Positions 1 through 64,000 of a DNA stretch of 64,000 nucleotides are shown piece after piece; the first letter of the stretch is position 1, and the number at the start of each line of letters is the position of its first letter. The stretch is from Candidatus Levybacteria bacterium RIFCSPHIGHO2_01_FULL_41_15 (lineage in GTDB: Bacteria > Patescibacteriota > Microgenomatia > Levybacterales > UBA12049). The stretch covers positions 15,747 to 79,746 of the forward strand of contig MFNV01000002.1 of the NCBI GenBank assembly GCA_001782165.1, written 5' to 3'. Position numbers and translations under genes: made by a program. The notes under the pieces are model-generated. The model was not told the DNA's origin. It did not search any database and saw only the letters and a program-made list of their open reading frames with translations.

Positions 1-15
1 TGACAGTTTTCAAAG

Positions 16-98
16 TGGGCGAGGAGAGATTCGAACTCTCAAGACCTTGCGGTCAATAGTTTTTGAGACTATCGCGTATACCGTTCCGCCACCCGCCC
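16..98 (-). tRNA. tRNA-Leu(CAA)
   Basis: Minus-strand cloverleaf: acceptor GGGCGGG/CUCGCCC (one G-U), anticodon stem AUAGU/ACUAU with loop CUCAAAA (anticodon CAA), long variable arm UGACCGCAAGGUC, T-arm GAGAG-UUCGAAU-CUCUC; CCA not encoded. Confidence 0.85.
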
Positions 99-105
99 CG
101 AAAAA

Positions 106-174
106 AGTCAAAACTCAAATTCAAAATTAAAAACAATTCAGCAATTTAGCAATTCGATTACTTTTGAGTTTTGA
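106..174. repeat. 13-bp perfect inverted repeat (gtcaaaactcaaa / tttgagttttgac) in the divergent region between tRNA-Leu and the first CDS
   Basis: Seen directly; part of a larger AT-rich imperfect palindrome (aattcaaa / tttgaatt motifs) that reappears in other intergenic regions. Confidence 0.5.
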
Positions 175-260
175 CCTTTGAATTTTGAGCTTATATATTA
201 TATACTTTCCCTTATGATACATTCAACTCCGTTGCGTATCATGGTGAGGGAACTCGAACC

Positions 261-1262
261 ATGACACTTCAAGAAATTTATGATTTGGCAATTGGGATGG
301 GGATTAAGACAGATCCCAGAGGAGCAAATGGTGTTAAAAGATTTTTGGAAAGAACAAAAAAAGATTATGAGGAATTGCCCGCCAAGAAAAAGGAGTTTTT
401 CGATAGAGAATCTTTGAAGAATCCTTACTCCGATTCCCGAATTTTATACGGTGACCCTAGGACTCAAGTAAAAAAACTTATGGCAGGAATAGATGCCGGA
501 GTCGCAGAAGTTCTTCTTTTGGATCGCCTAAATCAACCACGATTAGATCGGGGTCAAAAAGGGCATCCTTCGACAGGCTCAGGACAAGGGGGATTTGATC
601 TTCTAATTTCCCATCATCCATCAGGCCATGCGCTTGCTTCTTTGCATGAAGTAATGGATATGCAGATAGATATGTTTGAGGAAGCAGGAGTCCCTGCAAA
701 TGTAGCACATGTACTTTTTCAAGAGAGAATGTCTCAGGTAAAAAGAAGGATAGATCCAAGGAATCATACGCAAGCAACAGATGCAGCAAGGCTGTTAAAT
801 GTTCCGTTTCTTGCCCTCCATACTATTTGGGATAATTTAGGACATCAGTTCATCAAAAAATACTTAGGAGGTAAGAAATTTACTACAGTAGGAGAATTAA
901 TGGATGAGATAAATAAAATTCCTGAATTTGTAGAAGCGACAAAAGGAAAAGCAGGACCAAGCCTTGTTTCGGGGTCTGAAAAAAATAGAACCGGGAAAAT
1001 CTTTGTTTCGTTTACAGGAGGAACAAATGCATCAAAGGAACTTTACGTTGAGTTAGCAAAAGCAGGAGTAGGAACCATTATTGAGATGCATGTGCCTGAA
1101 GACGTAGTTCAAGAGTTGAGGAAATTACATATAAATTTTATTAACACCGGGCATATGGCGTCGGATTCAATCGGAGCAAATATATTCTTGGATGAGCTAG
1201 AAAGAAGAGGAGTAAATGTAATTCCTTGCTCAGGGCTTATAAGAATAAAGAGAAAATCCTAA
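261..1262 (+). CDS. Nif3/YqfO-like (DUF34) dinuclear-metal-centre family protein, tentative
   Basis: 333-aa ORF; HH-containing motif (LLISHHPSGH) and C-terminal NTGHMASDSIG resemble the conserved His clusters of Nif3/YbgI proteins; weak recognition only. Confidence 0.4.
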   Translation: MTLQEIYDLAIGMGIKTDPRGANGVKRFLERTKKDYEELPAKKKEFFDRESLKNPYSDSRILYGDPRTQVKKLMAGIDAGVAEVLLLDRLNQPRLDRGQKGHPSTGSGQGGFDLLISHHPSGHALASLHEVMDMQIDMFEEAGVPANVAHVLFQERMSQVKRRIDPRNHTQATDAARLLNVPFLALHTIWDNLGHQFIKKYLGGKKFTTVGELMDEINKIPEFVEATKGKAGPSLVSGSEKNRTGKIFVSFTGGTNASKELYVELAKAGVGTIIEMHVPEDVVQELRKLHINFINTGHMASDSIGANIFLDELERRGVNVIPCSGLIRIKRKS

Positions 1263-1388
1263 ATTCAAAATCCTAAGTTCCAAATAATATCTAAATTCAA
1301 ATAATCAAAATCCTAAACATTTGAAATTGGAATTTTGAATTTGTAATTTATTTAGAATTTGGAATTTTTAAATTAGAATTTAAATGTT

Positions 1389-1988
1389 ATGATTTCTGTT
1401 ACAGAACTTCGGGCCGGTATTGTTTTTGAAGAAAAAGGACAAATTTATCAAGTCCTTTCTTATGAACATATCAAAATGGGCCGGGGAAGCGCCAATATTA
1501 AAGTAAAAGTTAAAAATCTTCTCTCGGGCGCAACTATCAACAAAAGCTTTATAAGCGGCGCCCGTGTAAACAACATAGATCTTATTAAAAAAGATCTGCA
1601 ATTTTTATATAAAGACCCTTCAGCAAGGGCTTCGACTGAGCTCAGCCGAATGTCCTCAGGGCAAGGCTTGGCTTATTTTATGGACCCTGGTAATTTTGAG
1701 CAAGTTAGTATTTCTTTAAGCAAGCTCTCCGGCCACGAATTTTTAAAAGAAGGAGATAATTTCTCACTCAGCTTTTATAACAATGAACCTCTTTCCCTGA
1801 ATTTACCTTCCAAGATTAAGTTTAAAGTATTGGAAACAGGTCCGTCTGTTCGCGGAAATACAGCAACGAACGTTTTCAAGGACGCTATTTTGGAAAATGG
1901 AATAAAAACGAAAGTTCCCCTTTTTATTAAGACGGGGGATTCAATAAGTATCGATACCAAAACCGGAGCCTACACCGAGAAAGCCTAA
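1389..1988 (+). CDS. efp: translation elongation factor P
   Basis: N-terminus MISVTELRAGIVFEEKGQIYQVLSYEHIKMGRGSANIKVKVKNLLSG matches the EF-P KOW-like domain; ~25-aa insertion relative to canonical EF-P. Confidence 0.8.
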   Translation: MISVTELRAGIVFEEKGQIYQVLSYEHIKMGRGSANIKVKVKNLLSGATINKSFISGARVNNIDLIKKDLQFLYKDPSARASTELSRMSSGQGLAYFMDPGNFEQVSISLSKLSGHEFLKEGDNFSLSFYNNEPLSLNLPSKIKFKVLETGPSVRGNTATNVFKDAILENGIKTKVPLFIKTGDSISIDTKTGAYTEKA

Positions 1989-1990
1989 TT

Positions 1991-3271
1991 ATGGAAGTTT
2001 TCAAAAAAACCTTAAGGGGCAATGATATTGTCCGCGTCCTTGCGATTCGCTCCTTTTCCTTCATGATGATCTCCGAATTTTTTTCCCAGCTTGCTTTTAA
2101 CATGCAGCATTTTGTTTTGATATTCGTTATATACGAGCTTACCTTATCAAATACAGCAGTTTCAGGAGTAATTCTTTCTTTTACAATACCGGCTATTCTC
2201 TTTTCGCTTATCGGTGGCGTGTATGTTGACAGATGGAACAAAAAAAGAGTCTTATTTATGACAAATTTGCTTCGCGGAGTTTTTCTTATACCCTTTTTTC
2301 TTGCGGATCTTCATGTCGGACTTATTTATGCTTTTACATTTTTAATCGCTGTTGCAACTCAATTTTTTATTCCCGCAGAAGGCGCAATTATTCCGAATTT
2401 GGTTTCAAGAAGCCTTCTTTTTCCTGCCAATGCTGTTTTTTCCTTCGGAATCTATATAACTACACTTCTTGGCTATATTCTCTCAGGGCCCGTCATTCTT
2501 CTTCTGGGAAAGACTAATACTTTTATTTTTCTGTCAGCGCTCTTTTTTATAAGCGCTTTCCTCATACTTCCTATGAGGATCCATAGGAACAGAAAGATAA
2601 CCTTCTTTAGATCAAATAAGGTTCCCTCGTTTGCCTCAGAAACTAGAGAAGTCCTTCTTTTTATAAGAAAAACCCGAAAAGTTATGTACGCCCTTATGAT
2701 GCTTACTATTGCACAGGCGGTTATCTTTATGTTTGCTGTTCTTGCTCCGGGATACGCAACAACTATTCTTAAAATTCAACTTGAAAGTCTGTCCTGGATT
2801 CTTATTGCCCCTGCTGCAGTAGGTATGGGGATTGGTGCTTTTATCTTAGGAAGTATCGGGAAAAGATTTAATAGAAGGTGGCTTTCAAGTCTGGGTTTTA
2901 TGATCGCAGGCGTTTCTTTTATTTTCTTCCCCTTTGTAAAAAATGCGGTATCGGACGGATTTATTAATAGCATATTAGGATTTTTTCCTTTTGAAATTAC
3001 CATGCTTCATATTGTGGTAGTCATGGCTTCTGTTATGGGTTTTGCTATTTCCCTGGTCTTTGTTCCTTCAAATACCACAATTCAACTTGAAACAAATGAA
3101 TCAATGAGAGGGAGAATCTATGGATTTTTAAATGCGCTGATTGGAGCCGTTTCTTTTCTTCCTGTAATTTTAGCGGGAGGACTTGCGGATCTTTTGGGAG
3201 TCGCCACAGTTATAATAGGATTTGGTATCATAATGCTTATCCTGGGTTTTATTTTCTGGGCATTTGACTGA
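1991..3271 (+). CDS. multi-pass membrane transporter (MFS-like)
   Basis: 426 aa, ~12 predicted hydrophobic helices; no specific motif recognised. Confidence 0.45.
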   Translation: MEVFKKTLRGNDIVRVLAIRSFSFMMISEFFSQLAFNMQHFVLIFVIYELTLSNTAVSGVILSFTIPAILFSLIGGVYVDRWNKKRVLFMTNLLRGVFLIPFFLADLHVGLIYAFTFLIAVATQFFIPAEGAIIPNLVSRSLLFPANAVFSFGIYITTLLGYILSGPVILLLGKTNTFIFLSALFFISAFLILPMRIHRNRKITFFRSNKVPSFASETREVLLFIRKTRKVMYALMMLTIAQAVIFMFAVLAPGYATTILKIQLESLSWILIAPAAVGMGIGAFILGSIGKRFNRRWLSSLGFMIAGVSFIFFPFVKNAVSDGFINSILGFFPFEITMLHIVVVMASVMGFAISLVFVPSNTTIQLETNESMRGRIYGFLNALIGAVSFLPVILAGGLADLLGVATVIIGFGIIMLILGFIFWAFD

Positions 3272-3273
3272 CT

Positions 3274-3969
3274 ATGAATTTTTTTCTAATTTTTATTGCA
3301 ATTTGCCTTTTTATAAGTTTATTTGTTATTTACTATCTTTCGCGTGATGATCTGATTTTTCTTAGAAAGGATCTTTCAACGGAAAAGATTTTTAACATAG
3401 CTTTTTTAGCTTTTTTTGCGGGGCTTTTTTTCTCAAGACTTTTCTATGCGGCTTTTTATTCTCTCAAAATGTTTACGAATCCTCTGGTGTTTTTTTTATT
3501 CCCTTATTTTCCCGGACTTGTATTTTCAGGCGGTATAGTCGGAGGATCTTTGTTTCTGGTCTTTTATTCCCGCCTTAAAAACCTTCCCCTAGGCAGGATT
3601 TTTGATTATTTTTCAATAAGCACACTCTGTTCTCTTCCCATAGGATACTTGGGATATTTCATTTTATCGGGGAAAACTCTTATGTCTTTTGTTCCCGTTT
3701 TCATTGTTTTAAGCTACGTTGTTCTTGTTTATGTTTTTTTTAAGTTTTTGTATAGGTATATTCAGAAGGGAGTCATAAAGGACGGAAGTGCGGGTCTTAT
3801 TTTTCTTGTCTTATTTTCCTCAGTTTCTCTTATTGCAAATATCTTTTTGAGTTTTAAGAATATGATTTTTTTGAAAGATCCAAATAATTTTCTCTTAAGT
3901 TTAACGCTGTTGGTTTCGCTCGTTTTGTTTATCAGGCAGGAGAGAATCATAAGGTTTGCGAGAAGATGA
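3274..3969 (+). CDS. integral membrane protein (possibly Lgt-like; SGGIVGGSLF motif)
   Basis: 231 aa, multiple TM helices; GG-x-x-GG motif is reminiscent of the prolipoprotein diacylglyceryl transferase signature, but similarity is weak. Confidence 0.3.
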   Translation: MNFFLIFIAICLFISLFVIYYLSRDDLIFLRKDLSTEKIFNIAFLAFFAGLFFSRLFYAAFYSLKMFTNPLVFFLFPYFPGLVFSGGIVGGSLFLVFYSRLKNLPLGRIFDYFSISTLCSLPIGYLGYFILSGKTLMSFVPVFIVLSYVVLVYVFFKFLYRYIQKGVIKDGSAGLIFLVLFSSVSLIANIFLSFKNMIFLKDPNNFLLSLTLLVSLVLFIRQERIIRFARR

Positions 3970-4751
3970 ATATAAAAATAATCTATGAGGATGAGGATAT
4001 TTTGGTTATTGATAAACCCTCAGGAATTACAGTAAATAGGGCAGATACAGAAAAAGAGGAAACAATACAGGATTGGGCAGAACATTATCTTAAAATCACA
4101 AATCCCAAATTACAAACTCCAAGTAAATTACAAGATTCAAACAATAAAAAAAAATTGGAATTTGGTGCTTTGGATTTGGAATTTGCCATAAGGGCGGGGG
4201 TGGTGCATAGGCTGGATAAGGAAACTTCAGGGCTTTTGCTTATTGCAAAAAATCCGAAGTCTTTTTTGGCTCTTCAGAAACAATTTAAACAAAGGAAAGT
4301 TGAAAAAGTATACCTGGCTCTTGTTCATGGGGAAGTGAGGCCGGATAGAGGAGAGATAAATGTGCCGGTTGGAAGACTTCCTTACAACAGAACAAGATTC
4401 GGAATAGTCGTAGGAGGCAGAGACTCTGTAACAAGTTACAGAGTAATTTCCAATTTCCAATTTCCAATTTCCAATGAAAGATTCACACTTCTTGAACTCT
4501 ATCCCAAGACTGGGAGGACACATCAGATAAGAGTTCACCTAAAATACATTAATCATCCGGTTTTTTCGGATCCTCTCTATGCCGGCAGAAAAACAGCAAG
4601 AAAAGATCGCCAAATTCTCCCCCGTCTTTTTCTCCACGCTTCAAAAATCTCTTTTCAACATCCTAAAACAAACAAGATAATTTTTCTTGAAAGCCCGCTC
4701 CCACAGGAACTAGTTAATTTTTTATCGACTCCTTCCGAGGTGTCAATATAA
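3966..4751 (+). CDS. RluA-family 23S rRNA pseudouridine synthase
   Basis: Catalytic motif HRLDKETSGLLLIAKN and conserved RluA/RluD core; 4-nt overlap with the upstream ORF. Confidence 0.85.
   Translation: MNIKIIYEDEDILVIDKPSGITVNRADTEKEETIQDWAEHYLKITNPKLQTPSKLQDSNNKKKLEFGALDLEFAIRAGVVHRLDKETSGLLLIAKNPKSFLALQKQFKQRKVEKVYLALVHGEVRPDRGEINVPVGRLPYNRTRFGIVVGGRDSVTSYRVISNFQFPISNERFTLLELYPKTGRTHQIRVHLKYINHPVFSDPLYAGRKTARKDRQILPRLFLHASKISFQHPKTNKIIFLESPLPQELVNFLSTPSEVSI
4447..4474 (+). repeat. 4 perfect tandem copies of heptamer tttccaa inside the rluA-family CDS (encodes ISNFQFPISNE)
   Basis: Seen directly; unit length is not a multiple of 3, so any copy-number change shifts the reading frame. Confidence 0.8.
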
Positions 4752-4770
4752 ATCCACCTCCCAGGTGGGA
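4733..4770 (-). repeat. REP-like palindromic element, inverted copy of the repeats flanking the RAYT gene at 19.2-19.9 kb
   Basis: Its reverse complement reads tcccacctgggaggtggatttatattgacacctcgg; the copies at 19197 and 19927 read ccacctgggaggtggattgctattgacacctaggg and cacctgggaggtggattcatagcggcacctagggg; overlaps the stop codon of the rluA-family gene. Confidence 0.65.
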
Positions 4771-5760
4771 CTATTTAAGAGCAATTTGACTTTGAAGATA
4801 AAGATTTATATAATTCCGAAATGAGTTGCGAACAATATCAAGAGGGGTTAGAAAGGCTACAGACCAAAGTCCTGCGGGAAGATTCAAGAGATTATGAAAT
4901 GGCCGGGGGTTTAGCCCGTCAACTAAGACGGGAATGTGATCAGGGAGCAGGAGACCGTTCCAACGGTCGTTTATTAGAGCATAAAGGATTGGCATACAGA
5001 TTCCTTAGTAGAAACGGAATACAAGTTAGTCCACCTGAAGCCCCCAGACTAAAAAGATAAAGGGTTGATTTTTAAAACCAGCTGTCTGGTGATTTAAAAA
5101 AGTTTTTTGAGTTGCTAAGCTCTTAAATACACTTCAAAGCTCAACTCCACTTGCCTTTTAGATACTTTTATATGATAATCTGCCATATGAAAAACGAAAG
5201 AGGGGGAATGGGGAACGAATCCTACATGAGGTATCCTAGAGAAAACCCTAGGAAGAGAGGTCATAGAGCAGAATTTAGGGTTGGCCTTGCTCTGAGTATT
5301 CTGATGGAGAGAGAACTAATTGCAGGTTTTACAACATTCTTTCGTGGATCAGAGCCAGATAAAGCAGGAAGAGATTTTTACCAACGAAGGTGATTCTTTT
5401 TATCTTCAGGTTAAATCTGGAAAAGCGAATATACGTAAATTTAAAAGAGCCCATCCCGACATCCCAATACTTATTCCCGATCTGGATGCGCCAAACGAAG
5501 AAATAGTAGAGAAAATTTTGAACATTTTAATTTCTAGGAACGAACATTCTGTAGTTGATTTTTAAAGCCAGAAGCTGCTAGTATTTTTATATATTGTATT
5601 TTTGACAAAGTCGGTGATTTAGATGGGACGATTTGGAGGATTTTATAAAGGAGAAAAGAAAAAGAAAAAGAAGGAATCTTCAAAATTCATTTCCGGCTTT
5701 TCGTCCTCTCCCACATTTGTTATGCCCGAAATAGTCTCCAAAAAGAAAAAGGACTAATAA

Positions 5761-6549
5761 ATGAGGAGAAAAAAGAATTCATCCCACAGAACTCTTCCTG
5801 CAATTATATTTTTTGCCCTAATAATAGGGGCAATTATTTTATCCTTTGTTTTTAAGGCTTTTTTAGTAATCAAAGACAGTAGGTTTGAAAGAGGAAGCAG
5901 ATTTACGGTTTTTATAACGGACCTGAAACAGGGAGAATTAATTTCATTTGTAAGAGAGAATCATTCTGTCTCAATTCTTAAAGTAAAAGGCGTGACAGGA
6001 AACCCTTACAGATATTTTGAGATTCCCATAGACGCAGGTATCCAAGTAAAGAATCTTGATTTGAATAAAACCGTATCCGAAATAACCTCTGACATCATTT
6101 TTAAAAAAACCACGAAAAAAAGTCTAAATCTTGTAGATCTTTTAAAAATGTTCTTATTTTCAAAAACCGTAAGTCCCCAAAATATCCTTGTCAGGGAAAT
6201 TTCCCCCAAGATAGACAAGTCATCACTTGAGAAAATTTTAAATCTTCTTTTCCAAGATTCTGAAATTACCTCGGAAAGGCCCACGATAGAAGTTGTAAAT
6301 GCGACACAGGAACAGGGAGTGGGGGAAAGACATGCCCGTCTTGTGACAAATATGGGCGGAAATGTTGTCCTTGTTTCAACAGGAGAAAGATCAAAAGAAT
6401 CAGGTATTTATTACGAAGGTAAAAAAAATTATACTATAGAAAAGCTTTCGGATGTGCTAAAATTTACTTTGAGAAAGAAGAAGGTCAGTAAAATTGCTGA
6501 CATAACTTTAGTAATAGGCGAGGATTACAAAATAAGTTCTCCTTATTAA
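5761..6549 (+). CDS. membrane-anchored protein with LytR_C-like C-terminal domain
   Basis: N-terminal TM anchor; C-terminal IEVVNATQEQGVGERHARLVTNMGGNVV resembles the LytR C-terminal domain. Confidence 0.45.
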   Translation: MRRKKNSSHRTLPAIIFFALIIGAIILSFVFKAFLVIKDSRFERGSRFTVFITDLKQGELISFVRENHSVSILKVKGVTGNPYRYFEIPIDAGIQVKNLDLNKTVSEITSDIIFKKTTKKSLNLVDLLKMFLFSKTVSPQNILVREISPKIDKSSLEKILNLLFQDSEITSERPTIEVVNATQEQGVGERHARLVTNMGGNVVLVSTGERSKESGIYYEGKKNYTIEKLSDVLKFTLRKKKVSKIADITLVIGEDYKISSPY

Positions 6550-6691
6550 GGATGTTTTTTTGGGTTTTAATAATTATTTTTATACTCTCATTGATCTGGG
6601 CGATTTTTTCATTAAGATCCCAAACAGGTAAAAGGGAGATCAAAAAAGCGGCGGAGGATCTTAAGAAAGGAAGAATAGTGTTCTTAAGTGA

Positions 6692-7420
6692 TCATTCGTC
6701 TTCGAATGAACCATCCTGATCCTTAAATTTCTTTTCAAAATCCTTTTCAAAACTAAGAGATTTATCAAGCGAGCTTACGAATGAGGGTTGGTCTTTAAGC
6801 TTTGCCGCACGTTTTACCTCTTTTATAAAAATTATCACATGTTTTTCAAAGGAAGATTTAACATAGGCTTCATATTTATTCCCTGCCTTTGTAAATTTTA
6901 TAAGCCTTTTTCCAATATTGTCGGGAAGAACTCCTATATATTTTTTCTCCTCGGTAAGTATAAAAATTTTTGATCTTTTCACAACAAGCTCTAGAAGCTG
7001 TCCAGTTCTTAAGTTATTGATAACAAAAGGCTGAGCAACATTTACCAGCTCAACTACTTTAGTTTTACCTTGCTCTTCTATGAAAGTATTTTTTATTTGT
7101 GAGGTAAAGATGGGGGAGACGGAAAGTTTTCCGTCTCCTAATTTCTTAAGATTCCGGAGCGCAAGAGGATTTAAGGAGTCAATTTTAAGGACCTTTTTAT
7201 AGGTAAGACGTGCATCTTTTGTCTTCCCCATAGTGCTTAACGCAAATGCAAGCCGGTTTAGAGCATCAATATCTTGGGGGTCTTGTTTTATAAGAACCTT
7301 ATTGATTTCGATAGCTTTCTGCCAGTTTCCAGAGAGTGCCGTATGAATTGCTTGAGTTTTAAGAGATGCCATCGAAAAAGGTTTAAAATATGACGAAAAG
7401 TTTACTATTGTTTTTTGCAA
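6692..7420 (-). CDS. TPR-repeat protein with uncharacterised C-terminal domain
   Basis: N-terminal TPR-like helices (ALNRLAFALSTMGKTKDARLTYKKVLKIDSLNPLALRNL). Confidence 0.4.
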   Translation of the reverse strand: MQKTIVNFSSYFKPFSMASLKTQAIHTALSGNWQKAIEINKVLIKQDPQDIDALNRLAFALSTMGKTKDARLTYKKVLKIDSLNPLALRNLKKLGDGKLSVSPIFTSQIKNTFIEEQGKTKVVELVNVAQPFVINNLRTGQLLELVVKRSKIFILTEEKKYIGVLPDNIGKRLIKFTKAGNKYEAYVKSSFEKHVIIFIKEVKRAAKLKDQPSFVSSLDKSLSFEKDFEKKFKDQDGSFEDE

Positions 7421-7446
7421 ATGTCAAGATAGAAATATTATAATAA

Positions 7447-7480
7447 TAGCTACTAGCAACTAGTGACTAGTAACTAGTTT
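7447..7480. repeat. array of four ACTAG units at 7-nt spacing (actagca actagtg actagta actagtt) with embedded ACTAGT/AACTAGTT palindromes, immediately upstream of yebC
   Basis: Seen directly; related ACTAGT-centred palindromes occur at 10894, 46112 and 51985. Confidence 0.6.
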
Positions 7481-8203
7481 ATGAGCGGACATTCTAAATG
7501 GTCTCAGATTAAAAGACAGAAAGAAAAAACCGATATAAAAAGAGGACTTACTTTTACCAAACTTGCTAATGCAATTACAATTGCAGTGAGGCAGGGTGGG
7601 GAAATAACGGATCCTTCTCAAAACTTCAGACTCAGACTTGCTATTGATATGGCAAGAGCCTCAAATATGCCAAAAGTGAATATTGATAGGGCAATCCAGA
7701 GGGGAGTTAAAAAGGGGGAAGGGGACATACAGGAAGTTGTCTATGAGGGTTTTGCTCCGGGAGGGGTTTTGTTAATAATAGAGGCTGCGACAGATAATCC
7801 CCAAAGGACAATCTCGGAAATAAAAAGTATTTTTAATAAAGCTGGTGCAAGCTTCGGCCAGCCAGGATCTGTTTCTTATCAATTTGCGCAAATGGGACAG
7901 ATAGTAATTAATAAAAATGGAAAATCGTTTGAGGAGATTTTTGAAATGGCCTTAGATCTTGGAGCAGAGGATATAGGGGAGACAGAGAAAAAAGTTATTG
8001 TTTATACAAAAGTTGAGGATTTATCAAGAGTAAGGGATAATCTCTTGGAAAAAAAATTAAACGTAGAAGATGCGCGTCTCATAAGAAAGCCTAATGTTCA
8101 AGTTGAGGTTGGAGGAGAACAATTAGGTAAGATAAAAAATTTCCTAGAAACAATAAATAGCTTAGATGATGTACAAAAAGTTTATTCTAATTTAAAACAA
8201 TAG
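7481..8203 (+). CDS. yebC: YebC/PmpR-family DNA-binding regulator
   Basis: N-terminus MSGHSKWSQIKRQKEKTD and overall 240-aa architecture are characteristic. Confidence 0.9.
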   Translation: MSGHSKWSQIKRQKEKTDIKRGLTFTKLANAITIAVRQGGEITDPSQNFRLRLAIDMARASNMPKVNIDRAIQRGVKKGEGDIQEVVYEGFAPGGVLLIIEAATDNPQRTISEIKSIFNKAGASFGQPGSVSYQFAQMGQIVINKNGKSFEEIFEMALDLGAEDIGETEKKVIVYTKVEDLSRVRDNLLEKKLNVEDARLIRKPNVQVEVGGEQLGKIKNFLETINSLDDVQKVYSNLKQ

Positions 8204-8204
8204 C

Positions 8205-9032
8205 ATGAATTTTAGAAGAAAAGCGAGAATGAAAGGGAATAGAGTGGTAAAGACGCTTGTCAAGCTTACCAAAAGAGAGAAATTTATATTCTCTGTAATA
8301 ATCCTTTCCGTAGGTCTCTTTATTGCCGAACATCTTTTGGGGAAATCGGGAATTTATACGGTTTTTACTCTGGCAGTATTTGCTGACATCTTCTTATTTA
8401 TAGCTTTATATAATGACCTTAAAGAAAATTTTTACTGGCAAGTTTTTATTCTCCCCTTTTTCTTTAGTCTCGCATTTGGTCTTTTCTTCTTTCTTGCCCC
8501 CGCGCGGTATTTAACCCGAATCTTCACGACGTCTCTTTATGCTATTGGTCTTTATTCTCTATATCTTAGTCAAAATATTTTCACTGTTTCATCTATCAGG
8601 ACCATTGCTCTTTTATCATCTGCTCGAACCGTTTCTTTTGTAATAACTATAGTTTCTTATTTCTTCTTATCTAATGTACTTTTTTCCCTTCATCTTAATT
8701 TTTTCCCTTTTATTTCATCCCTTTTTCTTTATACGTTTCCTCTTGTTATCTATTCTGTCTGGATTCATACTCTTGAAAAAAACTTGAACTTAAATCTTCA
8801 CTGGTCCCTGCTTTTAACGCTTCTTTTTCTTGAGGTTGGCGGTATGCTTTGGTTATGGCCAAGCACACCGACTGTTCTTGCTATTTTTTTGACCGGGGTT
8901 TTTTATACTGTAGTAGGTCTTTCTCAAGTTTGGATTGACAGAAGACTGTTTAAGAGTATCATGTGGGAATATATTTGGGTTGCCTGCGTAGTGCTAGTAA
9001 CTTTATTAATTTTTACTTCGTGGCGCGGCTAA
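8205..9032 (+). CDS. hypothetical polytopic membrane protein
   Basis: 275 aa, 7-8 hydrophobic helices. Confidence 0.4.
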   Translation: MNFRRKARMKGNRVVKTLVKLTKREKFIFSVIILSVGLFIAEHLLGKSGIYTVFTLAVFADIFLFIALYNDLKENFYWQVFILPFFFSLAFGLFFFLAPARYLTRIFTTSLYAIGLYSLYLSQNIFTVSSIRTIALLSSARTVSFVITIVSYFFLSNVLFSLHLNFFPFISSLFLYTFPLVIYSVWIHTLEKNLNLNLHWSLLLTLLFLEVGGMLWLWPSTPTVLAIFLTGVFYTVVGLSQVWIDRRLFKSIMWEYIWVACVVLVTLLIFTSWRG

Positions 9033-9836
9033 ATCCAGTATGACTTTTGAAAAAAAGTGGTGCTGGATAAATTTTTACCCCCTAAGACTGGGGAAGAGGG
9101 GAGAAGGTCAACCTCATGGAGGCCCCCAAAGCGTCCCATAATATGATGATACAGTTTGATGCAGATTAAATTATAGGATATTTTTTTCCGAAAATTATTT
9201 GTCAGATTTTGTTTTCATGCTAAACCGATATAAGTTTTCACAGTTTTACCTAGCGATTCTCTTTTTTTGTGTGTTTCTTGCAATAGATTTCAACCCAAAG
9301 GCAAATGAAAAAAAGTCGAACGGCTCCTTCTTTACTCTCTTATGGTGAATAAATAATGTTTGCCAAAACGCACAAATTTGAGGCTGAAAATTGATATTTA
9401 GCTTGATTTTGCAATCTAAATAAGACTCCTATACGAAGACAGGGAGTGAGGAAGATTTTTAAATTAAAATAGAAAGTAAGAGATAAAAGACAAAAACAGT
9501 TCTCTGTGGGAGGAGTACGTACCTTTCTTGTTCTATCTCCCTTTTTTTAGTTCCTCCATAAATAGTTTTTCAGAAAATGGCGAGTAAGGCATGCCGGGAA
9601 GCGAGAACTGATTATGTCGTACAATAATACTTTTACGACGTCTCTCGTGCTTGCTTCTTGGGGGAAGTGGCTTAAACCAGATAAAAAATCAAAGGTTAAA
9701 TATTAAAAATTGTAATATCCTATTGTCCATCCTCTATTTTATATTTACTATTTAATATTTGATATTCCTGTGCGCTCCCCTACTATAGGATTCACCTAGG
9801 AAATTTTTTCTTGACTTTTTTTGTTTAATTGTTAAA

Positions 9837-10571
9837 ATGTTCAAACTTATGAGCGTAGAAAGGTCTTTTGGTCAACCACCGGTAGAAGTTTCCTCATTTA
9901 GGGCTATACAGCTGGTAGGAAGTTCTGTCGAACTTCAACCAATCCGGCTAGAGCCAATTCCTATATCAAGAGAAGGAATTCTATTTTCTAGAATTGATGA
10001 GGAAAAAGATGTCGAGGCTTCGAATCAAGCGCCAGAGGCAAATCAAGACGGTGAGCCAATCCCGGTTCCTGTAAATGGAGATTGGGAGCCGTTTAATTTA
10101 GATCCGCATCAATCACAGAATTTTGTAAATCTATATGGTGGTCCGTTTTCCCAGCAAATGGAGCTCAACAGAACAAATGCCGAGAGACTCTTGCAAGCTG
10201 CAGGAATTGAAGGAAAAGTTATAATTGCCGATTTGCCAATGGATAGATCAAGATCGATAGCTGGTGTTAATACGGATGGATCTGTTACGGGACGAAGAAG
10301 ATTATTCTGGGGAGAAAAAGTTCAGGAAGAAAATGGCTCACAATCTTTAGTAAGATCAATTCCTGAGGGTTGGAGAATCGAAATCCCCGGGCAAGAAATG
10401 ATGGAAGAACTCTCAAGAAAAAAAAGCAAAACACCAATGGGTGAGAGATTTATTGCAAAAATTAATCAGCAGTTGAGACAAGCCCTAAGTGAATTAATCA
10501 TAAAAGAAAAACTTACTCCCAAAAATCCGCATTTCGATACAAGAATTTTTTTTCCGCCATGCCCGTTATGA
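9837..10571 (+). CDS. hypothetical protein
   Basis: 244-aa ORF with no recognisable motif; preceded by ~800 bp lacking ORFs. Confidence 0.3.
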   Translation: MFKLMSVERSFGQPPVEVSSFRAIQLVGSSVELQPIRLEPIPISREGILFSRIDEEKDVEASNQAPEANQDGEPIPVPVNGDWEPFNLDPHQSQNFVNLYGGPFSQQMELNRTNAERLLQAAGIEGKVIIADLPMDRSRSIAGVNTDGSVTGRRRLFWGEKVQEENGSQSLVRSIPEGWRIEIPGQEMMEELSRKKSKTPMGERFIAKINQQLRQALSELIIKEKLTPKNPHFDTRIFFPPCPL

Positions 10572-10958
10572 GTATATCAGTTGTTCATATTGTTACCCTT
10601 GAATCTTTTAATTGGGTTGATATACCTCTATATTTTAATTTAAATCTTTTTAACAATCTAGTCGGAAGAATAATGGGTCATTGGGCGAAAGAAAAATTGT
10701 ATGAAAATTTTTTGCCTCCGCTTGAGGTTGATAGGGTTTGGAGGGGGTTTTTGTTCACGAATATAAAGGGGAGAAATCTGGTCCGTCTGGCGGCGAGATA
10801 AATCCGCCTACGTCAAGAGACTTCGGCGAGACGAGTCCGCCCTTACGAAGAAAATAGAGTTTAAGTTTAAAACCTAAAGAGCTTTAACTACAGGTATACT
10901 AGTATATCTTCGCTAAGTATACTTGAAGTTCTAGATTTAACAGCCCAGCTGTATAAGA

Positions 10959-11663
10959 TTATTGAGAGGGATGATTAAGTATTGCAGCCTCTTGAGGTTG
11001 CGGTTTTACAAAAATACCGAAAATATAACCAATTTCCCCGGGCTCATTGGGATCTAATCCTGGCTTTCTGTATACGAATGCAGCCCATTCAGCAGGGTCA
11101 TTCGATACTCCCGGATGAGGTTTGGTACCTTTTACAATAACAACGTGTTCAATAATTGCTCCTTGGGGAAGAGTTCCGATAATTCGAGTAAACTGACCGG
11201 TTGGAGTACTTGTTCCCGGATGATCCCGTACGTTTACAGGAGTTCCCTCTTGCTGCATTTTTAAAAGTTCTTCATAGGTTGCGCCTGCCGGAACTACCTT
11301 TACCCTCTCAAAAATTTTCTCTCCTTCTCCAAGAGGAATTGTGCCGTTTAATTTTCCTGCGGTTTCTTCATTGAACCTTCTTATTTCTTCGTTCTCATTA
11401 TAAAAACTTACAACTGTCTCTCCAGCTTTTTGAACACTTTCAGCACCCGCAGTTACAGCATCTTCAATCTTCTCTGCGGCTTTTTCCGGTAAATTCTGCT
11501 CAATTGCAACACCTGTTCCCACAAATCCCAAAAGAGCTGCGGCGCGAATAAGAGCACCTTTAAAAGAAATTTTATTCTGGGACTTTGGGGAGTGTTCTCT
11601 TTGAAACCTTGGAACATCAAGGTTCTTTCTATAAGGTTGTCCGCTAGTTCCTATCTCTGTCAT
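10959..11663 (-). CDS. hypothetical secreted/membrane-anchored protein
   Basis: 234 aa; hydrophobic segment ALIRAAALLGFVGTGVAI near the N-terminus. Confidence 0.35.
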   Translation of the reverse strand: MTEIGTSGQPYRKNLDVPRFQREHSPKSQNKISFKGALIRAAALLGFVGTGVAIEQNLPEKAAEKIEDAVTAGAESVQKAGETVVSFYNENEEIRRFNEETAGKLNGTIPLGEGEKIFERVKVVPAGATYEELLKMQQEGTPVNVRDHPGTSTPTGQFTRIIGTLPQGAIIEHVVIVKGTKPHPGVSNDPAEWAAFVYRKPGLDPNEPGEIGYIFGIFVKPQPQEAAILNHPSQ

Positions 11664-11838
11664 ATTTTGATATTATCAGTAAATAAGATTTGTTGTCAAC
11701 GCCGATAAACTCCGATTTAATCGGCGTCAATGTTTGACATAGTTAGTTGGTTAGTTAGTTCCTTGTTGTTCGCAATTTGACATTCATGTTTCCATGTCGC
11801 ACAATTTAGTTATTGGTTAGTTAGTTCTTAGTTTTTCG

Positions 11839-12210
11839 ATGGATAACAAATTTAGATTTGAAGACTTAAACGTATATCAAGAAGCGTTGAGATTTGTAGA
11901 CAGCATATACTCTTTGACTTCCAAATGGCCAAAAGATGAAATTTTTGGATTAACAAATCAATTTCGTAGGGCTTCAGTATCGATTGCGTTAAACATAGCT
12001 GAAGGGACTAGTCGTACCAAGAGGAACTTTAGGCATTTTCTGGATCTATCTAAGGGATCGTGTTTTGAGTGCGCTGCAATCTTATCAATTCCTAGAAGCA
12101 GGAAATATATCAATCAAGAGGATTTTGATTCACATTATGATTGGGTTAATAAACTTGCCCGCATGATAAGCAAATTAAAAACTTCATTACGAATAACCAA
12201 TAACGAATAA
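11839..12210 (+). CDS. four-helix-bundle protein (23S rRNA intervening-sequence protein family)
   Basis: 123 aa; LNVYQEALRFVDSIY ... SVSIALNIAEGTSR ... FRHFLDLSKGSCFECAAIL matches the TIGR02436-type four-helix-bundle family. Confidence 0.7.
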   Translation: MDNKFRFEDLNVYQEALRFVDSIYSLTSKWPKDEIFGLTNQFRRASVSIALNIAEGTSRTKRNFRHFLDLSKGSCFECAAILSIPRSRKYINQEDFDSHYDWVNKLARMISKLKTSLRITNNE

Positions 12211-12220
12211 CAGACTAACC

Positions 12221-13150
12221 ATGAAATTGTTGCCCGATTTGATCGACGAATTCCTAGAATATCTTGAGATTGAAAGAAACTGCAGCAAACTTACTATAAG
12301 AGATTACAGGCATTATCTTGAGGTTTTCAATGACTGGTTTTCTAAAAACTCTTCAGGCCAGTCGATAAAAAATTTAGATCTTCAGACAGTTCGAAAATAC
12401 AGGGTTTATCTTTCAAATAAAATTGATAAGAAAGGATCAACTCTTAAAAGAATAACACAAAATTATTATGTGATAGCCCTTCGCTCTTTTCTAAGATACC
12501 TTATAAAAAACGACATAAAAACTTTAGAACCATCAAAAATAGATCTGCCAAAAGCAGAAAGCAGAAGCTTAAAGTTTTTAGACAGAGACCAAATAGACAG
12601 GCTTGTGATATCCATAGATACTTCAGAACCTGAGGGCAAGAGAAACAGAGCGATTTTGGAACTTCTCTTCTCCACCGGTCTTCGTGTTTCAGAATTGGTT
12701 TCTCTTAATCGGGACAAAATAAATTTAGACCGTCGAGAATTTGGAGTTATTGGCAAAGGAGGAAGGGCTCGGGTTGTTTTTATTTCCGATAGGGCGGCTC
12801 AATGGCTTTCGGAATATTTTAAAACTCGCGAGGATATCTACGATCCCCTTTTCATTCGTTATTCCGGAAAAGAAATTCCCGAAAACCGGGGAGAAAAAAT
12901 GAGACTTACCGCCCGATCAATTGAAAGAATTGTTAAAAAATATGTGAGAGTGGCGCGTTTGCCGGTGGATGCAACAGTTCATACTCTTCGCCATTCTTTT
13001 GCAACGGATCTTCTCACAAACGGCGCTGACCTTCGCTCGGTTCAGGAAATGTTGGGCCACAAAAATATCTCAACAACCCAAATCTACACCCATGTAACAA
13101 ATAAGCAACTCAGGGATGTGCATGAGGCATTTCATAGTGGTAATAAGTGA
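12221..13150 (+). CDS. tyrosine site-specific recombinase, XerD/XerC-like
   Basis: N-terminal core-binding domain and C-terminal catalytic motifs (RHSFATDLL, LGHKNISTTQIYTHV). Confidence 0.85.
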   Translation: MKLLPDLIDEFLEYLEIERNCSKLTIRDYRHYLEVFNDWFSKNSSGQSIKNLDLQTVRKYRVYLSNKIDKKGSTLKRITQNYYVIALRSFLRYLIKNDIKTLEPSKIDLPKAESRSLKFLDRDQIDRLVISIDTSEPEGKRNRAILELLFSTGLRVSELVSLNRDKINLDRREFGVIGKGGRARVVFISDRAAQWLSEYFKTREDIYDPLFIRYSGKEIPENRGEKMRLTARSIERIVKKYVRVARLPVDATVHTLRHSFATDLLTNGADLRSVQEMLGHKNISTTQIYTHVTNKQLRDVHEAFHSGNK

Positions 13151-13233
13151 GAATTTATCCTGTTCCCTGCCCGCCTTTGGAGGGAGTTCATCGAAGGATC
13201 CACGAGGTTTTCCATTTTAGGAATAAATAAAGG

Positions 13234-13893
13234 TTACCAGCACTTGGAAGTTTCCGAGGACCAGACGGCATAAGCCCAGGGATCTCCGGAGCCGGTAACT
13301 TGGCTTGCACAATTTTCGGGAGTGACGATCTCACCCCAGACAGAATCGCCATCGCGTGTGGGATCAATAAAGTTTTTGTCAGCATCATCATAATTTTCTG
13401 GGGTACAGTGGAGGATTATTTTATACTCAACCCCGTCTGATTTGTAGAGAAAACCAGCATGATCTGAATTGCAGTTGTTATTTTTGCTGCCCGGTGTATG
13501 TAGTCGCGGATCCTGCGGTAGCCTTTTTATATGATTCGGTGCCAAGTTAGGGATATAACCATTTGGTCCTTCGTAACCCATATTGCCGTAATCAACAGCA
13601 TCACCAAAAACTTCGTTGTTAACGCCGGTCAAAGGATAATTGCCGTTTACTGCCATGTAGGCTTCAAGGGCCCTTTTTACTTGGGAGAGCTGAGTTTTTC
13701 TTTGGGCATCCCTTGTTTGTGCCATCCGTTTTCCCGGATTAACAACAACCAATACCATAGCTGCTAAGACTCCTAAAACAGCGATGACGATTAAAAGTTC
13801 AATTAGGGTAAATCCCTGTCGGCCCGGGGTTTTTACTTGAGATTTATTGCGCTTTTTCTGACAATTAATAACTTGCAGCTGGGCAGGTTTCAT
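13234..13893 (-). CDS. type IV pilin/pseudopilin (prepilin-type N-terminal cleavage/methylation domain)
   Basis: G-FTLIELLIVIAVLGVLAAMVLVV prepilin signal after a ~26-aa basic leader. Confidence 0.65.
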   Translation of the reverse strand: MKPAQLQVINCQKKRNKSQVKTPGRQGFTLIELLIVIAVLGVLAAMVLVVVNPGKRMAQTRDAQRKTQLSQVKRALEAYMAVNGNYPLTGVNNEVFGDAVDYGNMGYEGPNGYIPNLAPNHIKRLPQDPRLHTPGSKNNNCNSDHAGFLYKSDGVEYKIILHCTPENYDDADKNFIDPTRDGDSVWGEIVTPENCASQVTGSGDPWAYAVWSSETSKCW

Positions 13894-13949
13894 TTAGTTT
13901 AGTATAGTATAAAATGAAAATTTACAAAATTTACTTAAACGCCTTAGAT

Positions 13950-15029
13950 TTACACTCCTTTTCTTGCTGTCTCATAAAATTCAACTAGGCTTGTAACAAG
14001 CTCAGGGTTCCCTGACAGAAGGGCAATTTCCTCTGTTCCTGCCCGAACTCCACTTTGCATAAGATTATGAGAGCCAAACATTACGATTTGCCCATCCACA
14101 ATCAAAAGCTTTGCATGGAGTCTGCCATCAAATTTTTTAAAAGGAATTCGTTGTCTTTTAACGCCCATAAAAAATCTATTCCATAGATTAATTAACTTGT
14201 ATACACCCTCTACAACTGTCGGCATTAATACTTCAACGTCCACTCCCCTATTCTGGGCTTTTTTAAGAGTCCTAAGAAATTTTCCATCCGGAGTAAAAAA
14301 AGAAATATTTCTTACACTTTGCCGGGCACTATCAACTAGATTTGCGGCAGTATCAAGTACCAAGGATTCACCAGGTTTTCCTCTGTCTATAATAAGACTA
14401 CTGCCGTCTGAGAAATCAACCTTATAATCTTTTTTGGGTTTATTTTCATTTACTCTGGCAAACTGAGCTATAAGAGCCTCGACAATTTCTTGATCAGTAA
14501 CCTTCACCACGAAATCTATTCCCTTAAATGATGCATCGCTTATATTTACTCCTCCAATCCATGCAATATTATCAACAATGTACATTTTTATATGGTTTCG
14601 GCCGAAGAACGGAAGAACTCTCTGAAGAGAAGCAGGAGAGTTTAGAAAATTTACTTTTACCCCCACTTCGGAAAGCCTTCTATAAGTTTGGTCATTACGA
14701 TTTGCACAGAATCTATGGTATCCGTTTCCCAAAAGCGGAAAGTCTTTTTTGATATTTATTCCCGGTTCAGATGAAAGCCTTGAAAACCAGTCAATGTTGA
14801 GTCTTGTATCAAGACCTTTCTTAACAGCTTCTTCAAAAATATGAAAAAATGCACTACCCGGATGGCCTGTCTGCATATCCATTGCCTGTCCCCACACTCT
14901 TTCTTTTGCTCTTTGTGTTTCGAGTCTAAAGTCGGCAAGAAACTCAAATGGTGTAAGAACCGCAAAATTCGGGGCAGGTTCTCTCCTCGCCTCTAAATTA
15001 AATGGATAATTTACTTCAACGCTGTTCAT
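13950..15029 (-). CDS. phospholipase D superfamily protein with two HKD motifs (soluble)
   Basis: HIKMYIVDNIAWIGGVNISD and HAKLLIVDGQIVMFGSHNL (HxK(x4)D(x6)GSxN); no TM segments. Confidence 0.7.
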   Translation of the reverse strand: MNSVEVNYPFNLEARREPAPNFAVLTPFEFLADFRLETQRAKERVWGQAMDMQTGHPGSAFFHIFEEAVKKGLDTRLNIDWFSRLSSEPGINIKKDFPLLGNGYHRFCANRNDQTYRRLSEVGVKVNFLNSPASLQRVLPFFGRNHIKMYIVDNIAWIGGVNISDASFKGIDFVVKVTDQEIVEALIAQFARVNENKPKKDYKVDFSDGSSLIIDRGKPGESLVLDTAANLVDSARQSVRNISFFTPDGKFLRTLKKAQNRGVDVEVLMPTVVEGVYKLINLWNRFFMGVKRQRIPFKKFDGRLHAKLLIVDGQIVMFGSHNLMQSGVRAGTEEIALLSGNPELVTSLVEFYETARKGV

Positions 15030-15105
15030 TTTACTGAATACGAATTATATACTACAGGATAATTAAAATCAATTGTGGGGTTTAAGATGTATTATCTTCC
15101 AATAA

Positions 15106-15942
15106 TTAATTTTCGGTGGCGTTTAGGAGATTTGATAAAAGTTCTGCTACATTTACGGGACCCACGCCACCCGGGGTCGGAGTATAAAAAGAAGCAGTAT
15201 CTTTTATATCTTCTTCTTCATAGTCGCTGTGGAACTTACCATCTTTTCCCATGAACATTCCTACTCCAACAAGTATTGCCCCCTTTTTGATATCTGATTT
15301 TGTTAGAATATTTGGTTTTCCGACTGCGCAAATTATAATATCTGAATTTTTCAAAATTTCAGCTCTGTTTTGTGTTTGACTCGCGACAGTTAGGGGTTTA
15401 ACTCCTATTCTTACCAAAGTTTTTATAATAGGCTTTCCAGCTGTTATCCCCCCACCGACCACTGTGATTTTTTTTGATTTCAGCCAGCCTTCAAAGTTTA
15501 AATTTTCTTCAAAAGAGTTGTAAATCTTCTCAAGTATTTTTAGAACCGAAATTCCGACCGGCGGGGAAAAATCAGAATATTGATGAAAGCCATCAACATC
15601 TTTTCTGGGATTTATAGCTTCGGCAGTTTTCTTTTCATCAATTTGAAAAGGTAGTGGTCTTTGGACGATGACCCCATGAATAGATGAGTCATTATTTAGT
15701 TTATGAATTTTTTTCAAAAGATCTTGGGTTGTGATTTGCGGATCCAAATTCTCAACTGTTATTTTTGCGCCGATTCTCTTTCCCTTTAATTTTTTCTGAG
15801 AAACATAAACCTTTGACGCAAAATTACTCGTCAGTGTAATTATGTGAAGATGAGGAGTAATTCCCTTTCCTTTAAGTTTATCTACTCTTTGTTTGAGATC
15901 ATTGAAAATCTTCTGTGCTATCTCTTGACCGTCAACTCGCAT
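15106..15942 (-). CDS. folD: bifunctional methylenetetrahydrofolate dehydrogenase/cyclohydrolase
   Basis: FolD architecture; PGGVGPVNVAELL motif; GGAGGTG Shine-Dalgarno 8 nt upstream of ATG. Confidence 0.85.
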   Translation of the reverse strand: MRVDGQEIAQKIFNDLKQRVDKLKGKGITPHLHIITLTSNFASKVYVSQKKLKGKRIGAKITVENLDPQITTQDLLKKIHKLNNDSSIHGVIVQRPLPFQIDEKKTAEAINPRKDVDGFHQYSDFSPPVGISVLKILEKIYNSFEENLNFEGWLKSKKITVVGGGITAGKPIIKTLVRIGVKPLTVASQTQNRAEILKNSDIIICAVGKPNILTKSDIKKGAILVGVGMFMGKDGKFHSDYEEEDIKDTASFYTPTPGGVGPVNVAELLSNLLNATEN

Positions 15943-16042
15943 CTTAAAAGCACCTCCGCCCTTGTCTTGCTTACCAAGTCTGACTTGGTTTCGCTCGCAA
16001 GCGGGCTCCTTCGCATTTGCTCGTCCGCCCCATCAGCTTTCA

Positions 16043-18532
16043 TTATCCCCTCCCAATAAAAGTGGCGGATGCGACGTGGTCGTTTGGATTTGAATACCTC
16101 ATCAAGATAACTCCCTGGGTGTCCCGGGAAAGTCTGGGAATTGATTTAATCTCAAGCTTTACGACCTGACCCCTTTTGGATGTAATAATAATTTCCTCAC
16201 AGTTTGTCGGAATGACTTGAGCAAAACCTACTTTTCCGGTTTTTGAAGTTACCTTTGCAACTTTTACTCCCTTTCCTCCCCTTACCTGGCCCCTGAATAA
16301 TTTACACGCTGTTTTTTTGCCGAGACCGTTTTCCATAATTGTCAGAAGATCATCGTCCCCCGCTTTATTTATAACATCCATACCAATTACAATATCTTCC
16401 CCCTCAAGTCTTATTCCCCGAACTCCCCTAGTTGCTCTTCCTGTAGGCCTTACTCCCTTTTCGGAAAATCTAATCGCTTTACCGTTTTTAGTTGCCAAAA
16501 TAATATCATTCTCACCGCTTGACAACTCACTCCATGTGAGCTCGTCTCCTCTATCAAGCTTTATAGCAACTATTCCGTTTCGCCTTATATTTTCAAAATC
16601 TTTTATTTTTGATTTTTTAACCGTGCCTTTCCGTGTTGTTAAAAATACATATTCTCCTCTTTCATCTTTTCCCGAGCTTATAAAAGATTCGACTTTCTCT
16701 CCCTGCTCAATATTTAATAAATTGACTATTGCCGTGCCCTTGCTTGTTCTTTGAGATTCTGAGATATCATAGGCTTTTATTTGATAAACCTTACCTTTGT
16801 TTGTAAAGAAAAAAAGATTGTCGTGAGTTTCTGCATAACGGATATGCGATATGGTATCCTCTTCTTTTGTAGTCATACCTTTTATTCCTTTTCCTCCCCG
16901 ATGCTGAGTTTTAAAGGAAGTTAAGCTCTGTCTTTTTATGTAACCTGTTTCTGTAAGTGTGATCACTGTCGGTTCGTTTGGGATAAGATCCTCGTCCGAA
17001 AATTCTCCGACTTTGCTTTTGAAAACTTTGGTTCGTCTTGGGTCTTGGTATTTTTCTTTAAGTTTGAGGAGCTCGTCCTTAACTACTTTAAGAATTTTGG
17101 GCGGATTTGCAAGAAGGTCTTCAAGATAGGCAATTGTTTCTTTGACCATGATATACTCGTCTTCAATTTTCTGCCTTTCAAGTGCTGCAAGACGTCGAAG
17201 CTGCATGTCCAAAATTGCCGTTGCTTGAATTTCCGAAAGTTTGAATTTTCTAATAAGATTCTGCTTGGCTTCTTCCTGATCTTTGGATTTTTTGATGGTT
17301 TCAATTACCGCATCAATATTGTCAACTGCAATCTTAAGCCCCTCGAGGATATGAAGTCTTGCTTTTGCTTCCCGTAATTCAAATTCAGATCTTCTCGTAA
17401 CGACAAGAAATCGGTGCTTTAGGTATTCCTCAAGTATTGTCTTAAGATTTAGGGTTTGGGGAGTTCCGTTGACTAGAGCAACAATATTTGCCGGGAAGGT
17501 TGTTTGAAGACTAGTATGTTTGAATAAGTTATTAAGTACTTTTCTTGGTGCTGCATCGCGCTTTAACTCCACAACCACTCTCATTCCGTGTCTGTCGGAT
17601 TCATCCCGAAGATCTGAGATTCCATCTATTTTCCTTTCTTTGGCAAGCTCTGCGACTCGGGCGACTAAAAGCGCCTTATTTACCTGATAAGGAAGTTCGG
17701 TTATTATAATTGCCGATTTTCCCTGACCTATGTCTTCAATTTCTGCTCTTCCCCTTATCAAAATTCTTCCCCGACCCACTGTATAAACGTTTTTTATTTC
17801 GGTAATGTCGTAAATCGCACCAGCCGTCGGAAAATCAGGGCCTTTTATGAACTCCAGAAGCTCATCTATGGTTACATTACTTGAGAAATAGGTTTCTGAT
17901 ATCTTTGATACTTTTTCATCTTTTGATACTTTTGTCCTGTCAATAGTAAATACGATTGCATCTATGACCTCGGAGATGTTATGAGGCGGAATCTTGGTCG
18001 CCATTCCCACAGCAATTCCCTCAGATCCCATGAGAAGAAGGTTTGGTAATTTTGCTGGAAGAAATACAGGTTCTTTAAGTGTTGCATCAAAATTTTCAAG
18101 GTAATCGACCGTTTCTTTATCCAAATCAAAAAGCATTTCGGAGGTTATCCCTGCCATTCTTGCTTCCGTATACCTCATTGCAGCGGGCGGATCTCCATCC
18201 ATTGAGCCGAAGTTTCCCTGTCCGTCAATTAAAGGATAACGAAGAGAAAAATCCTGGGCAAGACGAACCAGCGCATCATAAATAGGCATATCTCCATGCG
18301 GATGATATTTTCCCATTACTTCTCCGACAATCTTAGCGCTTTTTGAGTATTTTGCAGAATGAGAAAGTCCCATTTCGTGCATTGCAAAAAGAATTCTTCT
18401 GTGTACCGGTTTTAGACCATCTCTTACATCAGGAAGTGCGCGCTGGACAATAACAGACATCGCGTAGTCAAGATACGCTTTCTTCATTTCCCTCGTTATT
18501 TCTGTTTTGTTTACTTTGCCAATATCAGCCAT
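16043..18532 (-). CDS. gyrA: DNA gyrase subunit A
   Basis: 829 aa; N-terminal ...[28 protein letters not shown]... Confidence 0.95.
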
Positions 18533-18616
18533 AAGAATTTAAAATTTAAAATTCAGAATGCAGAATGATTTATAATTTAGAATTTCAATTCTGAACTCTG
18601 AATTCTAGATTCTGAA

Positions 18617-19186
18617 TTACTTCTTAGAGTAGTTGGTGATGGATTTTTGAATATCTTCTAAGGCAACAGATTTATCCATCCAATTTCTGATTTTGACCCA
18701 CTTTCCCGGTTCGGTTTTTTTGTAGTTTTCGAAAAAATACTTAAGATCATCTTTTGTCTTTTGCGGAATATCCGATACGTCATTATAGTCTTTAAACTTT
18801 GGATCAATCTTGGGTAATGGCACTGCAATTATTTTATTGTCCACTCCTGCCTCATCTTCCATTTCAAGCATCCCTATTGGTCTTGATGGAATTACAACGC
18901 CCGACACCACAGGTTTACTACTTAAAACCAACACGTCCACCGGATCACCATCATCTGCTAAAGTGTTGGGAATAAATCCGTAATTAAAGGGATAATTCAT
19001 CTCTGTATAAAGAAATCTGTCAACGAAAATTACACCCGAGTCTTTGTCAAGCTCGTACTTAACCGAAACACCCTGCGGTATTTCTATAAAAACATTTACA
19101 TCCTCCGGCGGATTCTTCCCCACCTTTATCTTCGATAGATCCATAAAAATATTATATTCGAATATTCCCCAGCTCACAAGTCTCAT
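18617..19186 (-). CDS. ppa: inorganic pyrophosphatase
   Basis: Family I PPase motifs ([21 protein letters not shown]). Confidence 0.9.
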
Positions 19187-19196
19187 TTTCTCCTAT

Positions 19197-19962
19197 CCAC
19201 CTGGGAGGTGGATTGCTATTGACACCTAGGGATTTTTAATTAAAAATAAGAGGTATATGCCAGGACGTTTGCTCCCACTAGTTGAAGGTCAAATTTATCA
19301 TGTCTTTAATCGGGGAATAGATCATCGTCCTACATTTACCGATAAGTTAGAGTTGAAAAGAGCCAAAGCTGTTATTGATCATTACAGATTTGTTACTCCC
19401 CTAGTCAGATTTTCCAAATTTCTTAAACTTCCCATTGAGGAAAGAAATAGACTTCAAACCAAAATAAAAGCCGGACCTAAATTAATAGATATTCTAAGTT
19501 TTTGTCTGATGCCAAATCATTTTCACCTACTTTTAAGACAAGTTTATGATAAGGGGATATCAAAATTTCTATCTAATTTTCAAAATAGTTATACAAGGTA
19601 CTTCAATATTAAAAATGAAAGAGACGGGCCGCTTTTCTTAGACCAGTTTAAGGCGGTTTTAGTTGAAACGGATGAGCAATTAATACATGTTTCAAGGTAT
19701 ATCCATCTTAATCCCATGACTTCATATCTGGTAAAAAATTTTGACTCGTTGGTTAATTACTCATGGTCGTCGTTGCCTGAATATGTTGCGCAAAAAGAAT
19801 CGTTTTGCGAGACCAGCACGATCCTGGGATTCTTCAAAGACTCAGGAGAGTATGAGGCTTTTCTAAAAGATCAGGCAGGATACCAAAGAGAGCTTAATGC
19901 GATCAAACATCTTCTTATAGATTAATTCACCTGGGAGGTGGATTCATAGCGGCACCTAGGGG
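19197..19962 (+). mobile_element. RAYT-like unit: IS200/IS605-family HuH tyrosine transposase gene bracketed by two direct REP-like palindromic repeats
   Basis: Flanking repeats at 19197-19231 and 19927-19962 each contain the hairpin CCACCT-GGG-AGGTGG plus cacctaGGG; a third inverted copy lies at 4733-4770. Confidence 0.65.
19257..19925 (+). CDS. REP-associated tyrosine transposase (IS200/IS605 TnpA-like, Y1 HuH)
   Basis: IYHVFNRG N-terminal motif, HuH motif MPNHFHLLL, downstream Tyr-containing helix (NSYTRYFN). Confidence 0.7.
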   Translation: MPGRLLPLVEGQIYHVFNRGIDHRPTFTDKLELKRAKAVIDHYRFVTPLVRFSKFLKLPIEERNRLQTKIKAGPKLIDILSFCLMPNHFHLLLRQVYDKGISKFLSNFQNSYTRYFNIKNERDGPLFLDQFKAVLVETDEQLIHVSRYIHLNPMTSYLVKNFDSLVNYSWSSLPEYVAQKESFCETSTILGFFKDSGEYEAFLKDQAGYQRELNAIKHLLID

Positions 19963-20015
19963 TTTATCTCTTCCGGCGGATTGTCCCCGACGGGAATTTT
20001 TTTAACATCCATACT

Positions 20016-22600
<2,585 letters not shown>

Positions 22601-22693
22601 CTAAATTTCTAGGGAAAACTGCCCCGATCTCTGTGTTTCTCCAACTTCCAAACCCCGTTCAACTTCCAACCCCTGGGGTTGAGCGTAGAATAG

Positions 22694-23719
22694 TTATACA
22701 TTTCTTGTGATTTTTCTGATTGTTTCTATTGCAAAATTAATAGCATATTTTGGGTAATTAAGTATAAGGTCTTGGGCATGAAGATATTCTATTTCTTCTC
22801 CCCCAAAGCCTCTTTTAAAAAGAGAAAGTCCAAAAAATCTGTGGCGTTGATTGTTTTCAGGTGATACCCCCCATAAATTATAACGGCTCATGTCTCGTTT
22901 TTTGGCTTCTAAAATCGCCTCCCATTGAATAAGATATGATCCTGGATGATCTCTTCCCTCCTCTGTCGATGCTCCATAGTGATAAACTGCCTCATTTCCA
23001 TAAAAGATGATAAAAGCCACAGCTAAAAGTTTATTTTTAAAAAATGCTTTATATATTAAAGCCGCGTTTATTTGTGAAAACGTCTTGAACTGTTCATGCA
23101 AATATCTATGAGAGAAGGGAATAAATTTTTGTCTCTTCGATGTTTGAATCTGAAGATCATAAAATTTTTTTATTTCTTTGGGATCTTGAGAAGTTACAAT
23201 TCTTAGTCCTTCTTTTTCTGCCTTTTTTATTTCATAGCGCGTGGTTTTTCTCATCTGTTTTAAAAGTTCTTCTTCTGGCTTTTTGATATCAAGTTGGGAT
23301 GTTAATTCTGCATGAAGGTGCATTGGTGCATCAATAAACCCATATTTCTTGAAGATATTTTTTGAAAAATCGGAAGATAAGAGTTGTGGCCTTACTCTTA
23401 TGAAACCACAGTCATTAAGATATGCGATTTTTTTAATTTCTTTGATAAAAGTATCGACAATTTCATCATCTTTCCAATCAATAATGGGACCCCCGGGCAC
23501 TATCAGATGCTTGCCTCTCTTGGCGTCCTCAACTATTGAGAGCAGTACGCCATCAAGCTTATTATTTCTGAAAAACCCTATCCTTTCAATTTTCTGTCCG
23601 AGATTTTCATAAAACTGTCCCCAATGCCATGAATGAAGAAAATTGGCTTCCTCATGAAAGGCTATAAAATCTTCCCATTCTTTTTTGTCTTCAATTTTTT
23701 TGGTTGTTATTTTACCCAT
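22694..23719 (-). CDS. FemAB/BioF2-like acyltransferase-fold protein (putative peptidoglycan interpeptide aminoacyltransferase)
   Basis: 341 aa; general resemblance to the FemABX family; sits in a cell-wall gene cluster. Confidence 0.45.
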   Translation of the reverse strand: MGKITTKKIEDKKEWEDFIAFHEEANFLHSWHWGQFYENLGQKIERIGFFRNNKLDGVLLSIVEDAKRGKHLIVPGGPIIDWKDDEIVDTFIKEIKKIAYLNDCGFIRVRPQLLSSDFSKNIFKKYGFIDAPMHLHAELTSQLDIKKPEEELLKQMRKTTRYEIKKAEKEGLRIVTSQDPKEIKKFYDLQIQTSKRQKFIPFSHRYLHEQFKTFSQINAALIYKAFFKNKLLAVAFIIFYGNEAVYHYGASTEEGRDHPGSYLIQWEAILEAKKRDMSRYNLWGVSPENNQRHRFFGLSLFKRGFGGEEIEYLHAQDLILNYPKYAINFAIETIRKITRNV

Positions 23720-24885
23720 TCATTAATAAGTTTTGCCAAATAAAGAGCTTGAATTTCTGAAATATTTCTGTGGGTCGGAAGATTAAAAATCTTCCCTGAG
23801 ATTTTCTCAGCCCTTGAACAGTCCCCTTTATAATTTGTAAGTTTAGCAAATTTTTTTGGAGCGATCGGATAGTCATACCAAATATCGGATAGGTAAAAGC
23901 CCTCCCTTTTTAAAATTTTTATAAGTTCATCCCGTTTTTCTATAAATATTGGAAATCTAAGACTAGAAGATTTTCTTGTATTGTTTGCTATTTCTTTTGA
24001 TAAAATTTGGGAATTAAGGTTTTTGCTGTAAATCTCTGAAATTTTTCTTCTATGATTAAGGTCTCCTCCCAAATTTTTAAAAGATTTTAAAATTAAGCCT
24101 GAGTAAAAACCGGGAAGACTTAAAAGACTATAATTGGTTCTATCCATGGGGACTGACAGTAAATTTGTTTTCCTCAAAACAAAATGTATGATTTTCCCCA
24201 ATCTTAAATCGTACGTTTTTCTAATAACGAAAGTGAGTAAGGGATAAAGAGTATCAGTAAGCTGTTTGTAAAAAGGAGGATTCTTAAAGCTTTGTAGAGT
24301 TTTTTGAAATTTCTTATGTCTTATTATCAATGCACCGCCTGATACCCCGTCAACGATTTTGTCCTGGCTGAAAGAAAGTACTGTAAAATCGCCAACTGTT
24401 CCCGCTTCCCTTCCATTCTTGTAAATTGTTCCGATTGAGTGGGCAAGATCTTCAATAAGAATAATGCTTTCCTCTTTGCATAATTTTGAAATGTTTTCAA
24501 TATCACAAGGGTAACCTAGGGTATTTTGGACAATCACCGCTTTAATATTCGGATTTTTTTGAATTTTTTTCCTCAAATTTGCGGCATCGAAATTTAATTT
24601 TCCTAGTGGTAAATCAATGTACTCTGTTTCATATCCTGCTTTTTTAATCCCATCATATACTGCATAACAGGTAAGCCCATTTATTGCAACAAGAGAGTTT
24701 GGGGGGAGGTTAGAAAGTTTTAAAGCAAGCGTTATTGCTTGTCTTCCTTTGAATAACAAAATAGCCTCGCCTTGATATTTTTTCTCAAGAAACTTTATTA
24801 ATTCATTTCTTAAATCATGGGAAAAAAGAGATTTTAGAACAAAATTAAAATCATAATTTGAGCCAAGAGAATTAAATATGCTCAT
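23707..24885 (-). CDS. DegT/DnrJ/EryC1/StrS-family PLP-dependent aminotransferase
   Basis: SFSQDK PLP-lysine motif and fold-type I aminotransferase layout. Confidence 0.65.
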   Translation of the reverse strand: MSIFNSLGSNYDFNFVLKSLFSHDLRNELIKFLEKKYQGEAILLFKGRQAITLALKLSNLPPNSLVAINGLTCYAVYDGIKKAGYETEYIDLPLGKLNFDAANLRKKIQKNPNIKAVIVQNTLGYPCDIENISKLCKEESIILIEDLAHSIGTIYKNGREAGTVGDFTVLSFSQDKIVDGVSGGALIIRHKKFQKTLQSFKNPPFYKQLTDTLYPLLTFVIRKTYDLRLGKIIHFVLRKTNLLSVPMDRTNYSLLSLPGFYSGLILKSFKNLGGDLNHRRKISEIYSKNLNSQILSKEIANNTRKSSSLRFPIFIEKRDELIKILKREGFYLSDIWYDYPIAPKKFAKLTNYKGDCSRAEKISGKIFNLPTHRNISEIQALYLAKLINEWVK

Positions 24886-25625
24886 AGAAAATTTGAAATA
24901 ATTCCTGCAGTTTCTTCGGGATTTGTGAATTGAGGGGAATGGCGGGCATTATTGATTATATATAATTTGCTATTGATTATTTTTTGATTTAATATTTTCG
25001 CATCAGATAAAGGAGTAATAGAATCTTTTCTTCCCCATATTATAATAGTAGAAGCAAGTATTTTTTCTATTTCAAGAGTTTTGTCTGCCTCCATTAGATT
25101 TATCATTGTTTTTTTCATGTTTTCGGAGGCATCTTTGTAGTCGGTCTCTCTTGCCAGAAAATATAAAAGGTTTTTCGCTGTTTTTGATGATAAAAATTTT
25201 CTTCCGGTTTTTGCAATTGCTTTAAACACCACTCTTTTAACTTTTAGGGGCAGTTTGTCATGAAAAACTCCGGCACTGTCAATTAAAACTAGTTTTGAGA
25301 TCTTATCTTGATATTTTAGGGCAAAAGCCATGGCAATACGTCCTCCATTTGAATGCCCGATCAGATTAATGCTTCCTGTTTCATTTTTAACTATATTAAA
25401 AAGCCAATCTACATAGTCTTCAAGCGTCCATGGATTTTCTATTTTTTTAGTCAAGCCCGGAATCTTAAGGAGTACAGGATTTAGCTTACTCTGTTTAAGA
25501 TGAGCAATAAAAGGGCTCCACTTTTCAAGCGAATAAGTCCAGCCATGGAGTATGTATATTGATGGTTGATGATTGAGGATTGATGATTTTCTCATAAGCC
25601 GAATTTTTTTCTTCTTTTCTCCCAC
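24882..25625 (-). CDS. alpha/beta-fold hydrolase
   Basis: Nucleophile elbow LIGHSNGG. Confidence 0.6.
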   Translation of the reverse strand: MGEKKKKIRLMRKSSILNHQPSIYILHGWTYSLEKWSPFIAHLKQSKLNPVLLKIPGLTKKIENPWTLEDYVDWLFNIVKNETGSINLIGHSNGGRIAMAFALKYQDKISKLVLIDSAGVFHDKLPLKVKRVVFKAIAKTGRKFLSSKTAKNLLYFLARETDYKDASENMKKTMINLMEADKTLEIEKILASTIIIWGRKDSITPLSDAKILNQKIINSKLYIINNARHSPQFTNPEETAGIISNFL

Positions 25626-26899
25626 ACTTTTTCTCTCCGGGGCAATTTATCTATATTTCTTTTATCCTCAAGGAGATTTTCTATAACGCCTTCTAGAAAT
25701 CTTGCCCCTTTAAATAAAATTGTCTCTCCCCCTCTTAGATTCTTTTCAATATATGAAAGAGCTTCCTTGGGCATTATAAAACTCACGACTTTTTTGTCAT
25801 TAGTTCTTAGTTTTTCGTTCTTAGTTCTTAGTTTTGTATACGTATACTTAGAGAGTCTTGGACCAACCAAAATGATTTTTCTTGCTTTTATCTTTGCAAT
25901 TTTTTCAGAAAGGTTCTCATGCTCCTCTCTCTCCTCATTTCCAAGTTCAATCATGTCTCCTAGAACCAGCCACTTATCTTTTGAGGGATAGGTGGAAAAC
26001 ATATTTAGCACAGCACTAACAGCTTCAGGAGTTGCATTGTAAGTGCTGTCTATAATAGTAGTGTTTTTAATTCCATTAAAGATTTTGCTTCTGCCAGGCG
26101 GAATTGAAAAATTTTTAAAACTAAGGTCAGCTTTTATATTCAGTTTATCAAGAACTACGAACATCATTTGAAGAGAGTAAAAAAATTCTTTGGGAAGGAG
26201 AAATTTAAATTCAAAAGTTTTGTCTTCCGTACGGTAAACCGTACCGCTGTACCCTACCTTATACTCTTTAAGATTCTTAATGCTTATTTTTACGACTTTC
26301 CCTTTTGCTCTTTTCAGTTCTTCGGCAATAAAATTTAAGTCCCCATTTACAACAGCAAGTTCTGAAGTTTTTTCTATAAAAAAACCATATTCAAATGCAA
26401 TAGCCTTCTCAACTTTCCTAAATTTCCCCTTTGTAGCTTCCGAGTTAAAGTTTGCAGTATGCGTTCGGCTTACCCCTGTCCAAAGGGTTATTTTGGGTTT
26501 AAGAAGCGTTGCCAAGAATTTTCCTTCTCCTGGCCTGTCGCAATCCGTCTCGACAACATAAAATTTTTCACTCGGATTTTTCTTAAAAAGCATAAAGGGA
26601 GCAAGAATAAACAAAAACAGCCATTCATAGACCATTAAAGTTTTTCTTTTAAGACCTAGAATATCAAAGGGAACGCCATAAGAGCTGTTTGCAAGGTGCG
26701 AATACTTTGCCTTATTCCCCATCTGGGATTCTATAAGATGAAGAAGAGTAGTTTTGCCGCTTGAGCCTGTCACTACTATTATATAAGGTTTCCATCGCAA
26801 TAATTTTAGCTTTGCAAGAAATCGGAAGTAATGAGCTCCCGGAAAGTAAAAAAAATTTTTAAGCTTTGAAAGCATGAATGATAACTCTAATTCTATCAA
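25592..26899 (-). CDS. Mur ligase family protein (MurF-like UDP-MurNAc-peptide ligase)
   Basis: ATP-binding loop VTGSSGKTT, DSTYNATPEAV motif. Confidence 0.7.
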   Translation of the reverse strand: MIELELSFMLSKLKNFFYFPGAHYFRFLAKLKLLRWKPYIIVVTGSSGKTTLLHLIESQMGNKAKYSHLANSSYGVPFDILGLKRKTLMVYEWLFLFILAPFMLFKKNPSEKFYVVETDCDRPGEGKFLATLLKPKITLWTGVSRTHTANFNSEATKGKFRKVEKAIAFEYGFFIEKTSELAVVNGDLNFIAEELKRAKGKVVKISIKNLKEYKVGYSGTVYRTEDKTFEFKFLLPKEFFYSLQMMFVVLDKLNIKADLSFKNFSIPPGRSKIFNGIKNTTIIDSTYNATPEAVSAVLNMFSTYPSKDKWLVLGDMIELGNEEREEHENLSEKIAKIKARKIILVGPRLSKYTYTKLRTKNEKLRTNDKKVVSFIMPKEALSYIEKNLRGGETILFKGARFLEGVIENLLEDKRNIDKLPRREKVWEKRRKKFGL

Positions 26900-26922
26900 A
26901 AAAGACAGAAAAGATCGAAAAT

Positions 26923-27573
26923 TTAGAGAGAAATGAGGGTGTTTTCAAGGATGAGGCGGGGACTGACATTGGTAGTCTTTATAATAGTGTGTGCTTCCTG
27001 AAGCTTTTTAATGACTTTTGCCGTTTTTTCAAAAGGTTTATTTTTTGCAATCTCCTCAAGAAGTTTTTTTCGACCTCCCAGTATCATTTTTTCAAGCCAC
27101 AAAGCTCCCTCGTCTCTAGTTTTCCCAAAATCCTGCGCTATCTTAAGCCTTTTCCCTGCCCTATCCAAGTTTAATATTTCCAAGAAATCCCCAAGATCCT
27201 GTTCTTCTATTTTTATTTCACTTTTCAGTTCTATTATTTTGCATCTTGATAAAACTGTGGGCAACAAATTAGTACTTTGAACAACCAGAATTATAATAGT
27301 GTTTTCAGGGGGTTCTTCGAGAATCTTTAAAAGTGCGTTTTGAGCTTCAATTGTAAAACCATTTGAAGATGCAAGAATTACGGCTTTTGACCTTCCTCTT
27401 ATGGGTTTTAGGAATATTTTTTTGTGAATATTTCTTACATCTTCTATTCCTGCGGTTTTTTCAAATTCTTCTCTTGTGATGTCTAACTCTTCGATCTTAA
27501 GTTCTCTGCAAATATCAAAAGCCTTTGTGACTCCTTTTTCTTTATTTTTTGAGGCTATTAAAACGGATTGCAT
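26923..27573 (-). CDS. holB: DNA polymerase III delta-prime subunit-like AAA+ protein
   Basis: LLKILEEPPENTIIILV and SRC motif. Confidence 0.7.
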   Translation of the reverse strand: MQSVLIASKNKEKGVTKAFDICRELKIEELDITREEFEKTAGIEDVRNIHKKIFLKPIRGRSKAVILASSNGFTIEAQNALLKILEEPPENTIIILVVQSTNLLPTVLSRCKIIELKSEIKIEEQDLGDFLEILNLDRAGKRLKIAQDFGKTRDEGALWLEKMILGGRKKLLEEIAKNKPFEKTAKVIKKLQEAHTIIKTTNVSPRLILENTLISL

Positions 27574-27574
27574 A

Positions 27575-27690
27575 GATTATGGTTTCTTGACCCCGTAAGC
27601 TCTTGCCACTTCGCTTTTTCATCCGCCAGCTGGCGGAACGCTTCGTGGCGTGTGAAAGCGGGGTCTGCGGCAACCTCGCCTCGGCGTTGC
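27575..27690. promoter_or_regulatory. GC-rich multi-hairpin element between divergent holB and pilB
   Basis: Perfect palindrome CCGCCAGCTGGCGG, stems CGCTTC/GAAGCG and GGCAAC/GTTGCC, all enclosed by CCCCG...CGGGG; followed by TTGACA-N18-TAGTAT promoter-like hexamers before pilB. Confidence 0.4.
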
Positions 27691-27728
27691 CTTGACATTA
27701 TAGCTTAATTTTCCTTAGTATAGAAGTA

Positions 27729-29477
27729 ATGCCCAACCAGGACACAAATGCATCTTTATCATCAGGAAATCTATCATCAGGAAGTCTTCTTGATGTTCTT
27801 CTTTCAGACCATCTTATTACACCTGCGCAAGCAGATGAGATAAAAGTAAAGAGTGCGAGCCTTAATAAACCGTATGAAGATACTCTTGTTTCCTTAGGTT
27901 TGGTTTCTTCTGAGAAGCTGGCAGAAGTAAAGGCCAAGCTTTACGGCGTTCCCTTTATCTCTCTTGCCTCTTTTTCTTTTTCTCCTTTGGCTTTGAGTAT
28001 GATTCCTCGAGCTGTTGCAGAGAGATTCCGTCTTATTCCATTTCTGTTTGATGAAAAAACAAGAACCTTGTCAATCGCCATGGCAAATCCTGTTGACCTT
28101 GAAGCACTTGAGTTTGTAAGACAGAAAACTGGTCTTGATATAAAAATTTTTGCCACTTCCGAAGATGAATTAAAAAAAGTGATAGATCAACAATATAAAC
28201 AGGGAATTGTTGGAGAAGTCGGAAAAGCTATAAAGGAGACTACAGAATTAACTAAGCCCCGCACTATAGACAGCAGGGAAATAGCAGAGATTATTAAAGA
28301 GGCGCCTATTGCCAAGATTGTTTCAACCATTCTTGAGTATGCAGTTTCAAGCAGAGCTTCCGATGTTCACATAGAACCTCAGGAAGACAGAATCAGAGTA
28401 AGATACAGAATAGACGGAATTTTGTACGACCGGTTAAGCCTCCCAAAAACAGTACAAGAAGCAGTAATATCACGTACCAAAATTCTTTCAAATATGAAAA
28501 TTGACGAACATAGGATTCCGCAAGACGGGAGATTTAACTTTAAAGCAGAGAACAATGAGGTTGATCTTCGTATTTCAGTAATGCCGACAGCTTTTGGTGA
28601 AAAAATTGTAATGAGACTTCTTAGGAAGTCAGGAGGAGTGCCGACTCTTCCTGATCTTGGGCTTTCCGGGATTTCTCTTAAGAATTTGGAAACAGCTACT
28701 TTAAGACCCCATGGAATAATAATAGTCTGCGGTCCGACGGGATCGGGGAAAACTACTACTCTTTATTCAGTTTTAGAGAAACTAAATACTTCCCGCGTTA
28801 ATATAATGACACTTGAGGATCCTATTGAGTATCAAATGACAGGGGTTAATCAAGTTCAGATAAATCCCGCAGTTGGTCTTACTTTCGCAACAGGACTTAG
28901 GTCATTCCTCAGGCAAGATCCGAATATAATACTGGTCGGAGAAATAAGAGACAAGGAAACAACAGAACTTGCTATTCAAGCGGCACTTACCGGTCATCTG
29001 GTTTTTTCCACTCTTCATACTTCAAATGCCTCAGGAGCCCTTCCTCGCCTTGTCGATCTGGGAGCAGAAACTTTTCTTCTTTCATCCACCATGAATGCAA
29101 TCGTGGGACAGAGAATAATAAGAAAAATCTGTCTCTATTGCAAGGAAGCAAATGTTCCCCTAAGACCGATAATTGAAGAAATAAGAAATGTTTTGGGAAA
29201 ACTGTTTCCTTCCTCAAACGGACAAGAGATAAAAATTTATAGAGGAAAAGGATGTGAAAAATGCGGAGGATTCGGGTATTTGGGAAGGATAGGAATATTT
29301 GAAGTCCTTCCCGTGTCAAACAAAATCTCAAGCCTAATACTTGAACATCCGGATAGTGCGACAGTTGAGAAGGAAGCGGTTTTGGAAGGAATGATAACAA
29401 TGAAGCAAGATGGTTATCTTAAGGTTCTTGCGGGAATTACGACTCCCGAGGAAGTTATAAGAGTAGCACAGGAATAA
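27729..29477 (+). CDS. pilB: type IV pilus assembly ATPase PilB (GspE family)
   Basis: N-terminal T2SSE_N domain, Walker A GPTGSGKTTT, Asp and His boxes, C-terminal tetracysteine. Confidence 0.9.
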   Translation: MPNQDTNASLSSGNLSSGSLLDVLLSDHLITPAQADEIKVKSASLNKPYEDTLVSLGLVSSEKLAEVKAKLYGVPFISLASFSFSPLALSMIPRAVAERFRLIPFLFDEKTRTLSIAMANPVDLEALEFVRQKTGLDIKIFATSEDELKKVIDQQYKQGIVGEVGKAIKETTELTKPRTIDSREIAEIIKEAPIAKIVSTILEYAVSSRASDVHIEPQEDRIRVRYRIDGILYDRLSLPKTVQEAVISRTKILSNMKIDEHRIPQDGRFNFKAENNEVDLRISVMPTAFGEKIVMRLLRKSGGVPTLPDLGLSGISLKNLETATLRPHGIIIVCGPTGSGKTTTLYSVLEKLNTSRVNIMTLEDPIEYQMTGVNQVQINPAVGLTFATGLRSFLRQDPNIILVGEIRDKETTELAIQAALTGHLVFSTLHTSNASGALPRLVDLGAETFLLSSTMNAIVGQRIIRKICLYCKEANVPLRPIIEEIRNVLGKLFPSSNGQEIKIYRGKGCEKCGGFGYLGRIGIFEVLPVSNKISSLILEHPDSATVEKEAVLEGMITMKQDGYLKVLAGITTPEEVIRVAQE

Positions 29478-29522
29478 AAATAATTTGAAATTTAAAATTT
29501 AAAATTTGAAATTTTATAGGGT

Positions 29523-30596
29523 ATGGATATTCAAAATCTTTTACATTTGACGGTTACAAATAAAGCTTCTGATCTTCATCTTGTCCCAGGTTCGCCTCCT
29601 GCTATGAGAGTTGATGGATCATTGAATTATCTCTCCAACTCCCCTCCTCTTTCCAAGGAGGAAGTTGAAACAATGATTTTTTCTCTAATAAATTCCTTTC
29701 AAAAAGATAAATTTCTCAAAGAGAAAGAGCTTGATTTTTCTTTTGATTTCGGTGGGGAAACTCAGGGGAATCTGGGGAGATTTAGAGCCAATCTATACTT
29801 TCAAAAAAGATTGATGTGTGCTGAGTTCAGGTTTCTTGAGCCTAGAATAAGAACTATTGAGGAGTTAAATCTTCCCAAAATTCTTCACAACTTCGCGTCT
29901 CTTAAGCAGGGATTTGTTTTGGTGACCGGTCCTACGGGGCATGGAAAATCAACAACGCTTGCAGCAATTATAAATGAAATAAATTTAGGCAGATCTGTCC
30001 ACATACTTACAATAGAGGATCCTGTTGAATATGTTTATCCCAAAGGTAGGAGTTTGATCTCACAAAGAGAAATGGGTTTGGATACAAATTCCTGGGAAGC
30101 GGCTTTAAAAGCAGCACTTAGAGAAGATCCCGATGTCGTTTTGATCGGTGAAATGAGAGATCCTGAAACAATTGCATCAGCCATGACAATAGCAGAAACC
30201 GGACATTTGGTGTTATCGACTCTTCATACAAATTCTGCTTCTCAAAGCATTGATAGAATTATAGATGTGTTTCCCTCAAATCAACAATCACAAATAAAAA
30301 CACAGCTTTCGGCAGTTCTTAAGGGAATTGTTTCTCAAAGACTCCTCCCCCAAATATCGGGCGGAAGAATCCCTGCTGTTGAGCTAATGCTTGGGACTCC
30401 TGCTGTTGCAAGCAATATTAGGGAAGGGAAAACTTATCTTATCGATTCGATTATTCAAAACTCTCAAGATATCGGAATGATTCCTCTTGAATCTTCGCTT
30501 TCCTCTCTGGTTCTTTCAGGAGCAATAAGTCTTGAAATAGCTAAAAGTTATGCTCTTCGCCAAGATGAACTCTTAAGACTTATAGGTTACATGTGA
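29523..30596 (+). CDS. pilT: twitching-motility retraction ATPase PilT
   Basis: Walker A GPTGHGKSTT, PilT-type C-terminus. Confidence 0.9.
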   Translation: MDIQNLLHLTVTNKASDLHLVPGSPPAMRVDGSLNYLSNSPPLSKEEVETMIFSLINSFQKDKFLKEKELDFSFDFGGETQGNLGRFRANLYFQKRLMCAEFRFLEPRIRTIEELNLPKILHNFASLKQGFVLVTGPTGHGKSTTLAAIINEINLGRSVHILTIEDPVEYVYPKGRSLISQREMGLDTNSWEAALKAALREDPDVVLIGEMRDPETIASAMTIAETGHLVLSTLHTNSASQSIDRIIDVFPSNQQSQIKTQLSAVLKGIVSQRLLPQISGGRIPAVELMLGTPAVASNIREGKTYLIDSIIQNSQDIGMIPLESSLSSLVLSGAISLEIAKSYALRQDELLRLIGYM

Positions 30597-31798
30597 AACT
30601 TAAATACAAAGCAATAACTAAAGACAATAAAATAATAAGAGGAATTATTGAGGCAAAGGACGAGAAAGAAGCTGTTTCATACCTTCGGTCAAAAGACCTA
30701 ATCCCCATAACAGTTACTTTGGACACAAAATATAGGCTGATTACATATATTCCCTTTTTTGGCAAAGTCGGGCAGGGAGATTTAGTTCTGTTTACAAGGC
30801 AACTTGCGGTAATGCTTAATTCAGGTCTCACTCTTTCAAATTCTCTCCATATCCTAAAAGAACAGACAGGAAATAACTTGATGCTTGATGTTATCAACAG
30901 GATAGTTACTGATACAGAAGAGGGAAAAACTTTTTCTTATGCCATTTCAAGGAATCCAGATGTATTTTCGCAAATCTATTTTTCGATTATAAAATCGGCG
31001 GAAACCTCAGGGCTTTTGGATAAGGCACTGCTTCGTCTTGCAGATAATCTTGAAAAACAGGTCAAACTGGAAAACACCATTAAAGGTGCCCTTCTGTACC
31101 CTTTAATAATTATTATTCTTATGATCGCTGTTGTATTTATAATGATGACTGTAGTTATACCCCAGCTCTCGGCCGTTTATAAAAGCCTTGATGTAAAACT
31201 CCCTCTTCCGACTCAAATAGTTATTGCCTTTTCCAATTTTTTTCTCATCTTCTGGCCTTTTTTGATAGGCATTTTCATTATCAGTATATTTATCTTCAGA
31301 CGGTGGCATAAAACAGAGGCGGGTAAATTGGTTATAGACAATCTCCTTTTAAAAATTCCTGTTTTTGGTAATCTTATTGCAAAGATTATACTTACGGAGT
31401 TTTCAAGGACACTAAGTCTTCTGATAGGATCAGGAACTTTGGTGGTTGATTCTCTTATGCAAACATCAGATACTCTGGGGAATATACATTACAAAAATGC
31501 AGTTGTTGACATTGCCAAGAAGGTTGAAAACGGAGTTGGCATAGGTGATGCTATATCATCATACAGTCTTTTTCCCGGAGTTCTCATCCAACTCGTAAAG
31601 ATTGGAGAGCAGACAGGAAAACTTGATGAAACTCTTATGAAAGCATCGGAGTATTTTGAGGAAGAAACAGATCAGGTTATAAAAACTCTTACAACTGCTT
31701 TTGAGCCTCTTATAATGGTAACCTTAGGACTTGGGGTTGCTTTTCTTCTAATTTCCGTAATAACACCAATATATAGTTTGATTTCAACAATTAAGTAG
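30593..31798 (+). CDS. pilC: type IV pilus platform protein PilC (GspF family)
   Basis: 401 aa, duplicated GspF domain with 3 TM helices. Confidence 0.9.
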   Translation: MKLKYKAITKDNKIIRGIIEAKDEKEAVSYLRSKDLIPITVTLDTKYRLITYIPFFGKVGQGDLVLFTRQLAVMLNSGLTLSNSLHILKEQTGNNLMLDVINRIVTDTEEGKTFSYAISRNPDVFSQIYFSIIKSAETSGLLDKALLRLADNLEKQVKLENTIKGALLYPLIIIILMIAVVFIMMTVVIPQLSAVYKSLDVKLPLPTQIVIAFSNFFLIFWPFLIGIFIISIFIFRRWHKTEAGKLVIDNLLLKIPVFGNLIAKIILTEFSRTLSLLIGSGTLVVDSLMQTSDTLGNIHYKNAVVDIAKKVENGVGIGDAISSYSLFPGVLIQLVKIGEQTGKLDETLMKASEYFEEETDQVIKTLTTAFEPLIMVTLGLGVAFLLISVITPIYSLISTIK

Positions 31799-31858
31799 CC
31801 TTATTTTGCCACTTGACAAGCCATAAAAAATCTGTTCATACTTATAATATACTAAAAA

Positions 31859-32440
31859 ATGAAAGGTTACCTGTCCAAACTTCTTAGAGAAAAAGTATCC
31901 CGCGGATTTACACTTATCGAACTTTTAGTCGTCATCGCAGTCTTGGGAGTTTTGGCAGCAATTGTTCTTCTGGCAGTTAACCCAGGTGAACAGTTAGCCC
32001 GGGCAAGAGACACAAACAGAGTTTCCGCAGTTACGCAGATTGGTCGCTCTCTTCAGTCCTATTACACTGCCCATAACGGCAAATATCCTGCACCAGCAAG
32101 CTATCTTACCACACTTCAAACGTCTCAAGATCTTAAAACTATTCCTACCAACCCTGCCGGAAGTGGAACAACTTGGGGTGACTGTACTGCTGTGACGGGT
32201 CCGCATGATCCACTTACACAGCAGGGAAACCAGAGTGGATGGTGCTATGTAGTAGATGATCCAACAGATCTTACTGAAACTATAGTATTCACGGGTCTTG
32301 AGTCTCAGCTAAATGATAGTAAGTGTGCAACCGGACAAACTGTATGGTGGGTATTCTCAACCCAAAATGGTAGAGGAGGATTTACCTGTACAGCAGATGC
32401 ATTAACAGCTCCAACTTTAAATCCAACCTTCGTCGAATAA
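31859..32440 (+). CDS. pilA: major type IV pilin
   Basis: Prepilin signal ...RG-FTLIELLVVIAVLGVLAAIVL, 193 aa. Confidence 0.75.
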   Translation: MKGYLSKLLREKVSRGFTLIELLVVIAVLGVLAAIVLLAVNPGEQLARARDTNRVSAVTQIGRSLQSYYTAHNGKYPAPASYLTTLQTSQDLKTIPTNPAGSGTTWGDCTAVTGPHDPLTQQGNQSGWCYVVDDPTDLTETIVFTGLESQLNDSKCATGQTVWWVFSTQNGRGGFTCTADALTAPTLNPTFVE

Positions 32441-32635
32441 TTCTCCTGAAAATATAAAGCATTCTTCGTCGCATCGCTTCGTCACCTCTTCGTCACACCG
32501 GGAATGAGTTAGTCTTGCTACATCGGTTGATAAGACTTCAGCCGGTCTGATATTTTAAATATATGCCAGGCAGACCTACGTTTTTAGTAAATGGTGAACA
32601 TTATCGTATTTGTGGATAACTGACAATGTCCGACC

Positions 32636-33517
32636 TTGTCAAGAATCGGTTTGTGTTATTGTAAAGATATGGTTATAGCTCTTTTATTTTTTCTTTTTAT
32701 CATTGGAATATGCGTGGGGAGCTTTTTAAATGTCTTGATTGATAGAATTCCACAGGGGCAGTCCCCCCTTAAAGGAAGATCATATTGCGACCATTGCAGG
32801 AAGTCTCTTGCCTGGTATGACATGGTTCCCCTTTTCTCTTCCGTTTTTCTAAAAGGAAAATGCAGATACTGCAAGTTGTCTATCTCATCTTATTATCCTC
32901 TGGTAGAGTTAGTGACAGGTTTAATGTTTGTTTTGACATTTCTATATTTAAGCAATCAGCAACTAGCAACCAGCAATCAGTTTAACAATATAATAATAGA
33001 GCAATTTAACAATTTAGCAATAAATTACATTTATTATTTATTTATTCTTTCCTCCTTCATAGTAATTTTTTTTACGGATCTTAAATATGGGATTATCCCA
33101 GATAAGATTTTATACCCCGCCGTACTAATATTTACCATTTACCATTTACCATTTACCATTTATTCTCCAATCCTCAATCATCAACCATCAATTATAAATA
33201 ATATATTCTCTGGAATGGGTGCTTTTTTATTCTTCTTTCTTTTGTACTTTATAACCCACGGGAAAGGTATGGGCTTTGGGGATGTGAAACTTTCCTTTCT
33301 TCTGGGACTTTTCTTAGGATTTCCCAAAATTATTATAGCTTTGTATACAGCATTCTTGACAGGAGCAATTATAGGCTCCATACTGATTATATGGGGAAAA
33401 AAGAAGTTAAGAGGTACTACGATCCCTTTTGGTCCTTTTCTAATCCTCGGAGCCGCGTTAAGCCTTTTTTTCGGAGAATTCATAATTCGTCTGGTTTTAC
33501 CCTGGTTGAACTTTTAG
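32636..33517 (+). CDS. pilD: prepilin peptidase / N-methyltransferase (A24 family)
   Basis: N-terminal Cys-x-x-Cys ... Cys-x-x-Cys zinc-binding segment, polytopic membrane core; carries in-frame low-complexity inserts encoded by 7-nt repeats. Confidence 0.85.
   Translation: MSRIGLCYCKDMVIALLFFLFIIGICVGSFLNVLIDRIPQGQSPLKGRSYCDHCRKSLAWYDMVPLFSSVFLKGKCRYCKLSISSYYPLVELVTGLMFVLTFLYLSNQQLATSNQFNNIIIEQFNNLAINYIYYLFILSSFIVIFFTDLKYGIIPDKILYPAVLIFTIYHLPFTIYSPILNHQPSIINNIFSGMGAFLFFFLLYFITHGKGMGFGDVKLSFLLGLFLGFPKIIIALYTAFLTGAIIGSILIIWGKKKLRGTTIPFGPFLILGAALSLFFGEFIIRLVLPWLNF
32951..32978 (+). repeat. 4 imperfect tandem heptamers (agcaatc agcaact agcaacc agcaatc) inside pilD
   Basis: Seen directly. Confidence 0.7.
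33131..33151 (+). repeat. 3 perfect tandem heptamers tttacca inside pilD (encodes FTIYHLPFTIY)
   Basis: Seen directly; 21 nt keeps the frame, and gain or loss of one unit would frameshift pilD. Confidence 0.8.
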
Positions 33518-33987
33518 TTGTTGTTGGAATTATTGGGATTATGGCGGTCGGGCTTTTTTCTGTTATTGATCCAGTTGGACAACTTCAAAAATCAAGAGAT
33601 GCAGAGAGGAAATCTGATCTCAAAGAACTTCAGAAGGCTCTGGAGCTTTACTATCAAGATTATGGTATCTATCCATCCCAAACAAGTTATAAAATCTTAA
33701 ATCTTAATTGGGGAAACCCCTGGGGTCCTTATCTGCCGACTTTACCCCAAGACCCATCCAGTACAAGAAAGTATATTTACTATACTCCTTCAGATGGGCA
33801 GTCATATTGGCTTTATGCTTCTTTGGAAAAAACAGATGATCCTCAGCTTTGTCCAAATTTAGATGTTACAAACAAAGAATGTCCAAGCATTGGGACCAAT
33901 ATAACAGGCTATACGGTTAAGTCTTGTGGGACAAGCAATGATAAACCTTGTAATTTCGGACTTTCAAGCCCAAATACCACACCATGA
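33391..33987 (+). CDS. type IV pilin-like protein; start codon uncertain, 5' end overlaps pilD
   Basis: Prepilin motif SG-FTLVELLVVVGIIGIMA; the ATG at 33391 implies a ~35-aa leader overlapping the pilD 3' end in another frame. Confidence 0.6.
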   Translation: MGKKEVKRYYDPFWSFSNPRSRVKPFFRRIHNSSGFTLVELLVVVGIIGIMAVGLFSVIDPVGQLQKSRDAERKSDLKELQKALELYYQDYGIYPSQTSYKILNLNWGNPWGPYLPTLPQDPSSTRKYIYYTPSDGQSYWLYASLEKTDDPQLCPNLDVTNKECPSIGTNITGYTVKSCGTSNDKPCNFGLSSPNTTP

Positions 33988-34523
33988 GAATAAATTTCAA
34001 ATTTCATCCATTCGGTAAACTCAGGGCAAGAATTTCGCGCCGCCGGCATAGCCTCTGGCGACGCACGGCAAATTTTAAATTATTACGGGGATTTACTCTT
34101 GTTGAGCTTCTTATTGTCATCGCTATAGTCGGGGTACTCTCCACCCTTGTAATTGCGAATTTTGCAGAAGTAAGAAAAAGAGCAAGGGATTCTCAGAGAA
34201 AATCAGATGTAAGACAAATTCAATCAGCAATTGAGCTAATAAGATCAGATACCGGAAGCTATCCCGGATCTCTCCCCTCCTGCGGATCTTCTCTTACAGC
34301 AGGATCCCCTGCCACAACTTATATGCAAAAAGTACCCTGTGATCCAAGCGGCGCAACCTACTGGAATGGAGGAATTTATTATTACCTTCCGAGCGGTTCC
34401 ACATATACCCTTGCCTCTTGTATGGAAAATGCTCAAGAATCAGGATCCGATATCCAAGAAACATCCCCTGGCGGCAGTGGAACTTGTTCATCCGGCAAAT
34501 GGTATGTTTTAACCAGTCCTTAA
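33984..34523 (+). CDS. pseudopilin (GspG-like) with long basic leader
   Basis: RG-FTLVELLIVIAIVGVLSTLVIANF preceded by ~39-aa Arg/Lys-rich leader. Confidence 0.65.
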   Translation: MRINFKFHPFGKLRARISRRRHSLWRRTANFKLLRGFTLVELLIVIAIVGVLSTLVIANFAEVRKRARDSQRKSDVRQIQSAIELIRSDTGSYPGSLPSCGSSLTAGSPATTYMQKVPCDPSGATYWNGGIYYYLPSGSTYTLASCMENAQESGSDIQETSPGGSGTCSSGKWYVLTSP

Positions 34524-34524
34524 T

Positions 34525-35028
34525 ATGCCCCTCTTTTACATCAAAATCATAAAATCCCTGTCGTCCAGAAACTTGGGATTTACCCTTATTGAACTTCTTA
34601 TTGTGATAGGTGCTTCAGCTGTAATATCTGTTGTAGGAGTTTCGGCCTTTGTAACATACAGCCAATCCCAAGCCTTAAACAGCGCTTCAAGCGATATTAT
34701 CAGCTTATTCAATCTCGCAAGATCAAGAGCCTACTCGCAAATAAAACCTTCTTCATGTTCGGGCAGCCTTGCCGGATACCGAATTTCCCTAGATACAACA
34801 AATGCCCAGTATAGCTTAGAGGCTGTTTGTAGCAGCTCAGCAACATTCGTTGTTCTCAATAAAAAGCTTCCTTCAAACATAATTTTTTTGGATTCTCCTG
34901 CAACCAATCCAACGACATATTCTTTCCCTGTTTTAACAGGAGGAGTTCATAGCGGAGGAACAATTAGGCTGAAGGGTTATGGAAAAGAAAAGACCCTTAC
35001 GGTTGATTCCCAGGGCAATGTAAAATGA
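34525..35028 (+). CDS. minor pilin (GspH-like)
   Basis: LG-FTLIELLIVIGASAVISVVG prepilin motif. Confidence 0.6.
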   Translation: MPLFYIKIIKSLSSRNLGFTLIELLIVIGASAVISVVGVSAFVTYSQSQALNSASSDIISLFNLARSRAYSQIKPSSCSGSLAGYRISLDTTNAQYSLEAVCSSSATFVVLNKKLPSNIIFLDSPATNPTTYSFPVLTGGVHSGGTIRLKGYGKEKTLTVDSQGNVK

Positions 35029-35519
35029 AAAAATTTCCTACAGCAGGATATCTTAGCGGGCAAACCTTACTTGAGGTTTTGGTTGCACTTGGAGTCGCGA
35101 CTATAGTGATATCTGCAATAGTTGTAATAGTAATCTCATCCTTGAAGGGTGGACAGTTTTCAACCAGTCAAAATCAGGCGAACCAATATGCACAGGAAGG
35201 GCTTGAGATTGTGAAAAACAAGGCTCAATCAGATTGGACTACTTTTCGATCCTATCTTCCTTACTCTTGTCTTGGACAAGACCAAACTATCTCACCTCCT
35301 CTGGGCACATCATGCGGTTCCAACTTAGGGACATTCTCAAGAGAAATATTATTCAGTCACTATGTTGCAAATGATGGAAATACTGATTGTCTGCCTACCA
35401 CTGTGGACAGGACAAAAGTTACGGCGACTGTTTACTGGTCTGACAGCAAATGTCCTGCCGGGACACCTTTTTGCCATAAAGTACAATTAATATCGTGTCT
35501 ATTTAAATCAGGATCATAA
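35025..35519 (+). CDS. minor pilin (PilV/PilW-like)
   Basis: GQTLLEVLVALGVATIVISAIVV N-terminal helix. Confidence 0.5.
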   Translation: MKKFPTAGYLSGQTLLEVLVALGVATIVISAIVVIVISSLKGGQFSTSQNQANQYAQEGLEIVKNKAQSDWTTFRSYLPYSCLGQDQTISPPLGTSCGSNLGTFSREILFSHYVANDGNTDCLPTTVDRTKVTATVYWSDSKCPAGTPFCHKVQLISCLFKSGS

Positions 35520-35522
35520 AGT

Positions 35523-36947
35523 ATGAAGAAAATAACAGAAAAGAAAATTGGAGTGGGTTCATCTCGCATCACTTCCCACGAATTGCTTCAAAATTTAATA
35601 TTAGGAAGCCGGAGGCATTTGGCAAGTCGTGATGGGGAAAACGAACGATTTTCTGGAAGTGGTGCGGGGTTTACACTTTTGGAGCTATTGGTAGTAATAA
35701 TAGTTATCTTTGTTGTGGGAGCTGTAATTATGGGAACTATTGTTTCGTCTTTGCGCATAGCCGACAAGGCTAAATCTATGGATGTTGTACGCACAAACGG
35801 AAATTACGCTATATCCCAGATGTCCAGAATGATAAAATACGCCGAAGAGTTCAATGGAGTAAGCACAGATGGCGTTGTTTATACCGCAAATTGCAGTTCC
35901 CCAATTGTCATTTCCACACCTGCGGTGGTTTCTGTTCCCTCGCCTCGTTTGGGATTTTTTTCAAGAATTGCAAATTTAATTCAAGGATTTGGCGATCTGG
36001 GCAAGAAAGAAATTTCCTCCGTATTTTCAAAACTTGCAAGCCTAATCCCAATGCTTGATAGCCCAAAAACATTTGTTACGCGTCAAGTTGCCCCCGCAAC
36101 GTCTGCTACTTTAAGACCAACTGGCCCTTGGGCTGAAAGTAGATGGACTAGGACTGGCTGTACAGCTAATTGGCAATGTGTTGATGAGGAAACCTTAAAT
36201 ACTTCAGATTATGTCCAAGCCCCATCATCTGGCAGTACTATTGACTGGTACGCAACCAGTTTCACCCCTCCTGCTGGTTCGACCATTACTGCAATTCGCG
36301 TCTTTGCCCAAGCCCGCAAGACTGATGCTGATACTACCTATTTGCTTCTTGGATATCGCAAATCTGACGGCAGTTTCACCTTTAAAGACCCAGGCGTAGC
36401 ATTAACTACAAGTTGGGCATCAACAGTTCCTTATGCCAGTTGGACAACTAGTTTGCCAGCTGTCAGTAGATTTCCCATCCAAATTGGCATTCAAGCTGGA
36501 GAAGTTTCAACAGTTAGAGTAGCTCAAGTTTGGGCTGAAGTTGACTATATTGCTCCATCACCTACCCCCACCCCAACTCCTACGCCTACACCCACACCCA
36601 CCCCTACACCTACCCCCACCCCAACTCCCACATCAGGGCCTACTCCAACCCCTATCTCATACAATTTCGTAAAAGTAACCGGATTTGACGGTGGAACTAC
36701 GGTTTTTTCCTGTCTTTCGGGGGATCCAGGAGAAATCGCTTCAGAAAGCGGAGAGCTTAAGCAGTCACTTATAGATACAAATTCTGTAAGGGTGGATAAT
36801 TGCTCTATCTATTGTACCCAAGAGGGCTTATCATCCCCCCCTCTTATAAATATATCTTTTACGCTTTCCAAAAAAACAACAAGCCAGTTTTTTGAGCAAA
36901 AAACTGCTATCCCCTTTCAGACATCAGTCGGCATAAGAAACTACTAA
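35523..36947 (+). CDS. large minor pilin-like protein with (PT)n linker and C-terminal globular domain
   Basis: AG-FTLLELLVVIIVIFVVGAV prepilin motif; 17 consecutive Pro-Thr dipeptides. Confidence 0.55.
   Translation: MKKITEKKIGVGSSRITSHELLQNLILGSRRHLASRDGENERFSGSGAGFTLLELLVVIIVIFVVGAVIMGTIVSSLRIADKAKSMDVVRTNGNYAISQMSRMIKYAEEFNGVSTDGVVYTANCSSPIVISTPAVVSVPSPRLGFFSRIANLIQGFGDLGKKEISSVFSKLASLIPMLDSPKTFVTRQVAPATSATLRPTGPWAESRWTRTGCTANWQCVDEETLNTSDYVQAPSSGSTIDWYATSFTPPAGSTITAIRVFAQARKTDADTTYLLLGYRKSDGSFTFKDPGVALTTSWASTVPYASWTTSLPAVSRFPIQIGIQAGEVSTVRVAQVWAEVDYIAPSPTPTPTPTPTPTPTPTPTPTPTPTSGPTPTPISYNFVKVTGFDGGTTVFSCLSGDPGEIASESGELKQSLIDTNSVRVDNCSIYCTQEGLSSPPLINISFTLSKKTTSQFFEQKTAIPFQTSVGIRNY
36561..36653 (+). 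repeat. hexanucleotide ccNacN repeat encoding (PT)17 linker
   Basis: Seen directly. Confidence 0.8.
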
Positions 36948-37107
36948 TTCGCACCACTTCCAAGAAAATCGTTTGTTTTCCCATCACAGTTTACAAAGCG
37001 TCTTCCTTTTTCTGATATCAAAGATTGAGGCGATTCATTGGAAATGGTGTGGGAATCCAGATTGAATCGGGGTTGACACTCTTGCCCTTGATTGATACTC
37101 TTAAGAC

Positions 37108-37926
37108 ATGTCTTATAAAAAAAAAGAAAAGGAGCGCGGGCAAACCCTTCTCATAGTCGTTTTGATAATGGTTGTTTCTACGACAATAGGCTTATCTCTT
37201 GTTTCAAAAAGTATAGTAAGTCTTAGAACTTCAACAGAAGAAGCAGAATCAGCCAAGGCTCTGACTGCGGCAGAGGCAGGGGTACAGCAAGCGCTTCAGC
37301 AAGGAACCTCAATTCCTTCGGGGAGTTTTGCAAATAACACAAGCTTTAACGCCACTGTTTCCCAAGAAAGCGGGATAAGCCTTATTCTAAACGGAGGAAA
37401 CCCAGCTTTAAAGGATGAGGGAATAAACGTTTGGCTCGTGTCGCATTCAAGCCCCACCAGCCCCAATTGGTCTGAGACATGGGAAGGAGACCTAACTTTT
37501 TATTGGGGAGAGACCAGCGATCCCTGCAATGAGGCTGATTTGGAGATCTACGCATTAGGCGGTGATCCTCCCTTTAATTTTTCCAATATGAAGGCTTCAA
37601 GAAACGCAGTCCATGGTGGTTGCTCTTCCAGAGAGAATAATTTTCTTACCGGCGTTGCCTCAGCAAAAAATATTGGAGGAAAAACCTTCCATTTCTCCTA
37701 TCCTGTTAATATTAAAGACGGGCTTATCGTTCGGGTAGTCCCCCTTTATAAAGATGCAGTTATAGCAGTTGAGGGAAGCCCATCTCTTCCGTCCCAGGGA
37801 ATTTTGGTATCTTCGGAAGGACAAGTGACAGGCTCAGATATAAAAAGAAAAATTAACATCTTTCAGCCCTATCCCTCTCTGCCTAATGAATTTTTCCTTT
37901 ATGGTCTTCTAGTTCCCAAAAACTAA
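37108..37926 (+). CDS. PilX-like minor pilin / pilus assembly protein
   Basis: N-terminal hydrophobic helix RGQTLLIVVLIMVVSTTIGLSLV then globular domain. Confidence 0.45.
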   Translation: MSYKKKEKERGQTLLIVVLIMVVSTTIGLSLVSKSIVSLRTSTEEAESAKALTAAEAGVQQALQQGTSIPSGSFANNTSFNATVSQESGISLILNGGNPALKDEGINVWLVSHSSPTSPNWSETWEGDLTFYWGETSDPCNEADLEIYALGGDPPFNFSNMKASRNAVHGGCSSRENNFLTGVASAKNIGGKTFHFSYPVNIKDGLIVRVVPLYKDAVIAVEGSPSLPSQGILVSSEGQVTGSDIKRKINIFQPYPSLPNEFFLYGLLVPKN

Positions 37927-38966
37927 TGGAAAAAAAATCTTTCGGTCTTGACATAGGTCTTAGGACAATAAAAGCAGTCTGGCTTTCTAAAACAAAAGAT
38001 GGTTTTACTCTTGAGGCTTCTATTACTTCACCTTCATCCCTAAAGGGCATGACTTCTGAATCTCCGCTTGATGAAGAGGAAATGGCAGGAGTAATAAAAA
38101 AAACCGTTGAGGATGCAAAAATAACAACCAAATTTGTGAATGTAGCGCTTCCTGAGAGTCAGGTTTATACAAAGGTTGTAGACATGCCGGTCTTATCCGA
38201 TAAGGAGCTCTCCTCTGCCATTTATTGGGAGGCAGAACAACATATACCAGTTCCCTTATCTTCAATAACACTTGCCTGGAGTGTTCTCAAAAGACCCCCA
38301 AGGACAACTAGTTCTGAGAAGATGCAGGTTCTTATGGTCGGAGCCCCCGTAAGCCTTATCAATAAATACCAAAAAGTCTTATCAATGGCAGGATTTAGGA
38401 TAAATGTTCTTGAAACAGAAATATTGTCTATGGTAAGAGCGCTTATTACAGGAGAAGACTTTCCATCCTCAATAATTATAGATTTAGGCTCAGTAAGCAC
38501 AACTATAACTCTAATAAGGGAGGGAATTGTAGTTTTTACCTACCCTGTGCCCACAGGAGGAATGGCAATTAACAGAGCAATAGAGACAGACTTTGAGTTT
38601 ACTCCTGATCAAGCAGAAGAGTATAAAAGAACTTACGGAATATCGAAAGAGGCTTTTGGAGGGAAAATTGGCAAGGCAACCGAGCCTATTTTAAATTCGA
38701 TACTGGGTGAAGTCAGAAAGGCTTTGGTTTTTTACAAAGAGAAATATAAAGACGACAAGCCCATAAGACAGATAATCTTAACAGGAGGAACGGCTAAGCT
38801 TCCCGATATTGATCTTTATTTTGCCCAAAATTCTAATATAGAAACAGTTATCGCAAATCCGTTTAAAATTTTAACTAATGTAAAAGATTTTCCCAAAGAA
38901 ATTGTAGAAAATGCGTCTGATTATACTATCGCAGTGGGTCTTGCCTTAAAAGATTATGAAGAGTGA
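37926..38966 (+). CDS. pilM: type IV pilus assembly protein PilM (actin-like ATPase fold)
   Basis: 346 aa; FGLDIGLRTIKAV N-terminus and actin-fold layout. Confidence 0.8.
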   Translation: MEKKSFGLDIGLRTIKAVWLSKTKDGFTLEASITSPSSLKGMTSESPLDEEEMAGVIKKTVEDAKITTKFVNVALPESQVYTKVVDMPVLSDKELSSAIYWEAEQHIPVPLSSITLAWSVLKRPPRTTSSEKMQVLMVGAPVSLINKYQKVLSMAGFRINVLETEILSMVRALITGEDFPSSIIIDLGSVSTTITLIREGIVVFTYPVPTGGMAINRAIETDFEFTPDQAEEYKRTYGISKEAFGGKIGKATEPILNSILGEVRKALVFYKEKYKDDKPIRQIILTGGTAKLPDIDLYFAQNSNIETVIANPFKILTNVKDFPKEIVENASDYTIAVGLALKDYEE

Positions 38967-39492
38967 CATCAATCTTCTTGCCGTTTCTCAAATCGAAACC
39001 GTAAAAGAAGACTCATTTTTGAAATTTCTTCGGATTTTGTCTATTGGTTTTTTACTCTTGGTTCTTTTTCTTTCAATTTTGGTATTTATTCTAACGAGCA
39101 GAATTTCTCCTTCTTCCATAGTGAAGGAACAAACTTCCATAATCGGAAGAATCAAACTTCTCAGAAACCGGGAAACCAAAATCCTGGCTCTAAACGACAG
39201 AATAGGGGCAGTTGGGGAAATTTTAAAAGGGAGATCTAATTACGAAAAAACAATAGAAGTTTTCTTATCAAATGTGCCTTCGGGAGTTTCGATTGGTTCG
39301 TTTGAGATAGGGAAAACTGAGATTGCGCTTACAGCAAGATCCGATTCTCTTTTAGATCTTAATGCTTTCGTTAAAAACATAACGGATTTAGTTAAAAACG
39401 GAAAAGAGATTAAAAGCATGACAATTGACAATATTGCTTTTGATTCTAGATCAGGTACTTATTCGTTGGCAATTAAGGCAGATAGATTATGA
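38956..39492 (+). CDS. pilN: PilN-like bitopic pilus assembly protein
   Basis: Single N-terminal TM; position after pilM; 11-nt overlap with pilM. Confidence 0.5.
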   Translation: MKSDINLLAVSQIETVKEDSFLKFLRILSIGFLLLVLFLSILVFILTSRISPSSIVKEQTSIIGRIKLLRNRETKILALNDRIGAVGEILKGRSNYEKTIEVFLSNVPSGVSIGSFEIGKTEIALTARSDSLLDLNAFVKNITDLVKNGKEIKSMTIDNIAFDSRSGTYSLAIKADRL

Positions 39493-40202
39493 GAGAAAAA
39501 GTCAATATTGATATTGAAACAATAAGAATAATATATTCAAAATACAGAAGTCATCTAGTGTACATTACTGTTTTAATCGTTTGTCTTATTCTGTCTTTGG
39601 GCTTTATTCTGCCAAGAGTTTTGGATTTGGGGAGTATTAATAAAAAAAGACAGGAGGAAACCCAAAAACTTAGAACTCTAAAGGGTAATATGGAAACTTT
39701 GTTATCCCAAGATGACTCCTCTTTAGACAATGATCTTCAGGCTCTATTATCCGCTTTGCCGGAGACAAAAGATTACGATGGAATACTAAGCGCAATTTCT
39801 GATGCTGCGGGAAAATCTGGGGTGTCCCTGAGTGATTACCAGTTGCAGATTGGAAAAATATCTGAAATAACCGAAAGGACACAAGGATACCCGTCTTTAA
39901 GATTGATTTTAAATTTAAAAACAAATCTTTCAGGCACTCAGAAATTTTTGCGGGAATTGTCAAAAACTCTTCCCTTGTCTAATGTTTCCGATGTTGTCCA
40001 TGAAGGTAATTCGGCTTCAGTAACAACCCTTTTTTATTATAAGCCTTTTTCTCCTTTTCAGCCTAAGGAAGACGAGAAGCTAGTTAATTTATCGAAGAAG
40101 GAACAAAACTTAGTCTCTAAAATATCTGAATGGAACAGACCTATAGTCGCTTTATTAGAAGTTTCTTCTCCGTCCTCTCCCTCTGCTAGCTCGCCTTTTT
40201 AG
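39489..40202 (+). CDS. pilO: PilO-like bitopic pilus assembly protein
   Basis: Single TM plus coiled-coil; translationally coupled to pilN. Confidence 0.45.
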   Translation: MREKVNIDIETIRIIYSKYRSHLVYITVLIVCLILSLGFILPRVLDLGSINKKRQEETQKLRTLKGNMETLLSQDDSSLDNDLQALLSALPETKDYDGILSAISDAAGKSGVSLSDYQLQIGKISEITERTQGYPSLRLILNLKTNLSGTQKFLRELSKTLPLSNVSDVVHEGNSASVTTLFYYKPFSPFQPKEDEKLVNLSKKEQNLVSKISEWNRPIVALLEVSSPSSPSASSPF

Positions 40203-40890
40203 ATTTCAAAAGATCGGGTCTTTTAAGTATCGTTATTCTCCTTGCATTTCTTTCTTTCCATTTTCTAATTTTTTCGTGATTGCCTGAAAGAAGTACTTGA
40301 GGAACTTTAAGCTTTTTGTATTCCGCAGGCCTCGTATACTGAAAATATTCAAGAAGCCCTCCTTGTTCTTTTCTTGAGAATGATTCCTCGTCTGTAACAT
40401 TATCATGAAGGACCCCCTTTATGAGCCTTACGACGCTGTCAACGACTGCAATTGCCGGTATCTCCCCACCTGTCAGAATAAAATCGCCTAAAGAGATTTC
40501 TTCATCAATAAATTCTTTGATTCTTGCATCAAACCCTTCATAATGTCCGCAGACAAGGATAAGATGTTCCAAACTTGATAACCTATATGCTGTTTTTTGA
40601 TGGTATTTTTTTCCGGCTGGATCAAAAAGTATTACCTTTTCCCTCCCTTTTTCTTTAAAACTTTTTTTTGTATTCTCAATCGCCTTCTCAAGGACGTCTA
40701 CCCTGAGAATCATCCCTTTACCTCCCCCATATGGTTTATCATCAACAGTTTTATGCCTTCCAATCCCAAAATCTCTTATATTAATATAATTTATCTTAAC
40801 GAGTCCCTTATTCACAGCGTTTTTGATTATAGAATGGTCAAAAGGACCTTCAAACATCTCGGGGAAAAGCGTGAGTATCGAGATAGTCAT
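40186..40890 (-). CDS. trmD: tRNA (guanine37-N1)-methyltransferase
   Basis: ISILTLFPEMF ... DKPYGGGKGMIL SPOUT motifs. Confidence 0.9.
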   Translation of the reverse strand: MTISILTLFPEMFEGPFDHSIIKNAVNKGLVKINYINIRDFGIGRHKTVDDKPYGGGKGMILRVDVLEKAIENTKKSFKEKGREKVILFDPAGKKYHQKTAYRLSSLEHLILVCGHYEGFDARIKEFIDEEISLGDFILTGGEIPAIAVVDSVVRLIKGVLHDNVTDEESFSRKEQGGLLEYFQYTRPAEYKKLKVPQVLLSGNHEKIRKWKERNARRITILKRPDLLKSKKAS

Positions 40891-40896
40891 AAAGGT

Positions 40897-41133
40897 TTAG
40901 TTTTGCTCTTCAAGAAGAATGTTAATTTTTTTGTTTTGTTTTATTGCTGGAATTTTCATGACGTTTCTTATTGCTCTTATTATCTTGCCGTTTTTTCCGA
41001 TAATTCTTCCCATGTCGTTTTTATCAACAAAAATTTTAAAAGTAATAATTTCTCCGTCCGACTCTTCCTCTATCTTTACTTTATCTCTTTTTTCTGCTAG
41101 TGAGGATACTATATGGGATAGGGCATTTTTCAT
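40897..41133 (-). CDS. KH-domain RNA-binding protein (YlqC/UPF0109 family)
   Basis: GRIIGKNGKIIRAIR KH motif (GxxG loop); conserved position between rpsP and trmD. Confidence 0.7.
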   Translation of the reverse strand: MKNALSHIVSSLAEKRDKVKIEEESDGEIITFKIFVDKNDMGRIIGKNGKIIRAIRNVMKIPAIKQNKKINILLEEQN

Positions 41134-41360
41134 TATTTTAAGAGATTTGCTACTTTTTCTGTTGGTTTTGCTCCGACAGAAATCCAGTACTTATACCTTT
41201 GCATATTTATATTTTTAACGACTCCCGTTTCCTTTTTTTGATAGTGGCCGAGTGCTTCAATAAACTTTCCGTCTCTTTTGCTTCTCTTTTCTTTTACAAC
41301 GATTCTGAATCTACTTTCTCCCTTTCTTCCCACTTTTGTTAACCTGATTACGACTGACAT
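41133..41360 (-). CDS. rpsP: 30S ribosomal protein S16
   Basis: MSVVIRLTKVGRKGESRFRIVV. Confidence 0.9.
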   Translation of the reverse strand: MSVVIRLTKVGRKGESRFRIVVKEKRSKRDGKFIEALGHYQKKETGVVKNINMQRYKYWISVGAKPTEKVANLLK

Positions 41361-41414
41361 AGAATGCTATTTTAGCACTAATTTTTTTTATTCTCAACCC
41401 CGATTGAATCGGGG

Positions 41415-42080
41415 TTAACCCGATTCTCTTAATTTTAACAAAGCTTCCCTTGCGGAATTTTTTTCAGCTTCCTGCTTAGATTTACCCGTTCCTTTCCCCA
41501 GAAGAGATTTCTCAACATATACCCCTACGGTAAATACCTTCCGATGGGCCGGTCCCTCTTCTCCAAGAACCTTATATGAAGGAGAAATTTGTTTTTTTGC
41601 CTGAATCTTTTCCTGGAGAAGGCTTTTTGGGTCTTTTAAAACTTTCTGTGCCAAAAGCATCTCAGTTTTTGAAAGAAGGACGTCCTTGAGAAAATCAGAT
41701 ACTTTTGTTACGCCTTGATCAAGGAACAAGGCTCCCACAAATGCCTCGAAACAATTGGCAAGAAGACTTATGTTTTCCCTCCCTTTGGATTCCTCTTCCC
41801 CCTTGGATAACTTAAGAAGATCTCCAAAATTAAGTTCCTTTGCAACTTCTGCAAGAGTTCGTGTATTTACAAGCAAAGACCGAAGATTAGTCAATGTCCC
41901 CTCGTCAAATTTAGGATAATTTTCATGGAGATGTTGTGAGACCACAAACGAAAGAACGCTGTCACCAAGAAACTCCAGCCTTTCATTTGAGGATAATTTT
42001 TCTTTTGTTTCATTAAGATAGGACCTATGTATAAAAGCTTGTTCGAAAAATTTTCTATTTTTAAATTTTGGAAGCTTCAT
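41415..42080 (-). CDS. rnc: ribonuclease III
   Basis: ERLEFLGDSVL signature and C-terminal dsRBD. Confidence 0.9.
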   Translation of the reverse strand: MKLPKFKNRKFFEQAFIHRSYLNETKEKLSSNERLEFLGDSVLSFVVSQHLHENYPKFDEGTLTNLRSLLVNTRTLAEVAKELNFGDLLKLSKGEEESKGRENISLLANCFEAFVGALFLDQGVTKVSDFLKDVLLSKTEMLLAQKVLKDPKSLLQEKIQAKKQISPSYKVLGEEGPAHRKVFTVGVYVEKSLLGKGTGKSKQEAEKNSAREALLKLRESG

Positions 42081-42451
42081 TTTAAATCTTGAACAATGTT
42101 CCCAAGCGCACCATTAATAAAGGAAGGACTTGTTTCACCGCCGTATTCTTTGGCAAGTTCGATTGCCTCATCAATAATTACCTTCGGCGGTTGACCTCTT
42201 TTAATAAGAAGTTCATAAATAGCAAGCCTTAGGATTGCAAGATCAATTTTATTCACTTTTTCTATCGGAAACTCAGGAGCCGCCTTTTTGATATTTTCAT
42301 CAATTGTTTTAAGGTGAGGAATTATTTCTCTTACCTCGTGTCCTAGTGGCTGGTTATGAAAGCTTTTTCTAAAAAGATCTTCGATAATTTTTTGTCTTTT
42401 TTTGTGTCTCGGGTCAAGAGGATTTTTCATTTGTCTTTTGTTTTTCTTCAA
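42077..42451 (-). CDS. nusB: transcription antitermination factor NusB-like
   Basis: 124-aa all-helical protein of NusB size and composition; located in the rnc/rpmF neighbourhood. Confidence 0.55.
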   Translation of the reverse strand: MKKNKRQMKNPLDPRHKKRQKIIEDLFRKSFHNQPLGHEVREIIPHLKTIDENIKKAAPEFPIEKVNKIDLAILRLAIYELLIKRGQPPKVIIDEAIELAKEYGGETSPSFINGALGNIVQDLK

Positions 42452-42623
42452 TTTTAATCACTTGTCTTCCCTGATAATATCCGCATTTTCGACATACTGT
42501 GTGAGGCACATTTATTGCATTACAATTGGAGCAAATTACACCTTTCGGTATTAATAAGCTTATACTCGCTCGTCTTTTTCCTTTTCTTTGTCTTGAATGT
42601 CTTCTCTTGGGTTCTTGCGGCAT
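42414..42623 (-). CDS. rpmF: 50S ribosomal protein L32
   Basis: Basic N-terminus (RRHSRQRKGKRR) and CxxC...CxxC zinc ribbon; annotated start may be too far upstream (overlaps nusB). Confidence 0.7.
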   Translation of the reverse strand: MPQEPKRRHSRQRKGKRRASISLLIPKGVICSNCNAINVPHTVCRKCGYYQGRQVIKIEEKQKTNEKSS

Positions 42624-42689
42624 TTACGTATTTTACTTTAATTCTATTTTTCCTGCAAGATGTTTCTTAAAAGAAGGATTTTTTTTATT

Positions 42690-44750
42690 TCAATCGGGAG
42701 AGACTTGGGATAGAGTCAGACTGTTTATTTTTTTAAGTAAATCGGGAAACTTTGATAATTCTGGGAAAATTTTCTCAGCTTCCTTTTTTGTTTTTTCTAT
42801 TAATTCAAAGTCCGAGAATGATGCAATTTTAAGCGCAGGCAAACCGTGTTGGGCTGTTCCATAAATTTCCCCCGGTCCTCTTAACTTAAGATCAAGTTCG
42901 GCAAGTTCCGCGCCATTATAAATAGTTTCAAGACTTTTTAATCTTCGGATTGTCCTATCGTTTTTGGAATCCGTAAAAAGCAGACAATAAGATTGCTTAT
43001 TTCCCCTTCCTACTCTTCCCCTCAACTGATGAAGTTGGGCAAGGCCAAATCTTTCTGCGGTTTCAATCATAATTATCGTTGCATTCGGTATGTCTATCCC
43101 AACTTCAACAACAGGAGTCGAAACCAATATGTTAGTTTTTTCTTCCCTAAATTCTTTTAATATTTTTTCTTTAAGATCAGCCCTTATTTTTCCATGAAGA
43201 AGGTCAAGCTTAAAATCTCTAAAAATATTCTTGAGTTTTTCAAATTCTTTTACTGCCGCCTTGACTGTTGCCATACTTTCAGACTCTTCTATAAAGGGAC
43301 AGATGATAAAAGCCTGACTTTTCTGCCTTTTAATTTGATTTTCTATCCACTTGTATGCATCTATTCTTTTTTCGGGGGGGACAAGCCATGTTTTTACAAT
43401 TCTTCGGCCTTTTGGCATATCCGAAAGAAGAGATAGATCTAGGTTTCCATATAAGACAAGGGCAACAGTTCTTGGGATTGGAGTTGCGGTCATTGTAAGG
43501 AGATGAGGATTTTTTCCTTTTTTCCGGATAATCGCTCGCTGCTCTACTCCAAATTTCTGCTGCTCGTCTATTACAACAAGTCCTAAATTTTTAAAATTTA
43601 TTTTTTCGGATAAAACAGCATGTGTACCAACCATAATATCCATTTTCCATTTTTCCCCACTTCGCCCAAGCTTCGCGGGGCGAGCATTTTTCATTTTCCA
43701 TTTTTTCGAACCAGTTATTAAATCAGTTCGTACTCCAAAAGGAGTAAGTAGTTCAGAGATTGTTTTGTAGTGTTGCTGCGCGAGAATCTCTGTCGGAGCC
43801 ATAAGAACTGATTGAAAACCGTTAAGATATGACAAATACATAACAATTGTTGCGACAACTGTCTTTCCCGATCCAACTTCTCCTTCCAAAAGCCTATTCA
43901 TAGGTTTTTTTGACGCAAGATCCTGGAAAATTTCTCTTACTGCCTTTTTCTGGGAGGTCGTAAGATCAAATGGAAGTTTGGATAAAAATTCCCCGATCTC
44001 TTTTTTAAATTTGTTAATCGAAAAAATATTTGAGACCGTTTTCTTCCCCCATTCATTCTTCCTGATGATGCCTCTTAAATGGAGCAAGAAAAATTCATCA
44101 TATGAAAATCTTTTTCTTGCATCCTCTGCTGTATCTAAATTTTTTGGAAAGTGAATATTTTCAATGGCATCTTTTATTCCAATTAGGTTATTCTCTTCTA
44201 GAATTGGATAAGGAATATATTCGAGTAAATTTTGTTTGTGTTCTTCAAGGATTTTGTATATTTGCCGCCTAATCCACTTTGATGAAATTCCTTTAGTTTC
44301 ATTGTAAATCGGAACTAATCTTCCCGTATGAATAGTTCCGGCATTTTTATATATAACCTCATATTCAGGTGATTGCATTACCAATTTATTTTTAAAAAGA
44401 TCTATTTTTCCGGATAGCGAAACATTGTCGCCCTTATTCATTATTTTGGGAATAAAAGGCTGGTTAAACCATATCACCCCTATTGTTCCCGTTTCATCTT
44501 CTATCTTTGCTTTTTGAAGGTTTTTCCATCTTTTTGTATATTCGTTTTTTATATCCGAAACTTTCCCTCTTATGGTTACAATTTCACCCGGTTGAACTTT
44601 TTCTATCTTTGAAACTAAGGAATAATTTTCATATCGAAAAGGAAAATAATAAATAAAATCCTCAAAAGTTTTTATACCCAATTTTTCAAGTCTTCCGGCA
44701 TATTTCTTGTAAATGCCAGAAGCTTTTCCCACAGGTGTCTTGAGATCCAT
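42690..44750 (-). CDS. recG: ATP-dependent DNA helicase RecG
   Basis: Wedge domain, Walker A EGEVGSGKTVVA, DExH box VIDEQQKFG. Confidence 0.9.
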   Translation of the reverse strand: MDLKTPVGKASGIYKKYAGRLEKLGIKTFEDFIYYFPFRYENYSLVSKIEKVQPGEIVTIRGKVSDIKNEYTKRWKNLQKAKIEDETGTIGVIWFNQPFIPKIMNKGDNVSLSGKIDLFKNKLVMQSPEYEVIYKNAGTIHTGRLVPIYNETKGISSKWIRRQIYKILEEHKQNLLEYIPYPILEENNLIGIKDAIENIHFPKNLDTAEDARKRFSYDEFFLLHLRGIIRKNEWGKKTVSNIFSINKFKKEIGEFLSKLPFDLTTSQKKAVREIFQDLASKKPMNRLLEGEVGSGKTVVATIVMYLSYLNGFQSVLMAPTEILAQQHYKTISELLTPFGVRTDLITGSKKWKMKNARPAKLGRSGEKWKMDIMVGTHAVLSEKINFKNLGLVVIDEQQKFGVEQRAIIRKKGKNPHLLTMTATPIPRTVALVLYGNLDLSLLSDMPKGRRIVKTWLVPPEKRIDAYKWIENQIKRQKSQAFIICPFIEESESMATVKAAVKEFEKLKNIFRDFKLDLLHGKIRADLKEKILKEFREEKTNILVSTPVVEVGIDIPNATIIMIETAERFGLAQLHQLRGRVGRGNKQSYCLLFTDSKNDRTIRRLKSLETIYNGAELAELDLKLRGPGEIYGTAQHGLPALKIASFSDFELIEKTKKEAEKIFPELSKFPDLLKKINSLTLSQVSPD

Positions 44751-44906
44751 ATTCGTGAAGACTAAAAACTAAAAAAGGGAAGAACAGATGTCGCGATCAG
44801 AGCAACCGTGGCTATAATTACGATTATTTTCCAAATCCACTGGTGTTTCCTAAAAATCTCCATATATTTAAAGTCTAATGATTTAGATTATTAGATTGTA
44901 TTCTGA

Positions 44907-46085
44907 TTAGTTTTTTTTGATTTTTATTTTTATGAATCTATGTTTTCCGACTTTTATTATTCCAGTTTTTATTTTTTCATTTGCATTTCTAATAATTTCT
45001 CCGTCAACAGAAACACCACCTTGTTCCACTAGTCTTCTCGCTTTAGACTTACTTCCCGCAAGCCCAGTAAGAACAAGAACATCATCTATTGCCATAACTT
45101 TTTCAAGAACAAAAACATTAAGGTCCTTTGGCGCCTCTTTTTTTTGCACGGTTTTTTCAAAATTATTTTCCGCTTGTTCTGCTTCTTTTTCCCCGTGAAG
45201 TTCCTTAACGATTTGTCTTGCTAAACCCCTTTTGACATTTATAGGATTGAGTTTATTCTTCAATTCATTTTCGTTATCGCCGATTTTAGACGCAGGTAAA
45301 TTAGTTGCAAGCAAAAAATATTGAATAATAAAATCGTCGTTTATCGCCATAACCTTAGCGTACATGTCAAAAGGCTTGTCCTCAAGCCAGATCGTATTAT
45401 TCCAGGTCTTACTCATTTTTCGCCCGTCAGTTCCCGCAAGAAATTCATTGGCAAGAATAAATGATTCCTTGTTCCTCCAGCTCTTCTGTAGGATTCGTCC
45501 TGCCTGCATGTTGAATGTTTGGTCGGTTCCCCCAATTTGTATATCAGTGTCCATAAAATAACTATCATATCCCTGCATTGCAGGATAAAGCCCTTCATGA
45601 AGACCCACGCGGCGCCCACTTTGTAGTCTTTTTTTGATGAGTTCTCTTGATCCAAAATCTCCAAAAGAAAATTGTTGGGCAAGCTTTATAAAATCTCTGG
45701 ACGTAATTTTATCAAGCCACTCGCTATTATATCTCACCTTAATTTTTGAGAAATCTAAAAATTTTTCTGCCTGTTTTTTATAGGTTTTAAAATTATCTTC
45801 AATCTGCGTGGATGTTAGAACAGGACGCTCAGAGTCTTTATCAGAAGTATCTCCTATTAGAGCAGTAAAATCCCCAATTAAAAATGTAACGTTATGTCCT
45901 AAATCTGCGAATTGTTGAAGTTTTCTAAGAGATACTGCATGACCTAAATGAATTTTCGTAGCTGTTGGATCAATTCCTAAATAGACATTTAATTTTTTTC
46001 CGCTTCGAAGTAATTTTTCCAGTTCTTCTTTGGAAGGGATGATGTTTGCAACCCCTCTTGTTAAAAGTTCACCAATCTTATCCAT
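44907..46085 (-). CDS. tyrS: tyrosyl-tRNA synthetase
   Basis: HLGH (TKIHLGHAV) and KMSKT motifs, C-terminal S4 domain. Confidence 0.9.
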   Translation of the reverse strand: MDKIGELLTRGVANIIPSKEELEKLLRSGKKLNVYLGIDPTATKIHLGHAVSLRKLQQFADLGHNVTFLIGDFTALIGDTSDKDSERPVLTSTQIEDNFKTYKKQAEKFLDFSKIKVRYNSEWLDKITSRDFIKLAQQFSFGDFGSRELIKKRLQSGRRVGLHEGLYPAMQGYDSYFMDTDIQIGGTDQTFNMQAGRILQKSWRNKESFILANEFLAGTDGRKMSKTWNNTIWLEDKPFDMYAKVMAINDDFIIQYFLLATNLPASKIGDNENELKNKLNPINVKRGLARQIVKELHGEKEAEQAENNFEKTVQKKEAPKDLNVFVLEKVMAIDDVLVLTGLAGSKSKARRLVEQGGVSVDGEIIRNANEKIKTGIIKVGKHRFIKIKIKKN

Positions 46086-46111
46086 GACTTAAGTATATCA
46101 CGACTTAGCCG

Positions 46112-46136
46112 CTGGTAACTAGCCACTAGTTACCAG
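46112..46136. repeat. 11-bp perfect inverted repeat ctggtaactag-cca-ctagttaccag between divergent tyrS and PBP1A gene
   Basis: Seen directly; ACTAGT-centred. Confidence 0.6.
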
Positions 46137-46156
46137 TATTTGATATACTAATTACT

Positions 46157-48511
46157 ATGGTTGATTACGCAAGGAGGAGCCGGCGGAGAAGATTTGCAAA
46201 TACAAACTCTAAGGTTCTTCTTTATAGTAAGCTTTCAAGATATTCCCTCTTCGGATTAATTGGTTTCGTAATTCTTATGGTGGTTCTTTTTCTTTGGTAT
46301 GGAAGAGCTCTTCCTGCTCCTGGAAAACTAATAGAAGCCCCCCTTGGTCAGTCTACAAGAATATATGACAGGAAAGGGATTCTTTTATATTCTGTTTACC
46401 AAACCAGAAATAGAACCTATGTAAAGCTCTCCGATATCCCAAAAACAGTACAGGAGGCAACAATTGCAATAGAAGATAAAGATTTTTACAGAAATCAAGG
46501 GTTTTCAGTGATTGGGTATCTTCGGGCAATAAGAAATATACTGCTTCTTAAGGGTCTTTCAGGCGGGTCTACAATTACTCAGCAGCTTGTTAAAAATGTC
46601 CTTTTATCTTCTGAACGAACGATACCCCGAAAGATAAAAGAGCTTATGCTTGCAATTCAAGTTGACCAAAAATATTCAAAAGATCAGATTCTTGAAATGT
46701 ATCTAAACGACGTTTCGTATGGCGGAGCCAATATCGGAGTTGAAGCTGCAGCCCAAAGTTATTTTGGCAAAAAGGTAAAGGATCTTGATCTTTCGGAAAG
46801 TGCTTTTCTTGCCGGTCTTCCCCAGGCACCGAGCGTCTATTCTCCTTATGGTGGCAGTGGAAAAAAATTCTATATAAAAAGAACAGAAGATGTCTTAACG
46901 CAAATGGTTTCTGAGAAATATATAACCAGAAAAGAAAAAGAGAAAGCCTTGAGCGAAATTGAAAAGAAGACATTTTCTTCAAAAGATTTGTCAATAAAGG
47001 CTCCCCATTTCGTTATTTTCGTAAAACAGCTTCTTGCAAAACAATTCGGTGAGCAGGCGGTTGAACAAGGCGGTCTCCAGGTTACAACATCGCTTGATTA
47101 TGAAATTCAGAAAGAAGCGGAAAAAATTATCAAAGAAGAACTTGAGAAATTAAAGGGCTATAATGTGGGAAATGGATCAGCAGTTGTTATGGATCCTGGG
47201 ACGGGTGAGATCTTGGCAATGGTAGGAAGCAAGGATTATTTTGATACCGAAAACGACGGAAACTTTAACACCGCTCTTGCAAACAGACAGCCGGGGTCTT
47301 CTCTTAAGCCAATTATTTACGCAACTGCTTTTGAGAAAGGATACACCGCCTCGTCTATGATAATGGATGTTGAAACGGATTTCCCCACAGGCGAGGAAGC
47401 TCATCCTATATATACGCCTGTAAATTATGACGGAAAATTTCATGGCCCCATGCAGATAAGATTTACATTGGGAAATTCTATAAATATTCCTGCTGTTAAA
47501 ACACTGGCAAGGATCGGAGTAAAAGATGTGATGGAAAGAGCATATTCTATGGGTATTGAAAACTGGAAGCCTACATCAGAAAACCTCGCAAGCGTAGGAC
47601 TCTCTCTTGTTTTAGGAGGGAGAGAAACAAGTCTTTTAAACGAAGTGATTGCCTATTCTACTTTTGCAAATCAAGGTGTAAAGCAAGATCCGATTGCAAT
47701 TTTAAAGGTTACAGATCTTAAAGGAAATAAATTATTTGAAAATAAAAAAAGATCTGGAGAAAAAGTTCTATCGCCCGAAATTGCATTTATCTTATCCCAT
47801 ATTTTACTTGATAATAATGCAAGGACCTTGGCTTTCGGTCCGAATTCATATCTAGTTATCCCCGGAAAAACAGTTTCTGTTAAAACAGGAACCACTGATG
47901 AAAAACGTGATAACTGGACAGTGGGTTTCACCCCATCTTTTGTTGTAGGTGTATGGGTTGGGAATAATGATAACAGTCCCATGAATCCGGCTATAGCATC
48001 GGGTGCAACAGGAGCCTCACCTGTTTGGAACAGGATTATGAGATACGTGCTTCGAGAAAAGGCTGATGAGCCGCCGAGAAAGCCGGATAATGTTATAGCG
48101 CTTCAGATAGATGCTCTGGGCGGCGGTCTTCCTGTTGACGGTCAGGGCACTCGTTCTGAATATTTTGTAAAGGGGACAGAGCCTACAGGTCCGGGCAGTA
48201 TTTATCAAAAGGTAAAACTTTCAAAACATGAGTCTTCGAAACTTGCAAGTAAGTGGGAAGTAGATAATCGGGATTACGATACCAAAGATTATATTATTTT
48301 CCATGAGGAGGATCCTGTTTCAACTGATGGGAAGAACAGATGGCAAGAAGGGATAAATGATTGGCTTTCTAGTCAATACCCAGGAGATGAAAAATACCAT
48401 CCTCCGACCGAAACCTCAGATTATCAGGGATCTTCAGACACAGATTCTAAAAAAGAAGAAAACCTAACTCCGACACCATCTCCGACCCTAACACCGATAC
48501 CTAGTCCTTAG
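46157..48511 (+). CDS. class A penicillin-binding protein (PBP1A-type transglycosylase/transpeptidase)
   Basis: GT51 motifs (IAIEDKDFYRNQGF, STITQQLVKN), transpeptidase SxxK/SxN/KTG, Pro/Thr-rich C-terminus. Confidence 0.9.
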   Translation: MVDYARRSRRRRFANTNSKVLLYSKLSRYSLFGLIGFVILMVVLFLWYGRALPAPGKLIEAPLGQSTRIYDRKGILLYSVYQTRNRTYVKLSDIPKTVQEATIAIEDKDFYRNQGFSVIGYLRAIRNILLLKGLSGGSTITQQLVKNVLLSSERTIPRKIKELMLAIQVDQKYSKDQILEMYLNDVSYGGANIGVEAAAQSYFGKKVKDLDLSESAFLAGLPQAPSVYSPYGGSGKKFYIKRTEDVLTQMVSEKYITRKEKEKALSEIEKKTFSSKDLSIKAPHFVIFVKQLLAKQFGEQAVEQGGLQVTTSLDYEIQKEAEKIIKEELEKLKGYNVGNGSAVVMDPGTGEILAMVGSKDYFDTENDGNFNTALANRQPGSSLKPIIYATAFEKGYTASSMIMDVETDFPTGEEAHPIYTPVNYDGKFHGPMQIRFTLGNSINIPAVKTLARIGVKDVMERAYSMGIENWKPTSENLASVGLSLVLGGRETSLLNEVIAYSTFANQGVKQDPIAILKVTDLKGNKLFENKKRSGEKVLSPEIAFILSHILLDNNARTLAFGPNSYLVIPGKTVSVKTGTTDEKRDNWTVGFTPSFVVGVWVGNNDNSPMNPAIASGATGASPVWNRIMRYVLREKADEPPRKPDNVIALQIDALGGGLPVDGQGTRSEYFVKGTEPTGPGSIYQKVKLSKHESSKLASKWEVDNRDYDTKDYIIFHEEDPVSTDGKNRWQEGINDWLSSQYPGDEKYHPPTETSDYQGSSDTDSKKEENLTPTPSPTLTPIPSP

Positions 48512-50384
48512 GTTTTATTTTGAGCTTAGTCTTGAGGCGGACAAGAATCCTTTCTCTTATCTTCTCTACTTCCCCGGATGTTAAATTTCTTCGTGGATTT
48601 TGATAAACAATATGAAAGGTTCTAATATTTTGGAATTTTTCAAGAAGACTTACTTCTCTTATCAAAGGACTTTGATCTTTTATCTCTCTTATAATATCTC
48701 CAGTTTTAATTTTATCAGCCATCATTAGTGCTAGGTCTTCTTTGATTGGAGGATACTTGGGGATAGGCTTGAAGGTTTTATTAAGATTTATTTTTTCAGA
48801 AAACTCATCGTAATTTAATTCAAAAAATATTCCTTCTTCAATTGCTTCTACGTACTGCGATGGATCTTCTTTGATTCCCAGCTCTTCAAATAATCTCTCA
48901 ATCACCCCTTTTACTTTCACAAAATTCATTTTTGTTGAAATTCCCGAGAGAAAATATGATTCTTCTTTTTTATCTAAGTTAGCTCCTCTATACACCTTAC
49001 CCAATTCAAATAAATTTATATCCTCAAAATTGGGTTTATTAAGAGCTACGGCTTTTTTGAGATTGATCATAAGAGTTGGCCTTAAGTACTCAAATTCTCT
49101 ACTTACGGGATTGTCAACTCGCAAAGTTTTGTCCGGATCCATTTCGTTATCGGTTAAATCTTTTTCAGAAATCAGACTGTACGTATAGATTTCTGAAAAA
49201 CCGGCCTCTTTAAATATATTTTTAACTTTTTCTTCTAATCTATAATCTCTATAATAAGGCGGAGGTTTTACGGGAGTCTGTCCGGATGGTATGGTTTTTG
49301 GGAAATTGTTGTATCCATAGATTCTCGCAACTTCTTCTATAAGATCTTCTTCTGCCTTAAGGTCATTTCTATATGTAGGTATTTCTGTTCTTATTGTACC
49401 TTTTGAGATTTTTTCGGGCGAAAGATTTAAGTTTTCTAAAATCTTTAAGATTTTGCTTTCCGCAATAGAAATCCCAAGAACATTTTTAAGTTTTTCTAAA
49501 CTTAAATCAAGTCTCCATGGATTAAATTCTTCTTTTTTAATATCGTAAATGTTACTTGCTATTTTTCCTCCTGCAATTTCAAGCACAAGATTGACGCATC
49601 TTTGCAGGGCATTCAGTGTCCCGCCCGCATTTACTCCTCTTTCGAATATGGAGGAAGCTTCGGAGCGAAGACCCAAAGACAAGGAAGCTCTTCTTATCAG
49701 CGAAGGAACTTCAACAGGGACTCTTATAAAAATAGTTTTAGTTTTTTCATAAATTCCCGTATTCTCTCCTCCTTTTATGCCGCATAGATCAATAATTTTT
49801 TCATCATCAGAAATTACCACAGCATTTTTTGGCAAATGGTATGAAATTCCGTCCACGCTTGTAAATCTTTCCTCTCCTTTTGTCTGATGCACCCTCATTG
49901 CCGCGCCTTTAATTTTGTTGTAGTCAAATGCATGAATAGGATTTCCAAGCTCAAGCATTACATAATTTGTAATATCAACTATATTGCTTATGGGACGTTG
50001 TCCGATTTTAATTAATCTTTCCGAAAGCCATTTCGGAGATTCTTTTACAGTTATGCCGTCTATTATTATTCCGGTAAATCTTGGATTTATTTTGGGATCA
50101 GTTTGTATTTTAAGAGGCAAAATTTTCTTGAGACTTAAGTTTATATTTACGCCCTTGAAGTGTTTAATGCTCTTGCCTTCAATTGCCGCAATCTCTTGAG
50201 CGATCCCAAGTATAGAAAGAAGATCAGGGCGATTCGGTGTTATTTCAAATTCAAAAATAATATCATCTTTATCTTTTATTATCTTTTCAGTACTTAATCC
50301 TACTTCAGTAAGACGATCTCCCAGTTCTCTTGGAGAAAGTTTCGTATCAACATATTCCTTGAGCCAAGATAAAGGCGCCAGCAT
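48501..50384 (-). CDS. pheT: phenylalanyl-tRNA synthetase beta subunit (short form lacking the N-terminal OB tRNA-binding insert)
   Basis: MLAPLSWLKEYVD N-terminus, B3/B4 and B5 domains; 627 aa vs ~790 aa typical. Confidence 0.85.
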   Translation of the reverse strand: MLAPLSWLKEYVDTKLSPRELGDRLTEVGLSTEKIIKDKDDIIFEFEITPNRPDLLSILGIAQEIAAIEGKSIKHFKGVNINLSLKKILPLKIQTDPKINPRFTGIIIDGITVKESPKWLSERLIKIGQRPISNIVDITNYVMLELGNPIHAFDYNKIKGAAMRVHQTKGEERFTSVDGISYHLPKNAVVISDDEKIIDLCGIKGGENTGIYEKTKTIFIRVPVEVPSLIRRASLSLGLRSEASSIFERGVNAGGTLNALQRCVNLVLEIAGGKIASNIYDIKKEEFNPWRLDLSLEKLKNVLGISIAESKILKILENLNLSPEKISKGTIRTEIPTYRNDLKAEEDLIEEVARIYGYNNFPKTIPSGQTPVKPPPYYRDYRLEEKVKNIFKEAGFSEIYTYSLISEKDLTDNEMDPDKTLRVDNPVSREFEYLRPTLMINLKKAVALNKPNFEDINLFELGKVYRGANLDKKEESYFLSGISTKMNFVKVKGVIERLFEELGIKEDPSQYVEAIEEGIFFELNYDEFSEKINLNKTFKPIPKYPPIKEDLALMMADKIKTGDIIREIKDQSPLIREVSLLEKFQNIRTFHIVYQNPRRNLTSGEVEKIRERILVRLKTKLKIKPKD

Positions 50385-50428
50385 AAGAATTAAGAATTAT
50401 GAATTAAGAATTATGAATTTTATTTTCA

Positions 50429-51487
50429 TTAGAATTGTTCAAGAATTCGTAGGTCTGGATTTGTCAAGAGTCTCAAATCGTTCATTTGATAGCGCAAAGT
50501 TGCGAGTCTTGATAATCCTATCGCAAAGGCAAAACCTGATACTTCTTTTGGATTATATTTAACAGCCTTTAGAACATTCGGGTGTATCATTCCTGCAGGC
50601 ATTATTTCGCTCCATCCTGACATTTTACAGAAACCGCACCCCTGCCCGTTCGGCAGGCGAGCTTTTCCTTGGCAAACCGTACATTGGACATAGGTATCAA
50701 CTCCCGGCTCGACAAAAGGAAAGTTGGTAGTCGCAAATTTTATTTTTATATTTTCTCCCATGAGTTTTTTTAAAACATAATCAATTGTTCCAAAAAGGTC
50801 TGTCAATTTTACATTTGTATCGACTAGAAACCCTTCGCAATGCCAGAATTCAAATCCGTGAGATGCATCTACTTGCTCATATCTAAAATTTTTTCCGGGG
50901 ACGATTACTCTTACCGGAGGTTTAGCTTTTTCCATTACTCGAGCTTGCATTGCTGATGTTTGAGTGCGTAAAATTATTTCTCCAGGTTCAACTTTACTGT
51001 TTCTTGTATCAAGATAGAAAGTCTGTTGAGTATCCCTAGCAGGATGATCTTTTGGAATGTTTAACGCCTCAAAATTATAATAGTCTGTTTCTATCTCAGG
51101 TCCGTCTGCAGCTTGAAATCCAAGACTTTTAAACACATCAACTACATCATATAGAACTTGGCTTAGGGGGTGAAGGTGACCTATATTTGGTTTTATTCCT
51201 GGTTCCGTTCTATCTATTTCCTCCCTGATTTTTTTGGTTTTTGTTTCTCTAAGTCTGTATTCCTGGGAAGAGATTGCATCTTCAATTGATTTTTTGACTT
51301 CATTTGCAAGTCTTCCTATATCAGGCCTTTTCTCCAAAGTAAGTTTAGGGATTTCCTTTATTGCCAAAGTTAATCTACCTCCCCTTCCAATGAACCGAAT
51401 TTTAAGTTCCTCTAATTCTTTTTGATCTTTTGTCTCAAGAATAAGAGAAACAGCCGAGTTTTTAATTTGAATAAGTTCCTCCTCCAT
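50429..51487 (-). CDS. pheS: phenylalanyl-tRNA synthetase alpha subunit
   Basis: Class II motifs; FPFVEPGVD. Confidence 0.9.
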   Translation of the reverse strand: MEEELIQIKNSAVSLILETKDQKELEELKIRFIGRGGRLTLAIKEIPKLTLEKRPDIGRLANEVKKSIEDAISSQEYRLRETKTKKIREEIDRTEPGIKPNIGHLHPLSQVLYDVVDVFKSLGFQAADGPEIETDYYNFEALNIPKDHPARDTQQTFYLDTRNSKVEPGEIILRTQTSAMQARVMEKAKPPVRVIVPGKNFRYEQVDASHGFEFWHCEGFLVDTNVKLTDLFGTIDYVLKKLMGENIKIKFATTNFPFVEPGVDTYVQCTVCQGKARLPNGQGCGFCKMSGWSEIMPAGMIHPNVLKAVKYNPKEVSGFAFAIGLSRLATLRYQMNDLRLLTNPDLRILEQF

Positions 51488-51523
51488 ATTTATAAAATAT
51501 CACAATCTGCCATTTTTAAAAAC

Positions 51524-51556
51524 AATAAAAAACTCCCTTTGTCATCCTTTTGGGAG
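51524..51556 (-). terminator. Rho-independent terminator-like hairpin (CUCCC-N14-GGGAG) followed by UUUUUU, inside the rplT-pheS leader
   Basis: Seen directly on the minus-strand transcript; immediately preceded by a second strong hairpin (51557-51591, GACCGGGGAGC...GCUCCCCGGUC). Confidence 0.55.
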
Positions 51557-51589
51557 ACGGGGAGCGTCACTTAAAATCTTGCTCCCCGG

Positions 51590-51631
51590 TCAGGAGTTAA
51601 AAAAGAATCTGAAAGAAAAAATTTTATACAT
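51590..51631 (-). CDS. putative Phe-rich attenuator leader peptide MYKIFSFRFFFNS
   Basis: 13-codon ORF (too short for the ORF track); ATG overlaps the rplT stop codon, 5 of 13 codons are Phe, and the UGA stop lies in the 5' arm of the first leader hairpin; resembles E. coli pheM (recalled as [14 protein letters not shown]). Confidence 0.5.
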   Translation of the reverse strand: MYKIFSFRFFFNS

Positions 51632-51974
51632 TTTTAACCGATTCAACTACTTTTTTAAAAACCTCAGGATCATTTACGATAAGGTCGCTTAATATTTTTC
51701 TATCAAGCTCGATGTTTGTTTTTTTAAGTTTACTGATAAACTTGCTATAAGGAAGGCCTTCTTTTTTTACAGCCTCGCCTATTCTGGTTATCCATAAGGA
51801 TCTAAAGTCTCTCTTCCTAAGCTTTCTTCCATGAAAGGCATATGCTCCGGCATGAAGCTCTGCTTCCTTGGCAACTTTAATGAGTCTTGACTTAGTTCCC
51901 CTGTATCCTTTGGTTGCCTTAAGAATTTTTTTATGTTTTCTTCTTGAGATGATCCCTCTTTTTACTCTGGTCAT
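51624..51974 (-). CDS. rplT: 50S ribosomal protein L20
   Basis: MTRVKRGIISRRKHKKILKATKGYRG. Confidence 0.9.
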   Translation of the reverse strand: MTRVKRGIISRRKHKKILKATKGYRGTKSRLIKVAKEAELHAGAYAFHGRKLRKRDFRSLWITRIGEAVKKEGLPYSKFISKLKKTNIELDRKILSDLIVNDPEVFKKVVESVKNV

Positions 51975-51984
51975 AAACTAGTTG

Positions 51985-52009
51985 CCAGCTACTAATTACT
52001 AGTAGCTGG
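51985..52009. repeat. 10-bp perfect inverted repeat ccagctacta-attac-tagtagctgg in the rpmI-rplT spacer
   Basis: Seen directly; 11 nt upstream of the rplT ATG; no obvious SD. Confidence 0.6.
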
Positions 52010-52011
52010 TA

Positions 52012-52209
52012 TTATGCTTTTCCAAGCATATGTTTAACTTTTTTTGCAAATTTACCCTTCAGCTGTCCTGGTTCCTTTTGTCTTCTTTGTCTTCTCTTGG
52101 ATTTTATAAGCTTGTGATGGCTTTGATACTGATGGGAAAAAAGAACCTTCCCCTTTTTGGTAATCTTAAACCTTTTACTTACCGATTTTTTTATTTTCTG
52201 CTTTGGCAT
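52012..52209 (-). CDS. rpmI: 50S ribosomal protein L35
   Basis: MPKQKIKKSVSKRFKITKKGKV. Confidence 0.85.
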   Translation of the reverse strand: MPKQKIKKSVSKRFKITKKGKVLFSHQYQSHHKLIKSKRRQRRQKEPGQLKGKFAKKVKHMLGKA

Positions 52210-52768
52210 GGCTTGGACTTAATCCTCCTTTTCTGTCTGGAGAAATTATAGCAATAAGCTGTCTTCCTTCGAAGTGTTTTTCTCTTTCAATCCTAGAAAC
52301 ATCCGAAAGAGAATTTATGGCTTTAGTAAGTACATTCTCCCCAAATTCAGGATGTGCTATTTGTCTTCCTGCGAATTTTACTACAAATTTAACTTTATTT
52401 CCATCCCCAATAAATTCCCTGGCTTTTTTAATAATAACCATCAGGTCATGCTCATTCATGAAGGGACCCAGTCTTAATTCTTTGGTTTCAGAGGTTTTTG
52501 ATTTTCTTTTTTCTTCTCTTTTTTTCTTTTCTTCCTGATAAAGAAATTTTTTAAAATCTATTATTTTTACAACAGGAGGATTTGCATTTGGAGCAATTTC
52601 TACAAGATCAAGACCTAACATTCTTGCTTTTGAAAGAGCTTCCAGCTTGGAGAGTATACCTATCTGTTTTCCTGAACTATCAATAACACGCAACGTGTTT
52701 GAGAAAATAAACTCATTTGTTCTGTAGCGTCTTTTATTTTCCTGTTTTCTTCTAAATCTTTTTATCAA
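52175..52768 (-). CDS. infC: translation initiation factor IF-3
   Basis: IF3 N- and C-domains (LGLDLVEIAPNANPPVVKIIDFKKF); true start may be a downstream non-AUG codon; C-terminal tail overlaps rpmI. Confidence 0.8.
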   Translation of the reverse strand: MIKRFRRKQENKRRYRTNEFIFSNTLRVIDSSGKQIGILSKLEALSKARMLGLDLVEIAPNANPPVVKIIDFKKFLYQEEKKKREEKRKSKTSETKELRLGPFMNEHDLMVIIKKAREFIGDGNKVKFVVKFAGRQIAHPEFGENVLTKAINSLSDVSRIEREKHFEGRQLIAIISPDRKGGLSPSHAKAENKKIGK

Positions 52769-53954
52769 TTTCTTCTTTTAGTTTTTTTAGGAACTCGGGT
52801 ATTTTTATAAGTCCTAGATCTTTTCCCTCCCTTGTTCTTACCGAGATAGATTCGCTTCCTATTTCTTTGTCTCCTATTATACCCATGTATGGAACTTTTT
52901 GCAAAGTAGCGTCCCGTATTTTGGATTGAAGAGTTTTTCCCCTGTTATCAAATTCTGCCCGTATCCCTGATTTTAAAAGTTTCTCATAAATTTTCCTAGC
53001 CTCTCTATTTTGCCGCTCTGTTATAGGAAGTATTGAAATCTGAACAGGAGAAAGCCAGAAAGGCAGATTCCCCTGTGTATGTTCAAGCAGTATCCCTATG
53101 AATCTTTCGATTGAACCTGTTATTCCACAGTGGATCATAACAGGCTGTTTCTTCTTTCCGTCTTTATCAACATAAAATATTTCCATTTTTTGCGGAATTT
53201 GAAAATCCAACTGAATGGTTGCAAGCTGCCAATCCCGGCCATGTGAGTCTTTAATATGAATATCAATCTTCGGTCCGTAAAAAGCTCCGTCTTTGTGTTT
53301 TATACCAAAATTTACCTTGGCATTTTTTAATGCAATTTCTAAATCCTTTTCAGCTTCCTTCCAAGTTTTGACATCCCCCATTGCCTTATCGGGTCTTGTT
53401 GCCAGGTAAAACCTAGGTTTAAATCCCAATGATTTGTAAACCTCAATTACAAGTCTTAAGAGCTTACTTATCTCTTTCCCTATTTGATCCGGACGCACAA
53501 ACAAGTGGGCGTCATCGATAGTAAATTGCCTTACTCTAAAAGCTCCTCCCAGAACTCCCGTTAATTCATTCCTGTGAAGAATGCCGTATTCTGAAAGTTT
53601 TATGGGAAGATCAATATAGCTTCTAATTTGCGAACCGTAGACAATGGCTGACTCTGGGCAGTTCATTGGCTTTAGAGAATAAGCCTGGTCTTCTATTTGA
53701 AAATTAAACATATTTTCTCTAAAGTGTTCCAAATGCCCAGATTTTTTAAAGATACCCGTTTTTATCAGAACGGGGGTTGATATCTCCAAATACCCTTCCA
53801 ATAAAGTAGTGTTTCTTAAAAATTCCTGTAATGTCCGATATATAATCCAGCCTTTTGGATGCCAAAATATTGCTCCGGGAGCATATTCGTGAAAAGAAAA
53901 CAGGTCCAGTTCCTGTCCGATTTGTCTATGATCTTTAATCCCTGAGGTTTTCAT
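52752..53954 (-). CDS. thrS: threonyl-tRNA synthetase, catalytic core plus anticodon-binding domain only
   Basis: DHRQIGQELDLF and class II motifs; 400 aa with no N-terminal TGS/editing domains. Confidence 0.85.
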   Translation of the reverse strand: MKTSGIKDHRQIGQELDLFSFHEYAPGAIFWHPKGWIIYRTLQEFLRNTTLLEGYLEISTPVLIKTGIFKKSGHLEHFRENMFNFQIEDQAYSLKPMNCPESAIVYGSQIRSYIDLPIKLSEYGILHRNELTGVLGGAFRVRQFTIDDAHLFVRPDQIGKEISKLLRLVIEVYKSLGFKPRFYLATRPDKAMGDVKTWKEAEKDLEIALKNAKVNFGIKHKDGAFYGPKIDIHIKDSHGRDWQLATIQLDFQIPQKMEIFYVDKDGKKKQPVMIHCGITGSIERFIGILLEHTQGNLPFWLSPVQISILPITERQNREARKIYEKLLKSGIRAEFDNRGKTLQSKIRDATLQKVPYMGIIGDKEIGSESISVRTREGKDLGLIKIPEFLKKLKEEIDKKI

Positions 53955-53961
53955 TATTGCG

Positions 53962-54192
53962 CTATTTTACCAATTGAGGGTTGCTTTGTAAATTCGTAAG
54001 AACATAACTAGTTAGATTGGAGATAAAATCACCAATAAACGGAATCCATCCAACGTTTCTGAAAACATTCGTTAAAAGGAAAATGATTATAGAAATCCCC
54101 ACAGTTGCTCCAATAGCCCAGGCAAGTCCGCCTAGGAAATTATTGAGAAGAATTTCTTTTAAGGTTTTTGCAGCTTGTTCAAATCTTGCCAT
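53962..54192 (-). CDS. small membrane protein, hypothetical
   Basis: 76 aa with one long hydrophobic helix. Confidence 0.3.
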   Translation of the reverse strand: MARFEQAAKTLKEILLNNFLGGLAWAIGATVGISIIIFLLTNVFRNVGWIPFIGDFISNLTSYVLTNLQSNPQLVK

Positions 54193-54252
54193 AAATATAG
54201 TATAGCAGAGAAATTGTAATTAGCCATAGGTTTTGATAAAATCTTAAAGCGC

Positions 54253-54328
54253 GGATCCGTAGCTCAGTTGGTTAGAGCGTTGCATTGACATTGCAAAGGT
54301 CACTGGTTCGAGTCCAGTCGGATCCACC
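54253..54328 (+). tRNA. tRNA-Val(GAC)
   Basis: Acceptor GGAUCCG/CGGAUCC, D-arm GCUC-AGUUGGUUA-GAGC, anticodon stem UUGCA/UGCAA with loop UUGACAU, T-arm ACUGG-UUCGAGU-CCAGU. Confidence 0.85.
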
Positions 54329-54380
54329 GTTGATATTTGATGATATTTATTCGCTCATCCACTCTTCAAATAGAGGAATT

Positions 54381-55022
54381 TTATCCCGTCTGAGTTGCAA
54401 CCACGCGTTCGTTTGAGAGGCCAAAAGTTGTACCGTGTTTTCTAAACATTGCCCAGTAGTTTCTCTGTGCTTTTTTGCTTCTCATAACCTTAAGCCATGC
54501 TCCCGAATCTTCTATTTTTACTCTTGCCGCCTTTACTAATGATAACATCCATTGAAAGAATGAAATATGATATTCGCCGGGCTTCTCGATTCGCTGCTCT
54601 ACGGTTATTTCCTTAAACTCCATTGCAATCTCGGCAGATGTCTGAGAAAGCTTTTTAAGTTCAACGAGAATTTCCTGGATTTTTGACTGAATTACTCTTT
54701 GGTTTTCTCTCGTAGATACCCTCTCAGCGTCTATAATTTCCCTTCTATAATTTAGTCCTGATTCTTTGAATGGTGTTTCTTTTTTGGATTTTAAGATTAT
54801 CTCTTCCCCTTCTTTTAGATCCCCCGAGGTTTCGTCTTTCGAAGTATCTGCGCCGAGCATCTGTTCCCAAAGCTGGTTTATACCTTGTCTTCCCAAGTTA
54901 TTTAAGGCAGAGTCGGCAATGCCTGATCCTATCCCCTTAATGACCTCAATAGGGTTTTGATCTACAAAGCCTTGATGCGTTTTCCTAGTTGTTTTACCTT
55001 TCATAAGGCTTAAACTTATCAC
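54381..55022 (-). CDS. hypothetical protein
   Basis: 213-aa ORF, 4-nt overlap with tig. Confidence 0.3.
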   Translation of the reverse strand: MISLSLMKGKTTRKTHQGFVDQNPIEVIKGIGSGIADSALNNLGRQGINQLWEQMLGADTSKDETSGDLKEGEEIILKSKKETPFKESGLNYRREIIDAERVSTRENQRVIQSKIQEILVELKKLSQTSAEIAMEFKEITVEQRIEKPGEYHISFFQWMLSLVKAARVKIEDSGAWLKVMRSKKAQRNYWAMFRKHGTTFGLSNERVVATQTG

Positions 55023-55846
55023 AAATTCCTTAGAAAATCAAGTGTTTTCTGCTGTCTTAAGACACCTGCCAGAAGGTACTTATTGTCCTTAAGACTTTTT
55101 CTTTCGTTTTCATCTTTTGCATTCTTTATAGCATCATCGATCTCGCTCTCTGAAACTGTTATTTTTTCAACCTCTGCAATTTTTGCAAGTGCGAATTCAA
55201 GCCTGATATCATCCAGAGCTTTTTTTCCGTAGTCTCTTTTAAGATCATCAACGGTTTTTCTGGTTGAGACTAAATATTGATCTAAAGTAATGCCCAATCT
55301 TTTTATCTCGTCAAGAGTTTGAGCAAGAAGTCTCTCTGTCTCCTGCTCTACTATTATCCGAGAAACCTTAATTTCTATATTTTCCAAAAGAGTCCTAATA
55401 ATTTCCTCAATGCTAGTCTGCTTTTGGTCTTTTCCAGGTATTATAATTTTTCCTTTTGCGTTTAGAGTTTTTAATTCTTCTTTGTATTTACCAAGATCAA
55501 CTTGCGGAGCTTCACATGTTGTTGCTGTAAATGTCCAGATCCCGCCATCCTCAAGTTTCTCAACGTGAATTCTTGGATTAATGATGGGTTTTATGTCGTT
55601 ATTCTTGACAGCATCAGCATAAGCCTGGGGCAGAAGTTTTTTTAGAACTTCTTCTTTTATTTTTTCTTTGTCAACTTTTTGCTCGATTAATTTCCGAGGA
55701 GCTTTTCCTTTCCTAAATCCGGGAATACTTGCCGATTTCGCAGTCTCCTCAATGATCTCATTCACCGTTTTCTTAATAAGACCTTGAGGTATAGCGATGC
55801 TAAGTATTATAGTTCCGTCTTCTTCTCTTGCTACTTTATTTTCCAT
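55019..55846 (-). CDS. tig: trigger factor (short form without PPIase domain)
   Basis: Ribosome-binding signature GFRKGKAP in N-domain; 275 aa vs ~430 typical. Confidence 0.7.
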   Translation of the reverse strand: MENKVAREEDGTIILSIAIPQGLIKKTVNEIIEETAKSASIPGFRKGKAPRKLIEQKVDKEKIKEEVLKKLLPQAYADAVKNNDIKPIINPRIHVEKLEDGGIWTFTATTCEAPQVDLGKYKEELKTLNAKGKIIIPGKDQKQTSIEEIIRTLLENIEIKVSRIIVEQETERLLAQTLDEIKRLGITLDQYLVSTRKTVDDLKRDYGKKALDDIRLEFALAKIAEVEKITVSESEIDDAIKNAKDENERKSLKDNKYLLAGVLRQQKTLDFLRNL

Positions 55847-55852
55847 AAAAAG

Positions 55853-55920
55853 GGTGCGGACGGAGGGATTTGAATCCCCATGACCTTACGGTCAATAGGT
55901 CCTGCCCGCCTTACCAAAGC
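55853..55920 (-). other. tRNA-like fragment / possible pseudo-tRNA
   Basis: Has a T-arm-like GGGAUUCAAAUCCC and acceptor-like ends GCGGGCA...CGUCCGCACC, but only ~57 nt and no complete cloverleaf could be built. Confidence 0.3.
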
Positions 55921-55921
55921 C

Positions 55922-56004
55922 GGTGCCAAGGAGAGGAATCGAACCTCCATGCCTTTCGGCACATGGTCCTAAACCATGCGTGTCTACCGTTTCACCACCT
56001 TGGC
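55922..56004 (-). tRNA. tRNA-Leu(UAG)
   Basis: Acceptor GCCAAGG/CCUUGGC, anticodon stem CAUGG/CCAUG with loop UUUAGGA, long variable arm, T-arm GGAGG-UUCGAUU-CCUCU. Confidence 0.85.
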
Positions 56005-56154
56005 AAATCGGCGAGGCAGGTCTGCTCGCCTCGCTGACGATTTTGCGAAGCGGGCCGTTTCACCACGCCCGCATTTAAATTTACAATTTCTTTATTATTC
56101 CCGCCCGTAACCAATTTCATCGCTCTGGTCCGCGCATCTCAGATTATACAAAGT

Positions 56155-56709
56155 TTATAGCGAAATAGAAAGACTGTCCTGAGGATCAAGAAGAACAAAA
56201 CTTCCAATTCTTTCCATAAAACTTTCAACTCGCACAGCCCATGTGGGTGAGGCCGCATAAATTGCTCCAATCTCGTAAATATTAGTTGCTCCCCATCTGT
56301 CTATATAATTTTCTCTAAGACCCTTTGAAATCGTTGTGATTCCGTCCTCCCAGGACTTAAAGTACGTTACATTATTTCCATAAATTCCCCATCCCCAAGC
56401 GTTATATGTTCCATAGGGAATCTCAAGACCAAATGTAGACTCAACTCCTGATATAGCTGCAACCAATCTCCAGTCAAGATTATATTCATCTGCTCTGTCA
56501 ATAAAAACTTGAGCATAAGATGAGAGAGGAGAATTATAATATTCAAAGAAAGATCTTAAGGTTTTTACACGATTATCCTCACTATTTATTTCCCCTGCTT
56601 TTGCAAGCATGGCAGATGAGCCAGAAGATTTCTCAAAAGCGTAAGCTTCTCCGGTGAAAAGAGAGAATAAAATAAAAAGAATAACTAAAATAAATATTTT
56701 TGTTTTCAT
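56155..56709 (-). CDS. secreted glucosaminidase-like (GH73/FlgJ-like) peptidoglycan hydrolase, putative
   Basis: Signal peptide; LDWRLVAAISGVESTFG ... YNAWGWGIYG resembles glucosaminidase-domain motifs; paralogue of the next gene. Confidence 0.45.
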   Translation of the reverse strand: MKTKIFILVILFILFSLFTGEAYAFEKSSGSSAMLAKAGEINSEDNRVKTLRSFFEYYNSPLSSYAQVFIDRADEYNLDWRLVAAISGVESTFGLEIPYGTYNAWGWGIYGNNVTYFKSWEDGITTISKGLRENYIDRWGATNIYEIGAIYAASPTWAVRVESFMERIGSFVLLDPQDSLSISL

Positions 56710-56890
56710 ATTGGATTCTTCTAGAACACAAATAGAACACGGGTTTACGCGGAAAAAGATATGACGTTAAAAGCCATTAAAAAATCCTAACGTATGCATT
56801 TGGAAATGGCATACCTTAGGATCTGGGGGAATTATAGTACATAACTATAGGTTTGTCAAGTCCCAAACTATAGGTTTACATAGGGGTTTA

Positions 56891-57463
56891 TTAAAGCTGA
56901 TTCATGAAGTGGCTGACCGCATACGCCCAGGAACCGTTGTTTGAAGGTGTGTATTTTGTCATTATCTGCTCAGGAGTAACAAGCCCGATAGCCTTGTAAT
57001 CTTTGGAGAGCGTTTTTGCTACCGCCTCTATGGCTTCCTCAAAGCCTGAGAAGCTTATTACCTTCTTTCCATAAATTCCAAAGCCCCAGCAATTGTAAGA
57101 ATTTGAAGGGGCTTTCTTACAAAGATTTGATTCCTGCATTGCTATCGCAGGTAGGAGTCTATAATCGAGATCATATTTTTCAGAAGCTTCTATCAGTTTG
57201 TTTGAAAAAGGCTCAAGGGGAGAGTTGTAGCGGGCAAAGAAATCTCGAAGATTCTCTGTCCGTCCGTCCCTTGATAAAATCTGGTCTTCAAGAAGATTAT
57301 CCGAGCTCGGTAAAGCTGCAAATGCAACAGATTTGTTTACCCTTGATAAAAGATCATTGTTTGCGCTTTTTGTGTATGAAAAATAAGAAAGGTAAGCCAA
57401 GGCTAGAAAGAGTACGAATGGAGTCATCAGAAAGAAGGTTGTGGACAGAATTAACTTCTTCAT
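56891..57463 (-). CDS. secreted glucosaminidase-like protein (paralogue)
   Basis: LDYRLLPAIAMQES ... YNCWGFGIYG; the ORF-track start at 57565 overlaps tRNA-Gly, so the internal Met MKKLILSTTFF (signal peptide) is preferred as start. Confidence 0.45.
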   Translation of the reverse strand: MKKLILSTTFFLMTPFVLFLALAYLSYFSYTKSANNDLLSRVNKSVAFAALPSSDNLLEDQILSRDGRTENLRDFFARYNSPLEPFSNKLIEASEKYDLDYRLLPAIAMQESNLCKKAPSNSYNCWGFGIYGKKVISFSGFEEAIEAVAKTLSKDYKAIGLVTPEQIMTKYTPSNNGSWAYAVSHFMNQL

Positions 57464-57521
57464 TAATACCTTATCTTGGCATACTTTAGATTCAGTTGTC
57501 AAGTTTAGTCGGGTGAGATTT

Positions 57522-57593
57522 TGAGCGGCGGAGGGGAGTTGAACCCCCGACATCTTCCTTGGCAAGGAAGCATTCTACCGCTGAATTACCGCC
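57522..57593 (-). tRNA. tRNA-Gly(GCC)
   Basis: Acceptor GCGGCGG/CCGCCGC, anticodon stem CUUCC/GGAAG with loop UUGCCAA, T-arm GGGGG-UUCAACU-CCCCU, discriminator U. Confidence 0.85.
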
Positions 57594-57651
57594 GCACTTC
57601 GTCGCTTTGCTCCTCAGTGTAAACTTTCTAGCTTGCCCTGAGCGCAGGCAA

Positions 57652-57726
57652 AGGGTGCCGAAGCGGTGAATCGAACACCGATAACGTGTTCTTCAGACAC
57701 GCGCCTTGACCACGTTGGCAACTTCG
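57652..57726 (-). tRNA. tRNA-Phe(GAA)
   Basis: Acceptor GCCGAAG/CUUCGGC, anticodon stem CGUGU/ACACG with loop CUGAAGA, T-arm CGGUG-UUCGAUU-CACCG. Confidence 0.85.
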
Positions 57727-57730
57727 GCAA

Positions 57731-57803
57731 TGTGGGTACTGAGGGGCTCGAACCCCCGACATTTGCGATGTAAACGCAACGCTCTACCAACTGAGCTAAG
57801 TAC
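57731..57803 (-). tRNA. tRNA-Val(UAC)
   Basis: Acceptor GGGUACU/AGUACCC, D-arm GCUC-AGUUGGUA-GAGC, anticodon stem UUGCG/CGCAA with loop UUUACAU. Confidence 0.85.
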
Positions 57804-58041
57804 CCATAATTAATTTTTTTAACTTATCTCTCCCTTTACCAGTTTTTAAGAATAATTCTCTTTTTCGTGCTTCTAATCTAGTCCGATATTCTTCTTTGTA
57901 GATCAACTTGAAAGGTTTTGTTAAACTTGTATACTTACCATGTCCAGAATTATGTTCATGTAGCCGCCTTTCAATATTATTAGTTGATCCAGTATAAAGC
58001 CTATCATTTCTTAAGCTTTTTAATATGTAAACGTACCACAT
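57796..58041 (-). CDS. GIY-YIG nuclease-family protein (small, stand-alone URI domain)
   Basis: WYVYILKS...DRLYTGSTNNIERRLHEHNSG matches the GIY-YIG motifs; the ORF-track ORF extends to 58080, but the Met at MWYVYIL (58041) is preferred because upstream codons overlap a tRNA-like sequence; 3' end overlaps the tRNA-Val 5' end by ~8 nt. Confidence 0.65.
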   Translation of the reverse strand: MWYVYILKSLRNDRLYTGSTNNIERRLHEHNSGHGKYTSLTKPFKLIYKEEYRTRLEARKRELFLKTGKGRDKLKKLIMGT

Positions 58042-58095
58042 TATATCTGACCTGTCGCCTGAGGCGACCGCTCTAGCCAACTGAGCTACGAATCC
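58042..58095 (-). other. truncated tRNA 5' half (acceptor, D-arm, anticodon stem, variable loop) abutting the GIY-YIG start
   Basis: GGAUUCG-UA-GCUCAGUUGGCUAGAGC-G-GUCGC-CUCAG-GCGAC-AGGUC, then the sequence runs straight into ...AUAUAAUG of the GIY-YIG ORF; anticodon loop only 5 nt; no T-arm or 3' acceptor strand found downstream. Confidence 0.4.
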
Positions 58096-58227
58096 AGGCT
58101 CTGGCGGACGCGTGTAAACGAGACGCTCTTTCCACGCCTGTCAAGCAGGCGAGCTCAGCTAACGCCTCCGCTCCAACTGAGCTAGGAGTCCGATTGCTTG
58201 CCCTGAGCGAGCGAAGCGAACCGAACG

Positions 58228-58316
58228 GGTGCCGAGGACAGGACTTGAACCTGCACGCCTTTTTTAAGGGCACAAGAACCTCAATCTTGCGTGTATACCA
58301 GTTTCACCACCTCGGC
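58228..58316 (-). tRNA. tRNA-Leu(GAG)
   Basis: Acceptor GCCGAGG/CCUCGGC, anticodon stem CAAGA/UCUUG with loop UUGAGGU, long variable arm UGCCCUUAAAAAAGGCGU, T-arm GCAGG-UUCAAGU-CCUGU. Confidence 0.8.
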
Positions 58317-58430
58317 GTGGATAGATATTATATCATCTACTCAATTAATCCTCTACTCTCTCTGGCAGCGAATCAAACTCTCACGCCCTGCGGGCACTAA
58401 CTTCTGAAGCTAGTCTGCCTGCCCGCCATA

Positions 58431-58513
58431 GTGCCAGGAAGAGGACTCGAACCTCCAAGGGTTACCCCATACGGTTCTGAACCGTACGCGTCTACCGGTT
58501 TCGCCATCCTGGC
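58431..58513 (-). tRNA. tRNA-Leu(CAG)
   Basis: Acceptor GCCAGGA/UCCUGGC, anticodon stem UACGG/CCGUA with loop UUCAGAA, long variable arm, T-arm GGAGG-UUCGAGU-CCUCU. Confidence 0.85.
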
Positions 58514-58624
58514 ATGGCAGGCGGGTCTGCCGATTCCAACACCAGAGCATATTCGGCGATTATCTTAATTTTACCAAAAAGCCTCGGAGTTGACAATTTT
58601 CCCCGAATATAAGATTATATATTC

Positions 58625-59221
58625 GTGAAGAAATGGTTGATATTTCTTCTCGTCTTAATTTTAATAGTATTTGTTGCGGGCTTTGCATTTTTTCAAGGTA
58701 ACAGAGAAGCTAAGGAAACTGAGAGCAAGACAAAGATAGAGAAAAAAGAAAAATCTATGACCATAACAAGTCCGGCTTTTGGCAACAATCAAAAAATTCC
58801 AGGCAAGTACACTTGTGACGGAGAAAATATAAGTCCGCCTCTTGAATTTTCCGATATTCCAAAAAATGCACAAAGCCTTGTTTTGATAGCTGATGATCCT
58901 GATGCGCCTTCAAAAACCTGGGTCCATTGGATAGTTTACAATATAGATCCGTCAACAAAAAAAGTTGAAGAAAATTCGGTTCCTCAAAGTGGAATTCAAG
59001 GTATGACTGATTTTGGAGAGGAAGGATACGGCGGCCCATGTCCCCCACCTGCTTTGCAGAATCGAGACGAGTCAGGAACCCACAGATATTTTTTTAAACT
59101 TTATGCTCTGGATAGAATGCTTGATGTGCCAGAGGGACTTGCCAAACAACAAATTCTTGAGAAAATGGATGGATTAGTAGCGGATGAGGCGGAATTAGTC
59201 GGACTTTATAGCAGAAAATAA
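58625..59221 (+). CDS. YbhB/YbcL-family PEBP (Raf-kinase-inhibitor-like) protein, membrane-anchored or secreted
   Basis: GYGGPCPP and HRYFFKLYALD PEBP signatures; GTG start; TTGACA-N17-GATTAT hexamers end ~7 nt before the start (possibly leaderless). Confidence 0.8.
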   Translation: MKKWLIFLLVLILIVFVAGFAFFQGNREAKETESKTKIEKKEKSMTITSPAFGNNQKIPGKYTCDGENISPPLEFSDIPKNAQSLVLIADDPDAPSKTWVHWIVYNIDPSTKKVEENSVPQSGIQGMTDFGEEGYGGPCPPPALQNRDESGTHRYFFKLYALDRMLDVPEGLAKQQILEKMDGLVADEAELVGLYSRK

Positions 59222-59270
59222 TTTATTGTCGCCTCACCGCGACAAATTAAAAGAATGGAGGTGAGGCAAC

Positions 59271-59519
59271 GTGAGTGATAAACCGATCGGAAAAGTTGTA
59301 CATTATTACGATAAGATAGGAGTTGCAATAGTAAGGCTTGGAGGAAAATTGAAAGCCGGAAGCAAATTAAAATTTGCTAAGGGTGATAGTGAATTTAAAC
59401 AGGTCGCAGAATCAATGCAACTTCAACATAAGCAAATTGATGAAGGTAAAAAGGGGCAAGAAATAGGTATTAAGGTCGATCAAAAAACACCCGAAGGAAC
59501 ACTCGTCTACCCCGCTTAA
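59271..59519 (+). CDS. hypothetical small protein
   Basis: 82-aa ORF with GAGGTGAGG SD-like sequence upstream. Confidence 0.3.
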   Translation: MSDKPIGKVVHYYDKIGVAIVRLGGKLKAGSKLKFAKGDSEFKQVAESMQLQHKQIDEGKKGQEIGIKVDQKTPEGTLVYPA

Positions 59520-59660
59520 TTTCTATTCCGTAGCTGAGCATACCGGTCAGGACCCATTATATCACTATAGCGGTGTCTCGTTTTTGGGACTAAACTTGAT
59601 TTTCAAAAGTATGTGAGATAAATAATATAATATGAAACTGTTTTACATCAGCGATTACTC

Positions 59661-60202
59661 ATGAAAAATAATAAAAAACCTCAAGTTTCCGCAATTGTTC
59701 CTGTTTTTAATGAAGGGGGAAGAGTCGGAAAAGTTATTGACACCCTACTTAAATCTGACTTGATTGATGAAGTTATCTGCATAAACGACGGATCATCTGA
59801 TGGGAGTCTTAAGATTTTAAAAGGATTCGGCAATAAGATAAAATTGATAAACTTTAAAAAAATCAAGGTAAAGGTACAGCGGTCGCAGAGGGAATTGAAG
59901 AAGCAAGAGGAGATTTTTTATTCTTTTGTGACAGCGATTTGATAAACCTCACATCTGGGCATATCGAAAAAATGATCAGTCCAATTTTGGAAGGAGAAGC
60001 ACGTGTTGTTTTTGCCGTCCCTACTCAAAATAAAACTGGGAAATATTGGAGACATGAAGTATTCCTTGCTGGTGAAAGAATTTATCCAAGAGACGCTTTA
60101 CTTCCTCACGTCTCCAAACTTTCTAGAACTAAGGGGGTAGGAGGCAGCGAAGTTTATCTAAACACTTTATTTAGGAGAAAAGAAATAAAATTGTTCCATT
60201 AA
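59661..60202 (+). pseudogene. family-2 glycosyltransferase gene disrupted by a frameshift at an A7 homopolymer (59856-59862)
   Basis: ORF 59661-59942 encodes the GT2 N-terminus (SAIVPVFNEG...INDGSSDGS). An 8-A tract would read ...FKKNQGKGTAVAEGIEEARGDFLFFCDSDLINLT and join ORF 59939-60202. A further ORF-like continuation without an ATG follows at 60202-60478 in another frame. Confidence 0.6.
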
Positions 60203-60490
60203 TAGGATTAAAAAAGCCGTTCAAAGGAAGTAAATGGTCTTCATCTCTTGCTCTAAAACAAGGTTTACTTTCAGTAATTGGTGTACTTCAGGAATCAGGA
60301 CGAATTGAAATCAACTCAATAAGCGACCTAAAACAACTAGAAAATCTTGTACATGTGGATACTTTTGAGAGTTTAATAACAAAAATAGGAGAAATTAAAA
60401 ATAAAAAAATTAAATCAATTTTGAAAAGATATTTCTTGAAATACGTTACAAAATACGTCAAAAAGATTATAGTTTGAAAATATTTGTCTC

Positions 60491-60862
60491 CTATATAAGA
60501 GCGCTATGCTTTGATATAAATTGCGCTGTTGTGTTTGAGAGAAAAAGCTTTTTCACTTCTCCAAGAGTAAAAAAATCAAGCAGTTGGTTTTCTGCTCTTT
60601 GAATCTTATTTACGTTGTCGTCAGTTAGTCTGACATGATAGCAAGATTCCGATACATATTCAACGTTGTCAACTTTTACACCCATCTCTTCGTGTACACG
60701 TCTTTCAAGCGCTTTTTCAAAAGATTCTTCCTTCTCTTTAATTCCGCCGATAAGGCACCACGGGTGTTTTTCTTTATCAATTGAACTGTCGCTTTTATGC
60801 ATAAGAAGAACTTTATTTTTATATGTCAGAAGAATTAAACTTTGCTGGGTATTGCCATCCAT
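60491..60862 (-). CDS. NUDIX hydrolase
   Basis: Nudix box GGIKEKEESFEKALERRVHEEMGV. Confidence 0.7.
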   Translation of the reverse strand: MDGNTQQSLILLTYKNKVLLMHKSDSSIDKEKHPWCLIGGIKEKEESFEKALERRVHEEMGVKVDNVEYVSESCYHVRLTDDNVNKIQRAENQLLDFFTLGEVKKLFLSNTTAQFISKHSALI

Positions 60863-60928
60863 AAATACATTGTAGTCCTATTTACGACCAAAATGTTGAG
60901 GAGAAAAAATTACACGATTTATCACATC

Positions 60929-61104
60929 CCATCTGAGCACGCCGGCCAAGACCCGTCTAATCGTTATATCTCAAGCCAATTACCTACTGTCATAAGCGGA
61001 CCTCCGCGCTCAGGTCTTTGCGTCATCAGCCTCTCAATCATCGTATTCACAAATTTGTCATCTGGCTGAGCGTGCCGGTCTAGACCCGTTTGATCCTTAT
61101 AGCT
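60929..61104 (+). repeat. pair of ~45-bp imperfect direct repeats (catctgagcacgccggccaagacccgtctaatcgttatatct / catctggctgagcgtgccggtctagacccgtttgatccttatagct) ~130 bp apart, just beyond the 3' end of tRNA-Gln
   Basis: Seen directly; ~80% identity. Confidence 0.5.
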
Positions 61105-61138
61105 GAATCCCAGCTTTAGGGTTATAGTCCGAGTTTGC

Positions 61139-61207
61139 TGCCGGGCTTGGATTCGAACCAAGATAAACGGATCCAAAGTCCGTTGTCCTACCATTAGACG
61201 ACCCGGC
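61139..61207 (-). tRNA. tRNA-Gln(UUG)
   Basis: Acceptor GCCGGGU/GCCCGGC, anticodon stem ACGGA/UCCGU with loop CUUUGGA, T-arm CUUGG-UUCGAAU-CCAAG. Confidence 0.75.
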
Positions 61208-61310
61208 AATACGCCTACATGATATCAGAAGACTAATTTAAGTTCAATAAAAACAATCTCCCACTCTTAAAATAGAGGGAAGGTTTACTGGTTATTATTT
61301 ATTGAAAAAT

Positions 61311-61643
61311 TTAATATTTTGGGCGGTTGGTTCTTCGATCCCTGCCGTTATCTCGTCCTCCGCCTCCAAAGCCTCTTTGATTGTTGTCTCTTGGCTGGAA
61401 TGGTCTTGCCTCGCTTACTGCGATCTGCCTTCCGTCAAGAGTCTGTCCGTTTAGTTCCTGCTTTGCTTTATCTGCCTCTTCATCTGATGACATCTCGACG
61501 AAACCAAATCCTTTGGACCGTCCAGAATATTTATCCATGATGACATTTGCAGAAACTACCGTACCTGCTTTTGAGAAAAGCTCGGAAAGACTTGCGTCGT
61601 TGGTATCCCACGAAAGATTCCCAACAAATAGTTTTTTAGCCAT
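61311..61643 (-). CDS. glycine-rich RNA-binding protein with single RRM
   Basis: RNP-2 LFVGNL and RNP-1 KGFGFVEM; C-terminal RGG/Gly-rich tail. Confidence 0.85.
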   Translation of the reverse strand: MAKKLFVGNLSWDTNDASLSELFSKAGTVVSANVIMDKYSGRSKGFGFVEMSSDEEADKAKQELNGQTLDGRQIAVSEARPFQPRDNNQRGFGGGGRDNGRDRRTNRPKY

Positions 61644-61794
61644 GTATGTTTGTCACCTCCATTCTTTTAACTTTAACTTTCTCTGACAAACTTGACTGAC
61701 GAAACTATTTGTTGGTTTAGTCAGCAATCAGTTATCAAAAGAAGTCTATGCTAAAACAATTATACTTTATTTTTTGAAAATAGTCTATTGTCTG

Positions 61795-62718
61795 TCATGA
61801 AATGGGTTCTTTGCCAATTTCTGTTCTTGATTTTTGGAAAAAGTATCCGACCGAAGCAAAAGTCACAATTGGGGAAACATATGGAGGAACCTCAAATCCA
61901 AAGGCATCCAGGAGCATTGCTATTCCAAGGAAAAGTATCGAGTACATTGCACCGTTTTTGAGATACTTATATTTTTTAATCCTTTCGATATTTGAAACCG
62001 TGAGTTTTCGAAGAACAAGGGCTCCCAGCCCGTTTCCAAGAAGAATTAATGGAACAGAGAATGTGAAAGCAAATGCTCCTATTACCCCGTCTATCGAAAA
62101 AGTTGAGTCCAAAACTTCAAGATATGCAATTTTACTTACATCAGACATGCTGCCTTTCATAAGTCTTTTTTCTTGCTGTTCTGCAAAGCCTCTAAATCCA
62201 TGAATAATAAAAAAAGCAGTAGATCCCACAACAGCTGCAAAAGCAAGCATTGGATTTTTCAAAAGCGCAAACCATACGATTACCATAAGAAGAATAGATA
62301 CAATAGCAAAAAACCAGGCTCCTTGTCTTTGAAAGAATCCTTCTCCCCGGAGTCCAAAATGCTTGGGTTCCAAAAACAGCCAATTGAAAAAAAGAAAGAT
62401 AAGAAATACTCCCCCTGACAGAAGAAGAAGCGGTGAAGACTGTTCTATTGCGTGAATCGCTCTCGGATCTTTGGAGAATGAGGCAAAAATAACTCCCAAA
62501 GGTCCAAGGCTTGGGTTTGAAAGCCAAATGATAAGAAATGGCAAAAGACCCCGGACGATAAAAACTGCAAAAAGAATGCCCCATAAAAGAAACCATCCCT
62601 GAGCTTTTTTGCTCATTCCCGACAGAACCTCGGCATTTATAATTGCATTATCGACACTTGTGATTACTTCAAAAAGAGATAATCCCAAAACTATAAAGAT
62701 CAAAAATAAAATCTCCAT
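61795..62718 (-). CDS. hypothetical polytopic membrane protein
   Basis: 307 aa, ~8 hydrophobic helices. Confidence 0.4.
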   Translation of the reverse strand: MEILFLIFIVLGLSLFEVITSVDNAIINAEVLSGMSKKAQGWFLLWGILFAVFIVRGLLPFLIIWLSNPSLGPLGVIFASFSKDPRAIHAIEQSSPLLLLSGGVFLIFLFFNWLFLEPKHFGLRGEGFFQRQGAWFFAIVSILLMVIVWFALLKNPMLAFAAVVGSTAFFIIHGFRGFAEQQEKRLMKGSMSDVSKIAYLEVLDSTFSIDGVIGAFAFTFSVPLILLGNGLGALVLRKLTVSNIERIKKYKYLKNGAMYSILFLGIAMLLDAFGFEVPPYVSPIVTFASVGYFFQKSRTEIGKEPIS

Positions 62719-62800
62719 GCCTTTTATTATATAAAATTGACCAGTCTAATTAAATTGCCAGTTTAAAAAATCTTAATAAGTTCGCTTTTATTCACTGTAT

Positions 62801-63778
62801 TTGTTTGGTACAATTCTTAGAATGCGAAGGGTCCGCCTTTTTCTTTTTGGCATTTTCATTATAAGTTTATTACTGGTAGGATTCATAAGGTATGGAAGTG
62901 GTCAAAATTATAAACTCCAGTCCCCTCTTCCTGACTTTCTTACAGCAGCTGTAAATGAACAAGTTTCAACTATTGACCTTTGGCAACCTCTTTTTGATTT
63001 TATAGCGGGGAATTCCAACGAAATCCCTGAAGTAACAGCAAAATCTGTTCTTGTTTATGATTTGACAGAAAATAAAATAACTTATGAAAAAAATAGCACA
63101 CAGAGACTGCCGATTGCCTCCCTCACCAAAGTTATGACGGCAATTGTCGCATTGGAAAATCCAAAAGATAATGACAGATATAAAGTTTTAAAAGAAAATC
63201 TTGTAGGAGAAAACAGCATGGGGCTTTCGGAAGGAGAAGTTTTAAGTCTTGAGGAACTTGCCTACGGACTCATACTCTCTTCCGGTAATGATTCATCAGA
63301 GGTTTTAGCAAGCAACCACACTTATAGTCGGGAGAATTTTATTAAGGCAATGAATGATAAAGCAAAGGCTCTGGGGCTTTCAGACACGAACTTTACAAAC
63401 CCTTCCGGGCTTGAGGGAGATGGCAATCAATATTCAACAGCAAAGGATCTTTTGGTTATAACGCGCTTTGCTCTTTCAAGCCTTCCAGTTTTTCGCAAAG
63501 TAGTGTCTACTGTTTCGTATCGTATTCCTCAAACCTCCAGCCATAAGGAGTTCTATTTAGAAAATGAGACAAACCTTCTCACAAGTTACCCTGGCGTCAA
63601 GGGAGTCAAAACGGGCTATACAGATGAAGCTGGACTTTGCTTGATTACTTATTTGGATTACAAGGGGCATAAAATTATAGGAATTATTCTTGGAAGCGAT
63701 AACAGGAGGCAGGAAATGAAAGATTTGCTCGATTATTCCCTGAAGTCTTTGGGAGCTGAGCCGCCCGAGCACAGTTGA
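62801..63778 (+). CDS. D-alanyl-D-alanine carboxypeptidase (S11 family, DacA-like)
   Basis: SxxK (ASLTK), SxN (SSGND) and KTG (VKTGYT) motifs; N-terminal membrane anchor. Confidence 0.85.
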   Translation: MFGTILRMRRVRLFLFGIFIISLLLVGFIRYGSGQNYKLQSPLPDFLTAAVNEQVSTIDLWQPLFDFIAGNSNEIPEVTAKSVLVYDLTENKITYEKNSTQRLPIASLTKVMTAIVALENPKDNDRYKVLKENLVGENSMGLSEGEVLSLEELAYGLILSSGNDSSEVLASNHTYSRENFIKAMNDKAKALGLSDTNFTNPSGLEGDGNQYSTAKDLLVITRFALSSLPVFRKVVSTVSYRIPQTSSHKEFYLENETNLLTSYPGVKGVKTGYTDEAGLCLITYLDYKGHKIIGIILGSDNRRQEMKDLLDYSLKSLGAEPPEHS

Positions 63779-63834
63779 ATATAACCTGAAGTTAAAGTAA
63801 AATAGAAGACAGGCTCGCCGAGTTTGGCAGGCAA

Positions 63835-63919
63835 GCCGCGGTGGTGGAATGGTAGACATGAGGGCCTTAAGAGCCCTTGTCGGAAACGGCGTGAGAGTTC
63901 GACTCTCTCCCGCGGCACC
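63835..63919 (+). tRNA. tRNA-Leu(UAA)
   Basis: Acceptor GCCGCGG/CCGCGGC, anticodon stem AGGGC/GCCCU with loop CUUAAGA, long variable arm UGUCGGAAACGGCGU, T-arm GAGAG-UUCGACU-CUCUC. Confidence 0.85.
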
Positions 63920-64000
63920 CTTTCGCTTTGCTCAGGGTAAACTATCTGATGGCATACTTTGTTTATATAGTAAAGTGCAGAGATAGTGTGCTGTATACAG

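Follow-up and report, generated by a model that had tools for sequence, protein, structure and literature searches.

A RAYT-like Y1 HuH gene with cognate hairpin repeats between gyrA-ppa and gyrB in a Levybacteria genome

The window analysed here (the whole 64-kb stretch of DNA from a Levybacteria contig) contains a gene for a Y1 HuH protein that is flanked on both sides by copies of a short hairpin repeat, and a third, solo copy of the repeat lies at the end of an RluA-family gene (Table 1). An earlier note on this DNA had placed the element between ppa and gyrB. That slot is right as far as the left side is concerned, but on the right a 195-aa ORF separates the Y1 gene from gyrB.

Table 1. 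Features of the Y1 locus and of the solo repeat copy (positions in the window)
Feature	Position	Strand	Remarks
Solo repeat copy	4733–4770	−	Inverted; overlaps 3′ end of RluA-family gene 3966–4751
gyrA	16043–18532	−	Left neighbour, context only
Inorganic pyrophosphatase (ppa)	18617–19186	−	Left neighbour, context only
Upstream (left) repeat copy	19195–19235	+	Hairpin ATCCACCT-GGG-AGGTGGAT at 19195–19213
Probable sigma-70-type promoter of Y1 gene	19219–19247	+	Consensus match, 10/12
Y1 HuH (RAYT-like) gene	19257–19925	+	222 aa; ORF list, Pfam, alignment, model
Downstream (right) repeat copy	19925–19965	+	Direct; hairpin AATTCACCT-GGG-AGGTGGATT, then GCGGCACCTAGGGG
195-aa ORF	20016–20603	−	No Pfam match; right neighbour, between Y1 gene and gyrB, context only
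gyrB	20600–22576	−	Right neighbour, context only

The core 17-mer of the repeat, CACCTGGGAGGTGGATT, occurs at exactly three sites in the window (19198 and 19928 on the forward strand, 4751 on the reverse strand), where 0.07 sites are expected and none of 100 dinucleotide shuffles contained three or more. A repeat search returned the flanking pair as a direct repeat of 41 nt with 83% identity, in agreement with the two direct flanking repeats (about 35 bp) of the earlier note, except that the downstream CACCT begins at 19928 and not at 19927. The inverted third copy that had been placed over the rluA stop codon is also present, and its 4735–4768 section is complementary to the two flanking copies at 91% and 85%. 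When the 64 kb was searched with an nhmmer profile of 34 oriented copies drawn from many genomes, the only sites to emerge were these three (E = 8e-12, 5e-11 and 4e-9; next best E > 8), and neither this profile nor a relaxed hairpin pattern uncovered additional degenerate copies in the window.

Folded as single-stranded DNA, each copy forms a hairpin whose stem has 6–9 bp and whose loop has 3 nt, with dG between −4.5 and −8.7 kcal/mol and z between about −1.7 and −2.7. The earlier note had attributed the hairpin CCACCT-GGG-AGGTGG to both flanking copies; all three copies do form a hairpin, but the 5′ arm of the downstream copy is TCACCT, which places a G-T wobble in its stem. The hairpin is followed by a second half-hairpin/−35-like motif (TTGACACCTnGG). 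In the upstream copy this 3′ motif, TTGACACCTAGGG, is at 19219–19231, 8 nt past the 17-mer and 5 nt past the extended stem. The downstream copy, in which the −35-like hexamer is degraded (GCGGCA), begins on the final base of the Y1 stop codon, and the solo copy provides the end of the RluA-family gene, with its five final codons (SEVSI) and its stop codon. The GTAG-type 5′ tetranucleotide for which the earlier note had proposed an alignment of the flanks is absent from the 34 aligned copies, as is a CGTC tag, and the sequence 5′ of the stem either varies or lengthens the stem (ATCC.../...GGAT). The repeat has no match among the Rfam families, so nothing there favours reading it as an RNA motif. 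In the profile alignment the upstream and downstream flanks differ as two subtypes, much like the left (LE) and right (RE) ends of an insertion sequence.

Both Y1 signatures that the earlier note recognized in the ORF are present in its translation, YHVFNRG as residues 14–20 and HFHLLL as residues 88–93. The latter includes the HuH motif H88-F-H90 (nt 19518–19526), and the catalytic tyrosine is Y148 within SRYIHLNP (nt 19698–19700), with N152 four residues further on. The recommended HMM searches gave a match to Pfam Y1_Tnp (PF01797) at 34.9 bits, above the cut-off of 23, that ends at residue 150, and a match to NCBIfam NF047646 (REP_Tyr_transpos) at 44.8 bits (E = 1.1e-11), below the equivalog cut-off of 80; by this measure the protein is a relative of the NF047646 model and not an equivalog. 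In an alignment of 28 homologues (59–86% identity) H88, H90, Y148 and N152 are invariant, as are the C-terminal W170-S-S and other residues. The C-terminal extension (residues 153–222) is conserved (W170-S-S, Y209-Q, H218) and is modelled as helices with a pLDDT of about 90, in an AF2 model whose overall pLDDT is 86. HMMER sequence searches of the PDB chains, with the single protein or with a profile, did not find a RAYT, and the sole matches of the profile were weak ones to ISDra2 TnpA (E = 0.03), so a comparison of folds was needed. The top PDB match of the model is then 4er8_A, the Escherichia coli RAYT in complex with a REP hairpin (E = 1.8e-6, TM 0.71, rmsd 3.0), followed by IS608 and ISDra2 TnpA (2vjv, 2xma; E about 3e-4). 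A Y-x-x-x-N motif and an extra C-terminal domain separate TnpA_REP from TnpA_IS200/605, which has Y-x-x-x-Q (PMC3333891). Thus, Y148-x-x-x-N152, the C-terminal extension and the match to 4er8 support a Y1 HuH protein of the RAYT type and not of the IS200 type. A word-indexed search returned about 6,700 homologues, and there are 353 clusters at 50% identity with E ≤ 1e-30; the present database labels for these Y1 genes are "transposase" or "hypothetical".

The 19 contigs that encode the identical Y1 protein all share one context (19/19), and tblastn with this protein gives a single match in the 64-kb window; "single-copy" as used here refers to the window and these contigs, and divergent paralogues may exist elsewhere in the genome. 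Orthologues with 76–77% identity occupy the same slot, gyrA-ppa-Y1-(hyp)-gyrB-femAB, in two other species. Across the three species synonymous sites are saturated in Y1 (pS 0.72–0.78), as they are in gyrA, gyrB and femAB, and dN is 0.13–0.15 for Y1 vs 0.11–0.14 for gyrA/gyrB and 0.22–0.28 for femAB. Judged from these comparisons, the Y1 gene has an intact ORF under strong purifying selection, is single-copy and inherited vertically, evolves in a housekeeping-like manner and has been in the gyrA-ppa-gyrB slot since before the three species diverged. The idea of a recent insertion "splitting a gyrB...gyrA neighbourhood" is rejected, because the arrangement predates that divergence. Remoter lineages have the gene at another position, again kept within the lineage; two homologues adjoin uvrB, with uvrA nearby, and in all the gene adjoins gyrB in at least four lineages and uvrA/uvrB in two. 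Some genomes have two Y1 paralogues a few kb apart, with 44–46% identity to the query vs 46–65% for their partners; these carry their own hairpins and are not identical copies.

These data bear directly on whether the locus is instead an insertion sequence of the IS200 type, with tnpA between a left-end and a right-end hairpin, that still moves autonomously or did so until recently, with the solo copies as its decayed or miniature derivatives. The flanks are direct, on the strand of the Y1 gene and about 730 nt apart, matching IS200 both in the arrangement of LE and RE and in size, and their two subtypes resemble LE and RE; the Pfam Y1_Tnp match, the ISDra2 TnpA matches in the PDB sequence-profile search and the closely spaced paralogues can be read in the same way. 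However, IS200/IS605 elements are multicopy and shift position, whereas the Levybacteria Y1 gene has kept one slot in three species over saturated dS, has one copy in the window and has no second context for the identical protein among the 19 contigs. Neither multiple identical copies nor variable positions in close relatives were found in the window, the 19 contigs and the three species, and the within-genome paralogues are divergent, each with its own hairpins. IS200/IS605 TnpA is a protein of about 130–150 aa and an obligate dimer in which the tyrosine acts in trans; the Y1 protein has 222 aa with a C-terminal extension, Y-x-x-x-N in place of Y-x-x-x-Q and a RAYT as its top fold match. We therefore regard a mobile IS200-type element as improbable. 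What the locus does have in common with IS608 and ISDra2 is the HuH/Y1 fold, presumably with the same chemistry, and same-strand hairpins in two subtypes at the ends of a unit of about 0.7 kb.

The association of the Y1 gene with its own hairpins extends through the family. Matching upstream and downstream flanks (score ≥ 26) were found at 66 of 79 homologous loci, compared with 14 of 395 mismatched pairs and 0 of 79 shuffled sequences. Stem sequence varies by lineage, CACCT/AGGTG and AACGAT/ATCGTT being two of the stems. Between the three species the repeats retain about 94% identity despite the saturation of synonymous sites, and the hairpin-plus-TTGACACCTnGG site hardly differs between lineages that have only about 60% identity in Y1. 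Flank orientation across the family is direct in 31 cases, inverted in 26 and ambiguous in 15, and is direct in the window as well as in both sister species. With regard to REPIN-type units, in which two inverted REPs make up a single long hairpin that moves as one, most copies consist of one hairpin plus a half-site (CACCTnGG), and complete doublets or compound palindromes occur at L209 folD, L096, L147 and L166. One could still ask whether the three copies in the window are a chance or compositional coincidence beside a degenerate transposase remnant, as there are only three of them and the bare 17-mer has at least 119 matches, most of those listed being in unrelated high-GC genomes. The shuffles (three sites observed vs 0.07 expected), profile E-values of 1e-9 to 1e-11, the presence of the architecture at 66/79 loci vs 0/79 shuffled controls, and an intact ORF under strong purifying selection refute this explanation, which we consider exceedingly unlikely.

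Solo copies are sparse, with one in the 64-kb window and about one per 18–60 kb in sister contigs, two of which have two solo sites each over spans of about 36–39 kb. One MAG has repeat copies on three contigs, and in other Microgenomates MAGs there are solo copies whose surrounding 8-kb blocks contain no Y1 gene. At a uniform density, one solo copy per 64 kb would amount to no more than tens in a genome. The sites differ between sister species: the copy at the 3′ end of rluA has an orthologous copy in sister species L222 but its site is empty in L223, and a copy between gyrB and femAB in L212 and copies inside degT and folD in L209/L210 are without counterpart in the window. Most solo copies lie between ORFs and the window copy overlaps the rluA stop codon, while those of L209/L210 are translated; their DegT has an in-frame repeat insertion of 14 aa (SPEVAKLAHLRGGI), and their FolD has a repeat-encoded segment, STSEVDEAGTSEV, with a net gain of 5 aa. 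In the same two loci, strain-specific segments of 69 and 95 nt beside the downstream repeat had no match in any homologous locus examined. Presence or absence of solo copies between species could be due to deletions or ordinary recombination and not to Y1-catalysed movement. The earlier note's view of the repeats as REP-like holds in that solo copies exist, but they are not canonical REPs, since they have no tag, include a single solo copy in the 64-kb window and are in some cases intragenic. With so few copies, "dispersal" is a weak term when compared with the 57–140 copies of RAYT groups 2 and 3 (PMC5581495).

The upstream copy probably carries the predicted −35 box of the Y1 gene as well. 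The candidate −35 hexamer TTGACA (19219–19224) lies inside the repeat and is separated by a 17-nt spacer from a putative −10 hexamer, AAAAAT (19242–19247), with 9 nt between this hexamer and the ATG; a similar −35-like/−10-like layout is found in 33 of the 79 homologous loci, where the −10 usually ends 6 nt before the ATG. Since the upstream hairpin is 5′ of this −35 box, it would be absent from the mRNA and so must act as DNA. Such a layout raises the question of whether the palindromes are simply regulatory elements of the Y1 gene (an operator beside the promoter and a 3′ stem-loop that terminates or stabilizes the mRNA), the other copies being binding sites and the protein a site-specific nicking or binding factor that serves a host function and mobilizes no repeats. 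The abutment of hairpin and promoter, the start of the downstream hairpin on the last base of the stop codon and the very low copy number would suit such a role, as would the fact that several Microgenomates lineages conserve the repeat, whereas REPs evolve fast, and the repeated proximity of the Y1 gene to gyrB or uvrA/uvrB. Yet the solo copies lie at non-orthologous sites in sister species, the in-frame insertions within the conserved enzymes DegT and FolD are hard to explain as regulation, and the downstream hairpin has no T-run, nor was a terminator-like site found at the locus. That the HuH motif and the tyrosine are invariant points to cleavage chemistry in addition to binding. A purely regulatory role is thus rather unlikely in our judgement.

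We consider it likely that the Y1 gene encodes a domesticated, chromosomally fixed endonuclease/strand-transferase of the RAYT-type Y1 HuH class that acts together with cognate DNA hairpin repeats. The protein would recognize the (C/T)CACCT-NNN-AGGTGG hairpin in single-stranded DNA and nick and rejoin the DNA nearby, probably at or beside the conserved 3′ motif (T)TG(A/G)CACCTnGG, with H88/H90 serving to hold the metal ion and Y148 forming the covalent 5′-phosphotyrosine link. In trans it may maintain, and occasionally move or recombine, short (about 35–57 nt) non-autonomous repeat copies, while the Y1 gene itself would no longer be mobile. As the −35 box of the Y1 gene is overlapped by the upstream copy, the protein probably regulates its own expression by binding to that copy. 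Alternatively, the Y1 protein and the CACCT hairpin might not be a selfish remnant but form a module for host DNA processing that Microgenomates have kept, with the solo copies as nicking sites for a chromosomal function; we think this unlikely. The points cited for such a module are the near-identical site across lineages, the gyrB/uvrA/uvrB neighbours and the repeat-borne promoter box, and it would imply ssDNA nicking for supercoiling relief or signalling, or for control of replication or repair, and tolerance of the copies even in frame inside enzymes.

Among described systems, the domesticated Y1 gene and its repeats are closest to the RAYT/TIRYT systems, here in Patescibacteria. Like E. 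coli TnpA_REP (RAYT, YafM) in the REPtron, the protein belongs to the Y1 HuH enzymes and has a single catalytic tyrosine with N at +4 (4er8; PMC3333891, PMC3479197), it is longer than IS200 TnpA by a C-terminal extension and finds its best structural match there, and the gene is single-copy, vertically inherited and flanked by cognate hairpins that are also present elsewhere in the genome. In these respects the RAYT architecture proposed in the earlier note stands; it departs from the E. coli system in having no GTAG tag, direct and not inverted flanks, and a low copy number (one solo copy in the 64-kb window, at most tens per genome if uniform, vs hundreds), as well as 44.8 bits against the NCBIfam cut-off of 80, sequence similarity to the PDB chain that HMMER does not detect, and the second half-hairpin/−35-like motif of its repeat. 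In the GTAG/CGTC REP super-families an unpaired tag lies at one end of the palindrome (PMC3733652). A further parallel, judged by the published descriptions of the groups and not by their sequences, is with TIRYT/TIRtron systems (Di Nocera 2013, PMC3733652) and RAYT groups 1 and 4, which include RAYT-like genes of non-proteobacterial phyla and have palindromic or inverted flanks at fixed distance unrelated to GTAG REPs, a housekeeping-like distribution and "moderately abundant" repeat families; the flanking 16-mers of groups 1 and 4 have 12–14 copies genome-wide (Bertels 2017, PMC5581495). The Levybacteria repeat lacks the GGGGWSAS motif that some TIRs have.

In-frame short palindromes that add peptide segments to conserved genes of a small genome (DegT, FolD and the RluA C-terminus) also recall the Rickettsia palindromic elements (RPEs). 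RPEs are longer (about 100–150 bp) and we know of no dedicated transposase for them, unlike the Levybacteria system with its cognate Y1 gene. The same likeness extends to intragenic REPs, which have been noted previously (PMC3733652).

RAYTs are the best-known case of a bacterial transposase turned resident, vertically inherited gene, and the same architecture is seen here in Patescibacteria, with their small, gene-dense genomes. The earlier note had thought a REP/RAYT system in a low-GC reduced genome worthy of remark, such systems being described mainly in Proteobacteria; RAYTs have been reported in 24% of species and in many classes (PMC5581495), so finding one beyond Proteobacteria is no surprise in itself. 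Patescibacteria are not mentioned in the RAYT/TIRYT surveys (PMC3733652, PMC5581495) or other searchable papers, and we found no description of RAYT/REP systems in CPR/Patescibacteria in the searchable literature. A short protein, a co-varying hairpin, low copy number and clear presence/absence between sister species make this a tractable set for studying how Y1 enzymes choose hairpins, whether a promoter embedded in the repeat lets RAYTs autoregulate and how palindromes are tolerated in coding sequence. In annotation, these Y1 genes should be kept out of counts of active insertion sequences. Finally, the 17-mer scan drew most of its matches from Proteobacteria and other high-GC genomes, and those in high-GC Proteobacteria are, among the matches listed, mostly chance or coding; the scan also brought to light the full repeat in other Microgenomates MAGs.

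The locus between ppa and gyrB probably encodes a domesticated Y1 enzyme of the RAYT type, flanked by hairpin repeats cognate to it. The open reading frame that the earlier note had recognized by two Y1 signatures is confirmed, and so are the three repeat copies it described, found by both the 17-mer CACCTGGGAGGTGGATT and a profile of 34 oriented copies from many genomes; the exception is the downstream copy, which is one base off and has a G-T wobble. The profile finds exactly three window sites (E 8e-12 to 4e-9) and no further window copy under E = 8. The window belongs to a low-GC (about 38%) Patescibacteria genome. The chance expectation for the 17-mer is 0.07 from shuffles, none of 100 of which attained three matches. 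As single-stranded DNA, all three copies form a hairpin with a 6-9 bp stem and a 3-nt loop.

Coordinates of the Y1 locus, its repeats and other features (L209 and L210, loci of a sister species; all others, the window)
Feature	Position	Strand or orientation	Remarks
Y1 ORF	19257-19925	+	222 aa; contains YHVFNRG and HFHLLL
Extended flanking repeats	19195-19235 and 19925-19965	direct	83% identical
Third repeat copy	4735-4768	inverted	85-91% complementary to flanking pair
17-mer CACCTGGGAGGTGGATT	19198, 19928, 4751	+, +, -	
Third copy as the solo copy at rluA end	4733-4770		encodes final residues SEVSI and stop codon of RluA
Copy in degT	L209:14030-14095, L210:14255-14320		within 5' coding part
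Copy in folD	L209:4325-4385, L210:3662-3722		hairpin doublet inside gene
195-aa ORF	20016-20603	-	between Y1 gene and gyrB; no Pfam family
25-nt repeat CAATCCTCAATCATCAACCATCAAT	25558-25582, 33168-33192	-, +	before ATG ~25546 and ATG ~33215, respectively
Heptamer ATTTACC x5	33130-33165		ahead of second CAATCCTCAATCATCAACCATCAAT copy
CTAG-rich 50-nt leaders	7440-7489, 51966-52015		80% similar; ATAATA..AGCTACTAG..AACTAGTTT
23S_rRNA_IVP-family protein	11839-12210		
XerC/D-type recombinase	12221-13150		
20-nt repeat TTTACCCTGGTTGAACTTTT x5	31907, 33496, 34092, 34579, 44582		80-100% identity to reference copy
Proline/threonine codon tandem repeat	36559-36654		in ORF 35523-36947

A metagenome scan gave 80 loci with Y1 homologues (35-58% identity), nearly all of which have a hairpin 35-60 nt 5' of the ATG and a matching hairpin 5-45 nt past the stop, with stem sequences that vary by lineage (CACCTnnnAGGTG, CCCACTCCGGGAGTGGG, CAACACCGGGTGTTG, AACGATCCGGTATCGTT, AAGAGGTCCGACCTCTT and others). 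With an upstream/downstream alignment score of at least 26 taken as a match, the true flank pairs matched at 66 of 79 loci, mismatched pairs in 14 of 395 cases and shuffled flanks in 0 of 79; chance as the origin of the repeats is refuted. The flanks are direct at 31 loci, inverted at 26, ambiguous at 15 and unmatched at 8, so that the window, with its direct pair, shows one of the two usual states.

In the CACCT type, to which the window hairpins belong, the consensus has the hairpin followed after 6-8 nt by (T)TG(A/G)CACCTnGG, a 3' motif that resembles the 5' arm and loop of another hairpin. In some copies (folD of L209; compound palindromes in the loci L096, L147 and L166) this motif is a full second hairpin, inverted, and in this respect they are like REP doublets or REPINs. 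Neither the GTAG-type tetranucleotide raised in the earlier note nor a CGTC tag (tags as in PMC3733652) is present in the 34 aligned, oriented copies. The same 35-40-nt sequence recurs nearly unchanged in Daviesbacteria, Roizmanbacteria, Gottesmanbacteria and other Levybacteria MAGs, and among three sister species the repeat is about 94% identical although synonymous sites are saturated, which argues that the DNA element is itself under constraint. We also note that contigs of 32-39% GC labeled "uncultured Gammaproteobacteria bacterium (binchicken...)" or "Pacearchaeota archaeon" (L012, L041, L043, L047, L049, L055, L065, L070, L090, L103; L066, L092) bear the full Patescibacteria-type repeat, and that L055 also encodes a 54% identical Y1 homologue; these MAG contigs were probably mislabeled as to taxon or misbinned.

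The protein exceeds the Pfam Y1_Tnp cut-off (34.9 bits against 23) but falls below that of the NCBIfam REP_Tyr_transpos equivalog (E 1e-11, 44.8 bits against 80), which makes it related to the curated RAYT model without being an equivalog. It is conserved over its entire length among 28 homologues (59-86% identity), all of which share H88, H90, Y148 and N152, and a C-terminal block (W170-S-S, Y209-Q, H218) is likewise invariant. TnpA_REP proteins differ from TnpA_IS200/605 in having N rather than Q at +4 from the catalytic Tyr, greater length and an additional C-terminal domain (Ton-Hoang et al., PMC3333891), and the Y1 protein has all three features. The best fold match of its AF2 model (pLDDT 86.4) is 4er8_A, the E. 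coli RAYT with a REP hairpin (E 1.8e-6, TM 0.71, rmsd 3.0 across 182 columns); the IS608, ISDra2 and IS200 TnpA proteins rank behind it (E 3e-4 or weaker, far larger rmsd), and a search of the PDB by sequence alone gave marginal ISDra2 matches only. The family is large, with 6,733 homologues in a word-indexed search; cut-offs of E <= 1e-30, 1e-10 and 1e-3 give 353, 5,698 and 17,725 representatives, respectively.

The RAYT/REP reading of the earlier note is largely borne out by the N at +4, the C-terminal domain, the 4er8_A fold and the cognate flanking hairpins, but the protein falls short of the REP_Tyr_transpos equivalog and the repeats are not strict GTAG-REPs. The likeness to the RAYT/REPtron lies in the way of working; TIRYT/TIRtron and the low-copy RAYT groups are closest in detail. 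In the searchable literature we found no description of REP/RAYT in CPR/Patescibacteria; a quarter of bacterial species, and many classes, are already reported to have RAYTs (PMC5581495), so the locus adds a case to a known kind.

Several assemblies contain contigs, 19 in all, that encode an identical Y1 protein, each with the gene order gyrA-ppa-[Y1]-195-aa ORF-gyrB-femAB, and the same slot holds 76-77% identical orthologues in two other species (L209-L211 and L212-L213), which keep both flanking repeats in direct orientation. Identities among the three species are 84-86% for GyrB, 82-85% for GyrA, 77-83% for Ppa and 66-68% for FemAB. Synonymous sites are saturated in Y1 just as in its neighbors (pS 0.72-0.78), and its dN (0.13-0.15) is intermediate, with gyrA/gyrB on one side and femAB on the other; these values indicate that the gene is as old at this slot as its neighbors and under strong purifying selection. 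The slot fixed in three species, the saturated pS and the purifying selection contradict IS behavior, and an active IS200-type element is an unlikely explanation; the gene evolves instead in the housekeeping-like manner that is a defining trait of RAYTs (PMC5581495, PMC3116915). The 195-aa ORF has a 202-aa counterpart in the L209/L210 species and is missing from L212, where the Y1 gene directly abuts gyrB.

In distant lineages the position of the Y1 gene changes, yet it is constant within a lineage: two homologues (L216, L218) adjoin uvrB with uvrA nearby. Another sits between pgi and pilus genes. In a Roizmanbacteria genome the surroundings are different, and a second, divergent Y1 paralogue lies 4 kb off. 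Distant homologues of 42-60% identity, some with other hairpins, again adjoin gyrB (L130, L147, L154, L169), at distances between 109 and about 900 nt, except for one that is 5.5 kb away. Recurrence beside gyrB or uvrA/uvrB may reflect inherited position, target preference or coincidence. E. coli REPs have been reported to bind gyrase.

The upstream repeat contains TTGACA, followed after 17 nt by AAAAAT (a 10/12 consensus match), and 33 of 79 homologous loci have a similar -35/-10 layout in which the -10 mostly ends 6 nt ahead of the ATG. Upstream copies retain TTGACA; downstream copies have TTGGCA, GCGGCA or TGCCAC. The predicted -10 ends 6-9 nt from the ATG in many lineages (19242-19256 in the window, and the 33 loci), which suggests leaderless or near-leaderless Y1 transcripts. 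With the predicted -35 box on its 3' side, the upstream hairpin must be outside the mRNA and would have to function as DNA; by binding at this site, the Y1 protein would be in a position to control its own promoter. That the palindromes are purely regulatory and belong to a DNA-binding or nicking factor has little probability.

The RluA orthologues P0121 and P0130 share the (P/S)EVSI terminus, and the remaining orthologues end otherwise; at the DNA level the rluA-end copy is in the same place in one sister species (L222), and the site is empty in the third (L223). L212 has a solo copy in the gyrB-femAB gap, and in L209/L210 the degT copy is read in frame, adding 14 aa to DegT (SPEVAKLAHLRGGI), and the folD doublet is translated in frame as STSEVDEAGTSEV; none of these three is in the window. 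Such in-frame repeats within the conserved enzymes DegT and FolD are like Rickettsia palindromic elements. Other Microgenomates MAGs have solo copies without a Y1 gene (8-kb blocks examined), mostly wedged between ORFs, and in a single MAG three contigs bear copies. Solo copy density is low, roughly 1 per 18-60 kb, comparable to RAYT groups 1 and 4 (12-14 genome-wide copies of flanking 16-mers; PMC5581495) and far below groups 2 and 3; it also resembles that of the TIR families, termed "moderately abundant", which accompany TIRYT genes (PMC3733652).

L209 and L210 are 97-98.5% identical in nucleotide sequence, yet their downstream repeats differ at 8 positions (L209:8669-8808, L210:8669-8782), and unrelated segments of 95 nt and 69 nt, respectively, begin directly after ...CACCTnGGGAGTTT; a comparison with the retrieved loci gave no match for either segment. 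The L210 downstream repeat is 42/43 identical to a Daviesbacteria MAG solo copy (L121:4982-5024). The difference suggests a recent event, which may have been recombination or replacement at the downstream repeat. In the domesticated-RAYT reading, the Y1 gene is fixed in place; the short repeats are maintained, with occasional gain, loss or recombination that presumably comes from action of the Y1 enzyme on single-stranded DNA.

The window has several other repeats. The perfect 25-nt repeat, without an Rfam match, lies shortly 5' of two start codons in equal orientation relative to the gene, and the CTAG-rich leaders directly precede two ATG codons, one belonging to a YebC/TACO1-like gene, the other to a probable rplT gene (- strand). 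Cumulative GC skew is maximal at about 13-14 kb, where gene orientations converge, near the recombinase and IVP-family genes; 11839-14000 could be a terminus/dif region or merely a local strand effect. The reference copy of TTTACCCTGGTTGAACTTTT encodes FTLVELL, similar to the pilin N-terminal methylation motif, and four of its five copies are in a small-ORF cluster downstream of two T2SSE-domain ATPase genes.

What the first reader, a model, noticed from the sequence alone, without database searches (positions are those of the whole stretch)
32951..33151. Heptanucleotide tandem repeats inside pilD: a possible slipped-strand switch for piliation
pilD carries two tracts of 7-nt repeats in-frame. 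One is three perfect copies of tttacca (33131-33151). The other is four imperfect copies of agcaaNN (32951-32978). They encode low-complexity inserts in a loop of the prepilin peptidase. Because 7 is not a multiple of 3, gain or loss of a unit would frameshift pilD and stop pilin processing. An identical style of repeat occurs in the rluA-family gene (separate finding). Heptamer SSRs within coding regions are a recognised phase-variation device in some host-associated bacteria. They are unexpected in otherwise repeat-poor reduced genomes.
Basis: inference. Interest (0 to 1): 0.55.

Follow-up and report, generated by a model that had tools for sequence, protein, structure and literature searches.

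The report
Heptamer repeat tracts in pilD loops
The 7-base repeats inside this prepilin peptidase gene are real. They belong to a class of short heptamer arrays scattered through the genomes of this bacterial lineage, they sit in two tolerant outer loops of the enzyme, and they look like fixed loop filler that can occasionally slip, not a demonstrated on/off switch for pili.

Summary
Observation confirmed and extended. The window is from a Candidatus Levybacteria (CPR) genome. Its pilD (32669-33517) carries (ATTTACC)4.7, perfect, at 33130-33162 (not 3 copies); (AGCAAYC)4.3 at 32951-32980; and (CAATCAT)3.6 at 33168-33192. All are far beyond chance.

The arrays are not pilD-specific. Period-7 arrays pervade the window and 80 related loci: 59 perfect arrays of >=3 copies against ~0 expected. 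They use 76 AT-rich units. 59% are internal to proteins, including housekeeping enzymes. In 65 pilD orthologues, 50 of 51 arrays lie in the same two outer loops.

Loop 2's arrays are orthologous and equal in length in relatives of 66-73% identity. No OFF-phase pilD occurs among the 74 related loci that could be scored. About 16 contigs of this population are identical. None of 8 predicted slippage alleles exists among ~15 billion proteins.

Slippage is nevertheless real. The sister perfect array (AATTTCC)4.4 in the RluA-type gene has a natural one-unit-loss allele that truncates the protein.

Verdict: a slippage-prone but fixed loop feature. A piliation switch is unproven. Read-level data were not available.

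The parts
32669..33517 (+). pilD, type IV prepilin peptidase / N-methyltransferase (282 aa; the ORF is open from TTG 32636)
   Evidence: Pfam A24_N_bact and Peptidase_A24. Identical to P0001/OGH23665.1. Sits in a T4P cluster with pilB, pilT, pilC and pilins.
32951..32980 (+). (AGCAAYC)4.3 imperfect heptamer array. Encodes S-N-Q-Q-L-A-T-S-N-Q at the outer end of a TM helix and loop 1.
   Evidence: TRF score 39, 82% matches, beyond chance. Lineage-specific: no relative has this peptide, and loop 1 holds different heptamer arrays in each lineage.
32981..33021 (+). Period-8/16 imperfect repeat (TTTAACAA-like) encoding FNNIIIEQFNNLAI, the older part of loop 1
   Evidence: TRF. The IEQF(S/N)N motif is shared with P0002, P0004, P0012 and L004.
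33077..33079 (+). Codon of the first catalytic aspartate (FFTDLKYG)
   Evidence: Invariant column D138 in alignment A1. Read directly from the sequence.
33130..33162 (+). (ATTTACC)4.7 perfect heptamer array. Encodes I-F-T-I-Y-H-L-P-F-T-I-Y at the outer half of a TM helix leading into loop 2.
   Evidence: TRF score 66, 100% matches. The orthologous array has the same length but is imperfect in L001, L002 and L004. pLDDT drops to 62 here.
33168..33192 (+). (CAATCAT)3.6 imperfect heptamer array encoding the rest of loop 2 (PILNHQPSII)
   Evidence: TRF. The orthologous array is more perfect in L001, AATCATC x3.4.
33281..33283 (+). Codon of the second catalytic aspartate (GMGFGD, the GxGD motif). 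Lost in every +-1 or +-2 unit frameshift allele.
   Evidence: Invariant D206 in A1. Truncation simulation.
33391..33987 (+). Downstream pilin ORF. It overlaps the pilD 3' end in another frame, and its G|FTLVELL motif begins 22 nt before the pilD stop.
   Evidence: Pfam N_methyl and T2SSG. The overlap is conserved in relatives.
4445..4475 (+). Sister perfect array (AATTTCC)4.4 inside the RluA/RluD-type pseudouridine synthase gene (3966-4751). Polymorphic in nature.
   Evidence: TRF score 62. A one-unit deletion allele occurs in L084/L093, giving the 185-aa P0132, against the intact 261-aa P0241.
29482..29514 (.). Intergenic (AATTTRA)4.7 array between pilB and pilT, an example of the same class outside genes
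   Evidence: TRF score 52. It contains stop codons in all frames. Invariant in all population contigs inspected.

Best explanation
The pilD tracts are three members of a lineage-wide class of short AT-rich heptanucleotide arrays, typically 4-5 copies and 31-34 nt. Replication slippage creates and remodels these arrays throughout Levybacteria/Microgenomates genomes. Inside genes an array survives only if it is stop-free in all three frames, keeps the reading frame, and lies where extra residues are harmless.

In PilD those places are the two loops at the ends of transmembrane hairpins, on the face opposite the catalytic aspartates. There the arrays are translated into 7-residue-periodic filler peptide, because 3 units = 21 nt = 7 codons. 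Loop 1 turns over between lineages. Loop 2's arrays are old and fixed in length.

The perfect (ATTTACC)4.7 array is physically slippage-prone, so pilD-null variants must arise occasionally. This is best seen as a mutational liability or by-product, not an evolved piliation switch.

Shown: existence of the tracts, lineage-wide excess, loop restriction, conservation in relatives, and slippage at the sister array. Inferred: slippage as the origin, tolerance as the filter, and the extracytoplasmic location of the loops.
For: - Period-7 excess in the window: 21 against 5.7 for >=2 copies, and 2 against 0 for >=3 copies.
- Period-7 excess in 80 related loci: 59 against 0 for >=3 copies, versus <=7 for each other period of 5-15 nt (period 5: 7; periods 6 and 8: 6 each).
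- 188 arrays use 76 units. 111 are internal to conserved proteins.
- Window hosts include RluA-type, Mur ligase, RecG, XerC/D-type and hydrolase genes.
- 89 of 123 CDS arrays have sense-strand units free of stop codons, and 79 of those have stops on the antisense strand.
- 50 of 51 arrays in 65 pilD genes lie in the same two loops, with many different units.
- Loop 2 is orthologous and equal in length in L001, L002 and P0002-P0008.
- AlphaFold model: pLDDT 84 overall. Helices 76-102, 111-141, 146-165 and 176-196, with low confidence at 101-110 and 161-170. The catalytic D138 and D206 lie at the opposite helix ends.
- No OFF-phase pilD in relatives.
- No pilD length variant in the population.
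- A natural one-unit loss at the sister array proves the slippage mechanism.
- Heptamer SSR over-representation in bacteria, and a polymerase-slippage rationale for 7 nt, are already in the literature (PMC4692102; PMC4679880).
Against: - Synonymous sites in loop 2 are more conserved than in the rest of the gene: 18/22 against 91/175, with 0.44-0.56 expected from codon usage. This needs either repeated homogenising slippage, which implies passage through OFF states, or a nucleotide-level function.
- The sharp array-length mode at 31-34 nt, also seen in intergenic DNA, is not predicted by simple stepwise slippage.
- Preferred units recur across genomes.
- pilD is 4-5 fold enriched for arrays relative to its flanks. 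This could reflect selection and not only tolerance.
- Only consensus assemblies were compared, not reads.
Confidence: 0.6

Rival explanations
1. True contingency locus. The perfect ATTTACC array is maintained because reversible gain or loss of a unit switches PilD, and hence all pilin processing, off and on in a subpopulation.
For: - The unit is not a multiple of 3, the array is perfect and lies in an ORF, and a +-1 unit change removes the GxGD catalytic motif.
- The same kind of array slipped by one unit in a natural population and truncated the RluA-type gene.
- The excess synonymous conservation and perfection of the array fit repeated loss/gain cycles.
- Arrays also occur in pilin leader regions of the same cluster.
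- Heptamer SSRs do mediate phase variation elsewhere (PMC2651432).
Against: - 0 variants in about 16 contigs.
- 0 of 8 predicted alleles among ~15 billion proteins.
- 0 OFF alleles in the 74 related loci that could be scored.
- Loop-2 length is fixed across species.
- Only 4.7 copies, against 6-38 in known cases.
- The array is mid-gene (0.56 of gene length), not 5'-proximal.
- Identical arrays sit in Mur ligase, RecG and intergenic DNA, where a switch makes no sense.
Confidence: 0.2
2. Surface-loop diversification. Heptamer arrays are favoured in PilD's outward-facing loops because they rapidly generate new loop sequences, for example to escape phage or host recognition in a cell without an outer membrane.
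For: Loop 1 carries a different array in nearly every lineage, and 35 of 65 pilD genes have at least one recognisable array. pilD is enriched for arrays relative to its flanks. The loops lie opposite the catalytic face (inference).
Against: Arrays are equally found in cytoplasmic enzymes and intergenic DNA. Loop 2 is conserved, not diversified, among close relatives. No test of positive selection was possible on unalignable loops.
Confidence: 0.1
3. Nucleic-acid-level element. Arrays of about 32 nt act at the DNA or RNA level, for example as binding sites for a heptamer-reading single-strand-binding protein such as a Csp/S1-type factor, or as structural DNA. Some happen to lie within genes.
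For: - A uniform length of about 31-34 nt in coding and non-coding DNA.
- Excess synonymous conservation in loop 2.
- Many arrays lie in short intergenic spacers or just upstream of conserved coding sequence.
- Precedents exist for intergenic heptamer repeats proposed as regulatory sites, and for CspB binding heptamer repeats (PMC4679880).
Against: 76 different units argue against one sequence-specific binder. Loop 1 arrays are not conserved at all. There is no strand or position rule beyond stop-codon avoidance.
Confidence: 0.08
4. Chance low-complexity sequence or an assembly artefact.
For: The genome is AT-rich (38% GC). k=31 assemblies break at the arrays.
Against: Shuffles give about 0 such arrays. 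Independent assemblies, including a k141 MEGAHIT contig, JGI contigs and the NCBI genome record, give the identical sequence.
Confidence: 0.01

Closest known systems
SSR-mediated phase variation (contingency loci) with heptanucleotide units, e.g. Haemophilus influenzae hmw1A/hmw2A (TGAAAGA)13-38, (AACAACC)1-13 in a TonB-dependent receptor, and (AATTTTG)14 inside hmw1a (PMC2651432)
   Same: 7-nt unit, not a multiple of 3. The tract lies inside an ORF. A one-unit change frameshifts the gene. A natural one-unit-loss allele exists at the sister array in the RluA-type gene.
   Different: Only 4-5 copies. The tract is mid-gene. Hosts are mostly housekeeping genes. The pilD tract has the same length across species, and no strain or population variation was seen at it.
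Over-represented heptameric SSRs of prokaryotic genomes (Mrazek et al. 2007 as cited in PMC4692102 and PMC4679880; GGGNATC in Xanthomonas/Nostoc; TAACTGA in Beggiatoaceae; heptanucleotide repeats of Calothrix)
   Same: Period 7 specifically enriched over neighbouring periods. Arrays dispersed genome-wide, with a few copies per array (a 'preference for four units'; 2-6 copies). Polymerase slippage has been proposed as the origin.
   Different: [quoted passage not shown] Here there are dozens of AT-rich units, and about 59% of arrays are internal to proteins and are translated. G-quadruplex formation cannot apply.
Tandem repeats creating new disordered protein regions in Borg elements (PMC9879509)
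   Same: Perfect, recently formed, independently arising tandem repeats inside ORFs that add low-complexity peptide segments.
   Different: In this report's reading (that paper was not opened here), Borg in-ORF repeat units are multiples of 3. Here the unit is 7 nt, so each array is read in all three frames and a single-unit change is a frameshift.
Rickettsia palindromic elements inserted in frame in protein-coding genes (recalled from general knowledge, not checked here)
   Same: Non-coding-type repeats tolerated inside essential genes at structurally permissive surface positions.
   Different: RPEs are mobile palindromic elements of about 100-150 bp. These arrays are ~30-nt tandem arrays with no inverted repeats and no single consensus.

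Membership tests
Type IV prepilin peptidase (PilD, MEROPS A24A) | N-terminal A24_N domain with four conserved cysteines, plus a Peptidase_A24 domain | tested here: met
   PF06750 scores 106 bits and PF01478 58.8 bits, both above their cut-offs. C41, C44, C66 and C69 are invariant.
Type IV prepilin peptidase (PilD, MEROPS A24A) | Two catalytic aspartates, the second in a GxGD motif | tested here: met
   D138 (FFTDLKYG) and D206 (GMGFGD) are invariant in 29 sequences.
Type IV prepilin peptidase (PilD, MEROPS A24A) | Genomic association with T4P/T2SS machinery and substrates | tested here: met
   Flanked by T2SSE x2, T2SSF and several N_methyl pilins.
Type IV prepilin peptidase (PilD, MEROPS A24A) | Similarity to a solved A24 structure | tested here: inconclusive
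   No PDB hit by sequence or profile. No Foldseek hit with E<=0.001.
SSR contingency (phase-variable) locus | Perfect tract of a unit that is not a multiple of 3, placed so that unit change alters expression | tested here: met
   (ATTTACC)4.7 is perfect and lies in the ORF. A +-1 or +-2 unit change truncates the protein before the GxGD motif.
SSR contingency (phase-variable) locus | Tract-length polymorphism between strains or within a population at that locus | tested here: not met
   pilD is identical in about 16 contigs from several samples. 0 of 8 predicted alleles are on record. Consensus level only. The criterion is met for the rluA sister array.
SSR contingency (phase-variable) locus | ON and OFF alleles among related genomes | tested here: not met
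   In the 74 of 80 related loci where pilD motifs could be located, all motifs found were in one frame; 51 had N- and C-terminal motifs plus an uninterrupted ORF between them.
SSR contingency (phase-variable) locus | Copy number in the range shown to be hypermutable, and 5'-proximal or promoter placement | tested here: inconclusive
   4.7 copies against 6-38 in H. influenzae heptamer loci. The tract lies at 0.56 of gene length. Even so, a 4.4-copy array did slip in rluA.
SSR contingency (phase-variable) locus | Reversible, high-frequency switching with a phenotype | not testable with these tools
   Needs read-level data or experiments. The organism is uncultivated.
Over-represented heptameric SSR class (Mrazek-type long-unit SSRs) | Period 7 enriched over shuffles and over neighbouring periods | tested here: met
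   Window. 80 loci: 59 against 0 for >=3 copies, versus <=7 for each other period of 5-15 nt.
Over-represented heptameric SSR class (Mrazek-type long-unit SSRs) | Dispersed across the genome and shared by related genomes | tested here: met
   About 26 TRF period-7 rows across the 64-kb window. Arrays are present in 63 of 81 sources, with uneven density of 0-5.3 per 10 kb.
Over-represented heptameric SSR class (Mrazek-type long-unit SSRs) | Predominantly intergenic, with one dominant unit (as in GGGNATC or TAACTGA) | tested here: not met
   76 units. 111 of 188 arrays are internal to conserved proteins.

The most novel reading that the evidence does not exclude
Levybacteria and related CPR bacteria carry a genome-wide population of intrinsically ~32-nt, slippage-prone heptamer arrays that do two things. 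They continually build and remodel loop, leader and terminal segments of proteins. They also stochastically and reversibly knock out individual genes, pilD and the RluA-type gene included. This would amount to a distributed contingency system in a reduced-genome episymbiont. The nucleotide-level maintenance of the arrays (excess synonymous conservation, a fixed length mode, recurrent units) would reflect selection for that mutability or for an unknown array-specific mechanism.
Probability: 0.2. Interest if true: 0.7.

Novelty: new variant of a known kind. Interest (0 to 1): 0.45.

Why it matters
If the arrays are only tolerated slippage products, the finding is mainly a caution:
- Heptamer arrays in CPR genes should not be read as phase switches without population data.
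- They fragment k=31 assemblies and mislead gene callers.

It also documents something not found in the searched literature (two full-text searches pairing CPR/Patescibacteria with repeat or phase-variation terms):
- A CPR lineage in which heptamer SSRs are abundant, multi-unit and mostly intragenic.
- These SSRs are read in all three frames to make 7-residue-periodic loop and leader segments.
- One array was caught in a natural frameshift polymorphism.

That makes three questions directly testable with existing metagenome reads:
- How fast do such arrays slip?
- Do uncultivated, genome-reduced bacteria use SSR-based gene switching?
- Why do 7-nt units and ~32-nt arrays recur across unrelated bacteria?

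Tried and rejected
1. Pattern scans of metagenome contigs, with fixed anchors and variable gaps, for length variants at both tracts. They found nothing at all, not even the reference allele. The collection lacks this population, so the result is uninformative. An earlier local test pattern failed because of a miscounted spacer, corrected.
2. The '+3 units in-frame expansion' model predicts PilD loop lengths quantised in 7-aa steps. This was not seen: segment 2 has a base state of 48 aa and the window's class is 56 aa. Rejected as a simple history.
3. Scan for OFF-phase genes, defined as arrays where +-1 or +-2 units would lengthen the spanning ORF, and 'between two conserved parts' arrays. The hits were gene boundaries, stop-containing intergenic arrays, or the pilD/pilin overlap. 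None was a real frameshift.
4. Indel-length spectrum between related species representatives. There was no 7-nt spike, but the pairs are only 80-87% identical and the best pairs lack arrays. Uninformative.
5. The apparent 5' skew of 'CDS' arrays was partly an artefact of longest-ORF gene calls. It was redone using cross-genome conservation. A residual N-terminal skew remains, largely from pilin leaders, in a sample biased to the T4P neighbourhood.
6. L086, where no pilD gene was called, looked like an OFF allele. Its DNA is 100% identical to the window.
7. PDB sequence, profile and Foldseek searches gave no usable homologue.
8. Codon bias as the explanation of loop-2 synonymous conservation: rejected.

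Full report
**What is there**

The window comes from a Candidatus Levybacteria (CPR/Patescibacteria) genome. The gene product is 100% identical to OGH23665.1. The gene at 32669-33517 (+) is a type IV prepilin peptidase:
- It has the Pfam A24_N_bact and Peptidase_A24 domains.
- It has four invariant cysteines and two invariant aspartates, in FFTDLKYG and GMGFGD.
- It sits in a cluster with pilB, pilT, pilC and several pilins.

The reported repeats are real but were under-described:
- The perfect tract is (ATTTACC)4.7 over 33130-33162 (33 nt), not three copies.
- (AGCAAYC)4.3 is at 32951-32980, as stated.
- A third heptamer array, (CAATCAT)3.6, follows at 33168-33192.
- A period-8/16 repeat lies at 32981-33021.

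None of this is chance. Perfect period-7 runs of >=3 copies number 2 against 0.0 in shuffles. TRF period-7 arrays scoring >=39 number 10 against 0.05.

**The tracts belong to a much larger phenomenon**

The window as a whole has about 26 period-7 TRF rows, in genes and between them. In 80 loci (1.26 Mb) from related genomes, fetched through pilD homology, perfect arrays of >=3 copies number 59 for period 7. About 0 are expected, and each other period of 5-15 nt has 7 or fewer (period 5: 7; periods 6 and 8: 6 each).

A more permissive scan finds 188 arrays with 76 different AT-rich units. The pilD unit ATTTACC recurs six times. Using protein conservation on both sides as the criterion, 111 of 188 arrays are truly internal to proteins, 25 lie just upstream of the conserved part, and 42 are intergenic.

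In the window the intragenic hosts are an RluA/RluD-type pseudouridine synthase, a Mur ligase, RecG, a XerC/D-type recombinase and an alpha/beta-hydrolase. This is not the gene set expected of contingency loci.

Units inside genes are filtered for absence of stop codons on the sense strand: 89 of 123, and 79 of those have stops on the other strand. This is expected, because a 7-nt unit is read in all three frames.

**Anatomy in PilD**

In the alignment of 29 homologues, both tracts fall in the only two hypervariable, indel-rich segments. Relatives carry other 7-residue-periodic peptides there: LPFTIYH, FSIFNFQ, RFTIYDL, ESRIMNH. At the DNA level these are heptamer arrays.

Across 65 pilD genes, 50 of 51 arrays lie in these two loops: 31 in loop 1 and 19 in loop 2.

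An AlphaFold model (pLDDT 84, pTM 0.82) gives helices 76-102, 111-141, 146-165 and 176-196. Confidence dips at 101-110 and 161-170. The catalytic aspartates (138, 206) lie at the opposite ends of those helices. I therefore infer that the arrays encode the outer ends and connecting loops of two transmembrane hairpins, away from the active site.

**Is it a switch?**

The frameshift arithmetic is correct. A change of +-1 or +-2 units at either tract gives 96-180-aa products lacking GMGFGD. A change of +-3 units stays in frame.

The available tests are nevertheless negative for pilD:
1. Loop 2's two arrays are orthologous and identical in length in relatives of 66-73% protein identity. They differ only by point substitutions, for example ATTTACC ATTTATC ATTTATC ATTTACC in L001.
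2. In the 74 of 80 related loci where pilD motifs could be located, all motifs found lie in one frame; 51 of these have N- and C-terminal motifs with an uninterrupted ORF between them.
3. Contigs of this same population were fetched through the array-free neighbouring pilin, so that variants were not excluded. They are 100% identical across pilD: about 16 contigs from several samples and assemblers.
4. None of eight predicted slippage alleles exists among ~15 billion proteins. The homology search also returned no truncated near-identical PilD.
5. Copy number and placement differ from documented cases. Phase-variable heptamer SSRs in H. influenzae have 6-38 copies and vary between strains (PMC2651432). 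Phase-variable SSRs tend to be N-terminal, while coding regions generally suppress SSRs mid-protein (PMC3315296). The pilD tracts lie at 0.35 and 0.56 of the gene.

**But slippage is real here**

It has a natural variant.

Contig L084/L093 (ENA ERZ4903070) is 99.93% identical to window 1-14531. It differs by two SNPs, one 1-nt indel, and the deletion of exactly one AATTTCC unit. The result is the 185-aa protein P0132, whose tail MKDSHFLNSIPRLGGHIR is the shifted frame of the window sequence. The intact 261-aa allele P0241 is on 13 contigs and the truncated one on 1.

Imperfect arrays (25559-25588, 25800-25833, 29482-29514, 50384-50419) show no length change in 16-20 contigs each.

A perfect 4-5-copy heptamer array is therefore a genuine indel hotspot in this organism, and the pilD array is of the same kind.

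**A residual signal**

Synonymous sites in loop 2 are more conserved than in the rest of pilD:
- Same-codon fractions are 18/22, 13/15 and 11/15, against 91/175, 86/166 and 61/145 for the rest of the gene.
- Codon usage predicts only 0.44-0.56.
- p is about 0.005-0.03, and the three comparisons are not independent.

This fits homogenisation by repeated unit loss and gain, which would imply transient OFF states over evolutionary time. It also fits a nucleotide-level constraint. It keeps the switch hypothesis alive at modest probability.

**Unexplained**

- Perfect arrays have a sharp length mode at 31-34 nt (27 arrays) and very few at 25-30 nt, in coding and non-coding DNA alike.
- PilD loop lengths are not quantised in 7-residue steps.
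- Array density ranges from 0 to 5.3 per 10 kb among related genomes.
- Certain units recur across genomes.

**Comparison with what is known**

[quoted passage not shown] This is Mrazek 2007, as cited in PMC4692102 and PMC4679880. Those papers also describe GGGNATC repeats with a 'preference for four units' and TAACTGA repeats of 2-6 copies.

Those families are single-unit and mainly intergenic. Here there are many AT-rich units and most arrays are intragenic and translated. Two full-text searches pairing CPR/Patescibacteria terms with repeat or phase-variation terms surfaced no description of such arrays in CPR bacteria among the top-ranked papers; no search for Levybacteria/Microgenomates heptamer repeats as such was run. 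I therefore rate this as a new variant of a known kind. For the pilD claim specifically, it is an ordinary member of that class, not a dedicated piliation switch.

**Verdict**

- Observation: confirmed.
- Interpretation: partly supported. The mechanism is plausible and is demonstrated at a sister locus.
- Decisive missing test: read-level length heterogeneity.

Noticed in passing
window 4445-4475 (in gene 3966-4751); L084 9330-9887; L093: The perfect (AATTTCC)4.4 array in the RluA/RluD-type pseudouridine synthase has a natural one-unit-deletion allele in an otherwise 99.93% identical contig from another sample. It truncates the protein to 185 aa. The intact allele is on 13 contigs and the truncated one on 1.
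   Followed up: yes
window 33391-33540 (pilD 3' end and the downstream pilin): The downstream pilin's G|FTLVELL prepilin motif begins 22 nt before the pilD stop, in another frame. The only canonical in-frame start is ATG 33391, which gives a 34-codon leader and a 127-nt overlap. Public gene calls start at 33541 and lose the motif. The arrangement is conserved: 44 of 65 relatives have the motif within 90 nt of the pilD stop, with the nearest start 33-43 codons upstream in most.
   Followed up: partly
window 33984-34100; related loci just downstream of pilD: The pilin gene at 33984 has a 36-residue leader starting MRINFKFHPF, encoded over an AAATTTC array (33992-34006). Relatives carry longer heptamer arrays in the leader regions of their pilin genes.
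   Followed up: partly
L003 pilD loop 2; proteins P0012, P0016, P0034, P0009, P0025: Some relatives carry a different, GC-richer in-frame insert of about 35 aa in PilD loop 2 (SKEFLQLRSGQAWLSFPLQPATLVQLSTLGVYAN, with a 15-nt GVYAN duplication). It resembles a small inserted element and not a heptamer array.
   Followed up: no
all sources (window and L001-L080): Perfect heptamer arrays show a sharp length mode at 31-34 nt (4.4-4.9 copies) with almost none at 25-30 nt, in coding and intergenic DNA alike. Period-8 arrays are also about 30-31 nt. No explanation was found.
   Followed up: partly
window 4808-4958 versus L095: Twelve differences cluster in 150 nt next to the RluA-type gene in one assembly that is otherwise identical. 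This is a local hypervariable or recombined patch.
   Followed up: no
L088, L098, L099 (Logan contigs): Contigs from k=31 assemblies end exactly at the 31-33-nt perfect arrays. The arrays fragment such assemblies, and this should not be mistaken for polymorphism.
   Followed up: yes
window 11839-13150: A 23S rRNA intervening-sequence protein gene (11839-12210) is followed directly by a XerC/D-type tyrosine recombinase (12221-13150). A heptamer array (12192-12211) spans the stop of the first gene.
   Followed up: no
window 36559-36654 (in gene 35523-36947): A C/A-rich nested repeat (periods 6/18/24/48, CACCCC-like) encodes a Pro/Thr-rich linker in a large protein at the end of the pilus cluster.
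   Followed up: no
L086 (GCA_001783985.1, MFOS01000006.1): A second deposited genome carries DNA identical to the window across pilD, yet no pilD gene is on record there, only short antisense ORFs. This is an annotation gap, not a mutation.
   Followed up: yes

Follow-up and report, generated by a model that had tools for sequence, protein, structure and literature searches.

A Phe-rich leader ORF and putative pheM-like transcription attenuator between rplT and pheS in Candidatus Levybacteria

The window (the whole 64,000-nt stretch of Candidatus Levybacteria DNA analysed herein, position 1 being its first letter) carries the genes thrS-infC-rpmI-rplT-pheS-pheT on its minus strand. This order, with a leader between rplT and pheS, had been proposed in an initial annotation made from the letters alone, and NCBIfam assignments agree with it (Table 1). 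The rplT product, ribosomal protein L20, comprises 116 aa and is matched with 146.6 bits (E 3.3e-43), the TAA stop of its gene falling at 51626-51624. The 41 bits of rpmI lie under its 51-bit cut-off, yet the match is full length. The ATG of pheS, at 51487, opens an N-terminus (MEE.L) that is conserved in 32 homologues, and a tRNA-Phe(GAA) gene is also present in the window. A CPR lineage had been guessed initially, and this proves apt, the closest PheS proteins being those of Candidatus Levybacteria / Patescibacteria MAGs. An identical copy of the locus is present on 17 contigs, Rifle aquifer metagenomes among them; as the spacer is identical in six contigs of the same population, these afford no test of within-species polymorphism or selection. 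A motif upstream of rplT, AACTAGTTTATG, has one further occurrence elsewhere, which is not significant.

Table 1. Features of the rplT-pheS region, in window coordinates
Feature	Position	Strand	Basis
rplT	51624..51974	(-)	NCBIfam TIGR01032, ORF list
Leader ORF, MYKIFSFRFFFNS, 13 codons plus stop	51590..51631	(-)	Sequence; family covariance model positions 1-43; homologous ORFs
Region 1, AACUCCU (last two sense codons and U of stop)	51592..51598	(-)	Fold; family 1:2 helix
Region 2, CGGGGAGC, putative 5' arm of antiterminator	51581..51588	(-)	Constrained folds; duplex energies
Region 3, GCUCCCCG	51558..51565	(-)	Folds; 2:3 and 3:4 covariation
Nested inner hairpin of terminator, GUCUCC-CAAAA-GGA-U-GAC	51541..51558	(-)	Fold of 51568..51524; relatives
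Region 4, GGGAG (51537-51533), and U6 (51532-51527)	51527..51537	(-)	Sequence, folds, end of covariance-model match
Extended -10 box, TG-A-TATTTT, ending 6 nt before pheS ATG	51494..51502	(-)	TGnTAnnnT in relatives
pheS, 352 aa	50429..51487	(-)	NCBIfam TIGR00468, 262.9 bits
pheT, downstream of pheS	50384..48501	(-)	NCBIfam TIGR00472, 467.8 bits

The 3' end of rplT reads AAA AAU GUA UAA, within which AAU-G supplies an AUG (51631-51629) that overlaps the last codons and stop of the gene. From here runs a short ORF with the codons ATG TAT AAA ATT TTT TCT TTC AGA TTC TTT TTT AAC TCC TGA, specifying MYKIFSFRFFFNS and ending in a UGA stop at 51592-51590. The sequence thus bears out the description first given of this ORF: five of its 13 codons are Phe (codons 5, 7, 9, 10 and 11, starting at 51619, 51613, 51607, 51604 and 51601), with three in succession at codons 9-11. 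The regulated transcript accordingly has in its 5' region a short ORF with both start and stop, and the amino acid whose codons cluster in it, Phe, is the one that the downstream genes pheS and pheT serve. No other ATG mini-ORF in the whole window combines 5 Phe in 8 codons with a downstream GC-rich stretch and T run, and nothing comparable emerged when the window was scanned for further leader ORFs rich in one amino acid and accompanied by a terminator. The T runs of this ORF give Phe codons in all three frames, such that frame evidence from the window alone is weak.

The end of the ORF overlaps the first of four pairing regions, which are followed by a U run (Table 1). Two partners are available to region 1: region 2, in a short helix of only 4-5 bp, and region 4, to which it pairs in the full-length fold without translation. 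Region 3 likewise has two, forming the putative 8-bp antiterminator with region 2 or, through GCUCCC, the outer stem of the terminator with region 4. Regions 2 and 3 are separated by a 15-nt loop, and CGGGGAGC:GCUCCCCG forms eight contiguous pairs, with two further pairs past a bulged C. The initial annotation had described a hairpin here with a 10-bp helix. It exists, but its 3' arm reads GCUCCCCGUC rather than GCUCCCCGGUC, as quoted with one wrong base, and the helix contains the bulged C. A CUCCC-N14-GGGAG element followed by UUUUUU, likewise described, is present in the sequence; its CUCCC arm lies at 51556-51552. The pairing was taken for a second hairpin, but a better reading is a nested inner hairpin within a 3:4 terminator of compound form, such as the nearest relatives have. 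AAA lies between the inner hairpin and GGGAG. The distance from the U run to pheS had been put at about 35 nt, the count being 39 nt to the pheS ATG. A GC-rich intrinsic terminator with a U tract is therefore situated between the leader and the regulated gene, and is the only terminator after rplT. A promoter/terminator scanner with a loop limit of 8 nt, and for which a -35 box is required, flagged nothing in the spacer; it missed the terminator because the loop of the latter exceeds 8 nt.

Constrained folds, in which the leader was masked either at its Phe codons or at its stop, had been suggested as a check at the outset, and they separate two states. With the ribosome stalled at the last Phe codon, and region 4 not yet made, the 2:3 pairing forms at -16.7 kcal/mol (z -2.6 versus shuffles) and 78% of region 3 is sequestered. 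With the ribosome at the stop (13 nt masked; 51568..51524), GCUCCC:GGGAGU closes around the nested hairpin to give a terminator of -15.3 kcal/mol. The minimum free energy fold of the untranslated state (51600..51524) is a three-way junction of -25.7 kcal/mol, in which the outer stem AACUCCU:GGGAGUU encloses the 2:3 helix and a small hairpin. Folded as a whole, the 153-nt spacer shows no unusual stability (z -1.3), and it is only the state-specific folds that are informative. Region 1, which takes in the last codons of the ORF, pairs with region 2, and the stop is placed where region 2 could be masked: region 2 begins 2 nt past it, so that a terminating ribosome would cover region 2. The region 2 of the window pairs at -15.5 kcal/mol with its own region 3, versus -8.2 kcal/mol with the region 3 of other loci. 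The leftover CUCCC-N14-GGGAG hairpin alone, with 5 bp and a 14-nt loop, reaches only -6.4 kcal/mol; in these models switching may be leaky, as this 5-bp CUCCC:GGGAG hairpin can still form beside the U tract in the antiterminated state.

With regard to conservation, the loci compared comprised 80 from representative species (PheS alignment), 80 from metagenomes (approximately 23 of them Microgenomates) and three closer relatives. A Phe-rich mini-ORF and the four pairing regions are found directly after rplT in at least 27 related Microgenomates loci. An ORF scan supplied 25 loci, and L046, L096, L168 and L170 were added by a covariance model and look-ups, each with a Phe-rich ATG ORF, regions 1 to 4 and a U run. 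The initial annotation would have been refuted by a lack of such conservation in the rplT-pheS spacer of close relatives, and the outcome is the opposite, ORF and pairing regions recurring in the loci above. Conservation of the spacer is nonetheless not general: many species, close relatives included, are without a leader, and the gap between the two genes ranges from 7 to more than 1000 nt. In long-gap loci, where a small gene separates rplT from pheS, the element adjoins rplT; the small ORFs between attenuator and pheS in relatives gave no Pfam match. The nearest species (L007, L168 and L170; 80-92% PheS identity) possess an FxFYFTF-type leader with its own promoter, a small extra ORF, and an inner hairpin at the same place as the nested hairpin of the window, whilst the spacer of L171 is only 21 nt long. 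The peptide of the window is without the FxFYFT motif. Woesebacteria-like relatives have region 2 directly after the rplT stop and no separate leader ORF, with only one or two Phe codons in the C-terminal tail of L20; L059, L109 and L096 are variants with such a tail. In L031 the gene that follows the element encodes DAHP synthase, and in L050 it encodes prephenate dehydratase+ACT.

Homologous leader ORFs are 11-26 codons long and specify peptides such as MQKPGKTFWFYFTFA (L007, the nearest species), MQKQIFFSFYFTFA, MKALDFFFYFTFAS, MNTSRFFSFYFTSQTGR, MSNKFFFFTFTS, MKQTIFSFSITS and MITNRKFFIFFFFSQTGE. The position of the stop codon varies by locus, lying in the 1:2 loop, just after region 2, or approximately 25 nt later, and a terminating ribosome would mask region 2 at every stop position seen. 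Phe makes up 26% of the 398 codons in 25 leaders, versus 5.5% in 76 other intergenic mini-ORFs, an enrichment that is partly by construction as the leaders were chosen by Phe content. The fairer statement is the empty background: none of the 76 ATG mini-ORFs in other co-directional intergenic regions of the window and related loci has four or more Phe. This background set had been cleaned, as the post-rplT regions of long-gap loci held the same leader family. Within the leaders, TTY triplets number 104 in frame versus 47 and 57 in the other two frames. Judged on these counts, the leader ORF is not a chance ORF.

The alternative helices are both conserved and covarying. In a plain, unfitted MAFFT alignment of 21 relatives, 87.6% of cells in helix 2:3 are paired and four of its seven pairs are changed on both sides; none of 500 shuffles reaches this level of pairing, and slid controls attain 49-65%. 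A model-based alignment of 32 sequences gives 85.1% for the same helix, with four to five of seven pairs changed on both sides across the two alignments. The corresponding values in the model-based alignment are 90.1% for helix 1:2, with compensatory changes, and 93.6% for helix 3:4, with six of seven pairs changed on both sides. Duplexes of each region 2 with its own region 3 average -14.0 kcal/mol, versus -10.95 +/- 0.46 kcal/mol for permuted partners (0 of 20000 permutations), whilst the antiterminator-state fold has a family mean z of -3.2 over 24 loci. The 2:3 antiterminator is mutually exclusive with the terminator, and helices that are conserved, covarying and mutually exclusive in this way mark the element, at the level of sequence, as an attenuator and not a plain terminator.

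A covariance model (R1) was built from 21 relatives, with the window excluded, and its calibration was shortened, such that the E-values are rough. The top match of R1 in the window is 51527-51631 (-), at full length, with 33.8 bits and E 0.0025, the next match having E 0.32; in a 566-kb search the same copy was returned at E 0.022. R1 also recovers L046, L058, L096, L103 and L108, which are not in its training set, as well as a second copy in L027. By this full-length match to a query-free model the window copy belongs to the family of Phe leaders that follow rplT in Microgenomates, of which it is the most diverged clear member, with 33.8 bits versus 43-91 for most others. Comparison with the Rfam family Phe_leader (RF01859) connects these elements to a described attenuator. 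For the window copy, neither an 8-kb nor a 211-nt search returned RF01859 at E <= 10, and the copy is not a member of that family by its gathering threshold of 55 bits. When RF01859 was applied to 11 relatives, seven of the eight weak matches returned were Phe_leader, at full length and exactly on the predicted elements, scoring 26.7-40.1 bits against the gathering score of 55 bits; the positive control, the E. coli pheM region, scored 75 bits. In the reverse direction, R1 aligns the E. coli pheM attenuator at full length with 36 bits.

How the leader is entered appears to differ among loci. A sigma-70 promoter dedicated to the leader is present in at least 10 relatives; its -35 box (TTGACN) derives from the L20 codons Val-Asp and is spaced 17 nt from the -10 box, and as the leader ATG follows the latter by 6-7 nt, a leaderless leader mRNA is implied in those relatives. 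The leader of the window has no sigma-70 promoter of its own. L009, L026, L058, L074 and L108 likewise have no such promoter box, and in these the leader starts within 8 nt of the rplT stop. Ribosomes terminating on rplT probably reinitiate on the leader in these promoter-less loci, as in the window. Of 75 relatives, 52 have an extended -10 box of the form TGnTAnnnT whose end lies 4-9 nt ahead of the pheS ATG, versus 1.15 expected from shuffles, and in 35 of the 52 the distance is exactly 6 nt. This box suggests that pheS probably has a leaderless transcript of its own, starting downstream of the terminator. As the box lies downstream of the terminator, the attenuator can modulate only read-through from the rplT operon and not all transcription of pheS, and read-through may contribute little to pheS expression, given this -10 box. 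Most genes in the window, operon-internal ones included, lack a Shine-Dalgarno motif, so that the leader AUG and the internal pheS AUG, which are also without one, are not unusual, and the latter is no obstacle per se inside a read-through RNA.

We consider it likely that the element attenuates transcription through a translating ribosome in response to charged tRNA-Phe, and that it also serves as the intrinsic terminator of the thrS-infC-rpmI-rplT unit. A pheM-like Phe attenuator had been proposed from the start, and the proposal gains support from conservation, from the covariation of three helices, and from the reciprocal, sub-threshold model matches. It had also been suggested that the mechanism may differ from the classical four-region model, but it need not: regions 1 (AACUCCU), 2 (GGGGAGC), 3 (GCUCCCC) and 4 (GGGAG) fit that model. 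We infer leader translation, ribosome stalling and Phe-dependent read-through from the anatomy of the element, its family membership, the covariation of its alternative helices and its association with Phe genes. Ribosomes finishing rplT would reinitiate at the overlapping AUG and translate the 13-codon leader. With Phe-tRNA plentiful, the ribosome would reach the UGA and cover region 2, such that GCUCCC:GGGAGU would close around the nested hairpin, forming a terminator of -15 kcal/mol before U6 and stopping transcription at approximately 51527. With Phe-tRNA scarce, it would stall at codons 9-11 (UUC UUU UUU), covering region 1 and leaving region 2 free to pair with region 3 over 8 bp; only the weak 5-bp hairpin with its 14-nt loop would then be left, and more read-through into pheS-pheT would follow. 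Low charged tRNA-Phe would, in this manner, probably lead to read-through into pheS. If the leader were not translated, the three-way junction of 1:4 and 2:3 helices would still place a stem before the U tract and bring about termination. The attenuator would thereby add a Phe-responsive component of read-through above a basal, and probably leaderless, transcription of pheS.

A plainer account, which we regard as unlikely, is that the element is only the intrinsic terminator of the rplT operon, its mini-ORF being a decayed remnant or a T-rich by-product that no longer senses Phe. The window copy is the lowest-scoring clear member of the family, and retains neither the leader promoter nor the FxFYFT motif seen in its nearest relatives; yet its ORF is unbroken and arranged as in relatives that look functional (AUG at the rplT stop, FFF immediately ahead of region 1, stop in the 1:2 loop), and the promoter-less layout is shared by L009, L026, L058, L074 and L108, which suggests a maintained variant rather than decay. 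Similarly, Phe codons arise in all three frames of the T runs, and the 'antiterminated' state still contains a weak terminator hairpin, but pairing of regions 2 and 3 is both strong and locus-specific (-15.5 versus -8.2 kcal/mol with foreign partners). The promoter-like box that pheS has downstream would also suit a terminator of this kind, as would the many relatives in which rplT and pheS are separated by a plain terminator or by hardly any spacer.

It is quite improbable that the element is a translation-coupled terminator which senses general lagging of the ribosome behind RNA polymerase on rplT, with the Phe codons being incidental. Such a device would accord with a leader that, in the window, is entered from rplT, and with the Woesebacteria-like relatives, in which region 2 sits at the rplT stop and only one or two Phe codons occur in the tail, but it leaves unexplained why Phe is enriched approximately five-fold in the leaders and clustered just upstream of region 1. 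Nor does it sit well with the presence of the same element before DAHP synthase and prephenate dehydratase genes, or with the Phe_leader model matches in both directions. Even less probable is a functional hydrophobic micropeptide, for which the hairpins would merely provide a transcription terminator. The motif F-x-F-Y-F-T-F/S-A does recur in many relatives, but its conserved codons coincide with RNA region 1; the length, N-terminus and C-terminus of the peptides vary, the peptide of the window is without the motif, the frame shifts against the conserved RNA (as in the indel that distinguishes L057 from L103), and the position of the stop varies. Finally, in E. coli and Bacillus L20 binds RNA to regulate the operon that encodes it, and T-boxes control pheS in many bacteria, but it is scarcely credible that the element is a pheS T-box riboswitch or an L20-binding autoregulatory leader, as Rfam scans of 8 kb and 211 nt at E <= 10 detected neither a T-box nor an L20_leader nor any other family in the spacer, approximately 105 nt is too short for a T-box, and L20 sites lie upstream of infC or rpmI and not downstream of rplT. 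The T-box riboswitch, with its specifier loop and T-box antiterminator, was rejected as a class for the element, the Rfam scans having given no T-box match in the spacer.

The attenuator reading can be set against described systems, the closest of which is pheM of E. coli. As in the window, pheM occupies the slot between rplT and pheS within a thrS-infC-rpmI-rplT-pheST cluster, and both leaders have 13-14 codons with five Phe (MYKIFSFRFFFNS in the window); the 14-residue pheM peptide had been given correctly in the initial annotation. Four pairing regions and a U run are common to the E. coli attenuator and the Microgenomates element, and regions 2, 3 and 4 of the former (AGGAGGCU, AGCCUCC and GGAGGCU) have a GGAGG/CCUCC core in common with the latter. 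The two systems differ in how the leader is reached, the rplT stop being 122 nt from the pheM start in E. coli, whereas the leader AUG of the window overlaps the rplT stop. In E. coli, the rplT-pheM gap holds a terminator and the pheM promoter, and pheS is transcribed through the attenuator. In the window, unlike in E. coli, the terminator of the attenuator doubles as that of rplT, and pheS has a conserved extended -10 box downstream of it. The likeness to pheM may reflect either homology or convergence.

A second point of comparison is pheL, the leader of pheA in E. coli, which, like the element of the window, has a run of Phe codons in a short leader before a terminator. The peptides of L050 and L031, e.g. 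MKNLTKINAFFFAFA, recall that of pheL. The gene downstream is pheS in the window, whilst that of pheL is biosynthetic. Leaders of pheL in the gamma-subdivision are short and contain runs of Phe codons (PMC3082878). The attenuators of trp, his, leu and thr, and those of trpS and leuS in Streptomyces, follow the same logic of regulatory codons and exclusive 1:2, 2:3 and 3:4 helices, but relate to other amino acids and to other lineages. Classical attenuators of pheST have been described in gamma-proteobacteria, and in Streptomyces those of trpS and leuS, which are synthetase genes outside the Proteobacteria (PMC1262725). The pheS T-box of Firmicutes and others shares with the element of the window the class of gene controlled and a termination of transcription that answers to tRNA charging; it differs in that it binds tRNA directly, with no need of leader translation, and the element of the window is far shorter.

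Full-text literature searches returned no work linking CPR or Patescibacteria with leader peptides, attenuation or pheS regulation. A comparative survey of attenuation by Lopatovskaya et al. in 2010 (cited in PMC4833913) is earlier than the CPR genomes, and we know of no experimental study of gene regulation in CPR bacteria. On its sequence features the element is a classical Phe attenuator of the pheM kind with a distinctive layout, and for the CPR phylum none appears in the literature searched. Attenuation by a leader peptide needs a ribosome close behind RNA polymerase, and a conserved, covarying Phe attenuator provides sequence-level evidence for such coupling, and for regulation by tRNA charging, in the CPR bacteria, which are reduced and uncultivated.

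A broader reading of the Microgenomates loci is possible but doubtful. It holds that the translation of L20 is wired to the sensing of tRNA-Phe, either by ribosomes that leave rplT and enter the leader, as in the window, or, in Woesebacteria-like relatives, by a leader fused to the C-terminus of L20 (..GFSFT..K and stop) ahead of regions 2, 3 and 4. The terminator of the rplT operon would then act as a Phe-gated valve into pheST, above a constitutive leaderless pheS promoter, and the matches to pheM would stem from common ancestry between CPR and Proteobacteria rather than from convergence.

Several of the layouts within this family are unusual in themselves, amongst them the putative leaderless leader mRNA with a -35 box inside rplT codons, the probable entry by reinitiation from rplT, the apparent fusion of leader and L20, and the second, putatively leaderless, pheS promoter downstream of the attenuator. 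The element is compact, at approximately 105 nt, and its covariance model could be used to annotate similar sites across CPR genomes.

An extended −10 box lies so near the pheS start in the window (see table) that its position implies a pheS mRNA that would be leaderless. Of 75 related loci, 52 have the pattern TGnTAnnnT at the corresponding position before pheS, where 1.15 would be expected, and they have it irrespective of which gene lies upstream. Across the window as a whole, a scan of gene starts, for which the start codons were chosen by a crude script, revealed a Shine–Dalgarno motif in few genes, and a TAnnnT box, often TG-extended, positioned 5–8 nt 5′ of the ATG in several first genes. 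Because Shine–Dalgarno motifs are rare and such boxes lie close to the ATG of several first genes, many transcripts of this Candidatus Levybacteria genome may be leaderless.

In nine of the relatives whose rplT–pheS loci were fetched for comparison (L007, L008, L011, L027, L045, L050, L054, L168 and L170), the leader ORF has its own sigma-70-type promoter at the 3′ end of rplT. Its layout is a −35 hexamer TTGACN, a 17-nt spacer, a −10 box, 6–7 nt and then the leader ATG, with the hexamer formed by the Val-Asp codons (GTT GAC) of L20, the rplT product. With the −10 box just 6–7 nt before the leader ATG, the leader peptide in these loci would be made from a leaderless mRNA.

A different arrangement is seen at L055, L056, L059, L063, L079, L084, L106 and L109, where L20 ends in the C-terminal tail ..EAGFSFT.PK*, and at L096, where it ends in ..KKFTFA*. 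In the rplT 3′ end and spacer of these nine loci, regions 2-3-4 (the arms of antiterminator and terminator) and the U run directly follow the L20 tail, with no separate leader ORF, and it looks from the sequences as if the Phe leader has been fused to L20. Most of the nine give weak to moderate matches, of 25–45 bits, to the covariance model of the leader family.

L027 has a second Phe leader, which lies after pheT, encodes the peptide MSKKTINQFFFAAFLREVGSFRG and has the terminator AACCUCCC..GGGGAGG-U7; the gene that it would control falls outside the fetched locus. Downstream of the second L050 attenuator is a gene for prephenate dehydratase with an ACT domain. Directly 5′ of pheS in several other relatives, what appear by eye to be prephenate dehydratase, chorismate mutase or DAHP synthase genes end.

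Small genes of 60–137 aa are situated between the attenuator and pheS in L007, L008, L011, L029, L044, L045, L052, L082, L093, L101, L168 and L170. Each is preceded by a Shine–Dalgarno sequence; they comprise several unrelated-looking sequences, for which no Pfam match was found. L171, a relative from the same Rifle sample, has an rplT–pheS spacing of 21 nt with no leader, and carries an insertion between pheS and pheT.

Positions of elements and genes in the window and in related loci
Feature	Locus	Position	Strand	Remark
Second Phe leader	L027	5892-6016		3′ of pheT; TGATATAAT, 6 nt, ATG
First attenuator	L050	564-682		
Second attenuator	L050	1126-1232		
Attenuator	L031	1498-1605		DAHP synthase gene downstream
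NUDIX hydrolase gene	L171	2270-2713		between pheS and pheT
Extended −10 box TG-A-TATTTT	window	51494-51502	-	6 nt from box end to pheS start (ATG 51487)
Example starts, window-wide scan	window	46085(-), 46157(+), 37108(+), 55004(-), 62822(+), 11663(-)		
thrS	window	52752-53954	-	400 aa
pheT	window	48501-50384	-	627 aa; TIGR00472 match begins at model position 157
Perfect 12-bp palindromic hairpin	window	51983-52011		between rpmI and rplT
tRNA cluster Gly(GCC)-Phe(GAA)-Val(UAC)	window	57523-57805	-	~6 kb from attenuator

With regard to the neighbouring genes in the window, thrS is short, lacking the N-terminal ~170 positions of its model, as the match to TIGR00418 covers positions 171–564 only; immediately upstream of it is a DUF5665 ORF of 76 aa. 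The sequence AACTAGTTTATG at the rplT start recurs once elsewhere in the window (7472-7483), and these 2 matches against 0.5 expected are not significant. Altogether, ten tRNA genes were counted across the window.
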